This document shows, piece after piece, positions 1 through 64,000 of a DNA stretch of 64,000 nucleotides. A program made the translations under genes and the position numbers. The DNA lies in assembly GCA_016748015.1 (NCBI GenBank), contig JAAOMT010000607.1:248001-312000 (forward strand), given 5' to 3'. This DNA is from Geosiphon pyriformis uo1. Lineage: Eukaryota; Fungi; Glomeromycota. Position 1 is the first letter of the stretch. The number at the start of each line of letters is the position of its first letter. The notes beneath the pieces were generated by a model, which made no database searches, was not told where the DNA came from, and saw only the letters and a program-made list of their open reading frames with translations.

Positions 1-22
1 GACTCTTGGATACACTAGAAAT

Positions 23-661
23 TTGATGGTTTTGCTACAGAACAATTCAGAAAAGCCTTATACCATTGAATCTAAGGAAAAAATTGCACAAGCAATTTTC
101 TTACCATTGGTAAAAATTGGGAAATTCGTGCCAGTGAAAAATTGTGAGGAATTGTCACAAACAACGAGAGGAACTTTTGGTTTTGAATTGACAGGAAAAG
201 GAATTGAAACAAATTTCACTAAAACAATAGAGGAAAAAGGCAAAGTAATTAAAAATGAGCAGTCCATTATGTTCCTACCATATGGAAAATCAGAAATAAG
301 AATAAAAAGGACAATTAAAGAAAAAGACCTAATATTTGAGCTCTACCCAGAAACTTGCCAACAGTTTCTCATAGGACTTACTAACCTTTTTATTCCAGCT
401 GATAAAGCTCAATGGATAAAAATTTCTATTGCAAACACCACAGAAGAACCTGTCTACATTCTGGAAGATACCATCATTGGATACCTCGGAATGGAGCTAG
501 AAAACGCGTCAACACCACAAGAAATTCTAAATTTCCCAGAAATTGCCCTCTACTGTGAACTCACTTCAATAGATTGGCAACAACTGTTAGAATGCTATCA
601 ATTTACGCCAGAAGAATTGGCCAAATTAAACATTGGAACAATGGATCCTGACCAACAGTGA
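23..661 (+). pseudogene. E1 pol fragment: dUTPase C-terminal motifs plus downstream dUTPase-like region
   Basis: EKIAQAIFLP (motif 4) and TRGTFGFELTG (motif 5), then IKISIANTTEEPVYILEDTIIGYL. Homologous to the same region in E5, E6 and E7. Confidence 0.8.
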
Positions 662-2028
662 CAATTAAAAGCATTAATTTTAAAATACTCTGATATATTT
701 TCAAGAAATGGTGAATTTGGAAAAACCAACTTGGTTCAACACCAAATCCCCACTGGAGATGCCAGATCTGAAAAACAATGTGCTTACCGTGTCTCACCAA
801 TGGAACATAATTTTATCAGAGAAGAAGTTCAAAGCATGTTGGAAAAAGGAATAATACAACCATCAATGAGTCTATGGTCCTCACCAGTTGTTTTAGTAAG
901 GAAAAAGAACGGAAAAATTAGATTTTGCGTTGACTATCACAAAATAAACAGCAAAACAACCAAAGACTCATACCCAATACCATTAATTGACAAAATCTTT
1001 GACATTTTGGAGGAGCAAAATGGTTTTCTACACTGGACTTGACCAGTGGGTACTGGCAAGTGGAAATAGACCCAAAAGACAGACATAAAACAGCATTCAC
1101 AACACAAAATGGCAATTATGAGTTCAATGTAATGCCATTTGAATTAACAAACACTCCCGCGACATTCCAAAGACTAATGGACGTAATTTACTCCAGAATC
1201 CTGTGGCAATCCGTTGTTGTCTACTTGGATGATACAAATGTTTTCTTGGCAAAATTCATGGATTATCTCCAACATTTACAACAAGTTTTTGAGAGATTGA
1301 GACACGCTGGACTTAAACTAAATCTAGAAAAATGTTTCTTTGGGAAAAATGAGCTAGCATTTTTAGGACACGTAGTTGGAAAAGATGGAATAAAACCAGA
1401 TCCATTAAAAATAGACAAAGTAAAAAATTTTCCAGTATCTCAAAATGTTTCAGAAGTTAGAAGCTTTTTAGGACTCACATCTTACTACTGCCGCTTTGTA
1501 GAAAACTTTTCAAACATTGCCAAACCCCTTAATTACCTACTATCTAAAAATGTGAAGTTTGAATGGACTGAAGCACAACAAAAAGCTTTTGAGTACCTTA
1601 GACAAAAGCTCATTGAATCACCAATAATGATCTATCCGAATTTCAACAAGAAATTCATTTTGGCCACAGATGTCTCTAGAACTGGACTTGGAGCCATTCT
1701 GTTACAAAAAGATGATAATAGAAGAGAACGTATAATCACTTATGCCAGCAGAAGTTTCAGTACGGCAGAACAAAACTACGCAGCACATGAACTTGAATGC
1801 TTAGCAGTAGTTTGGAGTTGTGTTCACTTTGACACATATTTACAGTACCAATCCTTTGAGATTACGACAGATCATAGAGATTTGGTCTGGTTAAATAACA
1901 AGAAAGCACTAAAAAGAAAATATGCCAGATGGTCACAAATGTTAGCACCATACAATTATATTATCAAATACAAAGAAGGTACCAAAAATGCTAATGCTGA
2001 CTGTTTGTTAAGAATGAGACACACATAA
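662..2028 (+). pseudogene. E1 reverse transcriptase-RNase H (frameshift near 1010-1040)
   Basis: SPVVLVRKKNGKIRFCVDY, SGYWQV, MPFELTNTPATFQ, YLDD, ATDVS...GLGAIL, ELECLAV, TDH, NANADCLLR, then stop. Confidence 0.95.
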
Positions 2029-2057
2029 AAATTACCAACCCACCCATCACAACAACA

Positions 2058-3356
2058 ATGAACAACCACCTTTACAAAAACCTTAGCCAATACTTGGAAA
2101 CACTACAAATAGACAAAGAAATGCCAGTAAAAGAGCTAATTAAGCTCCAAAAATTAGCAAAACACTATTTCATCCAAAATCACATACTTTATTACCGGAA
2201 TCAACAAAATTCAGATAATTTATTAAGAGTTATAACCACAGATAAAAAAGAAACTATCTTATTTAACATGTACTCAGATATTCATTTAGGCCACTTTGGA
2301 AAAACAGCAACCATTCAACGTGCAACTAGCTGTTACTATTGGCCAAAAATGAGTTCAGACATAATCCAATACATAAGAAATTGTGACCCATGTCAACAAA
2401 GAGGAGGAGCAAAAACAATGGAATTATTAAGACCAATAAAAGTTGGACAGCTATTTGACAGAATCGGAATTGATTTAGTTGGACTCTTACCAATAACAAC
2501 AAGAAACAACTATTATATTGCAGTAGCCATGGACTATCTCACCAAATGGCCAGAAGCTAGAGCTATTAAAACAGCTGATGCTATTTCTGTAGCTCAATTT
2601 GTACATGAAGACTTAATTTGCCGACATGGATATCCACAAAAATTGCTATTAGATCAAGGCACACACTTCGTAAACAGCACCTTAAAAGAACTTAGCCAAA
2701 AATTTGGAATCAAGCGACCACTGTCATCACCATACTACCCTCAAACAAATGGATTAGTTGAAAGATTTAATCACACATTATGCGAATCACTGGCGAAAAT
2801 CAGTAATGAACATGAAAAAGAATGGGATTTGTTCATACCAGCAGTACTACTAGCATATAGAACAGTAAAACAAGATACTACACAATTCACACCGTTTGAA
2901 CTAGTTTATGGAAGAAAAACCACATTACCAGTTGAACTTACTATCCCAACTTATCCAAGTGACACTATCACGGAAGCAACATTCCAGGAAACACTACTTA
3001 GAAGAACATACGAATTAATGGGAACTTTAAAAAACAAAAGAAGAAAAGCAGCACAAAATATTGAACAATCACAAGAACAACAAAAAGTGAGACATGATAA
3101 CCAGTTACCAGATAATATAATTAGCTACAAAATTGGAGATAAAGTATTGTTGCATCGTACAAAAATGGAAAAACAGTGGAGTGGAAAATTTGATCACAAG
3201 TGGGATGAACCATTTTATATTCACAAAATACTTGGAAATGGAGCATACAAGCTAAGACTAGATGATAAAATATTAAGAAAAGCAGCACATGGTAACCGGC
3301 TGAAATTCTATTACAGTAAACCAGTAATAACAACAAAAACACCCAGAATTGGAACA
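2058..3356 (+). CDS. E1 integrase as a stand-alone ORF (3' end lost in assembly gap)
   Basis: Own ATG; HHCC zinc finger (HLGHFG...CDPC), GIDLVG, DQGTHF, PQTNGLVERFN, and a GPY/F-like motif (WDEPF). Confidence 0.9.
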
Positions 3357-3376
3357 NNNNNNNNNNNNNNNNNNNN
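3357..3376. other. Assembly gap (20 N)
   Basis: Run of N. It hides the integrase stop and the ORF3 start of E1. Confidence 1.
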
Positions 3377-3385
3377 GAGATAGCA

Positions 3386-3820
3386 TTGGGCAATACATTA
3401 ATAATGGAAGAAATAGAAATAAGTGAATTAACACCAGACACATTTAGCAACTTGAAAACGAAATTTCCAATTAATTACTGTTATTATCAACTAGAAAAGC
3501 ACTTGAACATACAAATATTATACTCAAAAGACTCAACTAGAGTGTTTAACAAAACAACTATCCAACTATTAGAACCTTTTATTAGAAAAACCAACACTAC
3601 ATTCCATTCAAAAACAGTTTACAGAATTTTCAAAGCATTTGAAAACTGTCACAAATTATTGTTGGACCCAATTATGAACATAATAACAACCAACAATATT
3701 GGACAACTTACCAACTTGCAATTTCAAGAATTACAACAACAAATTAATAACACAGTATTGAACCACTATAGTAACTTAAAATTTAATAAAGAAATTAACT
3801 TCGATTTCGACGGAGCTTAA
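3386..3820 (+). CDS. E1 ORF3 C-terminal part, unknown function
   Basis: FPINYCYYQLEKHLNIQILY...FDGA-stop aligns by eye with ORF3 of E5-E9 and ends next to the PPT. Confidence 0.75.
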   Translation: MGNTLIMEEIEISELTPDTFSNLKTKFPINYCYYQLEKHLNIQILYSKDSTRVFNKTTIQLLEPFIRKTNTTFHSKTVYRIFKAFENCHKLLLDPIMNIITTNNIGQLTNLQFQELQQQINNTVLNHYSNLKFNKEINFDFDGA

Positions 3821-3824
3821 TCTT

Positions 3825-3839
3825 GAAAGGAAGGGATAA
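3825..3839 (+). other. Polypurine tract of E1
   Basis: GAAAGGAAGGGATAA directly before the LTR TGTTA. Confidence 0.85.
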
Positions 3840-4714
3840 TGTTATGGTTTAAGAATTTAGCAAAAAGAATCATAAAAATAATACAAACTATTCAATCATA
3901 ATATAGCACAGTAATAATCTTAGAAAGGTAATGATTAACATAGTAGCAAATACCATTTTGCTATAGTGGCAAGCACTAGTTCACAATAGCAGCCAATACC
4001 AACTGGTAATAGCAGCAAACACCAGGTTGAAATATCAAAAAAAAAGTATTACAATGTGTTTTCTCATAGAACTACAAACATGTATATATACAATAGTTTT
4101 AATATTGAGAAATAATCAATCAAGTAATAAAAATCATAACTTATCAAGCAATAGATCCAATTTTATCTAACAAACTTCACTTTAAATCATACTTTCAAAT
4201 TAAATATCTCAAGAAATCTTTAAATCAAAAAGAAATGAAAAAGAATATTTAAAACTGAATTATCACAACCCAAAGTATTAAGAAACTTACTTGTATTATT
4301 TATTGAATGAAACTATCATTCATCAACTGAATCCCTTGGAAGAATAATCCTTGATCAAGATTATTTACGTTGTTACTAATTGATAAAAGCTTTATTGTAA
4401 GAATTAGAAAAACACTAAAGACCATTAACATTCTGTGTTTCTAGATTAGAGAAACACATCAGACAATTGCAAGGATAGCCTCAGAGAAGACTCCAGACAG
4501 TGGGTAGATTTCAGTTCAGCCTCTGAGAAGGAGTACATAAACACACACAACAATCAAGAATTAAAGAATAACTTATATCACAACAGTAAAAAGAAAGCTT
4601 TCAGTGTAACAGTGACATTATCACACAAATAGAATTGAGGAACTCATGAAAGACTAATTGCAATTAAAACGGAATATCAGCAATTAAATATAACAAGAAA
4701 ACCATCCCATAACA
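3840..4714 (+). repeat. E1 3' LTR
   Basis: TGTTATGG...CCATAACA inverted termini, TATA-like GTATATATA near 4082, and a 23-bp x4 tandem array at 3940-4031. Confidence 0.88.
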
Positions 4715-7700
4715 GTGGTCTAATCAAGTACAGCATTTGTCTTAGACAACCAGTTATTATCAATCAGAGCTTGGTACTGAGTGACTTTTATAACAAGAAC
4801 TTTGATCAGTATACTGATGCTATTGATTTTGATTGAGAAGTCATCAAGTTTGTTAATTGGAGTTTTGGTGACTCCATCAGCCATAATAATTCTGGTGCTA
4901 GCAGTGCAATCAACTCAGCAATCTAATTGGTCTATAAGTTGCTTGGTAATAATACTGTTTACCAAACTGTTGTTTAAGATCAGTTTAATGGACTGATCAT
5001 CAATCTTGGTATTGGTATACATTGCAGTAATGAGTTTTGTGTTCAGGGCAGCTCTACTGAATAATAGAATTATTGCTGATTCCTTAAGTTTAAAGGAAAA
5101 GATTGTGGCTAATAATTTATTGTTTGTGACAGTTGTTGGAGATATATTGTTGATAAGTGGCTTTTGGTTGGTTTCTTAATAATTGGGTTGGATGTCTTCT
5201 GGAGTAACCAGGAGACTTATATAATGTTGGGTGTTTGGGTTTTGGGTGTAACTAGTTCCCAAATTTTGCTGTCATAATCCAGATTGTTGGGCTGCTGAAT
5301 TGAAAATTGGTTGGTGCATTACTATTATTAATCGCCAATTTTGACGGATTTGTGTAGTTCTCAGTCTCTGATTTCTGTTTTGAAGTAAGTTTTGTGATGG
5401 TATTGGAATTGGTTGGGATTGATAAATTAATTGGGTTTGGAGTGGTTAATAAATTACTAAGGCTGGATGTTAATAAATTAGTGCTTAATAAATTGGCTGT
5501 GTTATTTGAGAGTAATGAGATTGATATTGGTATTGTTTGTTTAATGGATTATTGACATAATTGGGATTTGAAATCTGTAATCAAGGTTTTGATATTGAGT
5601 TCTTGATTGTTGATTATTTAACCTTAACTGGCAATTTATTTTTAGATGTTCTTGTTTTCCACAATAATGGCAAATACATGTTTTTTGCAGCCATTGTTAA
5701 TTTGATAATGATAATTGTGATTAATGTTGAAGTTAATTGGGATTTTTATGATGTTATGACAGTTAATAAATGACTTGATTGCTGTTATTATTAGTTAAGT
5801 ACCTCTTTATTTTCTGATTAATCAAATTACTAAATTGTTTCAGCTTAGAATCCAATTTAAATGATCTGTTTATTACTAGGTTTACAGTTTAAGCTTGTCT
5901 GGCTTCTAGCTTAGCTGATTCAAAATCTCTGGCATAAGTAATTGCATTTTGTAGTGTGTCTGGGTGCATCAGCTGTACTTATTGTAAAATGGTGCTGTGT
6001 AAACCATGAATGAATTGATTCAAAATTTGGGGTGTTGTAAAATAATCTGTGTCAATTGCTTGGATCTAACACAGATTCTTATAGAAATGTTTCAGATAAG
6101 TGGTAACTGCTTTAGTTTCTCCTTGTTTAATAATAGTAAAATAGGTAAGCAATCAATTGATGCTGTTGTGATTGCTAAAATACTATAGAAAAGCAGTTTT
6201 AAATGCCTCAAATGTGTTAGGTTTATCTGTAAGACTTTGATATTATAAGTCAGCTGTATCTTGATGAAAGTAGAAAATGGTTTGCAGTGCTCTTACATTA
6301 TTCCAACCATTGGCTACAATTGCTTTCTCTACATCATTAAGCCAGGCTTAAGTATTTTCTTCTTCACTAGTAAATTTCTTGAGTTTGGTGATAAGTATAA
6401 ATGTTATTGGTACTAGCTACTATAGTTGTTATGGATTTTGTTGATGCTAAGGAATAGGAATTGGGGCTTTTGGTAAATGGATTTATATAATTGGAGATAG
6501 GTTTTGCTGACTAATAGGGACAGAATTTGGATTGTTTGGGTTTTTTAGAGTTGAAACAATTGGAGTTTGTATTTTTGAGTTTTCTGAGATCAGGTTTTAT
6601 TTATTAATTTTCTGATCACTATTTTTCTCTTTCTCAAAGTTGGTTATTTCTTAAAAACTAGTAATTCTGAAATCTGGTTGTGATAGTGGTAACCAAACTC
6701 CTAATAGTATTGAAAATTTCAATTTAAATTCTTCAAAATAATTACCATATGTTTTTAATAACTCTGCTTTCTTCTGTTTACTTTGGAACAGAATTCTGTT
6801 TAGTGGTGTTGTTATGTTTGCTATAAACACTTCTATTATATTGATGATGCTTCCAAATATATAGTGATATAATGAATTAGCAAGTAAATCAAATTTTTGT
6901 TTCTTCCAAGTGAGTAATTGTATTGGCTTTGAGATTTTTACTGGTGTTTGTAATCTTCTTTTTTCTTTGTCAGCAAAAGTGATGGAGAATTTTTGTTTAG
7001 TGTACTTTTCAATTTTTCTGTTTATTTTTGTGATTATTGGCACAAATAAATGATTCTGTAGTAGTGTAATACTTTGGAGTAATTCACTAAAGAAGTTGTT
7101 GAAAGCAGATTCTAAATCTTTTTGGCCTCCTAAATAATATGCAATTTTTTTATTAATGTAGTAATTAAAAGCTGATTCTGTTGGCCAATTATTATTTGTC
7201 AATCTTAGATGATTTTTGTAATGCTAGAATAAAAATTTTGCAAATTTCAAGTGGTTTGTCCCTAGTTTTTCTGATTCTGTTACTGTTTTAGATGGTTGCT
7301 GTTGGTGCTGATTTTCTGTTAGAATATACTTCACAGAGAGCACCAAATATTACAGGTGATTATTTGGAGTCTCAAATCAAATAACAAATTCATAACTTGG
7401 TGTTTAATAGCTATTACAATTGATATTTTTTGAAGGTTTTGGTATCTGAAAGTTTTGGTATCTGAAGATTTTAGTTGAGTTCTTTGTATAATAAACAGAG
7501 ATTCAATAGTTGTTTCAGTAGTCTTCCAAAATTACAATTCTATCAAATTTTTTTCTTTAGTATAATGACTGATTTATTCTGGCAGTTGTGCCTTTTTGGT
7601 AAGCTATTCTTAATTTTCGAGTTCTTTACTCTTGTTTTACAGGTTTTTTATCAGGCTATTTTTGATGTCAATAACTTAGCACTTAATCTCTTTAATCAGT

Positions 7701-8207
7701 CAATAACACAACAAAAGAAAGTAAAATAAAAAAAAATAAAAAAAATAAAAAAATAAAAAAATAATTCAAGGCAATAAAGAGTTAGTATTTCATTAATAGT
7801 CATAATTAAGAGCTATTGTTCTAGTATAATTAAGTATCAGATACTATTAATATGTAGTGTTAATAATGAAAAGAGTAATTTGAATGGTAAATAATTATTT
7901 TATTGATATTGCTGATTCTATTCTGTCTTTTTTATTTCTAATATTCTTGCTATATATACATAATTTGGGTTCTATAAGATCACTTACATTTCCAAGCAAT
8001 ATGCTATAATTTTTTTGAGCAATGTTCATATTGTTAAGCAATATGTCATGATTTTCTGACATTGTTCTACATTATTGAGCAATGTGCCATAATTTTTAAC
8101 AATGCTCCATATTGCTAAGCAATGTGCTTATATGTTAGCTACTATCCTTTTATTGGTCTATCTGTTTTTTTTATTATTTTTTTGTATGTTTTTTTCTATG
8201 AGTAACA
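4715..8207 (-). mobile_element. E2: 5' part of a Gypsy element on the minus strand (5' LTR, PBS, decayed gag-protease); inserted into E3 gag
   Basis: The reverse complement reads TGTTACTCATAG from 8207. The LTR ends at about 7348, the PBS TTTGGTGCTCTCTGTGAAG is at about 7329-7347, and gag homology is seen in ORF 6651-7202. Confidence 0.88.
7348..8207 (-). repeat. E2 5' LTR
   Basis: Similar to the E7/E9 LTRs in U3 (CATTGCTnAGCAAT array) and to the E5 LTR in U5. Confidence 0.85.
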
Positions 8208-9371
8208 GCACCAATTACCAAATTAGAAAAATTTATTGGTAAAAAAATAATGCTTAAGCATAGCTAAACAATGTGGCAAAAGCTATTGTGACTAATAGAT
8301 GGAACAATGCCAGAGCCTTACAAGTCATTCTGTACTTTTTACAAAATATTACTAATTTGTGGTATTAAAGCTTAATCAACAAACCCATAATCTTTAACAC
8401 ATTTAAAATTGAATTTTTAAGATACTTTAGCAATAATAACAACATTAATTACTTGGCAACTGTTCTTATTACCATTAAGTAAGGTGACATAGAAACAGCC
8501 ACTACTTACTTAGAACACTTCCATAAAAATCTGCACTAAATACAAGCTATTGACACAAATTTTGAACCAATTTATTTATGGCCTATACAATAGTCTTTTA
8601 TAATATATATACTTATTACATTTACAAATGTTCCAAGATGCAGTTACATACATCTAAGATTTTAAATTAGCCAAGCTAAAAGCCAACTATATTCAAACTG
8701 TTAATCTAGTAATGAATAGATCATTTGACTTGGACTTTAAGTTGAAACAATTCAATGATTTTATTAACAAGAAATTAAAAGGATACTTGGTTAATAATTA
8801 AGCAATCTATTAACTTCCACAATATTATAATAATTCAAGAAATTTTAATTAATTTCAAAATCAATTATGTTTCTTATTCTTATTAATTAATTAATCATGA
8901 CAGTAAAAAATATACATCTGCTATAATTGTAGTAAATAAAACCATTTAAAAACTGATTACTATGTCAAAGTTAATAATCAACAATCAGAAAACCAATATT
9001 AAAACTTTAATTACCAATTTTAAACTCCAAACTACAACCTAAATTAGGACTATTTCCAGTTTTATTACACCTAATTAATGTCATTATTCATATATGTATA
9101 TTTACTTTATTAAACTCCAGCTCTAATTATCTATCAACCACAGCAACTGCAGATAATTTATCAAACCTCACTAATTCCAATATCATTACACAACTCAGCT
9201 TAAATATTATTTAGAAGCCAAATGGGACTTCTTTCTTTCTTATCTCCAAAAATCCTCAAAAAGCATAATTTTTGAAAAAGAAGTTTTTGATCTTTCTTGT
9301 TAGTTCATTTTATTATTTTTTTAACTAATAACCCTTTCATTGTGGATTTGGAGACTGCCTCTGGCAGCAGT

Positions 9372-11201
9372 ATGTCTAAAAAGAAGGCTTCTAGAGGTAA
9401 TCTCCATGGTCCTGCTGGTGGTTTATTCTTGCAAAAGAAAAAAGTTGTGATTGGGAATGTCAAACACTCAGGTGATGAAAAAGATATCTCTTTGAACAAG
9501 TCTGGTTCTGGCAGCAATGTGTTTTCTGATGTGGACAGTCTTTTCAGTAATGATAATGATGCCAATATGTCTGGTTTCTATGGTAGGTCCCTTCTCAGTT
9601 CAGCTGCTAATACTCCTAAAGCAAAGCATGTCAACACTGGTGCTGTATTTGGATCTTCACTTAAATCTCCCAACTTTGCAATGGATAATGTTGAAGTTGT
9701 TCTCCCTCCTCGTGTACCTATCTTTCTGAATAGAAAATGGGTGAACCCAAAGATTGTCAAGATTCCTGTGAAAGTATCAGTCAAAAAATCATTTGCTTTG
9801 GATATTAATCTTTTGGCAGTGGAGGGCAAATCGGCAATGGCAAAAACTCAAGTAATCAGAAAAATTTTTTCTTTGGTCAATGGTTTTGGAGGGACCACTA
9901 CTCTCTCAAAGTTTGAAGAGATCATCCGATTAACATTTACTTCAAAAGAGAGCATGAAAGTGGCCACATCATTGGCCAGAGAAAAAGGGATTGTCATAAA
10001 CACTGATTTCAAGAAACAAAGAATGCATTCAGATCAGGCTGTGGTGTTAAAAGAAATTTCCATGGACACACTGAAGGATATGATTGTCACTGCAGTATCC
10101 GAATTTGGAGAAATTAAGTCAATCAGAAATCAGTTGATCGGAATGTGACAGAAGGCTGTGGTGGAGTTTGCCAAATCTAGTCAAGCTGATCAGTTAGCCT
10201 CAAAGTGGTCATTACTAATCGGGAAAGACTCAGTGCATGTTGCCAGAGCTGTGGAAGATCGTGATGTCTGGGCATCAAGAGATTGCTATAGAGCACTTCT
10301 GTTTACTTTGCCAGTAGGGACAACTGCGCATGATCTTGGTACTCTTTTGGATAAAGTTGGTGAGAAAACTTGTGTTATTAATCACTCATTGAAAACTGGC
10401 AATAGATTTTGTTGTGCCATAGTGTGCTTTGAATCTGCTGATGATTTGAATTCAGCCTTTCTTACTGAGCCTATTCTTGGTGGTGTTTGGCTTTCATGGG
10501 CCAGGTTTGATTTGGTTTGTTGTGGGAAGTGTGGGCATCTTGGTCATTTGGCTCTTGAATGTGATGCTTCAAATGTGTCACCTCCCGAGTTCTTGTCTTT
10601 GTCTAAAAAACCTGCCTCCAATGCCAATCGTCTCTAACTGGCCAGACTGTATGTGAAAAAGAATGTTTCTATCTCTCGCTCTGCTGCTTTTAGTGGCAAG
10701 TCATGGGCCCAAGTGGTGTCTCTTGCATCCTTTTCTGGTTCTGGTTTTGGTTCTGGTGTCTTCTCTCTTGGAGTCTCTGATTTGGGTGGTGGTCTTCCTC
10801 TGTTGACAAATGACAACTCCTTTTTGAATGCCTGTTTGGTGTCTTTGGAACGTTCCTTGGAGCTCCTACATGATCAGGTCTCTGGTATTGTGCGCAGACT
10901 CGGCAGTATGAATCTGGTGTCTTTGGCCCCCCCTCCTTCTTCTTCAGGTATTTTGGATGTTTTGGCAGCTACCAGTTTTGATATGATTTTGGATGATATC
11001 TCACATGATCCCATGGTGGCACTTTTGCTTCCTCTCGTTGGTTTGGATTTGGGTTCAAGTAGTTCAAAAGTTTTGATCTCTAAGGTGGGTTCTCTGGAAT
11101 CCAAGTTGGTGGCTCTCAATGCTTCTGTTGGTGCGATTCTGGGGAAGTTAGATCAGTTGTGCACTAGTTTGGGTTTTCAGGCATCTTCTTCTTCCCAATG
11201 A
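9372..11201 (+). pseudogene. LINE ORF1 (RRM-like region plus CCHC zinc knuckle), two in-frame stops
   Basis: The ORF pieces at 9297, 10158 and 10653 are in one frame; CGKCGHLGHLALEC knuckle; SEFGEIKSI RRM-like segment. Confidence 0.8.
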
Positions 11202-14200
11202 TTGACCTGGTTTGGAAAGTGACTACATGCAATGTGAAGGGCATGAACAATCCTGCCAAGCAGGAAGATATTGTTTAATGGCACAAAAATGCGGGTAACA
11301 TGATTTCTGTGATTACTGAAACAAAGTTAAAAGGAAAGGTCTATCCTTGGATTATAAACAAATTTGATGGTGTTTGGGTGTTTACCTCTGGTTTGGAATC
11401 TGGTTATTTGGATACAGAAGTTGCCATAATTATGGATGTTTCTCTGGCAAAGCATGTGTGCAAGATTTCTGAGGTGCCTGGCCAGCTCATCTTTGTGAAA
11501 TTGCTTTTTAAAAATAAACTTTCAGTGACAGTTTTGGGCTTATATGCAGATGCCACCTTGGAAAAGAGACTGGCTCACTCTCATGTTGTCAATTCAATGG
11601 TGGCTGAGGCTTTAAATGGCAGTACTTTTGTTGTTATTGGTGGCAACTTTAACGAAAATGATTCTGGCCACAGTGCAAGCTTCAAGAAATGTCTGGATTT
11701 GGGTTTGTTTGATTCTTTACATGGTTCTTCTTCACACAGGCTTTCCACGTAGTCCAATTCAAGGGGTGTTCATAAGTGCATAGACTTTATATTAGTTAAT
11801 GATAGTCTTCACAGTTCTTCCTTTAACCAGTATGTTATATCCAGCCGAATTTTTTGATTCTGACCACTTAGCCGTGTTGGTGGACATTGGTTTGGGGGGC
11901 TTTCTCAGTTCTCAGCTTAATTTGATATTCAGGCAGGCCGCAAAAAAAAAATGGAAATACAGAGTTAGTGATGTCAGTGGCAAGATCTAGAAAAAGTTTG
12001 GGGACACATCATTGGCTGCTGCTTTAAAGGCTGCTGGTAATTTTGAACTCCACAGCTCTAATGGTGATATCAATGGAATGTGAACACTTCTTTGTCTAAT
12101 AGTGTGCTCCGCAGCAGAGACCACTTTCGTGAAAACATGGTCCAGGAACATTGGGTTGGTCAAGACAGCTACATTTTCTAAGTTTCACAGGTTAGAAATT
12201 TTGGTTGCAAAAATTTTGGATGCTTACAAAACAGGCAATATGGTTAGATTTCAGTTTTTGGTTAATAAGTGGGTCGATTTGGACTTTGACCAGACTGTAA
12301 TATTCAAGAGTTCTTTGGACAATGGTCATGACAGAGTATTGGTTGAACATTCACTAGCAAGTTTTAGAAAATTGTATAGGTCTTGTAAGTTTTTGGAATC
12401 TAAAGCTTTCGAGGACTCACGAATCCAGACGGCTATTGAAAAGCATATGGAAGCTTTTGTAGACAACAAAGATCAAATAATCAGGAGTGTGTTAGAGAAG
12501 CCTTTCAGAAAAGTTATGCTAGACCATCTGGTTGATAATGAAGATTTGATATTGGAGCCTGATTTGGTCAAGGGCAGGATGGATTCTATTATGGAAAATT
12601 GGACCAGGAAATGTGCAGTTAAACTTTCAATGCCTTCCCAATGGCAAGAACAATTTTCTCCTCTTAATCATGTTGATAATGGTGCATTCTCTGGTGTGAT
12701 GAAGCAAATTAATTTTGGTGAATTTTTGTTGGTGGTAAAAAATCTTCCAGATGGCAAAGCTGCTGGTTTGTCTGGTATCTCTAATGAGATGTGAAAACAC
12801 TGTGATGAGTTTGTTTTGGTCTTTCTTTTGCACCTGTTCAACTTATGCTTAGTGTATGAATCTGTTCCAGATGTCTGAAGAGAGGCCTGGGTATCTATGA
12901 TTCCGAAACCTTATGAATGGGATAAAGTTCTAACAAACACCAGACTGATTGCTCTCATTGAGACTTTTAGGAAGATTTTTTTAAAAATTCTATCTGATCA
13001 CATTTCGAAAGCCTGCAGCACACACAACATTCTGTGTGGAGACAATTTTTCAGTGCTGAAAGACACTTTCACTCAGTCCTCTATCTTTGTTGTTGGATCT
13101 GTTATAGAAGATGCTTTGGAAAAGAGTAGGAAACTTTGGTTGGTACTTCAGGACATGTGCAAAGCTTACGACTTAGTGGGTTGGTCACATTTAAAAGGTA
13201 GTCTGAAGAGAATTAAGATGTGTGAAAAATTCATCAGGTTTTTTGGTAGTATTTACAATGGCCACACAAACAGAGTTATGACAGACTTTAGTCTGTCTGA
13301 AGACTACAAAGTACATGATAATTTGGACCAGGGTGAAGTTTTTTCTCCTCTTTTGTGGAAGATTTTTTATGATCCTCTTTTGTGTGAAGTGACAAAACAT
13401 GAGTTGGTTTTTGGATATCGAGTTGATTCCAAATTTGTAGCCAGGATGGGCAGAATTAAATCAAACACTGGTTTGACTTTCTATTTGTCTACTGGTGCTT
13501 TCGTGAATGATATCATTTGGGTTGGCAATTGTCTTACAGCAACGCAGAATATTTTGAACATTGCTAGTAAATTTTTTGGGTTAATAGATATATAAATTAA
13601 TACTGAAAAGACAATTGCCATTCCTATTAATCCAAAGTCTAGCAACATCTCCTTGGAAGTGAGTGGGTCTCCAATTTCAATCACAAAGGCTGGTAAAGCT
13701 TATCGGTATTTAGGTATCTTTCTGTTAACCAAGGGTCTTTCTGGTCCAAGTCTAAAGAAGGTGAATTCGGATGTCAAGTTTTTCTCATCCATGATTTTGT
13801 GCAAAGCTATCACAGACAAGCAGTTCTCTTATTTGGTGTCAGCTGTTTTACAGCCCATAGTAGAATATAGGACTCAATTCAGCTTTGTCAATAGGAGCAC
13901 ATGCAAAAAATGGGACCGTGTAATTAGAAAGGGGTTGAAGTCTAAGGCCAGTCTGCCTAAAGACTTTCCTAATGAGGCAGTGCACCATCCTTCCTTGTAC
14001 AATTTGAAGCCCTTTGAGCAAGTTCAGGCAGAAGCAAAAGTCTCATCAGTATTACAGTTTGCTAATGACAGTAGAGTGTTGGGCCAACTGTTCAGATATA
14101 GGTCAATGGACTTGCAGGTTTTAGGCTGGGTTTCTCAAAACCCTCTTCGATCTCCTGTAAAGCTAATGGTCAACCCGATAAACAATTTTCTGGCTGGTGT

Positions 14201-15884
14201 CACAAAAATTTTTCTACATAATGAAGTTTTCCTAGCTAATAGTTTACCCAATGCTTTTCATCTCAAGAGAGGTTTTCCTGTTCTGGATATTTTGGGCCAG
14301 ACAATGTATCTCCAGGTTTGCAGATTGCTGAAGCATTTTGGGATCATGTTTGTGGACCAATTGCTAAACAGTCATGGAGAATGTTTTGATTGGAAGAATT
14401 TTTGCTGTTGGAAGTGTTTGGATCCCAGAGGCCCAGTTCTCTTGTAGTTTACACTGGTTTTGGGTTTTGTCAAGGATGGTGGTTTGGTTAAGAGTGCATT
14501 TCCTGCTGTTGAGTCTCCTTTTAAATTGGATGTTTTGGATATGGACCACTTCAGTTTTGTCCATTCTAGTCTGAAAGATGCTTCTTTGCCGGTGATTTCA
14601 GTTTATACTGATGGTTTTGTTAAAAACTTTGGTACTTTTGATGCTGTCAGAGGGGCTGCTGCATATTTTTCTGATCTGGATTTGCATGTAAGTGTGGAGG
14701 TTCACGGTCTATTGTCATCTATCCTAGCTGAGATGCAGGCTATTGCATTGGCACTTGAGTGCATTCTGGCTTTTTTGGATGTTATAGTTCTTTCTGACAG
14801 CCAGACCTCCTTGGATGCTTGTCAGGCTAAATCAAGTTTGGTGGCTCTAGATTTCTACAACAGATGCTGGGTTGAGCACCATTATATCACCAATTTGGTC
14901 AAATGTAAAAACATTTCTGTTATTTGGACAAAGATAAAGGATCACTCTGGTGTGTTAGGTAATGAGTACACTGATTGTTTGGCTAATACAGCCATGTCAT
15001 TGGAACTTTTTCTCCCAGCAAACATCAAAGAGAATTTCTTATTGGCAGATGGTAGGGTGATTTCTGGCAAGGCACACTGCTTTATTAGGATAGCAAATGA
15101 TACTGTTAGGCATTTCCAATGGGAATTTGGACCTGGTTTAAGCGTCATGGATTCTTTATGGATTGGGGACATAAATTGGTTTTGTACTGTATCAGTCTGG
15201 CACCCTAATTCTCACATGTCAGCTGGATATACAAGCAGAACTACTGCCAGTTTGCACATATATTTGATGAAGACTTTACACAGAAGGGTGCCAGTAGCTG
15301 TTAGGAAGTATTTGTATAATCGAAGTTATCTTAGTGTATCATGTATATGTTGCGGGGAGGTGGAATTTTCTGATCATAGTTTTACTTGTCACTTGGATTT
15401 TTTGACGCGTCAAGGCATCTTGTGTGAGCACTCCTCTCTTTGGAGATCTCTTACTGGGGCTACTTTGTCATTGTCTGCAGTTCTGCAGTCTCTGGCTTCT
15501 TCTGTTTCTGATAGTGATCTGTATACAGCTTTGTGCAAGAGTTTAGTGTTGGATGATTGGCTAATAGAGGCTAAGACATTTTTTGTGGATTCTAAGCTTG
15601 CGATATCTAGTCTGGTTGAGTTCGTTTGAAGTCTAGTTGTTGGCCATAGAGAGTGGATTTAGATACCCAATTCAAAACTTCAAGCAGAAATGGAGCAGCA
15701 TGGATTGTTGGGTGTGGATGGATCTTTATGTAATGTTGTCCGGGGTCTCTCCGCTAGAATTTCAGGTGGTGTTGCTCATTTACTGGGAGTAGGTAGGGGT
15801 CACATGATCAGCTTTGGCTTGAGTAGTAGCTGTTTGTTTTTTGCTAGTGCTGCTGGTGAAGTTATGGTAAATATAGTTGCGTAG
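11198..15884 (+). pseudogene. LINE ORF2: AP endonuclease - RT - RNase H - C-terminal zinc finger
   Basis: TCNVKG, TETK, GGNFN, SDH (APE); LDQGEVFSPLLW, FVND (RT); VYTDG, AEMQA, SDSQ, HSGVLGNEYTD (RNase H); CICC...H...C. One frameshift near 11800 and several nonsense codons. Confidence 0.92.
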
Positions 15885-16613
15885 TGTAGCCTTGATTGGC
15901 CGAGTGGCTAGTCACATGTAGCAAGAGTGTGAATCACGTTTAATTTAGAACTTTAGATAGTTGTATTGTATTAGATAGTGATTGAGCTTCACTCGTTAAA
16001 CTTAATAAAAAAAAAAAAGCCAAAGACTGAAAATTATACATATCTAACAAAATTGAAGATTAGCAATAGTTATGTACTAGCTGATTTCCAGTTTGTTATA
16101 ACAGTCATCAAAATCATGTTTAAGAAATTTTGAAACTAGATGCACCCAGAATTCAAATTTACAGAACTATTTAAGTCTTCTGGTTATTTGAAAAAATAAC
16201 CAATCCAACAAATAAGCAAGCAACTAAAACCAACTACTTACTAACAACATTTTATTAGTAATTATCACCAAAAACAAATCATTGATCATAATATTTTCTT
16301 TCAAATTTAAAGAACTAATATTAACACTTCTGTTCAGTAGAGCTGTTTTTAATACTAGACTAATTATTGCCATATATACTGATACTAAAGTTGATGGTTA
16401 ATCTATCAAGTTAATTTTTAATAGTGAATTAGTAGATAACATTATCACACAACAATTTATAGACCAATTAGGTTATTAAGTTGATTATACTGTTAGCATC
16501 AGAATTATTATTACTAATAGAGTAATAAAAATGCCTATTGGTGAGATTAATAATTTTCTGTTTAAAGTTAATGACATTATAATATCTATCAAAATTCTCA
16601 TAATAGAGACCAC

Positions 16614-19600
16614 TATTATTCATAGAAATTAGGAATATTATAATTAAAAGAATAGCCAATTAGAAATAAGTATAGTAACAGAGAAATTCCAAGATTTTTC
16701 TAAAGGAATTGCAAGATTTCAGAATCCCAGAATTTCAGAATTTTTTGCAAAGAATTGCAGGATTTCAGAATTCCAGAATTGCAAGATTTTTTTAAAGGAA
16801 TTATAAAAATTCCAAGAATCTTGTATAACACCAACTATGTATATATAACAATAGTATTAGAAGTGAAAAAAGACAGAATCCAGTTCCAGTTTAGCAGTTT
16901 TTCTCTTATCTATTTAAATAATCTTTACTTCACAAATAGTTGCTATCAATTAAAGTGAATTCATTAAAATATTCAATAAAACATACCTATTATTATCCAA
17001 CTTATGTTATTATTGTTTGATTGAGAATTGCCATCACTTATTTGTTATTAACATTTTATGTTGATAACTTTCAACACTTAATCATATTGGAACAATAGTT
17101 CTTAATTACAGCTATTAATAAAATACTAATTTATTATTTTTCTTTCATTTTTTTTATTTTTTTTTATTTTTTTTTGTTGTTTGTTGATTTACTAACAATT
17201 AAGCACTGAGCAATTAATGTCAAAAAAACTGGTAAAAGATTCAGGAATAAAAATAAACAACTCGGAATTTAAGGATAGTTTACCAAAAAACTAACTACCA
17301 AGCTGAGAAAAAAATTGGCAAAAGAATCTTCTGGAAGACTACAGACAACAAAGTATATTAATTTAAAGGTTGGGAAAGAAACCAGAAACATCACAAAAAG
17401 AATATCATCAGTAAATTTCTGTTTATTATACAAAGAACTTTACCCAAAATCTTCAGATATTATTAATACTATAAGCTATTGAGCATTAAGTTATGAGTTT
17501 ATTATTTATACTAACATCCTAAATAATCACCTGTAAGATTTAGTGTTCTTTGTAAAGTATAATTTAGCAGAAAACCAGCACCAACAATAATCATCTGGAA
17601 TAGTAACAGAATCAGAAAAAACAAAGACAAACCACTTGAGATTTATAAAAGCTTTATTTTAACATTATCAATTTTACTTAAAATTAACCAGTAATCATTG
17701 GCCAGCAGAATCAATTTTCAATTTCTACATTAATGAAAGAATTAAATTTCACTTAGAAAATCAAGAAAATTTGAAAACAGCACTTACCAATTTTTATAGT
17801 AAATTACTTTAGAACACCACACTTCCACAAAATTATTTGTTTACCTTAATAATCACAGAAATCAATAAAAAAATTGAAAAACATACCAGACAGAAATTTT
17901 CTATTATCTTTGCAAACAATAACAAAAAAAAATTGCAAACACTAGCAAGAATACCAAAAAACATACAACTATCTATGTAAAAAAAACCAAAAGTAGTTTT
18001 ATCTATTCACCTATCATATTATTATATACCAGGAAGTACCATTAACATAACATCAGCAGATGTGTCTACATTAACTGCAAAAACACCATCAGTAAAGATA
18101 ACATTCCAGAGCCAACAAAAAAAAGCCGATTTATTGGAAACCTATGGCAATTACTTTGAAAAATTTAAATTGTGATCACTAATATTATCAAAATTCCGAT
18201 TACTATCATCTTAATCTGATTTCAAAGTCACTAGTTTTTGGAAAATAACTGATTCAAGAGAAAAAAAAAACAAAGATCAGGAATTTAATTACCAAAATTC
18301 AATTCCAAAAAACCTGAAAATTCAAACTCTGCTTATTTTAACACAGCAAAATCAGAACAATTCAAACTTTGCTCTTATTGTTTTTCAAAACTTATTTTCA
18401 GGAATTGTGATTGATCCACAACCAGTTGTATCAATTGCCAAACTTCAATAACAGCTGTAATTATCTTAATAACAACTTTAACTACAGCTACAACAACAAC
18501 CAATAATAGCACTAATAATATATACTTCTATTGCCAAGTTAAAAAAATTTACCAATAAAGAAAACAATATCCAAGTTTGGCTTAATAATATTGCAAAGTA
18601 ATTATAATTAACAATTGGGACAATATCAGAGTCTTATAAGTCATTTCATACTTTTTACAAGATATAACTGATTCATAGTATTAGAGTTTGATTAACAAAT
18701 CCATTATCTTTAATGAGTTTAAAACTGAATTTTTAAGATACTTTAGCAATAATAATAGCATTAATTGCTTGGCAATAGCATTTACTATTATCAAACAAGG
18801 CAACACAAAAGCAGTCACCACTTACTTAAAATGCTTCTATAAAAATTTGCACCAAATACAAGCAATTAACATGAATTACTTTATAGTGCCACAGATTTTG
18901 AACCAGTTTATCTGTGGTCTATACAGTAGTATTTTACAATGCATACATTTATTATATTTACAAATACTTTAAGATATAGTTATCTATGTTAGAAATTTTG
19001 AATCAGCCAAGCTAAAAACCAACCATGCTCAAGTCATAAATTTAGTAATAAACAGATCATCTGACTTGGATTCCAAATTAAAACAATTTAGTTATTCAAT
19101 TAATTAAAAATTGGAAGAATACTTAGCTAACAATTAGGCAATTTATTAATTTTTATAATATTGCAAAAATCCAGAAAATTTTAATTATGTTTAACAACAG
19201 TTGTAACTATTATTATCAAATCAACAGTAATAATTAGAAACATGTAATTACTACTACTATGGTAAACAAAGCCATCTAAAAATAGATTGCTATTTTAAAG
19301 AAAATAATTAATGATTAGGAAATTAATATTGAAATTCTAATTATAGATTTCAAACTTCAAACTATGTCAGTAATTAATTACTAAAACAATATTAATATCA
19401 ACCATATTACACTTAAATAATGCAGCCAATTTATTAGCCACCAATTTATTAGACATTAAAATCAGTAATTTATTAATCATTCCAGCCCCAAATTATTTAT
19501 TAGTCTCAACCAAATCAGAATCAACCCCAGAATCTACTTCAAAATAGAAGTTAAAGACTAAAAACTACTTAGATCTATTAGAATTGGTAATCAGCAATGG

Positions 19601-20502
19601 TAATATACCAATTAATTTTCAATTCAGCAGCTCAGCAATCTGAAACACAGCAATTAAATTCAAAAACCAATTATGCCCAAAAACCAATTATGCCCAAAAC
19701 TCAAATGTCCAACATTATTTAAGTTATTTGATATTTTCAGAAATTGTCACACCCAATTCATTAAAACTATTTAAAAACAAATTATACCTATTAGCAACAT
19801 TCTACCAACTACTATTACAGAAGATGAATCACTTGCTATGATATTTTTTTTTGAGATTAAAGAATCAGTTTTTACACTATTATTTAGTAAAGCTGTCTTT
19901 GAAGCTAAACTCATCACAATCATATACACAGATACCAAAGTAGATGGCCACCTAATTAAATTAATTTTAAATAGTGGTTTAGTAAACAGTATTATTATAT
20001 GACAACTTATAAACCAATTAAGTTACCAAGTTGATTGTATTGCCAGTACCAGAATTATTACAGCTGATAGAGCCATTAAAACACCTATTGAAGATATTAA
20101 CAACTTTTCTTTTGAAGTCAATAGCATTATCATATCTATCAAAATATTGGTAATAAAAGCCACCTAATACTAAGCTCTAGTTAGTAATGACTAGCTGTCC
20201 AAAACTAATGCCATATTTGACTAGAATACCCAAAAATTACAACTGAGCCAGAATGGTCAGAATATTTAGATATTAGTCATTTGTGAATATTTTAAGACCA
20301 CTACCAATAAACAGCTACTAATTGAATTAAAAAAAAAAACCTACTTGGAAAACATACCAAGTATTGTGGACTGAAGAAAAACATAATAAGCTACTACCAA
20401 TTCTATTATAGGACAACAAAAAAAAAAAGAAGACAAACTACAAACTACCACTAATACTAGTAAAACTACTAACAGTTGGCACATACTATATTTAGTAGAC
20501 AC
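16614..20502 (+). mobile_element. E4: decayed Gypsy 5' LTR, gag and protease; resumes briefly at 54261-54316 after E5
   Basis: LTR 16614-17538 with decayed termini, degenerate PBS at 17539-17557, gag ORF remnant 18688-18972. Confidence 0.82.
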
Positions 20503-20993
20503 TGTTACTCATAGAATATAAGAAGTATATTAACATATAAATTAGCCAATCAAAAGTTAGCATAATAAATATAGAATTTTAGAATTCTTGTATAAGGAAT
20601 CACAGGATTTCAGAATTCCAAGATTTCTCTCAAAGAAATTGCAGGATTCCAGAAATTCTAAAATTCCTGGTGTGAAGAATCGAGGAATTGAGGAATCTCA
20701 ATTATGTATATATAGTGGTAGCATTAGAAGTAGAAAAGACAGACTTCTCAGTTTAGATTTAATCTAAACAATCTTTCAAATCACAAATATCAATAAATAA
20801 CTATTTGCTATTTCAATCCACTCTTTACTATCAACACTTTATGTTGATAGTAATCTATATTTGACCACACTAGAACAATAGCTCTTGATTATGGCTATTA
20901 ACAGGATACTAACTTGTAAATCACTTTGGCTTATTTTTTTACTCCTTTTATTTTCTTTCTTTATTTTCTTTCTTTTTTTGATTTTATTGTCGT

Positions 20994-21660
20994 TGTTACT
21001 TGAGTAGAAAAACCAATCCAAAGTTATAAAAAAACGTGACCAAAACGTGACATAACACAGAATAATGTGCAATAATATTGGATAACATGTTATAATGTAG
21101 GATAACATGTTATAACGTAGGATAACATGTTATAATGCAGAATAACACAGAATAACATGCAATAAAGTAGGATAACATGTTATAATGCAAGATAACACAG
21201 AATAACATGTAATAACATCAGATAACATGTTATAACATAGAATAACTAGTGATAACATAGAAAAACGAAGCAATAACAGAAACAACAAAGCAATAGCTAG
21301 TAATAGCAAGACAATTGAAAGCAATTTTGTAAAACCAAAAGAATATATAAAAGCAAGTAGTTGTAGAAGTGAGAAAAAACAGACAGATAGATACAAATCT
21401 TTAGACAAGAATTAAATATCCATATCCCTTTATCTTTTATTATCTTCCCTATTTCATCTCCTAAAATAAAACCAATTATTAAAAGAAATCAGAATCATGA
21501 ATTCATGTTCTCGAACTTCATGGAATTTACGTGAATTAACTCTTGTCTTGTACCTCTGTTCTAGAACAGATGCTCTTAGCATAACTGCCTTAAACCTATT
21601 AACAATTTGGACCAATTGCTTTTGATCATGGTGATTGACGATATTAATTTATCTTTTCTT

Positions 21661-21693
<33 letters not shown>

Positions 21694-22101
21694 CTTTCTT
21701 TTTCTGTCTTATTTTTGTGGAGCGGCAACATAGTAAAATTGACTGTTTGGGAATAGACTTCCTAATAGCTTGGTAAAAGAGGAAAGCTCCTCCTAAGTTT
21801 TGAATATTAACATTATCTTGTTAACTTACTAGAAAGGCAAAAAGACAATGCCAGACCCTAATAACTGTACTCATTAGCTCAGAGAAAAAAGCTCATATTT
21901 ACAAAAAACATTGCAATCAATGAAAGACAAACTCTGTGCCTTATAACCAAAGAACTCAACGGGTAAATTCACATTCAGGAATAGACTTTCAGAGACTGAT
22001 AATCAAGACTAAGCCAACAGAATTACATGGAAGACACATCATTAATAATTGAGAGCACCAAATGTTACTATTTCCCATATCCACCAAGTTTACCCATAAC
22101 A
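20994..22101 (+). repeat. E6 LTR-A
   Basis: TGTTAC...CCATAACA termini, a 10/20-bp ATAAC tandem array and a poly-T tract. Confidence 0.92.
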
Positions 22102-22163
22102 TTTGATGCTTTCTGTAAGATTATAAATCCACAAAAACAGAGCACCCCCAAAAATACATAAAA

Positions 22164-23062
22164 GTGGTGACTATTGGAACAATAGAAAAGGACCACTCCT
22201 CGTATGAAAAAGCACTATTTCAATACTTTCAAAAAGACCTAGGAATATCAGCAGAAACCACTTATGCAGAAAGTGATTTTTGTAACTATATCAACACAAA
22301 AATTGACTGCTTATTAGGCCGCACAACTGATACAGGAAAACTTGAAGAACAAATCTATTAAAGCTTACTAGGGTACTCAACAGCCACGACTACCCGAGCA
22401 ATCGCTGAAACTCTGCACATAATCGATACAGACATTAAATATTACATGACACAACAATTCTCTCAAGTACAACAACCAGTGGAATCTGACCCTGAGGAAT
22501 ACGAAAACAAATCTAACAACCCCATAACTGCCCAAGCCAAGTCCATAGTTAACAAGAAACCAAGAGTTCTCTCCCCAACAACTCCATCATACCATCAGAC
22601 ACCCCAAAGTAGAATTGTATTCAACCCACCTCCGGAAACTCAGTCAAAAACACCACAAACTCCTGGAAATCCACACCCTTGGAATTAACACAGTTGGACC
22701 AAATCACTAAAAGAATACGGATTGCTGTTTGGAAATCTTACCCCAGCAGCCAGTCAAACAGAAGGAAACCCATTAACTTGAGAACAGCCACCAGCACAAA
22801 ACCTAGCAGAATCAGCATCTCCCCTGATGGAAAAAACAGCTATCTTACAACCTATTGGTTCAAGTGACAAAGAAAAGCAACCAGCATTAGCACCTGGAGA
22901 ACACTCGAATACGCAGACACCAATCCCTTTAAACATAACTAGTAACACCCTGCCCATTAATCGAATCATGACTTACCAAAATATTGCTAAATTGGAAAAA
23001 TTCTCTGGTAAAGAAGATAATGCATATTTTTGGATCATGAACACCAAGAAAGCAATTACTGC
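22164..23062 (+). pseudogene. Truncated gag N-terminus of the outer E6 copy
   Basis: Near-duplicate of 24211-25110, cut at KAITA by LTR-B. Confidence 0.88.
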
Positions 23063-24148
23063 TGTTACCCAAGTAGAAAAACCGATCCAAAGCTATGAAG
23101 AAACGTGACCAAAATGTGACATAACACAGAATAATGCACAATAATATTGGATAACACGTTATAATATTGAATAACGTGTTATAATGCAGGATAACACAGA
23201 ATAGTGCACAATAATGTAGGATAACGTGTTATAATGCAGAATAACACAGAATAACATGTAATAACATTAGATAACGTGTTATAACATAGGATAACTAGCG
23301 ATAATGTAGAAAAACAAAGCAATAACAGAAACAACAAAGCAATAGCTAGTAATAGCGAGACAATTGAAAGCAATTCTGTAAAACCAAAAGAATATATAAA
23401 AGCAAGTAGTTGTAGAAGTGAGAAAAGACAGACAGATAGATACAAACCTTTAGACAAGAATTAAATATCCATACTCCTTTATCCTTTATTATCTTCTCTA
23501 TTTCATCTCCTGAAATAAACCAATTATTAAAAGAAATCAGAATCATGAATTCATGTTCTTGAACTTCGTGAAATTTACGTGAATTAATTCTTGTCTCATA
23601 CTTCCGTTTTAGAACAGATGCTCTTAGCATAACCGCCTCAAACTTATTAACAATTTGGACCAATTGCTCTTGATCATGGCAATTGACAATACTAATTTAT
23701 CTTTTTTCTCTTTTCTTTTCTTTTCTTTTTCTTTTTCTTTCTTTTTCTGTCTTATTTTTTTTGTGGAGTGACAACATAGTAAAATTGACTGTCTGGGAAT
23801 AGACTTCGTGATAGCTTGGTAAAAGAGGGAAGCTCTCCCTAAGTTTTGGATATTAATATTATCTTGTTAGCTTACCAGAAGGGCAAAAAGACAATGCCAG
23901 ACCCTAACAACTGCGCTCGTTAGCTTGGAAAAGAAAGCTCATATTTACAAAAAATGTTGCAATTGACGAAAGACAAACTCTGTGTCTTATAACCAAAGAA
24001 CTCAATGGGTAAAATTCACATCCAGGAATAGACCTTCAGAGACTGATAATCAAGACTAAGCCAACAGAATTACGCAGAAGATGTATCATCAATAATTGAG
24101 AGCACCAAACGTTACTATTTCCCATACCCACCAAGTTTATCCATAACA
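23063..24148 (+). repeat. E6 LTR-B
   Basis: Copy of LTR-A and LTR-C, followed by an intact PBS. Confidence 0.92.
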
Positions 24149-24149
24149 T

Positions 24150-24167
24150 TTGGTGCTCCCTGTGAGG
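24150..24167 (+). promoter_or_regulatory. Primer binding site (T)TGGTGCTCCCTGTGAGG, complementary to a tRNA 3' end (Ile-UAU or elongator-Met type, unresolved)
   Basis: TGG start 2 nt after the LTR end. The same PBS, variably decayed, follows the other 5' LTRs. Confidence 0.8.
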
Positions 24168-24210
24168 TTATAAATCTACAGAGACAGAGCACCCCCAAAA
24201 ATACATAAAA

Positions 24211-27200
24211 GTGGTGACTATTGGAACAATAGAAAAGGACCACTCCTCATATGGAAAAGCACTATTTCAATATTTTCAAAAAGACTTAGGAATATCAGTA
24301 GAAACCACTTATGCAGAATGTGATTTTTGTAACTATATCAATGCAAAAATTGACTGCTTGTTAGGCCGCACAACTGATACAGGAAAACTTGGAGAACAAA
24401 TCTATCAAAGCTTACTAGGGTACTCAACAGCCATGACTACCTGAGCAATTGCTGAAACTCTGCACATAATCGATACAGACATTAAATATTACATGACACA
24501 ACGATTCCCTCAAGTACAACAACCAGTAGAATCCAATCCTAAGGAATACAAAAACGAATCCAACAACCCCATAACTGCTCAAGCCAAGTCCACAGTCAAC
24601 AAGAAACCAAGGGTCCTCTTCCCAACAACTTCATCATACCATCAGACATCCCAAAGTAGAATTGTATTCAATCCACCCCCAGAAACCCAGTTGGAAATAC
24701 CATGAACTCCTGGAAATCCACACCCTTGGAATCAACACAGTTGGACCAAATGACTAGAAGAATATGAATCACTGTTTGGAAATCTTACCCCAGCAGCCAG
24801 TCAAACAAAAGAAAACCCATTAACATGGGAACAGCTACCAGCACAAAACCTAGCAGAATCAGCATCTCCCCTGATGAAAAAAACAGCTATCTTACAATCT
24901 ATTAGTTCAAGCGACAAAAAAAAGCAACCAGCATTAGCACCTGGAGAACACTCAAATGCGCAGACACCAATCTCTTTAAACATAACCAGTAACATCTCAC
25001 CCATTAACCAGATCATGGCTTACTGGGATATCGCTAAATTGGAAAAATTCTCTGGTGAAAAAGATAATGCATATTCTTGGATTGCGAACGCTGAAAAAGC
25101 AATTACTGCTAATGGTTAGAACAATGACTGCACAGTTCAGGCACTGCCATTCTTTCTGACCAGAACTGCCAATTCGTGGTACCAGAGCCTGGCAGAGAAG
25201 CCTACCTCTTTTACCAAGTTTAAACTCGCATTTCTGCAATATTTCTGTGACCTCAATACATTAATCCGATTGCAGAATCAATTCAGCATAATTAAACAAA
25301 AAGATCACGAAGCAGTAACTACTTATCTTGGACAATTCAATCAAATCCTGCATCAAATATTAGCTATCGAAAGGGACTACTACACCATGGTGCAAGTTCT
25401 TAATCAATTTATTAAAGAATTGTGGAGTAGTATTCTAAGATCCATAAGACCCTGCCATCTGACCAGTTTACAAGACGCCGTCACTCTCGCTCGCAATTTT
25501 GAGTCTGCAGAACAAGAAGTGAACCATACCCAAGCCGTTAATTTAGCCATTAATGGAACCTCTGACATCGATGCAAAGATAACCCAATTGAGTAAGAAAC
25601 TAACTCAAAAAATTGAGGGATTCTTAGACAGAACTACAGGAACTTACCAACCACCCCAACAGAGAGAAAATAACAACAACAGCAGATACCCACAGCAACA
25701 GAACTGTCAGCAACAGCAACAACCTTGGAGATCTGATCCCCACAACTGCTACTACTGCCAAAAACCTGGACACATCGCCTGTGACTGCAAAAAGAAGATC
25801 ATGGACCAAAATCAAGGAAACCCATACCAGCAACTCAGATATTAGCAAAACATGGTATCCCAATATTCCATACCTCAGAATCAACCACCCCTATACACAC
25901 AACAAGTTCCATATACTTAACCACCACCCCAGAATTATTATCAACCACCACCAATGACACAAGTAATCCCTCACTATCAAACTTCTCCTTACAGCCCGTC
26001 CAGACTTTGAGCTATAGACTATAATCAAGAATGGAGAAATCCCAACAACAATTAGATGCAAACCAACAGTGGACCATTTTGACCAATTCCTCATAGTCCT
26101 GCCTAATCTTAACTAACACCAACTGGATACCCAAATCAAGCTTCCTATCTCGGTCTTATAGAAGACCAGGGTTTTGATAAATCTACACTTATGGAAAGGG
26201 GGGATATAGAACGAATCTCCCAACCTTCCAAGCAAACAAAAAGCAATATTCCACCAGCCACTATTATTGAAGACACCACCCTAGCTGTCATATTTCCTTT
26301 TGACATCAATAATTTGAACATACATAGCCTTTTTAGTGGAGCAGCCATCAATCAGATAAACTAATAACAGCCCTATACACTGATGTCAAAGTCGGAGGAA
26401 TAGACATTAAATTAATCCTGGATAGTAGATCAGCTGGTAGCAAAATCACGAAGCAGCTCATGAACCAATTAGGTTGCTGAGTAGACCATGCCATTACCGC
26501 CCGAATCATTACAGCGGATGGGAACACAAAAACCCTGATAGGAGAAATTGACAACTTTCCCTTCGAAATTAATGGAATCCAAATCCCTACCAAAGTACTC
26601 GTCATGGAAGCTACTCAATATTAAGCTCTAGTAGAAAACAACTGGTTGTCAAAAGCCAATGCTACTCTCAACTGGAACACCCAAGAACTTCAACTCATAT
26701 TCAATGGACAGCATGCCTGAGTTCCAGCTATGTGCAGACACTTTAAAAACCAACATACCAAAGAACCCTTTATTGAATTCGAAGACACATTAATACCACC
26801 AATCATCAAGACCTATCAGGTTTCATGAGTGGATGATTATTGAACTGAACTACCCCCACCATCAACCTAGAAAGAAAAAGGAAAAGACAGAGCCAAAGAA
26901 GAACCCCAATCGTTATCACTAAGATACGTAACCTCAAACCAAAGAAACTTATTTTACCAACCCCCAAGACTAATATGTGTTGATTGTGGAAAAAAACTAT
27001 CCACTATGGGCGCATGTATCGGGGACAATAAAGAATGGCCCACCACCACCAAATACTATTGCAGGCCTTGTTTACTGGAAAGATTTAAACAACCAAAATG
27101 ACAAGGCAAGTGGGACCACACGCCATGCCTCGCATGTGGCAAAATCCTGCCAGATGAAGAACTCTGGAATGATGTGCCTGGCAGAGGAGAAACATGTGAC

Positions 27201-29980
27201 AAGACTTGTCAATACATCATATTAATCAACAATTGGGTACGAAAGGGAACCCTCATCGAGGATGCTTGGAAACGAGCACTCAACAGGCTAGACAGTTATC
27301 TACACAATGATCACAAAATCTGGAGAATGGCAAGCGCCAAGGCCGAAGGCACCATGCCTGAAGAAATATGAAAAATTAAGGACAACCCTTGAACACCCGA
27401 ATATACTGGACCCAACTATCCCAAGGATGATTTCTTTACAGATGACCCAGATGCATTTCAGAACTGATATTAGGCATTGGCCCCAACTCACAAAGAACAG
27501 GAGCAAAGGTTGGCCAATTTAAATACCAAACTGTGCAATTACTGTTTGATCCTCTGTCACTTCCAGTACTATGACAAATGTGATCTCATGTTCAATCTGC
27601 TTTCAAGAATACTGTTTCCAATCACCAAATTACCTGAGCCTGAAGAAGAGATATTGATCACCAAGAACATGTTGTTTCAAGATCCAACTGAGGATACTAA
27701 AACAGAACAGTATCTCTCGTATCCCAACCTATTCAAAAAATTAAAGCTAAAATAGTACAGTAACAATGAGGAAGGAATCTGCCCCAAAAGAGTGTATGAC
27801 ACCGATGCTGGTTTCGACCTACAATACCCTAGACAATTACCCATCATTATAGTCTCACATTCCCTCGTAAAAATAGATCTTAAGATAGCGTTAGAAATTC
27901 CTGTTAGTACAATGGTACAAGTTGCCTTTCAATCTAGTCTAGCCAAGAAAAAAATCAATGTAAAAGGAGAAATTATCGATGCTGGTTACACAGGAAACAT
28001 CATCATGATGCTACAGAACAATTTGGACAGACCCTACAAAATAGAATCACAAGAAAAGATTGCCCAAGCTATCTTCCTACTCTTAATCAAAATACCCCAA
28101 TTAACTCCAGTAACAACTCGAGAAGAGTTAGGCCTCACTGCCTGAGGAATCAATAGGTTTGGATCAAGTAGAAGAGAAAACGTACCAGTTAATTTCATGG
28201 AGGAAGACAATAATCAGGTAGAATTTATCAACACCGACACTATCATCTCCATTCCTTTATACCGACAATACATTCTTAAGGTGAATCAAAAGATCCAAGA
28301 TCAAGCCCTGTTATTTGAAGCCAGTCCCAAAATCTGTTCCCTAGCTGATGTTGCTAATCTATACCTACCAGCCAAAGCCCATAAACACTTCAAAATTCCC
28401 ATCCACAACCCGACAAAAGATGTCATTAAAATTCCTGAAGGGACCCTCGTTGGTTCCATATCCACAGATATTCAGAATTCTGAAAAACCCCAGTCCATTC
28501 CAGATTTCATACAATTATTCTTATTCTGTGACATTATCTCACAAGTATAAAATTTGCCAAAAGAAAGTTACTTGTTCACACCAGAAGAGATTAATAAATT
28601 GAATTTAGGAAATTTAAGTACTTTGCAACAAATGCAACTCAAAGTTCTTCTGAATCAGTATGCCGATGTCTTTGCCAGCAAAAATGAGTTCGGACACACT
28701 GACATCATGAAGCATCAGATTGATACAGGAGACACTCGACTGATTAAGCAATGAGCTTATCATGTACTCCCATCTGGTGATAACCTAATTAAGCAAGAAG
28801 TGCAATGGATGCTTGATAATGGTCTAATCAAAGAATCGTTAAGCCCTTGGTCACCAAGAAAAACAGAAAAGTGCGATTCTGCATAAATTATCGAAAACTA
28901 AATAGCATCATGCAAGGAGATAGTTATCCCACTTCCCTCATCCAAGAAATTTTGGACAATCTAGAGAAAAAAAAATGGTTTTTATCATTAGATTTAGCAA
29001 GTGGTTACTGGCAAGTTGAAATGGACCCCAAAAACAAAAGAAAAACAGTATTTACCACTCGAGATAGAAACTTTGAGTTTAATATAATGCCTTTTGGACT
29101 TTGTAATGCTCCTGCCACGTTTTAATGCCTGATGGATGTAGTATACAAAAGAATCCTTTGGAAATCAGTAGTAGTCTACCTAGATAACACAAACGTATTC
29201 TCCAAAACATTCGATGACTATCTGCTCCACCTACAACAAGTCTTCGAATGTCTTCGTAGTGCTGGATTGAAACTCAATTCTGAGAAGTGCTTCTTTGGAA
29301 AAACCGAGTTAAAATTCCTAAGACATGTAATTGGCAAGGATGGAGTTAAACCCGATCCAGATAAAGTACAAAAAGTCAAGGATTTTCTAGCCCCAATCAA
29401 CCTCAGAAAATTACGAGGATTTCTAGGATTGTCAGAATATTATCATCAATTTGTCAAAGATTTCTTGAACATTGCAAAACCACTCCATCAATTGTTGTCC
29501 AAATATGTATCATACTTGTGGAAGGAAGATCAACAGAAAACATTCGACTATCTCAAGCAGTGATTGATCATATCTCCAATTCTAATTTATCCAGATTTTA
29601 CTAAATAGTTCATTATCACTACGGACGCCTTGAAAAATACTCTAAGAGCAGTCTTATCACAGATAGGACCAGACAATTGAGAACACCCAGTTGTCTACAC
29701 TAGTTGCAGCACTAACCCAGCAGAAAAAAATTACAGCACAACAGATTTGGAATGTCTCACTATTTATTGGGCTGTACAGACTTGGAAACATTACCTCAGT
29801 CAACCATTTGACTTATATAGTGACCACAAAGGACTTATTTGGTTACTCAACAATCCACAACTAGAAGGAAAATATGCGAGATGGAGTACTTATCTGCAAC
29901 AATTTCCACTTAAAGTCCATTATAAGGAAGGATCCAAGAACACCAATGCCGACAGTTTGTTGAGGATGCCACAAACCTAA
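24211..29980 (+). pseudogene. E6 gag-pol polyprotein (capsid, CCHC, protease, Cys-rich region, dUTPase, RT, RNase H)
   Basis: CYYCQKPGHIACDC; LILDSRSAG (aspartic protease); AGFDL / IIDAGYTG / KIAQAI; LDLASGYWQ, YLDN; NTNADSLLRMPQT-stop. Confidence 0.92.
27786..28170 (+). pseudogene. dUTPase domain within E6 pol
   Basis: All five dUTPase motifs are recognisable: DAGFDL, QSSLAKK, IIDAGYTG, EKIAQ, GINRFGSS. Confidence 0.88.
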
Positions 29981-29990
29981 TCCCAGACCT

Positions 29991-31356
29991 ATGGACACAC
30001 TCACTTATCAATGACTACATCAGTACCTATCAACACTATGTTTTAAGGAGATATTATCTCAACAGAAACAGAGTACCATACAAAAACAAGCCTGAAATTA
30101 TTTTATTCAAGACAATTAACTATATTGACAAGAATACCAAAACCACTCCAACCCACAATGACTAATCAAGGACAGTGAAAAAGAAACTATATTATATAGC
30201 ATGCACTCAAATCCAACTGCAGAACACTTTAACAAAGATACTACCCTCGAAAGAACACTAAACTTATACTATTGGCCAACAATATACAAAGACATTTTCG
30301 AATACATGCTCAATTGTGACACATGCCAGCGAAGAGAAGAAGCAAGATCAACAGAACCACTTCAACTCATTCCAGTTGAAAATTCATTTGATAAAATTGG
30401 GATCAATTTGGTTGGACTTTTTTCAATTACATCCTAAGGAAATTGCTATATTGCTGTAGCTGTAGACTATCTTACAAAATGGCCAAAAGAGAGCAATCCA
30501 AGTGGCCGACGCCAAAACAGTAGCTGAATTTGTGCATCAAGATCTAATTTGCTGACATAGATGTCCGAAAGAATTATTATCTGATCAGAAAACACATTTC
30601 ATTAATAATATGCTGACTGAATTAAGCCAATGGTTTGGAATAAAGAGACCCTTATCATCACCATACCACCCACAAATGAATGGACTGGTAGAATGATTTA
30701 ACAGAACACTGTGCAAAGCACTAGCAAAAATAAGTCATAAAAACAGACAAAAATAGGACTTATTCATACCTTCTGTACTCTTTGCATACTGAACATTGAA
30801 ACAAAATATGACTCAGTTCACACCATTCGGACTAGTCTATGGAAAAAAAACTACATTACCAATTGAACAAGTGATACTGTCATACCCAACAGAAACAATC
30901 AATGAAAAGAATTTTGAAGCTACCTTATACCAAAGAACGTACCAGCTAATGGAAACATTGGAAAACAATCGAAGAACAGCAGCTGACAATATTAGTCATG
31001 CTCAAGAACAACAAAAAGAAAGACATAATAAACACCTATCAGAACAACCAATGGAATTCAAGATTGGAGACCAAGTACTGCTATATTGTACAAAAGCTGA
31101 AAAACAGTGGAATGGAAAGTTCGACCCAAAGTGGGATGGTCTATTCCACATACATGAAGTGTTAAGAAATAGAGCTTACAAATTATAATTGGAAGACAGA
31201 ATTTTAAAGAAAGTAGCACATGGAAATCAATTAAAAATTTATCATGTAAAACAGGAATCATCATGATTAGTACCTCAACTAGAAACACAAATTTTATTAA
31301 TCAGACCAGAAGATATACCACGAGATCTGGAACCAATCATTGTCATCAAAATGTAG
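29991..31356 (+). pseudogene. E6 integrase (separate ORF)
   Basis: ATG 10 nt after the RNase H stop, in a different frame; HHCC, DDE core and WDGLF motifs; stop at 31354-31356. Confidence 0.88.
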
Positions 31357-31436
31357 ACAATGGGCAGCAAATTAAATTGGGGAATTCAAATATATATAGC
31401 ATCTGAAAAGCAGCAAGAAACAATAGAAATTTCAAC

Positions 31437-32171
31437 ATGGACCTTTCAGATCAAATTTTAAAATTATCTAAACAATTATTTGAAACAATTCAAAAATTGA
31501 CATCTCAAATAGAAATAACAATTGATAAAAAAGAGATATGATACAAAGATAAGAGCAGGAGAGGGGAGAATGAGAGTTCAATTAGAACTAAATGTTCCTT
31601 CTCCTACCCATTACCCGAAAGGCAATGTTGGAGGAAAAATTGCTTTCATGTGGGAGGTGAAAAAGAAGGAGACAAAGAATGAGAAAAAGGTTACAAAAGA
31701 AGATACTTGGTCTCCGAGCTCAAAGAAATAAAAGAAGCTTTAGCTCATGAGACTAAACTCTCTGAAACAGGAGAGTGGACACCTAACAACACCCAGAAAT
31801 GGAAAAAAAGACTTCCTCCAGCTTATTGGTTCTACAAAATTGGAGAACAGCTTGACTTAAAAACACCATATGAAAACCTCAGCCAGAAAATATTCAACAA
31901 AGAAGCAATACAACAAGTAGAAAAATTTGTAGGGAAAAACAACCTGACTCTATATTATAAAGCAGCATACTGACTATATGCCGCCTTTCAACATTGCCCA
32001 AATGTACTACTGAACGGATCTATGAAAACCATAATGGTTAACAACATAGGACGAATAACCAATCAACAGTTCAAAGACCTACAAAAGGCAATACTCGAGG
32101 CAACAATCAAACATTACATGAACAAAGCCACGATAACAGATACATACAGTTTCACAGGAGCTCAATTTTAA
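31437..32171 (+). pseudogene. E6 ORF3 (about 244 codons), unknown function
   Basis: MDLSDQILKLSKQLF...LPPAYWFYKIGEQL...FTGAQF-stop in one frame with a few nonsense codons; the stop overlaps the PPT. Confidence 0.78.
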
Positions 32172-32185
32172 AAAGAGAGGGATAA

Positions 32186-33290
32186 TGTTACCTAAGTAGA
32201 AAAACTGATCCAAAGTTATGAAGAAACATGACCAAAATGTGACATAACACAGAATAACACGCAATAACGTTGGATAATACGTTATAATGTAGGATAACGT
32301 GTTATAACACAGGATAATACAAAATAGTGCGCAATAACATAGGATAACATGTTATAATGCAGAATAATGTGTTATAATGCAGGATAACACAGAATAACAT
32401 GTAATAACATCAGATAATGTGTTATAACATAGAATAACTAGCAATAACATAAAAAAATGAAGCAATAACAGAAACAACAAAGCAATAGCTAGCGATAGCA
32501 AAACAATTGAAAGCAATCCTGTAAAACCAAAAGAATGTATAAAAGCAAGTAGTTGTAGAAGTGAAAAAAGACAGACAGATAGATACGAATCTCTAGACAA
32601 GAATTAAATATCCATACTCCTTCATTCTTTATTATCTTCCCTATTTCATTTTCTGAAATAAAACCAATTATTAAAAGAAATCAGAATTACAAATTCATGT
32701 TCTCGAACTTCGTGGAATTTACGTGAATTAACTCTTGTCTTGTATCTTTGTTCTAAGACAGATGCTTTTAGCATAACTACCTTGAACCTATTAATAATTT
32801 AGACCAATTGCTCTTGATCACAGCTATTGACAATACTAATTTATTTTTTCTCTCTTTTTTTTTCTTTTTTTTTTTTTTTTTTTTTTTTTTTTCTGTCTTA
32901 TTTTTGTGAAGTGGCAACATAGTAAAATTGACTGTCTGGGAATAAACTTCGTAATAGCCTGGTAAAAGAGGGAAGCTCTCCCTAAGTTTTGGATATTAAC
33001 ATTATCTTGTTAGCTTACCAGAAGGGCAAAAAAACAATGCCAGACCCTAATGACTGTACTCGTTAGCTTAGAAAAGAAAGCTCATATTTACAAAAAACAT
33101 TGCAATCGATGAAAGACAAACTCTGTGCCTTATAACCAAAGAACTCAATAGATAAATTCACATCCAGGAATAGACTTTCAGAGACTGATAATCAAGACTA
33201 AGCCAACAGAATTACAGGGAAGACGCATTATCAATAATTGAGAGCACCAAACGTTACCATTTCCCATATCCACCAAGTTTACCCATAACA
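32186..33290 (+). repeat. E6 LTR-C (3' LTR)
   Basis: Preceded by the PPT AAAAAGAGAGGGATAA; no PBS follows; the E5 LTR resumes after it. Confidence 0.92.
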
Positions 33291-36200
33291 TTGTATATTA
33301 ATTAATTAAGGATTAAGTGCTGAATTATTGATGTTATGGATAGCCTGGTAAAAGACCCAGAGATAAGAGTAAAATATTATATATATTAATGGATAGCTTA
33401 CCAGAAAGGCATGACTGCCAGAATAAACCAGCCATCACACTGAAGACAAAAATTGGGAAAACAACTCACCAACCAACCACATTGTCATTGAATCTCTGTT
33501 TATTATACAAAAGACTCAACCAAACTTTCAGACACAAAACCTTTAGATTACCAACAATATTATCAGTATATTAATTGAGTATCAAGTTATGGGTTTGTTA
33601 TTTATTCTAATATCAAAAATAATTATCTGTAACATTTGGTGCTTTCTGTAAGGTATAATCCTACAGAGAATCAGCACCAACAGCAATTATCCAAAAGTAA
33701 CAGAACCAGAAAGAATAGGAACAAATCATTTAAGATTCACGAAATTCTTATTTTAATACTACTGTTAATATTTGGAATTAACCAACAATCATTTGTTAAC
33801 AGAATCAGCCTTCAACTTCTACATCAACAAAAAAATTTCATATTTGTTAGGAGTACCAATAGAAACCAATACAGTAAGAGAAAACTTTTACAATGAATTA
33901 ATTCAAAACACTAGCCTATTAGCAAATTATAATTTTACAGCAATCCTTACTGAAATCAACAAAGAAATTGAAATTTACACTTAGCAAAGATACCCAATTA
34001 CTTATGCAAACAAAAACAAGGGTAAACTACAAACACCAGCAGTAACATCTTAAAGAATACAACCACCCACTTGAAAGAAAACAAGAGTTGAATTACTAAC
34101 TAATCTATCATACCACTACATACCCAGAAGTGTTATCAACATTACATCAACAGATACATCCACATCAAATATGACATCAACATTCAGATGACTCCTATTC
34201 CAAAGTAAACAAAAAAAAGCAGAATTATTAGGAACTTATAGCGAATATTTTAAGGGATTTAATTCACAATTGCCCATGCCATTAGGATTTTGATCACTAC
34301 CACTTCCACCAGATTTCAGAACCATGAGTTCTTAGGAGGTAATGAAATCTGAGGAAGAAGAAGATGAGGATTGAGAGTTTAACTATCAAAATCTGATCCC
34401 AAAAAATTTAGAAACACAAACTCTGATCATTTAAACTCAGCAAAATCAGAACAATCCAAACTCTAATAATATTAATCAACAAAATTAGAACAATCTAAAC
34501 CCCAACATTAATAACCAACAACACTTATCTTTGGCAATCATTATTAACCCACTAAAACAACTACTGCCACAACCTCAAATCCAGTTACCACTTCAATAAC
34601 AACAACAAAACTTAGATCCAATGGCCTACACTTCAATAGCAAGACTTAAGAAATTCATCAGTAAAAAGAATGATGTCCAAGTATGGCTCAATAACATGAA
34701 AAAAGCCATCATGGCTAATAGATGGAATAACACCAAAGCCATGCAAGTCATCTCATATTTTCTCCAAAATACTGCCAATTCATGGTACCAAAGCCTGGTC
34801 AACAAATCTCAAGATTTCAATGCATTTAAACTTAAGTTCTTGAGATATTTCAGTAATAATAACAGCATTAACAGGCTGGCAAACACTTTTACTACCATTA
34901 AACAAAGAGAAACTGAAGCAGTCACTACTTACTTAGAATGCTTCCACAAAAATCTGTGCCAGATCCAAGCCATTAACACCAATTATTTTACAGTGGCCCA
35001 AATTCTAAATCAGTTTATTCAGAGATTATGCAGTAACATCTTGCAATACATATGTCTAATGCATCTTGTCGATTTGCAAGCAGCCATTACAAATGCCAGA
35101 GATTTTGAAGCAGCTGAATTAGAAGCCAATCATGTCTAAGCAGTAAATCTAGTAATAAACAGATTATTTAACTTGGATTCCAAATTGAAGCAATTCAGTG
35201 AATCAAACAATCAGAAATTAGAGAAATACTTAGCTAACAACAATCAAGCAATCTATCAACCTTCATAGCAATGCAATAATCAGGGAAACTTTAATCATTT
35301 CCAAAATCAATCATGTCTATTATTATCAACCAATCAACAGTGGCAACAGAAAACACATGTTTGCCACTATTGTGGTAAACAAAAACACCTACAATTGACT
35401 GCCACCATTGCTTAAATAACCAATAATCAAGAAATCAATATCAAAACTCTGATTGCTGGTTTCAAACTCCAAATAACCCACCAAACTCAGAACCATATTA
35501 TCAGAATTACTTGCCAATAATACAGCAGCCAATTTATCAAACACCTGTATATTAATCTCCAATCTATTAACTGCAGCTACAAGTAATATATCAACTGCAA
35601 CCACTAGTAATTTATCAACCCCAACAACTTCAAACACTATTACCAAACCCAGCTCAGATAACATCAAAAAATTTCAGATCAAGAGTTACTCAAAACTGGA
35701 GATCAGTGATGGTTGTTCATTAACTGATTCCCAGTTCCTTTTACCATCCAACAGGATTACATTCTCAGAATTCGGAAACTGGGCACACCCAAAACCCAAA
35801 TTCCTAACACTATTTAAGTCTTCTGGTTATCTCAGAAGACATTCCATCCAATAACATTGTTATTCACAAAAGAAAAACAGATATAGAAAAATAATAGACC
35901 AATAAGAAATAGGAGTTAACATGTAAGCACATTGCTTAAGAAATCATAGCACATTGCTTGGAAATATGAACAATCTTATAAAACATAAATTTGGTATATA
36001 TAGTGGTAGCATTAGAAGAGAAAAAGACAGATCTCTCTATTTAGATTTAATCTAAGCAACCTTCTCCATCACAAATATTAATAAATAACTATTTGTTATC
36101 TCAATCTATTCTCCACTATCAACATTTCATGTTGATAGTAATTGATACTTAATTACACTGGAACAATTGCTCTTTATCATGACTATTGACGGAATACTAA

Positions 36201-36657
36201 CTTGCAAATTATTTAGCTTATTTTTTTAATTTTTTTAATTTTTTTTCTTTATTTTCTTTTTTTTTTGATATTTTGTTATTATGTATTAATTGATTAAAAA
36301 TAAAGTGCCAAATTACTAATATCAAGGATTGCCTGGTAAAAAACCTCTACAAATAGGTAGAACATGTAAAAAAATTACAGATTACTTATCAAAAGATTGC
36401 TGGTTATCAAGTTGAAAAAAGAAATTAACAGAATTGCGATTCTGAGAAGCTATAGATAACAACACTATTGAATCTTTGTTCATTATACAAAGAACTTAAT
36501 CAAAACCTTCAGATTATTATCAATGCAAATAGCTTTTAAGCACCAAGTTACTGGTTTGTTATTTGACTTGAAACCCCAAATAATTACTTGTAACATTTAA
36601 TGCTTTCTGTAAGGTATAATCCTACAGAAAACCAGCACCAACAATAATTATCCAAAA

Positions 36658-39600
36658 GTGGCAAAACCAGAAAACATAGAAGCAAATCATTTAGGATTTG
36701 CCAAATTCTTGTTTCAACAGTACAGCCAACAATTAGGATTAAACAATAACCATTTCTCAGTAAAATCATCTTTCAATTTCTATGTCAATAATAAAATCAC
36801 AGACTGCTTAAGAGGAACAGTTAACATCGAATCAGCAAGAAAAAACTTTTATACAGAATTATTTCAACACATTAGCTTACCAAGAAACCACAGTTTCACA
36901 CCAATTATTAAGGAAATTAACTAAACTATTGAAAGATACTTTCAACAACAATTTCCTATCATTTATGCAGACAAATGCAAAGAAAGATTACAAACACCAG
37001 CAGTAATGCCTAAAAAAATACAACTACCAACTTGCAAGAAACAAAAAATCAAATCCTCACCATATTCATTATATTATCACATCTTCAGAAGCATGATCAA
37101 TATTTTATCAGCAGGCGTGTCCACATCAAATGCTACATCAATCTTTGGATAATTCCTATTTCAAAGTAAACAAAAAAAAGCAGAATTATTAAGACCATAT
37201 GGCGAATATTTTGAAGAATTTAAATCATGATCACCAACACTATCAGAATATCAATCACTACCATCTTAACCTGATTTTGGAATTTCTAACCTGTAGGAAG
37301 TAACCAAATCAGAAAAAAAAGAAGAAGATCAGGAATTTACTTACCAAAATCTGATCTCAGAAAACCCAGACATTGAAACTCTAAGCTTTCAAACACAGCA
37401 AGATCTAAATTTAGAAAATCCAAAAATTAGAACTTCGAATATTCAAACACTGTCAAATCAGAACAATCAAAATCTCGATTTAATTAATTAATAACACATA
37501 CCTCCAGAAATCATTCAACTAATTGAACCAATTGGCCAACCACTACAACAACCAAATCAGCAAATCTAACAGCCACCAGTACCATTTTAACAACTCCAAC
37601 AGCTGCTTTAATAGCCACAACAACCTCAATAGCCACTACAACAACCATTAAACTTGAATTTAATGGCCTATGCTCCAATTACCAAACTTGAGAAATTTAC
37701 TGGCAAAAAAGACAATGCCCAAGCATAGATTAATAATGTCACAAAAGCTATCACCACTAATAATTGGGATAATGTTAGAGCACTTTAAGCAATCTCATAC
37801 TTCTTACAAGACATCACTGATTCTTGGTATCAAAGCTTGATCAACAAACCTGTCACCTTTGACACATTTAAAACAGAGTTTTTGAGATACTTTAGCAACA
37901 ATAATAATATCAATTGCCTGGCCAACACTTTTATTACCATGAAACAAGGGGAAACTGAAACAGTCACTACATACCTAAGATGCTTTCATAGAAACTTGTG
38001 TCAAATTCAGACAATTCAAGCAGATTATTTTACAGTACCACAGATTCTAAACCAATTTATTAGAGGTTTGTACAGTAACATTCTCCAATGCATACACCCA
38101 TTACACCCAGTAGACCTCCAAGCTACAGTTAACAATGCCAGAGATTTTGAAGCTGCTGAACTTAAAGCAAACCACACCCAAGCCATTAATCTAGTGATGA
38201 ATAGATCATTTGAATTGGATTCTAAATTGAAACAATTCAGTGATTTAATCAACCAGAAATTAGAAGAATACATAGTTAACAATTGCACAATTTATTAGCC
38301 ATCACAACAATGCAATAATTTAGGAAATATGATTTGTTTCCAAAATCAGTCATGTCTACTATCATCATCAAGTCAGCCATGGCAGCCTGAGATGCATGTC
38401 TGCCACAACTGTGATAAACAAAGCCATATCTGAGTTAACTGTCATTCTTATAGTAACTCACAATTAAGAAATCATTACAGAAACCCTGATTGCAGATTTC
38501 AGATTCTGAACTATCATCCAAATCAAGATCAATATCAACCCACTTACCTGCCAATAATACAGTAACCAATATATCAACCACTAGTATATGTACCTCCAAG
38601 CTATCAACTACAGCCACCAGCAATTTATCAACCACAGCCCTAAGCAATCTATCAACCACAGTCACCAGTAATTTATTAACCTCAACTAATTCAAACACAA
38701 CTCCAAAACCCAGCTCAAATGACATTAGGCAATTCAAGATCCAGAATCACTTAAAACTGGAGATTGGCAATAGTTGTTTACCAACCAATTTCCAGCTTTT
38801 TGCACCAATCAACAGAATCATAGTTGTGAAATTCAGGAACTGGATCCACCCAAAATCCAAATTTCCAACACTATTTAAGTCTCTTGGTTATTTCAGAAGA
38901 CGTTTAATTCCACAACCTGGGATCCAATCAACAATTTATACTTATCAACAACATCCCACCAGCAACCATCATGAAAAACGAGTTACTTGCCACTATATTT
39001 CCCTTTGAAATTGACAAATTTTCAGAAGTCTTATTGTTCAGTAAAGCTGCCCTCAAAGAGAAACCCATAACTGCGATATATACTGATGCCAAAATTGATA
39101 GTCAGTTCATCAAACTAATTCTAGATAGTGGATCAGCTGGCAGCATCATTATCAAGCAACTCATGGATCAATTAGGTCACTGAGTTGACTGCACTGCCAG
39201 TGTCAGAATCATTACAGCTAATGGAACAACAAAAACTCCTATTGGTGAAATAGACGACTTCTCTATTGAAGTCAACAGCATTACAGTACCAATCAAAGTT
39301 TGGGTTATGGAAGCTATTCAGTACTAAGCTCTTGTTGGTAATGACTAGCTGTTCAAAACAAATGCAATGCTTAACTGAACTACATAAGAGTTGCAAATTA
39401 GTCAGAATGGCCAACACACATGAATACCAGCAATGTGCAGCCACTTTAAACCCAGCACTGCAATATGGCCACTTATTCACTTTAAAAAAGAGAAAAAAAA
39501 ACCTACCTGGAAAGCATATCAAGTATTATGGGCCAAAGACAACTACAACAAACTACCACTCATACTATTCTGGGATGACAACAGCAAATGAAAACAGAAA

Positions 39601-42600
39601 GAAGAACTTACCTGAAACACTGACCAAGCCTGAGAAATTGATAACAATCAAGACAAGCTACCAAGTTGAAAGTAAAAAGAAACCAACAAGGGAAAAAGAA
39701 AGGAAAAAGAAGAAGAAACAACACTCATAAACACTGTTATTTATAATTTCTACACCTATGCTACATCACAATAATTTACCTATCACTAATTAAAGCTCAT
39801 ATACATTGATTGTGGCAAGAAATTATTGTCAATGGGCACATGCTGTGGTGACAATAAGAAATACCACACAGCAACAAAATTCTACTGTCACTCATGCATT
39901 ATAAAACATTTTGGATGACCAAAATGACAAAAAAAATAGGACAATAAATCTTGTCTTATTTGTGAGGAAACCTTATTGGACAAAAGAATATGGAATGATA
40001 TTTTTAGATGAAGAAAAACTTGTGACAAATTGTGCCAATACATGATTCTAATTAGTGACTGGGTAAAAAAAGAGACTTCAATAGAAGCTGTCTGGACAGT
40101 TGTCCATACAACGATGACAAAATCTGGCAAATGGTACTCACCAAAATTGAAGAAGCATCTCCAGAAGAAATAAGAATAATTAAAAACAACCTACCAGAAC
40201 TTATAGAACTTGACTGGGGCCCAAACCCAAATATTGTCTTAGAGTCTATAAATTCAAAACAATTCCACAAACACTACCAAGAATTGGCATCCACTTAAAA
40301 AGAACAAAAGCAATAGTTGGAAAAAATAAACACTCAACTATGTAACCACTGTTTGATCTCATGTGACTTTTAATACTGTAATGAGTATGACCTCATTTAC
40401 AATCTACCACCACACATGATCTACACGATCCAAAAGAAAAAAGAACCAATTAACAGCTGCACATTGGAATTGGAATCAAATTTCAATCCTGATTCAAACT
40501 CCGACAATGATGACAACAAAAGCAATGATTCCAGTTCTGTTTAATATGGTCACAATGACAATAATTTTAACTCTAATTCAAACTCTGAACAATATATTGC
40601 ACTTCTTGACCTCAACAAGAAGCAGAAACTAAAATAATTCAGCAATAATAATGAAAGTATTATGCCAAAATGTGCACATAATACTGATGCAGGATTTGAT
40701 CTGAGATACCCTAAAAAAGAAATCATCAAATTGGAACCAAATTTGTGCACATGTATTAATTTCAAAATAGCACTGGTAATTCTAGCAACAACTATGATTC
40801 AATTAGCATCTAGAAGTAGTTTAGCAAAAAGAGAGATCAACATCAAAGAAGGAATAATTGATGCAGAATATATAGAAAATATTATTACTATGCTACAAAA
40901 TGACTTAAAAAAGGCCTATATTATAGAGCCAAATGAAAAGATAGCACAGACAATATTTCTGCCTCTGGTAAAAATAGCTCAGTTAGTTTCAGTGAAAAAT
41001 AGAGAAGAGTTAGAGATTACTGTAAAAGAGATACAGAGATTTGGATCAACAGGTAGAATAAATGTACCAGTCAATATAGCAGAGGAAGAAATTGTTGACA
41101 AAGGAGAAATTATCTCAATCCATCAATCAATTTCCATTTCATCATATGACCAATACATGTACACTATAGATAGGAAAGTGAAGAATCAAGCACAGATTTT
41201 TGAAGCAGAACCAATTTTTTGTGAAGCAGGAGAAATTGGACTAGTTAATATCCACATACCAGCCAAGAACTATAATCACATCAAAATTTCCATCTACAAC
41301 AACACAAGAAATATTATAAAAATACCAGAAAGAACCATCATTAGATATCTAAGCACAGAAGTAGAAGACCAACCACAAAACTCTATTCCAGACTTTCCAC
41401 AGCTTTGTGAATATGTTGACATCACATCACAAACAATTTACAGATAAAGTAAATGTTATTTGTTCCAACTGGAACAATTGGAACAAATGAACATGGAAAA
41501 CTTAAATTCATTTCAATAGATACAACTCAAGATGTTACTCAACAACTTTAATGACATCTTTGCCAGTAAAAATGAATTTGGCCATACCAATATCATCCAA
41601 CATCAAATCAAAACTGGAGATACAATGTTAATTAAACAAAGAGCATATCAAGTACCACCAGCCAGCCATAAGATCATTTGTCAAGAAATCAACCAGATGC
41701 TTAATAATGAGTTAATTTAACTATCAATAAGCCCATAGTTATTACCAATGGTACTAGTCCATAAAAAAAATGGAAAAATCTGTTTTTGTGTAGATTACTA
41801 GAAACTGAATAAAGTAACAAAAAGAGACAGCTATCCAACTTCAAAAATCCAAAAGCTGTTCGATGTTTTTGAAGAAAAGAAATGGTTCTCAACTTTGGAC
41901 TTAAACAGTAACTATTGGCAAATAACCATAAAACCAGAAGACAAAGAAAACAGCTTTTACAACTCAAGAAAAAAAATTTGAGTTTGAAGTAATATCATTT
42001 GGCTTGATGAATGCATCAACAACATTCCAATGGCTGATAGAAATTGTTTATACTAGACTGTTATGGAAATCAGTAGTCATATATCTAGATAATACCAATA
42101 TGTTCTCGAAAACATTTGATAATCATCTACATCATTTCCAACAAGTATTTGAAAAACTAAAAAGAGCTGGATTGAAGCTAAATGAATGCTTCTTTGGAAA
42201 AACTGAACTCAAATTTTTGGGACATGTTGTAAACAAAGACAGTATCAAAACAAATCCAGATAAGATAGAAGCTATTAAGAACTTTTTAGTACCAACTAAT
42301 CTCACAAAATTAAGAACATTTTTGGGATTGGCTGGATACTACCACCACTTTATCAAAGACTTTTCCAAAATAGCTCAACCATTACACCAACTCCAAACAA
42401 AGAACACCAAATACAAATGGACTGAAACTCAGAAAAAAGCTTTTAATATACTAAGAAGAAAACTTATTCAGACTCCAGTATTAATCTATCCAAATCATAG
42501 CAAACCATTCATCATTACCACTGTTACCAAAAGATTTTCACACTTTTTAATGCAAAAATTACAACACATACAATGGAAATTAACATTAAAATCATGTGAA

Positions 42601-44265
42601 AAAGACCTATATCATTGTATTTAATCAACAAAATCAGCCGGCAATCTGAAAATAAATGATCAGCAATCAATCCAATTACAACAAAGAAATATGGTACAAT
42701 TTAACAGTTTAACTAAGTTGGATACAAAGAAATCTTGGCAAACTAAGAAACACCAATAGAAATAAATGATTAATGCATGTAATCAGATAACAACAGATTT
42801 TGTTATGCTTCAAAATTCTCATATGTCCTTATTGGAACAATCTAATATTCCAGATCTGCAATTAATAATTAATCAATTGATCTACTTCTGATTATGTTGA
42901 TCATAATCACAATTGGTATCATTGATTTACAATCAATGTTCTAGATCCAGCTATCTAAAATCTGATCATCTAAATTATTAGTTCTTGGATAAATAACAGG
43001 CTGAGTAAGCTTATCATAAATTAATTAATTAAATGTATATAAATAATTGATGTATTTTAAATAATTCTAATATAGTATGTAGATCTGATATAATTTAACT
43101 ATATATACAGCTCCTTTGTCAGCTCAAAAAAGCATTAGTTCAATACTGAGCCAACTCTTTGCTATAGTTTTATAGTGAGCAGTTAGTCCTTTTCTCTATT
43201 TTTCACTCTTTTTTTCTCTTCTTTCTATGCTCTAAATACTTGTTATTACAATTTCAAGTATGCTTTCTCATATTCCTTATCACCATTTGGAATTATGTTA
43301 TTTATAACTTCTTATCTATTTGTTAATAATATTATCAAGCTTTTTATTACTTCTGATCTTTCAAATCATGTGTTATCACCATTTTATATTAAGTCTTGTT
43401 TCACCAAACAAGTTATTAAATATAAAAATAAGTAATAAAGTATCATGTTATTAGAGAATGGTTTCAACAATAAAAAGTTTAAATCTATTTCAGTTATGTT
43501 TTACTCTTACAATCTTTTATCATTTTTATAACTTCGTTTTCAAAGCAGACATTTGAATACCATACCCTTTTGATAACTAATTAAAAGAATTTTGGTTACA
43601 ATTTCCTTAAGTAGTTTTGGTTTCTTCTTGTTGCTAGTTGCACTTTTGATACATATAAAGAGATGTGACTTCTCTTCCCCCTTTTAAATACCTAAGACTG
43701 ATTCTTGCCCAAAAACAAATAATAATGACAATATTTTCTCTCACTTTTAATAACTTTATTATATACCTTTTTTTTGCTCTCCCACTTACTGAAATAGTCC
43801 ATACACCCATAATATGCTATAGTTTGTAGTATAATCATGATAATGTGTGTTACCAGTTGAGCTAAAAAATGGTCTCTAATACTGACAAAAACCATTGGTA
43901 ACACCACTAATACATCAGACCAAGCATTAGAAGCAGTACTATCACAAAAAAAACCAGATAAAAGAGAACATCCAATAGCATACACCAGTCAAAGCTTAAT
44001 GCCAGCCAAAAAAAACTATGAAACACTAGTACTGGAACACTTAGCAATCTACTGGGCTGTTATGAAATAGAAAAAATACTTAAGCCAAAAGTTTGAGATA
44101 CACACTGATTACAAAAGATTGACTTTAATTCAGAAACAAAAATTTGGAGATGATTGACATGCAAGATGAAAAATAGCACTTTCACTATATAATTTTATGA
44201 TACATTATAAAAAAAGAAAGAAAAATAAAAATACTGATGGTTTGTTATAAATGAAACAAATCTGA
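36658..44265 (+). pseudogene. E7 gag-pol (dUTPase at about 40662-41065), interrupted by the solo LTR in RNase H
   Basis: LILDSGSAG; DAGFDL, RSSLAK, IIDAEY, EKIAQ, RFGSTG; YLDN; RNase H resumes at 43908. Confidence 0.87.
42522..43903. mobile_element. Solo LTR (1382 bp) of a family not otherwise represented in the window
   Basis: TGTTACCAA...TTGGTAACA termini and TSD CCAC at 42518-42521 and 43904-43907; non-coding. Confidence 0.85.
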
Positions 44266-44324
44266 ACATTTCAACTCAAAAATATAACAAAATCTGAACA
44301 TTAAACACAAAAATATAACAAAAA

Positions 44325-45701
44325 ATAAACACACAAAAATACCAACAACTCCAATATTATATAAATACTCAACAGTTCAAAGAAAAATTATCTCAAAAAG
44401 AACAAAATCAGATTAAACAACAATCAAAATATTTTATCAATCATCAAAATATACTTTACTGGAAAAATAGACAAGATTTAGATTAACCAACCAGAGTAAT
44501 GACAGAATTAGAGAAAGAAACAATACTATTTAACATGTACTCTAATCCAACAACAGGACATTTTTATAAAGAAACAACTATAAAAAAAATTAGAAAAAAA
44601 TACTATTGGCTATCTATGTATCCAGATATTATCCAATATGTTCAAAATTGTAATGTTTATTAAAAAAAAGGAGGAACAAAACCCAGTAAACCACTGAGAC
44701 CAATCAAAATAAGACAACCATTCGATCACATTGGAATTGACTTAGTCAGACCATTAACAATCACTAGTAAAGACAACAGATATATTATAGTAGCCATGGA
44801 TTATCTTACCAAATGGCCAGAAGCAAAAGCTATTCAAAGAGCAGATGTGGAATCCATTGCTGAATTTGTTCACCAAGATCTAATTTGTCGACATAGATGT
44901 CCAAAAGAATTACTATTAGATTAAGGAATACACTTTGTGAATAAAATATTAGCTGAGTTAAGTCAAAGATTTGGAATCAAAAGACTATTATTATCACTAT
45001 ACTATTCATAAACGAATGGCTTAGTTAAAAGATTTAATAGAACATTGTGTAAAGCAATTGCCAAAATCAGCCAAGAAAATTAAGAAGAATGGAATTTGTT
45101 TATATTATCAGTATTATTTGCTTATTAGACAATAAAGCAAGATACCACACAAGCAACACTATTTGAATTGGTATACAGTAGAACAGCAATATTATCAGTT
45201 GAGATAGAGATTAATACATATCCAACTGAACCAATAACAGAAGATAATTTCCAAGAAACATTGTTGAAAAGAACATATAACTTAATGGAAACACTAAAAA
45301 ACAGATGATAAAAAACAGCTAATAATATCCAAAAGTCTCAAAAAAAGCAAAAAAAATAACACAATAACCAACTACCAGATAAACTAGTTGAATTCAAGAT
45401 TGGAGACAAAGTACTCTTACATCATACTAAAGTGAAAAAACAATGGAGTAGAAAATTCAATCCCAAATAGAATAGACCATTTCACATAGAAAAAATTCTA
45501 GGAAATAGAGCTTATAAATTAAGATGGGACAACAAAATTTTAGCCAAAGCAGCATATGATAATTAACTGAAACCATATTACCAGATAGTATCATTATTCA
45601 CCAATAATATTCCACAACTGGGAGTACAATGAATACTAGTCCAACCAGGTGAAATTCCACAAAATCTGGAACCAATCATAATCATTGGACCAAACACGTA
45701 A
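44325..45701 (+). pseudogene. E7 integrase (separate ORF, start decayed to ATA)
   Basis: GIDLV, DYLTKWPEA and TNGLV remnants. Confidence 0.82.
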
Positions 45702-45761
45702 AATTGAACAATAAAAGAGTATATAAAGATACAGTATATATAACAAAAGCAATAAAGAAAA

Positions 45762-46398
45762 ATAGAAATATCAGACTATATTCACACTTTAGCTCAACAA
45801 TTGTTTTAGGCTTTAAGTTAACAGCAAACAAACATGGAAATTATTATCAACAACCAAACAATCTGTTATTGAAACACCAAACAAAAAGAAAAAAATACAC
45901 CATATCAGTAATCACAGAAACAATCAATAAACTGGTCAGATAAAATAGTAGAGAAAGTAAAAAACACTTTTGGAAAGATAACTATCACAGTTCCAACAAA
46001 AGAACTAGTAAAAGAAAATTGAAATCAATGGTTAGACCAACTTCCAATACCATACTGTTACTACCAATTGGAACGAAAAATAGATATTTAGAAATTATAT
46101 CTTGACAAAACCAAGAAAATCTTCAATCAAGAGATAATCTGGAACATTGAAGACATTATTAGAAAGAAAACGAACTTAACATTATACATTAAAACCATGT
46201 ATTGACTACACACTATATTTCAGAACTACCCAGAAGTATTGTTACATTTTGGATATGGAAACAATAATTATCAATCAATAGGGAAGAATGAACAACTTTC
46301 AAATTGAAAAAATAAAAAATAGAGTAGAACAGATACTACTTAAAAAAGAAGTATTTGACATAATTCAAAATGAAGATTTCAACAGAGTTCAATATTAA
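45762..46398 (+). pseudogene. E7 ORF3
   Basis: LPIPYCYYQL...DFNRVQY-stop at the PPT; homologous to E9 ORF3. Confidence 0.72.
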
Positions 46399-49300
46399 AA
46401 AGAGGAAATAATGTTACTTACAAAAAGAAAACAGATATAGAAAAATAGTAGACCAATAAGAAATAGAAGTTAGCATGTGAGCACATTGCTCAGCAATGTA
46501 AAGCAATATAAGAAATTATGGCACATTGCTTAGCAATGTGAAGCAATATTAGAAAATTACAGCATATTGCTTAGCAATGTGAGCATTGCTTAAGAAATCA
46601 TAGCACATTGCTCGAAAATATGAGCAATCTTGTAGAACATAAATTAGGTATATATAGTGGTAGTATTAGAAGAAAAAAAGACAGACCTTTTCATTTAGAT
46701 TTAATCTAAGCAATTTTCTCCATTACAAATATTAATAAATAACTATTTGTTATCTCAATCTATTCTCTGCTATTAACACTTCATGTTGATAGTAATTGAT
46801 ACTTAACTACACTGGAACAATAGCTCTTGATCATGGCTATTGATGGAATATTAACTTGCAAATTGCTTTGGCCTATTTTTTTATTTCTTTTATTTTTTTT
46901 TATTTCTTGATATTTTGTTGTTGTATACTAATTAATTAAAAATAAAGCACCAAATTACTGACATCAAGAATTGTCTGGTAAAAAATCTCTGTGAGTGAAT
47001 AGAACATGTAAAAGGAATTATGGATTACTTACCAGAGAATTGCCAGCCATCAAGCTAAAAAAAGAAATTGACAGAATTGCGATTCTGAAAAGCTATAGAT
47101 AACAACACTATTGAATCTTTGTTTATTATACAAAGGACTCAATCAAAACTTTCAGATCACAAAACCTTTAGATTATCATCAATGCAAATAGCTTTTGAGC
47201 ACCAAGTTACTAGTTTGTTATTTGACTTGAGACTCCAAATAATTACTTGTAACAACATGGGAACCAACTAAATACAGCCACTTACCAGCAATATTCTTCC
47301 AGCCGTCAGTACCAAAGACAAATTACTAGCCGCTATATTCCCTTTTGATCTTGATAAAATTAATACCAACTGATTACAGCCATGTATACCAATATTAAAG
47401 TCGATGATCAATCTATCAAGTTTATCCTTGATAGTGGGTCAGCAGACAGCATAATCACATAACAATTCATGGACCAATTAAGTTGCTAAGTTGATCATGC
47501 TGTCAGCACCAGAATTATTATGACTGATGAAGCTACAAAGACTCCCATTGGTGAGATTGATGACTTCCCTTTTGAAGTCAATGGCATTACTACAATTAAA
47601 GTCTTAGTAATAGAAGCCACTTAATACCAAGTACTTATTGATAATGATTGGCTGTCCAAAACAAATGCAACTCTTGATTGAACCACTCAGGAACTTCAAC
47701 TCAGTTAAAATGGATGACACACCTGAGTACCAGCAATCTGTGGCCATTTTAAATCCAGTACCATGCCAATCACTCCACTAATCAAATTTAAAGAAGAAGT
47801 AAGCAAACCTTTTTGGGAAGCCTATCAAGTCTCATGGACTGATGAGGACCACAATGAGTTACCACCAATACTCTCATAGGACAACCAAAAAAAAGAAAAG
47901 CACACAGAAAAACTTACCTGGAGAACTGACCAAAACATGTGAATTAACAACAACCAAAGTGAAATACTACCAATTCTAGACTGGAAAGAAAAAGACAAAG
48001 GAAAAAAAAAAAAGGAAGGAAGACATACCTAAAGAAACCAATGACATCACAGAAACTAGTAGTTGGAGAAGTACATACTTAACAGATACCAGACCAGAAC
48101 CATCTTATATTTCTCTTAGATGTAAAGACTGCAAGAAGAAACTTTCTTCCATAAGAGCTTGGATCACATCAGATAAAGATTACTGAACACAAACCCACTA
48201 CTATTGTAAGCTGTGCCACAGAAAACAGTATGACTACCCAAAATGACAAGACAAGTGGGACAATAAACCATGTCTCACTTGTGATGAACAATTGCTCGAC
48301 GAGAGAATGTGAAACAACATTTCTGGTTGAGGAAAAACATGTAATGCTTTGTGCCAGTACATAATTCTCATCAGTGACTGGGTGAGTCATGGTATGCCAA
48401 TAATTGCTGCCTAGCACTGAGCAATCTTTCACTTGGACAGTTACTTACATGATAAGAACAAGATCTGGTGGATGGTGAATGCCAAAGTAGAAGATTCCAT
48501 GTTCAGCAAAATATTGGAAATCAAGAACAACTCTCCAAAACCAGTCAATATTGTTTTGATTCCCAACTCAGACGTTTTCCTGGACCTTAAAGCAGGTCCA
48601 GAAGAATTCCATGAGCACTACCAAAATTTGGCACCAACAAGAAAGAAACAAAAATAGTATTTGGCCCAAATAAACATCCAACTATGTGACCACTGTTTAA
48701 TTCCATGTGACTTTCAATATTGTAATAAGTGTGATCTTATTTACAATCCACCACCATGTATGATCTATATAATCCCAGAAGAAAAAGAACCAATCAGCAG
48801 CTATGCATTAGAATTGGATTTGGATTTTAATACTAATTCAAACTCTGAAAACAATAATGACAAAAACACCAGTTCCAGCTCCACTCAATATGGCAATGAA
48901 AATAACAATAATTTGAACTCCAATTCAAACTCCAAAACATTTATTGTGCTTTTTGATCTCACCAAAGAGCAAGAATTTAAATGGTTCAGTGATAATAATA
49001 AAGATATCATGTTGGAATGTGCACATAATACTGATGCAGGGTTTGATCTAAGATATCCAAAGAAGAATGCCATCAAACTGGAATCATATTTGCATATTTG
49101 CATTAATCTTAAAATAGCACTGAAAATTCCAGTGACCACCATGGTTCAACTAGTATTCAAAAGTAGTTTAGTGAAAAAAAAAATCAACATCAGAGGAAAA
49201 ATAATAGATGCAGAATACATAGAAAATATTATTACAATACTACAAAATGACTCAGAAAAAGCCTATATTATAGAGCCAAATAAAAAGATAGCATAGGCAA

Positions 49301-51294
49301 TATTCTTGCCTCTGGTTAAAATAGCCCAACTAGTATCAGTAGAAAACAGAAAGGAATTAAGGATTACAGCTAGAGGGATACAGAGATTCAGATTCATGGG
49401 TAGAATAGATATACCAATCAATATGGCAGAGGAAGAAGTTATTGACAAAGAAGAAATTATCTCAACCATCAATCAATTTCCATTCCATCATATGACCAGT
49501 ATATGTTAGCCATAAAAAGAAAAGTAAAGAATCAAGCTCAGTTGTTAAAAGCAGAAGCCACTATTTGCAAATTAGAAGAGATTGAACTCACTAATCTCTA
49601 CATATCAGCCAAAAGCCCAAAAACATCAAAATTTCCATCTACAACACAACTGGAAAGGTCATTGAAATACCAAAGAAAATCATCATTGAATATTTAACCA
49701 CTAAAGTTGAGGATTAACCACCAAACTACATTCCAAATTTTCTACAGCTTTGTGGATATGTAGACATCACATCACAAACTATTTATGGACAAAGTGAATG
49801 TTATCTGCTTTAATTAGAACAATTAGAACAGATGAACATAGGAAATCTAAATCCACTCCAACAGATACAACTAAAGATATTACTCAGCAATTTCAATAAC
49901 ATCTTTGCTAGTGAAAATGAATTTGGCCACACCAATATTATTCAGCATTAGATCAAGACTGGAGATGCAATACCAATTAAACAAAGAACATATCAAGTAC
50001 CATCAGCCAGCCATGAGATTATTCATTAAGAAATCAATCAGATGTTAGACAATGGGCTAATTTAGCCATCAATGAATCCATAGTTATTATCAGTGATACT
50101 AGTCTGAAAGAAAAATGGGAAAATCCACTTTTGTGTGGATTATAGAAAACTTAACAGTATTACTCAAGGAGATAGTTATTCAACTCCATAGATTAAAGAA
50201 TTATTTGATGCTTTTGGTGGAAATAAATAGTTCTCAATACTGAATCTAGATAGTGGTTACTGGCAAGTAGCCATGAACCCAGCTAACAAAGAAAAAACTG
50301 CATTTACAACAAAAGAAGAAAATTTTGAATTCGAAGTCATGCCATTTGGGTTAATAAATGCACCAATCACATTTCAAAGGCTAATAGAAATTGTCTACAC
50401 GGAACTATTATGGTAATCAGTAGTTGTATACTTAAATGACACCAATGTATTTTCAAGAACATTTGACAATCATTTTCATCATCTACAGCAAGTGTTTGAA
50501 AGACTCAAAAGAACAGGATTGAAGTTAAATGCAAACAAATACTTCTTTGGCAAAACAGAATTAAAATTTTTGGAATATGTTATGAGCAAAGACAACATTA
50601 AAACAGATCCAAACAAAATTAAAGTTGTTAAGAACTTTCCAGTATCAAATAATCTCACAGAACTAAGAGTGTTCTTGAAATTTGCAGAATACTATCACTA
50701 ATTTATTAAAGACTTTTCTAAACTGGCTCAGCCATTACATCAACTCCAAAACAAAAACGTAAAATATGAATGAACAGAAATCCAGCAGGAAGCTTTTGAC
50801 ACACTAAGAAAAAAGCTCATTTAAGCTCCAGTATTGATTTATTTAGACCACAACAAGCCATTTATCATCACCATTAATACATCAGGTTAAGCATTGAGAG
50901 CAGTACTATTACAGAGAAAACCAGATGAAAGAGAATATTCAGTAGCATATGCTAGCTAAAGTTTGAGTCTAGCAGAAAAAAACTATGGAATATTAGCACT
51001 AAAACACTTAACAATATACTGGGCAATCATGAAATGAAAGAAATACTTGAGCCAGAAATTTGACATCTACACAGACCATAAAGGATTGACTTTAATCTAG
51101 AAGCAAAGAATTTGGAGATAATTAACATGCAAGATGAAAAATAGAACTATTACCATTTAAATATACAGTACATTATAAAAAGAAAAAAAAAATGGAAATA
51201 CCAATGATTTGTTGTGAATGAGACAAATCTAAGAACATTTCAACCCAAAAATATAACAAAATCCAAACAATTGAGAACAAAAATATAACAAAAG

Positions 51295-52668
51295 ATGAAC
51301 ATACAAAAATATTAACAACTCCAATATTATATAAATACCCAATTATTCAAGGAGAAATTATCTCAAAAAGAACAAAACAACATCAAACAACAATCCAAAT
51401 ATTTTATTACTCACCAAAATATACTTTATTGAAAGAACAGAAAAAATTCAGATCAACTAACCAGAGTAGTTACAGAGCCAGAAAAAGAAACAATATTATT
51501 CAACATGTACTCAGACCTAATGGCAGAACATTTCCATAAAGAAACAATCATAGAAAAAACCAAAAAAAGATATTATTGGTCATTAATGTATCTAAACATC
51601 ATTCAATATGTCCAAAATTGTGATGCTTGTCAGAGAAAAAGAGAAATAAGACCAAGTGAACCATTAAGACCAATTAAAGTAAAACAACTATTTGATCAAA
51701 TTGGAATTGACTTAGTCAGACCATTAACAATCACTAGCAGAGACAACAAATATATTGCAGTAGCCATGAACTATCTTACCAAATGGCCAGAAGCAAAAGC
51801 CATTCAAAGAGCAAATGCAGAATCCATCACCAAATTCGTTTATCAAGATCTAATTTGTTGATATAGATGTCCAAAAAAATTACTATTAGATCAAGGAACT
51901 CACTTTGTAAACAGAACATTAGCAGAATTAAGTCAAAGATTTGGAATCAAAAAACTATTATTATTATCATATTATTCACAAACAAATGGCTTAATTGAAA
52001 AATTCAATAAAACATTGTGTAAAACAATTGCCAAAATCAGCCAAAAAAATCAAGATGAATGGGATTTGTTTATATCATTAGTACTATTTGCTTATTGAAC
52101 AATGAAGCAAGATACCACACAAGCAACATCATTTGAGTTGGTCTATGATAGAACAGCAACATTACCAGTTAAGATAAAAGTCAATACATATTCAATGGAA
52201 CCAATAACAGAAGACAATTTTCAAGAAACATTGCTAAGAAGAATGTATAACTTAATGAAAACACTAAAAAAAAAAAGGCAAAAAGCAGCTGATAATATTC
52301 AAAAGTCACAAAAAAAACAAAAAGAATGACATGATAACCAAATACCAGATAAACCAGTTGAATTCAAGATTGGAGACAAAGTACTATTACATCATATCAA
52401 AGTGAAAAAACAATGGAGTGAAAAATTTGATCCCAAATGGAATGGATCATTTCACATAAAAAAAATTCTAGGAAATGGAGCTTATAAATTAAGATAGAAC
52501 AACAAAATTTTAGCCAAAGCAGCACATAGTAATTAACTGAAATCATATCACTATATAGTATTATCATCCACCAATAATTCACAACTGAGAGTACAGAAAA
52601 TACTAGTCCAACCAAATAAGATTTTACGAGATCTGAAACCAATCATAATCATTAGACCAAACATGTAA
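51295..52668 (+). pseudogene. E5 integrase (separate ORF)
   Basis: ATG at 51295 in frame with ORF 51505; CDAC, GIDLV, DQGTHF. Confidence 0.85.
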
Positions 52669-52728
52669 AATTAAACAATAAGAAAGATTTATAAAAACAT
52701 AATAGACATGATAAAAGACATTAGAAAA

Positions 52729-53367
52729 ATGGAAATTACTGACAACATTTACTCACTAGCACAACAACTTTTCCAATTGATTCAATAACAAGAAATAAAA
52801 ATCACAATCAATCAACAAACCATTAGATACACAAACACCAGAAAAAAACCACAGGATAAAGTACAGAAAAAAACAGAAAACACTGTTAACAAAATAATCG
52901 CAAAAGTAAAATTGGCAATAAAAGCACAACCAAAAGTCACTCAATATCAAGAGTTGACTATAAAAACTTGGAATTGGTAAATACAACAATTTCCAAAAAA
53001 CTTTTATTACTTTTACTTGGGACAACACTTGAACATTCAGAATCTATACATGGATAAAACAAAACAATTATTTGACACAACAATACTACAACAACTGGAA
53101 CAATTTGTGAGGAAGAACAATTTAATCACACAAGCAAGAACCATTTATCAGCTACATACCAAATTTCAAGATCGACTAGAAATCTTGCTCAACACAGAAA
53201 TAGACACTGTTACTGTCAACCAAATAGGAAAAATAACCAATGCCTAATTTGAAAAATTACAGAACAAGATAATACAAGTAATTCTCAAAAAAAAAGTTCA
53301 AGAAATACTCAAAAATAAAGAATTAGAGTTAGAAGATTTAGGAGATCTTGACAGAGCTTAATATTAA
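52729..53367 (+). pseudogene. E5 ORF3
   Basis: MEITDNIYSLAQQLF...LGQHLNIQNLY in one frame, ending at the PPT. Confidence 0.75.
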
Positions 53368-53380
53368 AAAGAGGGAATAA

Positions 53381-54256
53381 TGTTACTCATAGAATATAAG
53401 AAATATATTAGCATATAAATTAGCCAATCAGAAGTAGACATAGTAAATATGAAATTCCAGAATTCCTTTTATAAGAATTGCAAGATTTCAAGAATTTCAA
53501 GATTCTCATATGAGAAATTACAGGATACCAGAATTCCAGAATTCCTTTCAAAGAAATTGCAAGATTCCAAGGATTCTGGAATTCCTGGTGTGAAGAATCA
53601 AGAAATTGAGAAATCTCAATTATGTATATATAGTAGTAGCATTAGAAGTAAAAAAGACAGATCTCTTAGTTTAGATATAATCTAAGCAACCTTCCAAATC
53701 ACAAATATTAATAAATAACTATTTGCTATCTTAATCCACTCTCCACTATCAACACTTTATGTTGATAGTAATCTATATTTAACCACACTAAAACAATAAC
53801 TCTTGATCACAGCTATTAACAAGATACTAACTTGTAAATTGCCTTGGCTTATTTTTTTACTCCTTTTATTTTTTTTTTTTCTTTATTTTTTTTTTATTTT
53901 TTTATTTTATTGTCATATACTAATTGATTAAAGATTAAGTGCTGAATTATTAATGTTACAGATAGTCTAGTAAAAGACCCAGAGATAAGAGTAAAATATT
54001 ATATATATTAATGGATAGGTTACCAGAAGAACATGACTGCCAGAATAAACTGGCCACTATACTGAAGACAAAAATTGGGAAAACCATTCACCAACCAACC
54101 ACATCATTATTAAATCTCTGTCTATTATATAAAAGACCCAACCAAATCTTTAGACACAAAATTTTCAGATTACCAACAACATTATCAGTATATCAATTGA
54201 ACACCAAGCTACAGGTTTGTTATTTATTCTAATACCAGAAATAATCATCTGTAACA
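53381..54256 (+). repeat. E5 3' LTR
   Basis: Uninterrupted match to 20503-20993 plus 33295-33634. Confidence 0.92.
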
Positions 54257-57200
54257 ACACAAAAAAAAAACTATCTTATATTTTTCTTAGATATATTAAC
54301 TATAAAAAGAAGCTGTTGTTACAAATGATTATTTGTGGCCTCAAATCAAATAACAAACCTGTAACTTGGTGCTCAATAGCTATTTGCAATGATGACGATG
54401 TTACTCATAAAAGAAAACAGATATAGAAAATAGTAGACCAATAAGTGAATAGTTAGCATGTGAGCACATTGCTTAGCAATGTGAAGCAATGTCAGAAATC
54501 ATGGCATATCGCTTAGCAATGTGGAGCAATGTTAAGAAGATATGACACATTGCTCAGCAATGTGAGCATTGCTTGGGAAATTATAGCACATCACTCAAGA
54601 ATGTGAGTGATCTTGTAGAACCCAAATTATGTATATATAGCAGTAGTGCTAAAAGTAGAAAGAACAGAATCTATTAATTAGAAATCTTCCACATTACAAA
54701 TATCAATAAATAATTATTTACTATCTCAATTTACTTTCCACTATCAACACTTCATGTTGATAGTAATAGATACTTAACCACACTGGAACAATAGCTTTTT
54801 ATCACGGCTATTGATGAGATACTAACTTGTAATTGCTTTTTTTTATTTCTTTATTTTTTCTTTTATTTTTTTTTGTTATTTTTTTGGTTTTACTAAATTG
54901 ATTAAGGATTAAGTGCTAAGATACAGACGTCATAAAGACTGGTAAAAGACCTGTGAAACAAGGGTAGAACACTCATAAATATGAGGATAACTTACTAAGA
55001 GGATTACTGGCCACCATGCTGAGAAAAAAATTTGATGGAATTGCGATTTTGGAAGGCTACTAAAAACAACTATTAAATCTCTGTTCATTATACAAAGAAT
55101 TTCACAACAAAATCTTCAGAACAACCAAAACCTTTAGTATCAACACCAGAGTACCAACCAAGCACCAAGTTACAGATTTGTTATTTGACTTGAGACCCCA
55201 AATAAACATCTGTAACATTTAGTGCTCCCTGTGAAGTGTAATTCTACAGAGAACTAGCACCATCAACAATCATCCAAAAGTGGCAAAATCAGAAATCATA
55301 GGGACAAACTATTTAGAATTCGCCAAATTCTTGTTTTAGCAGTACAATCAACAATTAGAATTAAACAATAATCATTTCTCAGCAGAATTAGCCTTTAACT
55401 TCTACATCAATAATAAAATCACAGATTGCTTAGAAGGAACAGTTAACATTGAATCAGCAAGAAAAAACTTCTATACAGAATTATTTCAACATACCAGCTT
55501 ACTAAGAAACTACAGTTTTATACCAATTATTAAAGAAATCAATCAAACCATTGAAAGATATACACAACAACAATTCCCTATCACTTATGCAGATAAAGAC
55601 AAAGGAAGATTGCAAACCCCAACAGTAACACCCAAACAAATACAACCACCTAATTAGAAGAAAACCTGAGTTGAATTACCCACCAATCCATCATACTATT
55701 ATACACCCAGAAGTGCCATTAACATTTCATCAACAGACATGTCCACATCAAACATGACTTCAACTTTTGGATGCTTTTCATTCCAAAGTAAACAAAAAAA
55801 AGCAGAGTTATTAGAATCATATGGCAATTACTTTGAAGGATTTAAATCATAATTGCCAACACCATCAGAATTCCAATTACCACCATCCCAACCAGATTTC
55901 GGAAACGCAAGTCTCTGGAAGATAACGGAATCAGAAAAAGAGGAAAAAGAATCTGAAGATCAAGAATTTACTTACCAGAACCCAATCCCAGAAAACCCGA
56001 ACATTGAAACCCCAAATTTTCAGACTCAGCAAAATCTAAATTTAGAAAATCCAGAAATTAAAACTCCAAATTTTCAAACACAGCACAATCAGAATGATCA
56101 AAATTCTGACATCAATAATTAACAACACTTACCTCCAGTAATTATGATCAATCTACCCTTACCTCCATTAATCAACAAACAGCAATAGCAGCTACTTTAA
56201 CTGCCCCAACAATCACAACAGTCACTTTTACCACTGCAACAACAACTTCAACAATCACTACAACAACAAATCATAGCACCAATGGTATATGCTCCTATTG
56301 CCAAACTTGAAAAATTTACTGGCAAAGAGGACGACACCCAAGTGTGGCTAAACAATGTAGAGAAAGCCATCATGACCAATAGATGGGATAATGCCAGAGC
56401 CATGCAGGCCATTTTTTATTTTCTCCAAAATACCACCAATTCATAGTATCAAAGCTTGGTCAACAAATCTGTAGATTTCAATGCATTCAAGCTTGCATTT
56501 CTACAATACTTTAGCAACAATAATAGTATTAATTGGCTAGCAAACACTTTCACTACTATTAAACAAGGGGAAAATGAAGCAGTCACTACTTACCTAGGAC
56601 ACTTCCATAGGAATCTGTGCCAAATTCAAGCAATCCAGACTGACTATTTTACAGCACCACAAATTCTAAACCAATTTATTAGAGGCCTGTACAGTAGTAT
56701 CCTCCAACGCATATGTCCAATGCATCTAGCAGATCTTCAAGCTGCAGTTACTAATGTCAGAGATTTTGAAGCAGCTGAACTCAAAGCCAACCATGCCCAA
56801 GCCGTAAATCTAGTGATAAATAAATCATCTGAATTGGATTCCAAATTGAAACAATTTAGTGATTTCATTAACCAAAAGCTGGAAGGGTACTTAGCTGACA
56901 ATCGCACAATTTATTAGCCACTCCAATGATGCAATAATTTAGGAATCACAAATTGTCCACAAAATCAGTCACATTCTTCATCATCATCTAATCAGCTGTG
57001 GCAGCAAAAGACACATATCTGCCACTACTGTGGTAAACAAGAACATTTGAGAATTGATTGTTGGTAAAAATAAAAAACCAATGATTGGAAAATCAATATC
57101 GAAACCCTGATCACAGGTTTCCAACTCCGAGTTATCAATCAAGCTCAGCAACATATCAACCAACTTACCTGCCAATAATGCAACAGCCAATATATCAACC

Positions 57201-59008
57201 ACCCATATATTAACCTCCAGTTTATCAACTACAGCTGCCAATAATATATTAACCACTGCAGCCACAAATAATTTATCAGACACCTGCAATGCAAACACCA
57301 TCATCAAATCCAGCTCAAATGACATCAGGGAACTCTAGATCAAAAGTTATTTAAAACTAGAGATTGGCAATGGTTGTTCACCAACCAATCTCCAGTTCAT
57401 CCAACCAGCCATTCAGATTATGACAGCAGTTGGATACTTAACCACTAAAGTTAAGGATCAACCACCAAACTACATTCCAGATTTTCCACAGCTTTGTAAA
57501 TATGTGGACATTACATCACAAACCATCTACAGACGAAGTAAATGTTATCTGCTCCAACCAGAACAATTGGAACAGATAAACATGGGGAATCTAGACCCAC
57601 TACAACAAATGCAACTAAAGATGTTATTCAAAAATTTCAATGACATCTTTGCTAGTGAAAATGAATTTGGCTGCATTAACATCATTTAGCATCAGATCAA
57701 GACTGGAGATGCAATGCCAATTAAACAAAGAGCATACAGAGTACCACCAGCCAGTCATGAAATCATTCATTAAGAAATTAACCAAATGCTTGACAATGGG
57801 CTAATTTAGCCATCAATGAGTCCATGGTCATCACCAATAGTACTGGTCCAGAAGAAGAATGGAAAGATCCATTTCTGTGTAGACTATTGAAAACTGAATG
57901 AAGTAACCAAAGGTGATAGCTATCCAACTCCAAAGATCCAAGAACTATTTGATGCTTTTGGAGGAAATAAATGGTTTTCGGCACTGGATTTAGATAGTGG
58001 TTACTGGCAAGTAGCCATGAGTCTAGCTGATAAAGAGAAAACAGCATTTACCACAAGAGAAAGAAACTTTGAGTTTAAAGTAATGCCAATTGGCTTGATG
58101 AATGCTTCAGCAACATTCCAGCAACTTATGGAAATTGTCTATATTGGATTACTATGGAAATCAGTAATCATATATCTGGATAACACCAATGTGTTCTCAA
58201 AAACATTTGATAACTATTTGCACCATTTCTAGCAAGTGTTCAAAAGATTAAGAAGAGTCGGATTAAAACTAAATGCAATCAAATGTTTTTTTGGAAAAAC
58301 AGAACTAAAATTCTTGGGACATGTTATAAGCAAAGATGGCATCAAAACAGATCCAGATAAGATTGAAGTTGTCAAGAACTTTTCAGTACCAAACAATCTC
58401 ACAGAACTAAGAGCATTCTTGGGATTTGCAGGCTATTATCACTGTTTTATCAAAGACTTTTCGAAACTGGCTCAACTACTTCACCATTTACAAACCAAGA
58501 ATGTGAAGTATAAATGGACCAAAGCTTAACAAGAAGTGTTTGACACATTAAGAAGAAAGCTTATCCAAGCTCCAATATTAATGTATCCAAATTACAGTAA
58601 ACTATTTATAATCACCATTGATGCATCAGGTTAAGTATTGGAAGCAGTACTATCACAAAAAAGACTAGATAGAAAAGAGCATTCAGTAGTTTATGCCAGT
58701 AGAAGCTTAAGTCTAGCTGAGAAGAACTATGGAACTCCAGCACTAGAACACTTAGCTATCTATTGGGCTGTTATCAAATAGAAAAAATACTTGAGTCAAA
58801 AGTTTGAGATGTACACTAATCACAAAGGATTGACTTCAATCCAGAGACAAAAATTTGCAGATGACTGCCATGCCAGATGGAAAATAGAACTTTCACCATT
58901 TAATTATACAGTACATTATAAAAAAGAAAAAAACAATAGAAATGCTGACGGTTTGTTATGAATGAGACAAATCTAAAGACATTTCAACCCAAAAAAATAT
59001 AACAAAAC

Positions 59009-60391
59009 ATAAATATACAAAAATACCAACAACTTCAACATTATATAAATACCCAATTGTTCAAAAAGAAATTATCTCAAAAAGAACAAAGAAACATAAA
59101 ACAACAATCAAAATATTTTATCAATCATCAAAATATACTTTACTAAAAGAACAGAAGAAATTCAGATCAACCAACCAGAGTAATTACAGAACCAAAGAAA
59201 AAGACAATATTATTTAACATGCACTCAGATCCAACAGCAGGACATTTTTATAAAGAAGCAACCATGAAAAGAACTAGAAAAAGATATTATTGGCCATTAA
59301 TGTATCCAGATATTATCTAATATGTTCAAAATTGTGATGCTTGTTAGAGAAGAGGTGGAACAAAAACCAGTGAACCATTGAGGCCAATCAAAGTGGGACA
59401 ACCATTCAACCACATTGGAATTAATTTAGTTGAACCATTAACAATCACTAGCAGAGACAACAGATATATTGCAGTAATCATGGATTATCTCACAAAATGG
59501 CCAGAAGCAAAAGCCATTCAAAGAGCAGATACAGAATCTGTTGCCAAATTCGTTCATCAAGATTTGATTTGTCAACATGGATGTCTAAAAAAACTACTAT
59601 CAGATCAAAGAACTCATTTTGTGAACAAAACATTGACAGAATTAAGTCAAAGATTTGGAATCAAAAGACTATTGTCATCACCATACCATCCACAAACCAA
59701 TGGATTAGTAGAAAAATTCAATAAAACACTGTGTGAAGCAATTGCCAAGATCAGTCAAAAAAACCAGAACAAATGGGATTTGTTCATATCATTAGTATTA
59801 TTTGCTTATTGGACAATGAAGCAAAACACTACACAAGCAACACTATTTGAATTAGTATATGGTAGAACAGCAACATTACCAGTTAAGATAGAAGTTAATA
59901 TTTATCTAGTAGAACCAATAACTGAAGATAATTTTCAGAAAACATTGCTAAGAAGAACATATGACTTGATGAAAACTCTAGAAAACAAGTGACGAAGAAC
60001 AGCCAATAACATTCAGAAGTCACAAGAAAAACCAAAAAAAAGACATGATAACCAACTATCAGATAAACCAGTTGAATTCAAGATTGAAAACAAAGTACTG
60101 TTACATCATACCAAAGCAGAAAAACAATGGAGTGGAAAATTTGACTCCACATGGGACAGACCATTTCACATAGAAGAAATTCTTGGAAATAGAGCTTATA
60201 AATTAAAATAAGACAACAAAATTTTAGCCAAAGCAGCACATGGTGATTGACTGAAACTATATCACCAGATAGTATCATCATCCACCAATAACATTTCACA
60301 ACTGGGAGTACAAAAAATAATAGTTCAACCAGATGAGATTCCACAAGATCTGGAACTAATCATAGTTATTGAACCAAACATGTCAAATTGA
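59009..60391 (+). pseudogene. E9 integrase (separate ORF)
   Basis: ORF 59378-59992 contains the DDE core with SSPYHPQTNGLVE; follows the RH stop at 58974-58976. Confidence 0.88.
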
Positions 60392-60445
60392 ACAACCAAA
60401 AGAGTATATAAAGACACAGTACATGTGACAAAAGCAACCAAGAAA

Positions 60446-61081
60446 ATGGAAATACCAGATCATATTCATACTATAGCTCAACAATTGTTCCAGGCCTTAA
60501 ATCAACAACAGTTAAACATGGAAATTGTTATTAACACCCAAATAATTTGCTATTGAAACATCAAAAGAAAGACAAAGAATACACTATATCAGTGACCACC
60601 AAAGAATGATAAAAACTGAACAGATAACTTAATAAAAAAAGTAAAAACCACTTTTGAGAAAAAATCTATTATGACACTAACAGAAGAGCTTACAAAAAAA
60701 AATTGGAAGCAATGGACAAAACAACTTCTAATATCATATTGCTACTACCAGTTAGGTCAAAAGTTGAATATTCAGGAATTGTATATCAACAAATCTAAAA
60801 GAATATTCAACCAAGACATAATACAACAAATTGAAGAATTTATCAAAAAGAAAACAAATTCAATACTACATGTTAAAACAATGTACCGACTACACAACAT
60901 ATTTCAGAATTATTCAGAAATACTGTTACACTCTGACATGGAAACCATAACCATTAACCAATGGAAAAGAATAAACAATACACAAGTAGAAAACATGAGG
61001 AACAGAGTCAAACAAACAATACTTAAAAAAGAAGTATTAGAATTAATTCAAAACAAAGATTTCAATGGAGCTCAATATTAA
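60446..61081 (+). pseudogene. E9 ORF3
   Basis: MEIPDHIHTIAQQLF...SYCYYQLGQKLNIQELY...DFNGAQY-stop. Confidence 0.8.
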
Positions 61082-62755
61082 AAGAGAGGAGATAATGTTA
61101 CTCATAAAAAGAAAACAGATATAGAAAATAGTAGACCAATAAGTAAGTAGTTAGCATGTAAACACATTGTTCAGCAATATGGAGCAATATCAGAAATTAT
61201 GGCACATTGCTCAGCAATATGGAGCAATGTCAGAAATCATAGCACATCACTCAGCAATATGGAGCAATGTTAAGAAGATATGACACATTGCTCAGCAATG
61301 TGAGCATTGCTTGGGAAATTATAGCACATCACTCAAGAATATGAGCGATTTTATAGAACCCAAATTATGTATATATAGTAGTAGTGCTAGAAGTAGAAAA
61401 AACAGAATCCATCAGTTAAAAACCTTTCACATTACAAATATCAATAAATAATTATTCACTATCTCAATTCACTTTCCACTATTAATACTTCATGTTGATA
61501 GTAATAGATACTTAACCACACTGGAACAATAGCTCTTGATTATGGCTATTAACAGAATACTAACTTGCAATTGCTTTTGTTTATTTTTTTATTTTTTATT
61601 TTATTTCTTTTTGTTATTTCTTTGGTTTTACTAAATTGATTAAGGATTAAGCACTGAGATACAGACGTTATAAAAACTGGTAAAAAACCCATGAAACAAG
61701 GATAGAACACTCATAGATTTGAGGATAGCTTATCAGGAGAATTACTGGCCACCATGCTAAGAAAGAAATTTGACAGAATTGTGATTCCAGGAGGCTACTA
61801 AAAACAACTATTAAATCTCTGTCCATTATACAAAAAACTCCACAACAAAACCTTCAGAACAACCAAAACCTTCAGATATCAACACCAGAGTACCAACCAA
61901 GCACCAAGTTACAGATTTGTTATTTAACTTGAGACCCTAAATAAACATCTGTAACAATAATCTGAAGGTTTTGGTTGAGTTTTTTGTATAATGAACAGAG
62001 ATTCAATAGTGTTTTAGTAGCCTTCCAGAATTGCAATTCTATTGAATTTTTTTCTTAGCATAGTGGCCAATAATCTAGCAAAAATGTTCTTTTGGTAAGC
62101 TATCCTTAAATTTTCAAGTCTATACCCTTCCTTTGAGGTCTTTTACCAGGCTATCCTTGATGTCAATAATTTAGTGCTTGATCCTCAATCAATTAGTAAA
62201 CAACAATAAAATCAAAGAAAAGAAAAGAAAAGAAAATAAAATAAAATAAAATAAAATAAAATAAAATAAATAAAGAAAATAAGCCAATACAATTGTAGAT
62301 TAGTATTTCATCAATAGTTGTAATTAAGAACTATTGTTTCAGTGTGGTTAAATATCAATTACTATTAACATGAAGTGTTAATAGTGGAGAGTATATTTGA
62401 AATAGTGAATAATTATTTATTAATTTAGAAGGTTGCTTAAATTAAATCTAAACAAGAAGGTCTGTTTTTTCTATTTCTAATACTACCACTATATATACAT
62501 AATTGAGATTCCTTAATTCCTTAATTTTTCACACCAGAAATCCTGGAATTCTTGGAATTCTGCAATTCTTTTAAGGGGAATTCTGGAATTCCGGAATCCT
62601 GTAATTCCTCATATAAGAATTCTGAAATTCTTGGAATCCTGCAATTCCTCTTAGAGAAATTCTGGAATTCCACATTTTACTATGTCTATTTCTGATTGGC
62701 TAATTTATATGCTAATATATTTTTTATATTCTATGAATAACATTATTCCCTCTTT

Positions 62756-63394
62756 TTAATATTGAGCTCTGTCGAAATCTTTTAAATCTTCTAACTTTAA
62801 TTTTCTATCTTTGAGTATTTCTTGAACTTCTTTTTTGAGAATTACTTGTGTTATTTTGTTTTGTAATTCTTCAAATTAGGCATTGGTTATTTTTCTCATT
62901 TGGTTAATAGTAACAATGTTCATTCCTGTGTTGAGTAAAATTTCTGGTTAATCTTGAAATTCAGTGTGTAGCCAATAAATAGTTCTTGTTTGTGTGGTCA
63001 AATTTTTTTTCCCCACAAATTGTTCTAATTGTTGCAATATTGTTGTGTCAAATAATTGTTTTGTTTTATCTGTATATAAATTCTGAATGTTTAAGTATTG
63101 TCCCAAGTAAAAGTAACAAAAGTTTTTTGAAAATTGTTGTATTTATCAATTCCAGGTTTTTATAGTCAACTCTTAATATTGGGTGACTTTTGGTTGTACT
63201 TCTATTGCCAATTTCACTTTTGTAATTATTTTGTCAACAATGTTTTCTGTTTTTCTCCGTACTTTATCTTGTGAACTCTTTTTGTTATTTGTGTATCCAA
63301 TAGTTTGTTGATTGATTGTAATTTCTATCTTTTGTTGTTGAATTAATTGACAGAGTTGTTGTGCTAGTAAGTGAATCTTGTCAGTAATTTCCAT
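62756..63394 (-). pseudogene. E8 ORF3
   Basis: MEITDKIHLLAQQLCQL...AQY-stop; close homolog of E5 ORF3. Confidence 0.75.
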
Positions 63395-64000
63395 TTTTCT
63401 AATATTTTCTATCATGTCTATCATGTTTTTTATATTTTTAGTCACTTAATTTGATGTGTTCATGTCAATGATAATGATTGGTTCTAGATTTCGTGGAATC
63501 TCATTTGGTTGGACTAGTATTCTCTGTACTCCCAATTGTAGAATATTACTGGTGGATGATGTTGTTATCTTGTAATATGGTTTAAGTTGATTACTATGTA
63601 CTGCTTTGGCCAAAATTTTGTTGTTCTATCTTAATTTATAAGCTTTATTTCCTAGAATTTCTTCTATGTGAAATGGTTTGTCCTATTTGAAGTCAAATTT
63701 TCTACTCTATTGTTTTTCCATTTTGGTATAATATAAGAGTACTTTGTCTCTAATCTTGAATTTAACTGGTTTATCTGGTAGTTGGTTATCATGTCATTTT
63801 TTTTGTTTTTTTTGTGACTTTTGAATATTATTAACTGCTCTTTGCCATTTGTTTTTTAGTGTTTCTATTAAGTTATATGTTCTTCTTAACAATGTTTCTT
63901 GAAAATTGTCTTCTGTTATTGGTTTAGCTAGATATGTGTTAACTTTTATTTCTACTGGTAGTGTTGCTATTCTACTATAAACTAATTCAAATGGTGTTGT

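Follow-up and report, generated by a model that had tools for sequence, protein, structure and literature searches.

A selected third gene in Ty3/Gypsy elements of Geosiphon pyriformis co-segregates with a palindromic U3 array that it may regulate

Downstream of integrase, dUTPase-bearing Ty3/Gypsy elements of Geosiphon pyriformis carry a third open reading frame (ORF3) which is a real, selected and previously undescribed accessory gene family. What is new here is that an ORF3 type and its own palindromic U3 array have been swapped as one block across a shared integrase family. We read this pattern, with a probability of roughly 0.4 and guided by analogy with other mobile elements, as pointing to a type-specific U3-binding protein that would activate or de-silence elements of its own type.

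All coordinates refer to the window, the whole 64-kb stretch of DNA that was analyzed. Mapping with Pfam and tblastn resolved it into a nest of decayed elements with gag, dUTPase, reverse transcriptase (RT), RNase H and integrase. The RT-RNase H-integrase order together with a Ty3-type gag places them in Ty3/Gypsy, and TG...CA long terminal repeats (LTRs), a polypurine tract (PPT) and a target-site duplication identify them as LTR retrotransposons. All four complete elements show 4-bp target duplications, two exact and two with transitions: E5 (20503-54256, plus strand; its 5' LTR, from 20503, is split by E6), the E6 block (20994-33290, plus strand, nested in the E5 5' LTR), E7 (35858-47254, nested in E5) and E9 (54399-61956). 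Within E6, a broken stretch encoding dUTPase, RT and RNase H (27756..29980) is followed by a likewise broken integrase in its own ORF past the RNase H stop (29991..31356), by ORF3, by a PPT that overlaps the ORF3 stop codon (32170..32182) and by the 3' LTR (32186..33290), all on the plus strand; the 5' LTR starts at 23063, an extra tandem LTR at 20994, and the 4-bp duplication reads TCGT/TTGT. The 5' end of this element (20994-24150) is thus arranged as a tandem LTR-leader-LTR, and the target duplication brackets the entire block. A 1.37-kb insertion in the E7 RT/RNase H region (42523-43889), which has TG...CA ends, a duplication of CCAC and a TATA-like box on the minus strand, is probably a solo LTR of another family, and a decayed GC-richer element at 9291-15629, with RT and RNase H matches and a weak RRM match, is probably a non-LTR retrotransposon.

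RNase H terminates in a stop codon, and integrase forms a separate ORF downstream, in 6/6 elements examined. The regions of the RNase H stop and integrase start lie at 2001-2060, 29960-30000, 44240-44350, 51200-51300 and 58940-59050 in the window and at 760-800 in L001, a metagenome locus on an unrelated contig; in E1, E6 and L001 integrase can be seen to have an ATG of its own. To our knowledge, a separate integrase ORF is unusual for Ty3/Gypsy elements, and a literature search judged by titles returned no matching case.

An earlier note on this DNA had proposed six homologous ORFs between integrase and PPT. A tblastn search recovered all six at the positions proposed and no seventh in the window at E<0.4. 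ORF3 is present in 6/6 window elements that have an integrase 3' end, always following integrase in sense orientation with its stop codon overlapping the PPT. The motifs described for its N-terminus and core are present. The homologues thus stand as proposed, but not as intact ORFs: none of the six copies is unbroken, and that they are dead had been overlooked. The copies represent four types with 28-42% amino acid identity between types. Type A is found in E9 (60446..61081, plus strand; 211 codons, 3 stops) and E7 (45762..46398, plus strand; a frameshift, stops, and ATA replacing ATG), type B in E5 (52729..53367, plus strand; 212 codons, 4 stops) and E8 (62756..63394, minus strand; 212 codons, 5 stops), type C in E6 (31437..32171, plus strand; 244 codons, 3 internal stops) and type D in E1 (3386..3820, plus strand; an open 3' part, with the 5' part missing at the assembly gap 3357-3376). 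Five copies hold 0-5 stops in the ORF3 frame versus 8-20 in each of the five other frames, and in these the frame is far more open than chance; the exception is the frameshifted E7, with 12 stops. The type C linker (31540-31720) is about 33 residues longer and is also open in its +1 frame, which gene callers often pick in other copies.

At the C-terminus, a GAQY/F-stop had been described as lying at the PPT. Its position is confirmed; its standing as a family-wide protein motif is not. The DNA around the ORF3 stop and the PPT is conserved in all types, and of 222 proteins collected, 78 have a GAQY-type ending, and in 10 a different frame of this DNA is translated and continues into the LTR. 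This alternate-frame readthrough of conserved DNA argues that the motif most likely reflects conservation of the PPT as a cis-element.

Decay across the window is almost entirely C-to-T and G-to-A, in every context, with CpG highest in one LTR pair; CpG observed/expected is 0.19. Transitions outnumber transversions by 104 to 3 and by 72 to 4 in two LTR pairs. Since decay is almost all transitions, the plain dN/dS check that had been proposed is misleading here, and NG86 ratios (0.26-0.34 within types) were dropped as evidence; non-coding LTR pairs give similar ratios (pN/pS 0.36-0.88). Once the transition bias is removed, the purifying selection that had been claimed is borne out by a transversion-only comparison of 4-fold and 0-fold sites, and the near-neutral divergence between families (dN/dS near 1) that would have spoken against it is not what is observed. 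Transversions in the ORF3 frame are more frequent at 4-fold than at 0-fold sites in four of seven pairs (p 2e-6 to 0.015), with 15/28 versus 52/358 in E5-E9 (type B versus A; p=6e-6), 15/26 versus 53/357 in E8-E9, 5/29 versus 17/393 in E9-E7 (p=0.012) and 6/12 versus 43/238 in E1-E9 (p=0.015). The excess is not significant in E1-E6 (p=0.055) and E6-E8 (p=0.31), and E5-E8 has no power in this test. Among non-coding LTR controls, 0/12 frame tests fell below 0.05; the antisense frame that shares third positions returned a weaker echo of the signal, as it did in integrase. Each of the five indels between the E5 and E9 ORF3s has a length divisible by three; indels of other lengths do occur in the remaining three cross-type alignments.

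A homologue search returned at least 164 annotated relatives of ORF3, and all 120 homologues among the matches listed (of 164) are from Geosiphon pyriformis. A profile search yielded 109 representatives, of which 8 of the 10 looked up were again from Geosiphon. Open full-length relatives occur among the Geosiphon gene models for types A (P0006), B (P0010) and C (P0013), at least one further type is present in this fungus (P0184, P0194), and the model P0112, compared by eye, repeats stretches of E6. Many G9A89 gene models are ORF3 fragments fused to integrase or other sequence; these probably arise from spurious introns and would inflate the Geosiphon gene count. Metagenomes added at least two copies among the matches listed (592 candidates): L001 carries an open 230-codon ORF3 past RT-RNase H and integrase, running into the PPT and about 30% identical to the window types, and L002 a second copy that is cut off. 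In hhalign, the window types match the metagenome proteins over their whole length (99.1%, 190 columns). With P0169 as the query, the best Atlas match was a Mucoromycota cluster of 98 members without a name (score 0.94, with recognition below the threshold), which may be the ORF3 family itself or a wider host family; P0010 gave no usable match. Searches of phages and plasmids by tblastn returned chance matches only. No paper on ORF3 was found in the literature searched, mostly openly readable texts, and a repeat-library annotation of it may exist.

These data bear on whether ORF3 could be a captured gene, or something left over from a different mobile element, of no further use to the retrotransposon. 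That explanation would account for the damage in each of the six window copies and for a nearest Atlas cluster that may be a wider host family; yet pol in these elements is no less damaged than ORF3, selection is frame-specific, the E5-E9 indels preserve the frame in 5/5 cases, and L001 carries an open full-length copy in the corresponding position, at an identity of about 30%. We therefore regard a captured remnant as very unlikely and the idea as largely refuted.

An AlphaFold2 model of P0169 (mean pLDDT 75.8) shows a helical core at residues 81-200 (block pLDDT 83-95) and a weaker helix-hairpin N-terminus, and the model of P0006 has a like outline (mean pLDDT 65.7). ORF3 is thus predicted to consist of a helical core of about 130 residues plus a small helix-plus-hairpin N-terminal part. 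The proteins are 209-244 aa long. The pI is basic, at 9.3-9.7, in types A, B and C, and the L001 protein is acidic overall (pI 5.4); residues 121-150 carry a net positive charge in 7/7 full-length proteins, and the C-terminal ends are acidic in most natural copies.

The family had been described as unrecognised, and so it stays: Pfam, PDB and fold searches linked it to none of the accessory domains described for Gypsy elements, and the Chromo family is absent from the Pfam matches listed, in line with the claim that there is no chromodomain. The AlphaFold/Foldseek comparison suggested in the earlier note was run and gave no Foldseek match at E<=0.001 in PDB or BFVD, and searches of PDB sequences, PHROGs and NCBIfam yielded nothing credible. 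As the fold searches used two whole-length models (best VIA Z 4.0, 5.6 and 4.8, no DNA-binding fold recognised), they leave the fold unplaced, from which newness does not follow. Two leads were rejected. DUF1016_N (the YhcG N-terminal domain) matched one of six proteins at E=0.037, with 14.6 bits against a cut-off of 32.8, and reached an hhalign probability of 0.2% against 74 YhcG homologues; DUF3102 is absent from the Pfam matches listed, and no members were retrieved from five genomes.

ORF3 occupies the position of env, oriented in sense and placed between pol and the 3' LTR (PMC7264820), which would suit an env-like or cell-to-cell spread protein. We find this barely credible. The highest 19-residue hydropathy is 0.27-1.29 in 8/8 proteins, so that no hydrophobic segment exceeds 1.29, no hydrophobic N-terminal stretch was seen in the proteins inspected, and a length of 209-244 aa comes without any viral fold match; the earlier judgement that ORF3 has no transmembrane (TM) segment and is not env-like is upheld on these grounds.

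What the earlier note had overlooked is that ORF3 travels with the U3 array. E5, E7, E8 and E9 share one integrase family, with 83-86% nucleotide identity and transversions of 0.013-0.029 in all six pairs (integrase 3' half) and 72-75% identity at the amino acid level. Their TATA-R-U5 parts are 75-81% identical in all six pairs, and gag and RT of E5, E7 and E9 show no A/B grouping. Between these regions, a sharply bounded block of about 970 bp, which begins at the integrase stop and finishes just short of the LTR TATA box, splits E5 and E8 from E7 and E9. In E9 coordinates it spans 60390..61362 (plus strand) and comprises a spacer with a TATA-like box, ORF3, the PPT and the U3 array, with the LTR TATA box at 61,368. 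Informative sites group A versus B at 180/194 positions inside the block and at 29/97 outside (Fisher p=5e-29), and trees of ORF3 pair E7 with E9 (97) and E5 with E8 (100), which the integrase tree does not. At 4-fold sites, transversions amount to 0.54-0.58 between ORF3 types versus 0.09 in integrase; the block therefore has an older genealogy, and not merely a faster protein. The same border is found in DNA reads, where 29 records join E9 at 61,363 to upstream letters resembling the type B end. Separately, the integrase stretches compared in E7 (44376-45630), E5 (51346-52600) and E9 (59060-60314) are closer to one another (transversions 0.014-0.023) than are gag (0.06-0.08) or RT (0.045-0.056); integrase may be a recently shared module or merely more constrained.

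ORF3 type matches U3 array type in 6/6 window elements, of which only the four A/B elements are informative. In types A, B and C the U3 array is palindromic and reaches as far as the TATA box. In the type A array of E9 (61163..61358, plus strand), a 40-41 bp unit contains the 19-bp palindrome CACATTGCT-N-AGCAATGTG, and the corresponding array of the E7 3' LTR lies at 46480..46612 (plus strand). The type B array is GAATTCC-rich; in the E8 3' LTR it occupies 62539..62670 (minus strand) with a 40-bp unit, and it is also present in the E5 3' LTR, which spans 53381..54256 (plus strand). ATAAC-N2-GTTAT palindromes make up the type C array of E6 (32244..32487, plus strand), upstream of an LTR TATA box near 32538. 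Palindrome counts are reached by at most 4/60 shuffles in 8 of 13 LTR starts, an excess that is clear or borderline. The excess is absent from the E1 U3, where 34/60 shuffles reach the count, and from four older A/B LTRs (8-28/60); the E1 3' LTR start (3840..4090, plus strand) bears a weaker, different repeat upstream of a TATA box at 4081, with palindromes not above shuffles.

The A versus B comparison samples a single divergence event in four copies. During reverse transcription, R-U5 comes from the other template, so ORF3 and U3 can be transferred together without selection in one switch at the integrase end; a single template switch could produce the whole block by itself, linking its parts passively. 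ORF3 might then be a general accessory protein (one that assists particle, RNA or integrase, or that suppresses silencing non-specifically) tied to U3 by adjacency only, with the arrays bound by host factors, and we take this possibility seriously. Tandem U3 motifs can be host transcription-factor sites, the block is explained by one crossover at the end of integrase, the fold searches found no DNA-binding fold, and the 3' half is modular anyway, given the RNase H stop before integrase in 6/6 elements. However, a protein that assists conserved partners would have no need to differ as far as 40% identity between types with one integrase family (72-75% aa), and no A/B crossover was seen at the conserved PPT in 4/4 elements.

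The start of ORF3 also bears on the choice between a helper and a regulator. TATAWA is found 39-46 nt upstream of the ORF3 start in 5/5 copies with a readable 5' end (E5-E9, three types), compared with 72/2064 background windows; in E6 the TATA-like box, a candidate internal promoter, lies at 31391..31398 (plus strand), 44-46 nt upstream of the ATG of ORF3. In L001, where the spacer is about 390 bp long, TATAWA is found only at -126. No type-specific (cognate) array motif stands beside the ORF3 TATA box in the window copies examined. A candidate internal promoter without array motifs is compatible with a general helper, and it weakens the case for a feedback loop as in foamy-virus Tas.

Under the activator or anti-silencer reading that we prefer, ORF3 would be transcribed from the candidate internal promoter, and its protein would enter the nucleus and bind the DNA of its own U3 array, probably as a dimer because the sites are palindromic. 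Binding would raise LTR transcription or de-silence elements of the same type, and selection would keep ORF3 and array together as lock and key while template switching exchanges gag-pol-int backbones. An anti-silencing role would have a target, since the window is CpG-depleted and, in a study of a related fungus, DNA methylation and small RNAs act at transposons (bioRxiv 10.1101/2021.03.30.436303). More tentatively, a Ty3/Gypsy lineage might encode a complete sequence-specific transcription switch, with a new helical DNA-binding family, an internal promoter and a palindromic U3 operator forming a lock-and-key cassette that would evolve and recombine as a unit across shared gag-pol-int backbones, a fungal parallel to foamy-virus Tas and plant VANC. 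In favour of the regulatory reading stand the co-segregation of ORF3 and array types, the palindromic arrays ahead of the LTR TATA box, the TATA-like box before ORF3, the confidently modelled core, the basic character of types A, B and C with the positive charge at residues 121-150, and the precedents of VANC and Tas. Several observations weaken it: the fold searches recognised no DNA-binding fold (best VIA Z 5.6), crossing over is favoured in the conserved integrase compared with ORF3s that are 62% identical, E1 and the four older A/B LTRs are not palindrome-rich, and the L001 protein is acidic, with its TATAWA only at -126.

The same co-segregation and palindrome data would be expected if ORF3 bound its own U3 array but repressed it, for copy-number control or same-type exclusion, and sequence cannot give the sign of regulation. 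We consider repression improbable. LTR elements account for 41.2% of the Geosiphon pyriformis genome (PMC11952901), and this share, together with at least 164 annotated ORF3 relatives, fits a promoter of spread better; the acidic C-terminal ends of most natural copies are a weak hint of an activation domain.

If ORF3 acts as a sequence-specific activator or anti-silencer, part of the reason for the LTR expansion to this 41.2% could lie in it, and it would represent a new family of DNA-binding proteins whose target sites are defined. Should it not be a regulator, it remains an undescribed, selected accessory family. For deciding its function, the natural recombinants offer protein types and DNA types that match (A, B and C).

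Among known systems, dUTPase-bearing Gypsy elements occur in other fungi. The E elements resemble them in the order of gag, dUTPase, RT, RNase H and integrase and in LTRs with 4-bp duplications, and differ in having a separate integrase ORF and a third gene downstream. Judged by position, retention and selection, ORF3 belongs with the sense additional ORFs that follow pol and precede the 3' LTR, whose functions in LTR retrotransposons are mostly unknown (PMC7264820). It shares with them position, orientation, presence in most copies, lack of a database match and an unassigned function; however, those ORFs are mostly env-like with TM segments and come from plants and insects, whereas ORF3 is fungal and predicted to be soluble, and that review describes no case of co-segregation with a U3 array. 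Foamy-virus Tas is a protein of 209-308 aa that has an internal promoter and acts on U3 (PMC3798896). Like ORF3 it is small, poorly conserved and encoded near the 3' LTR, although the internal promoter is only a candidate in ORF3. Tas belongs to a retrovirus and ORF3 to Ty3/Gypsy elements, no sequence or fold similarity between them was found in Pfam, PDB or BFVD, and the response element that Tas-type systems have in common between internal promoter and U3 is absent at the candidate internal promoter of ORF3. VANC proteins of Arabidopsis VANDAL transposons target tandem repeats that differ between related transposons (PMC5735166); like ORF3, they are element-encoded, diverge faster than the catalytic enzyme and go with type-specific tandem repeats. 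ORF3 types A, B and C each go with an array of their own, which is a candidate target. VANDAL elements are DNA transposons and VANC carries DUF1985/DUF287, whereas neither domain is among the Pfam matches listed for ORF3, and the ORF3 arrays are palindromic and lie in U3. By analogy, ORF3 would work like Tas or VANC while being a member of neither family.
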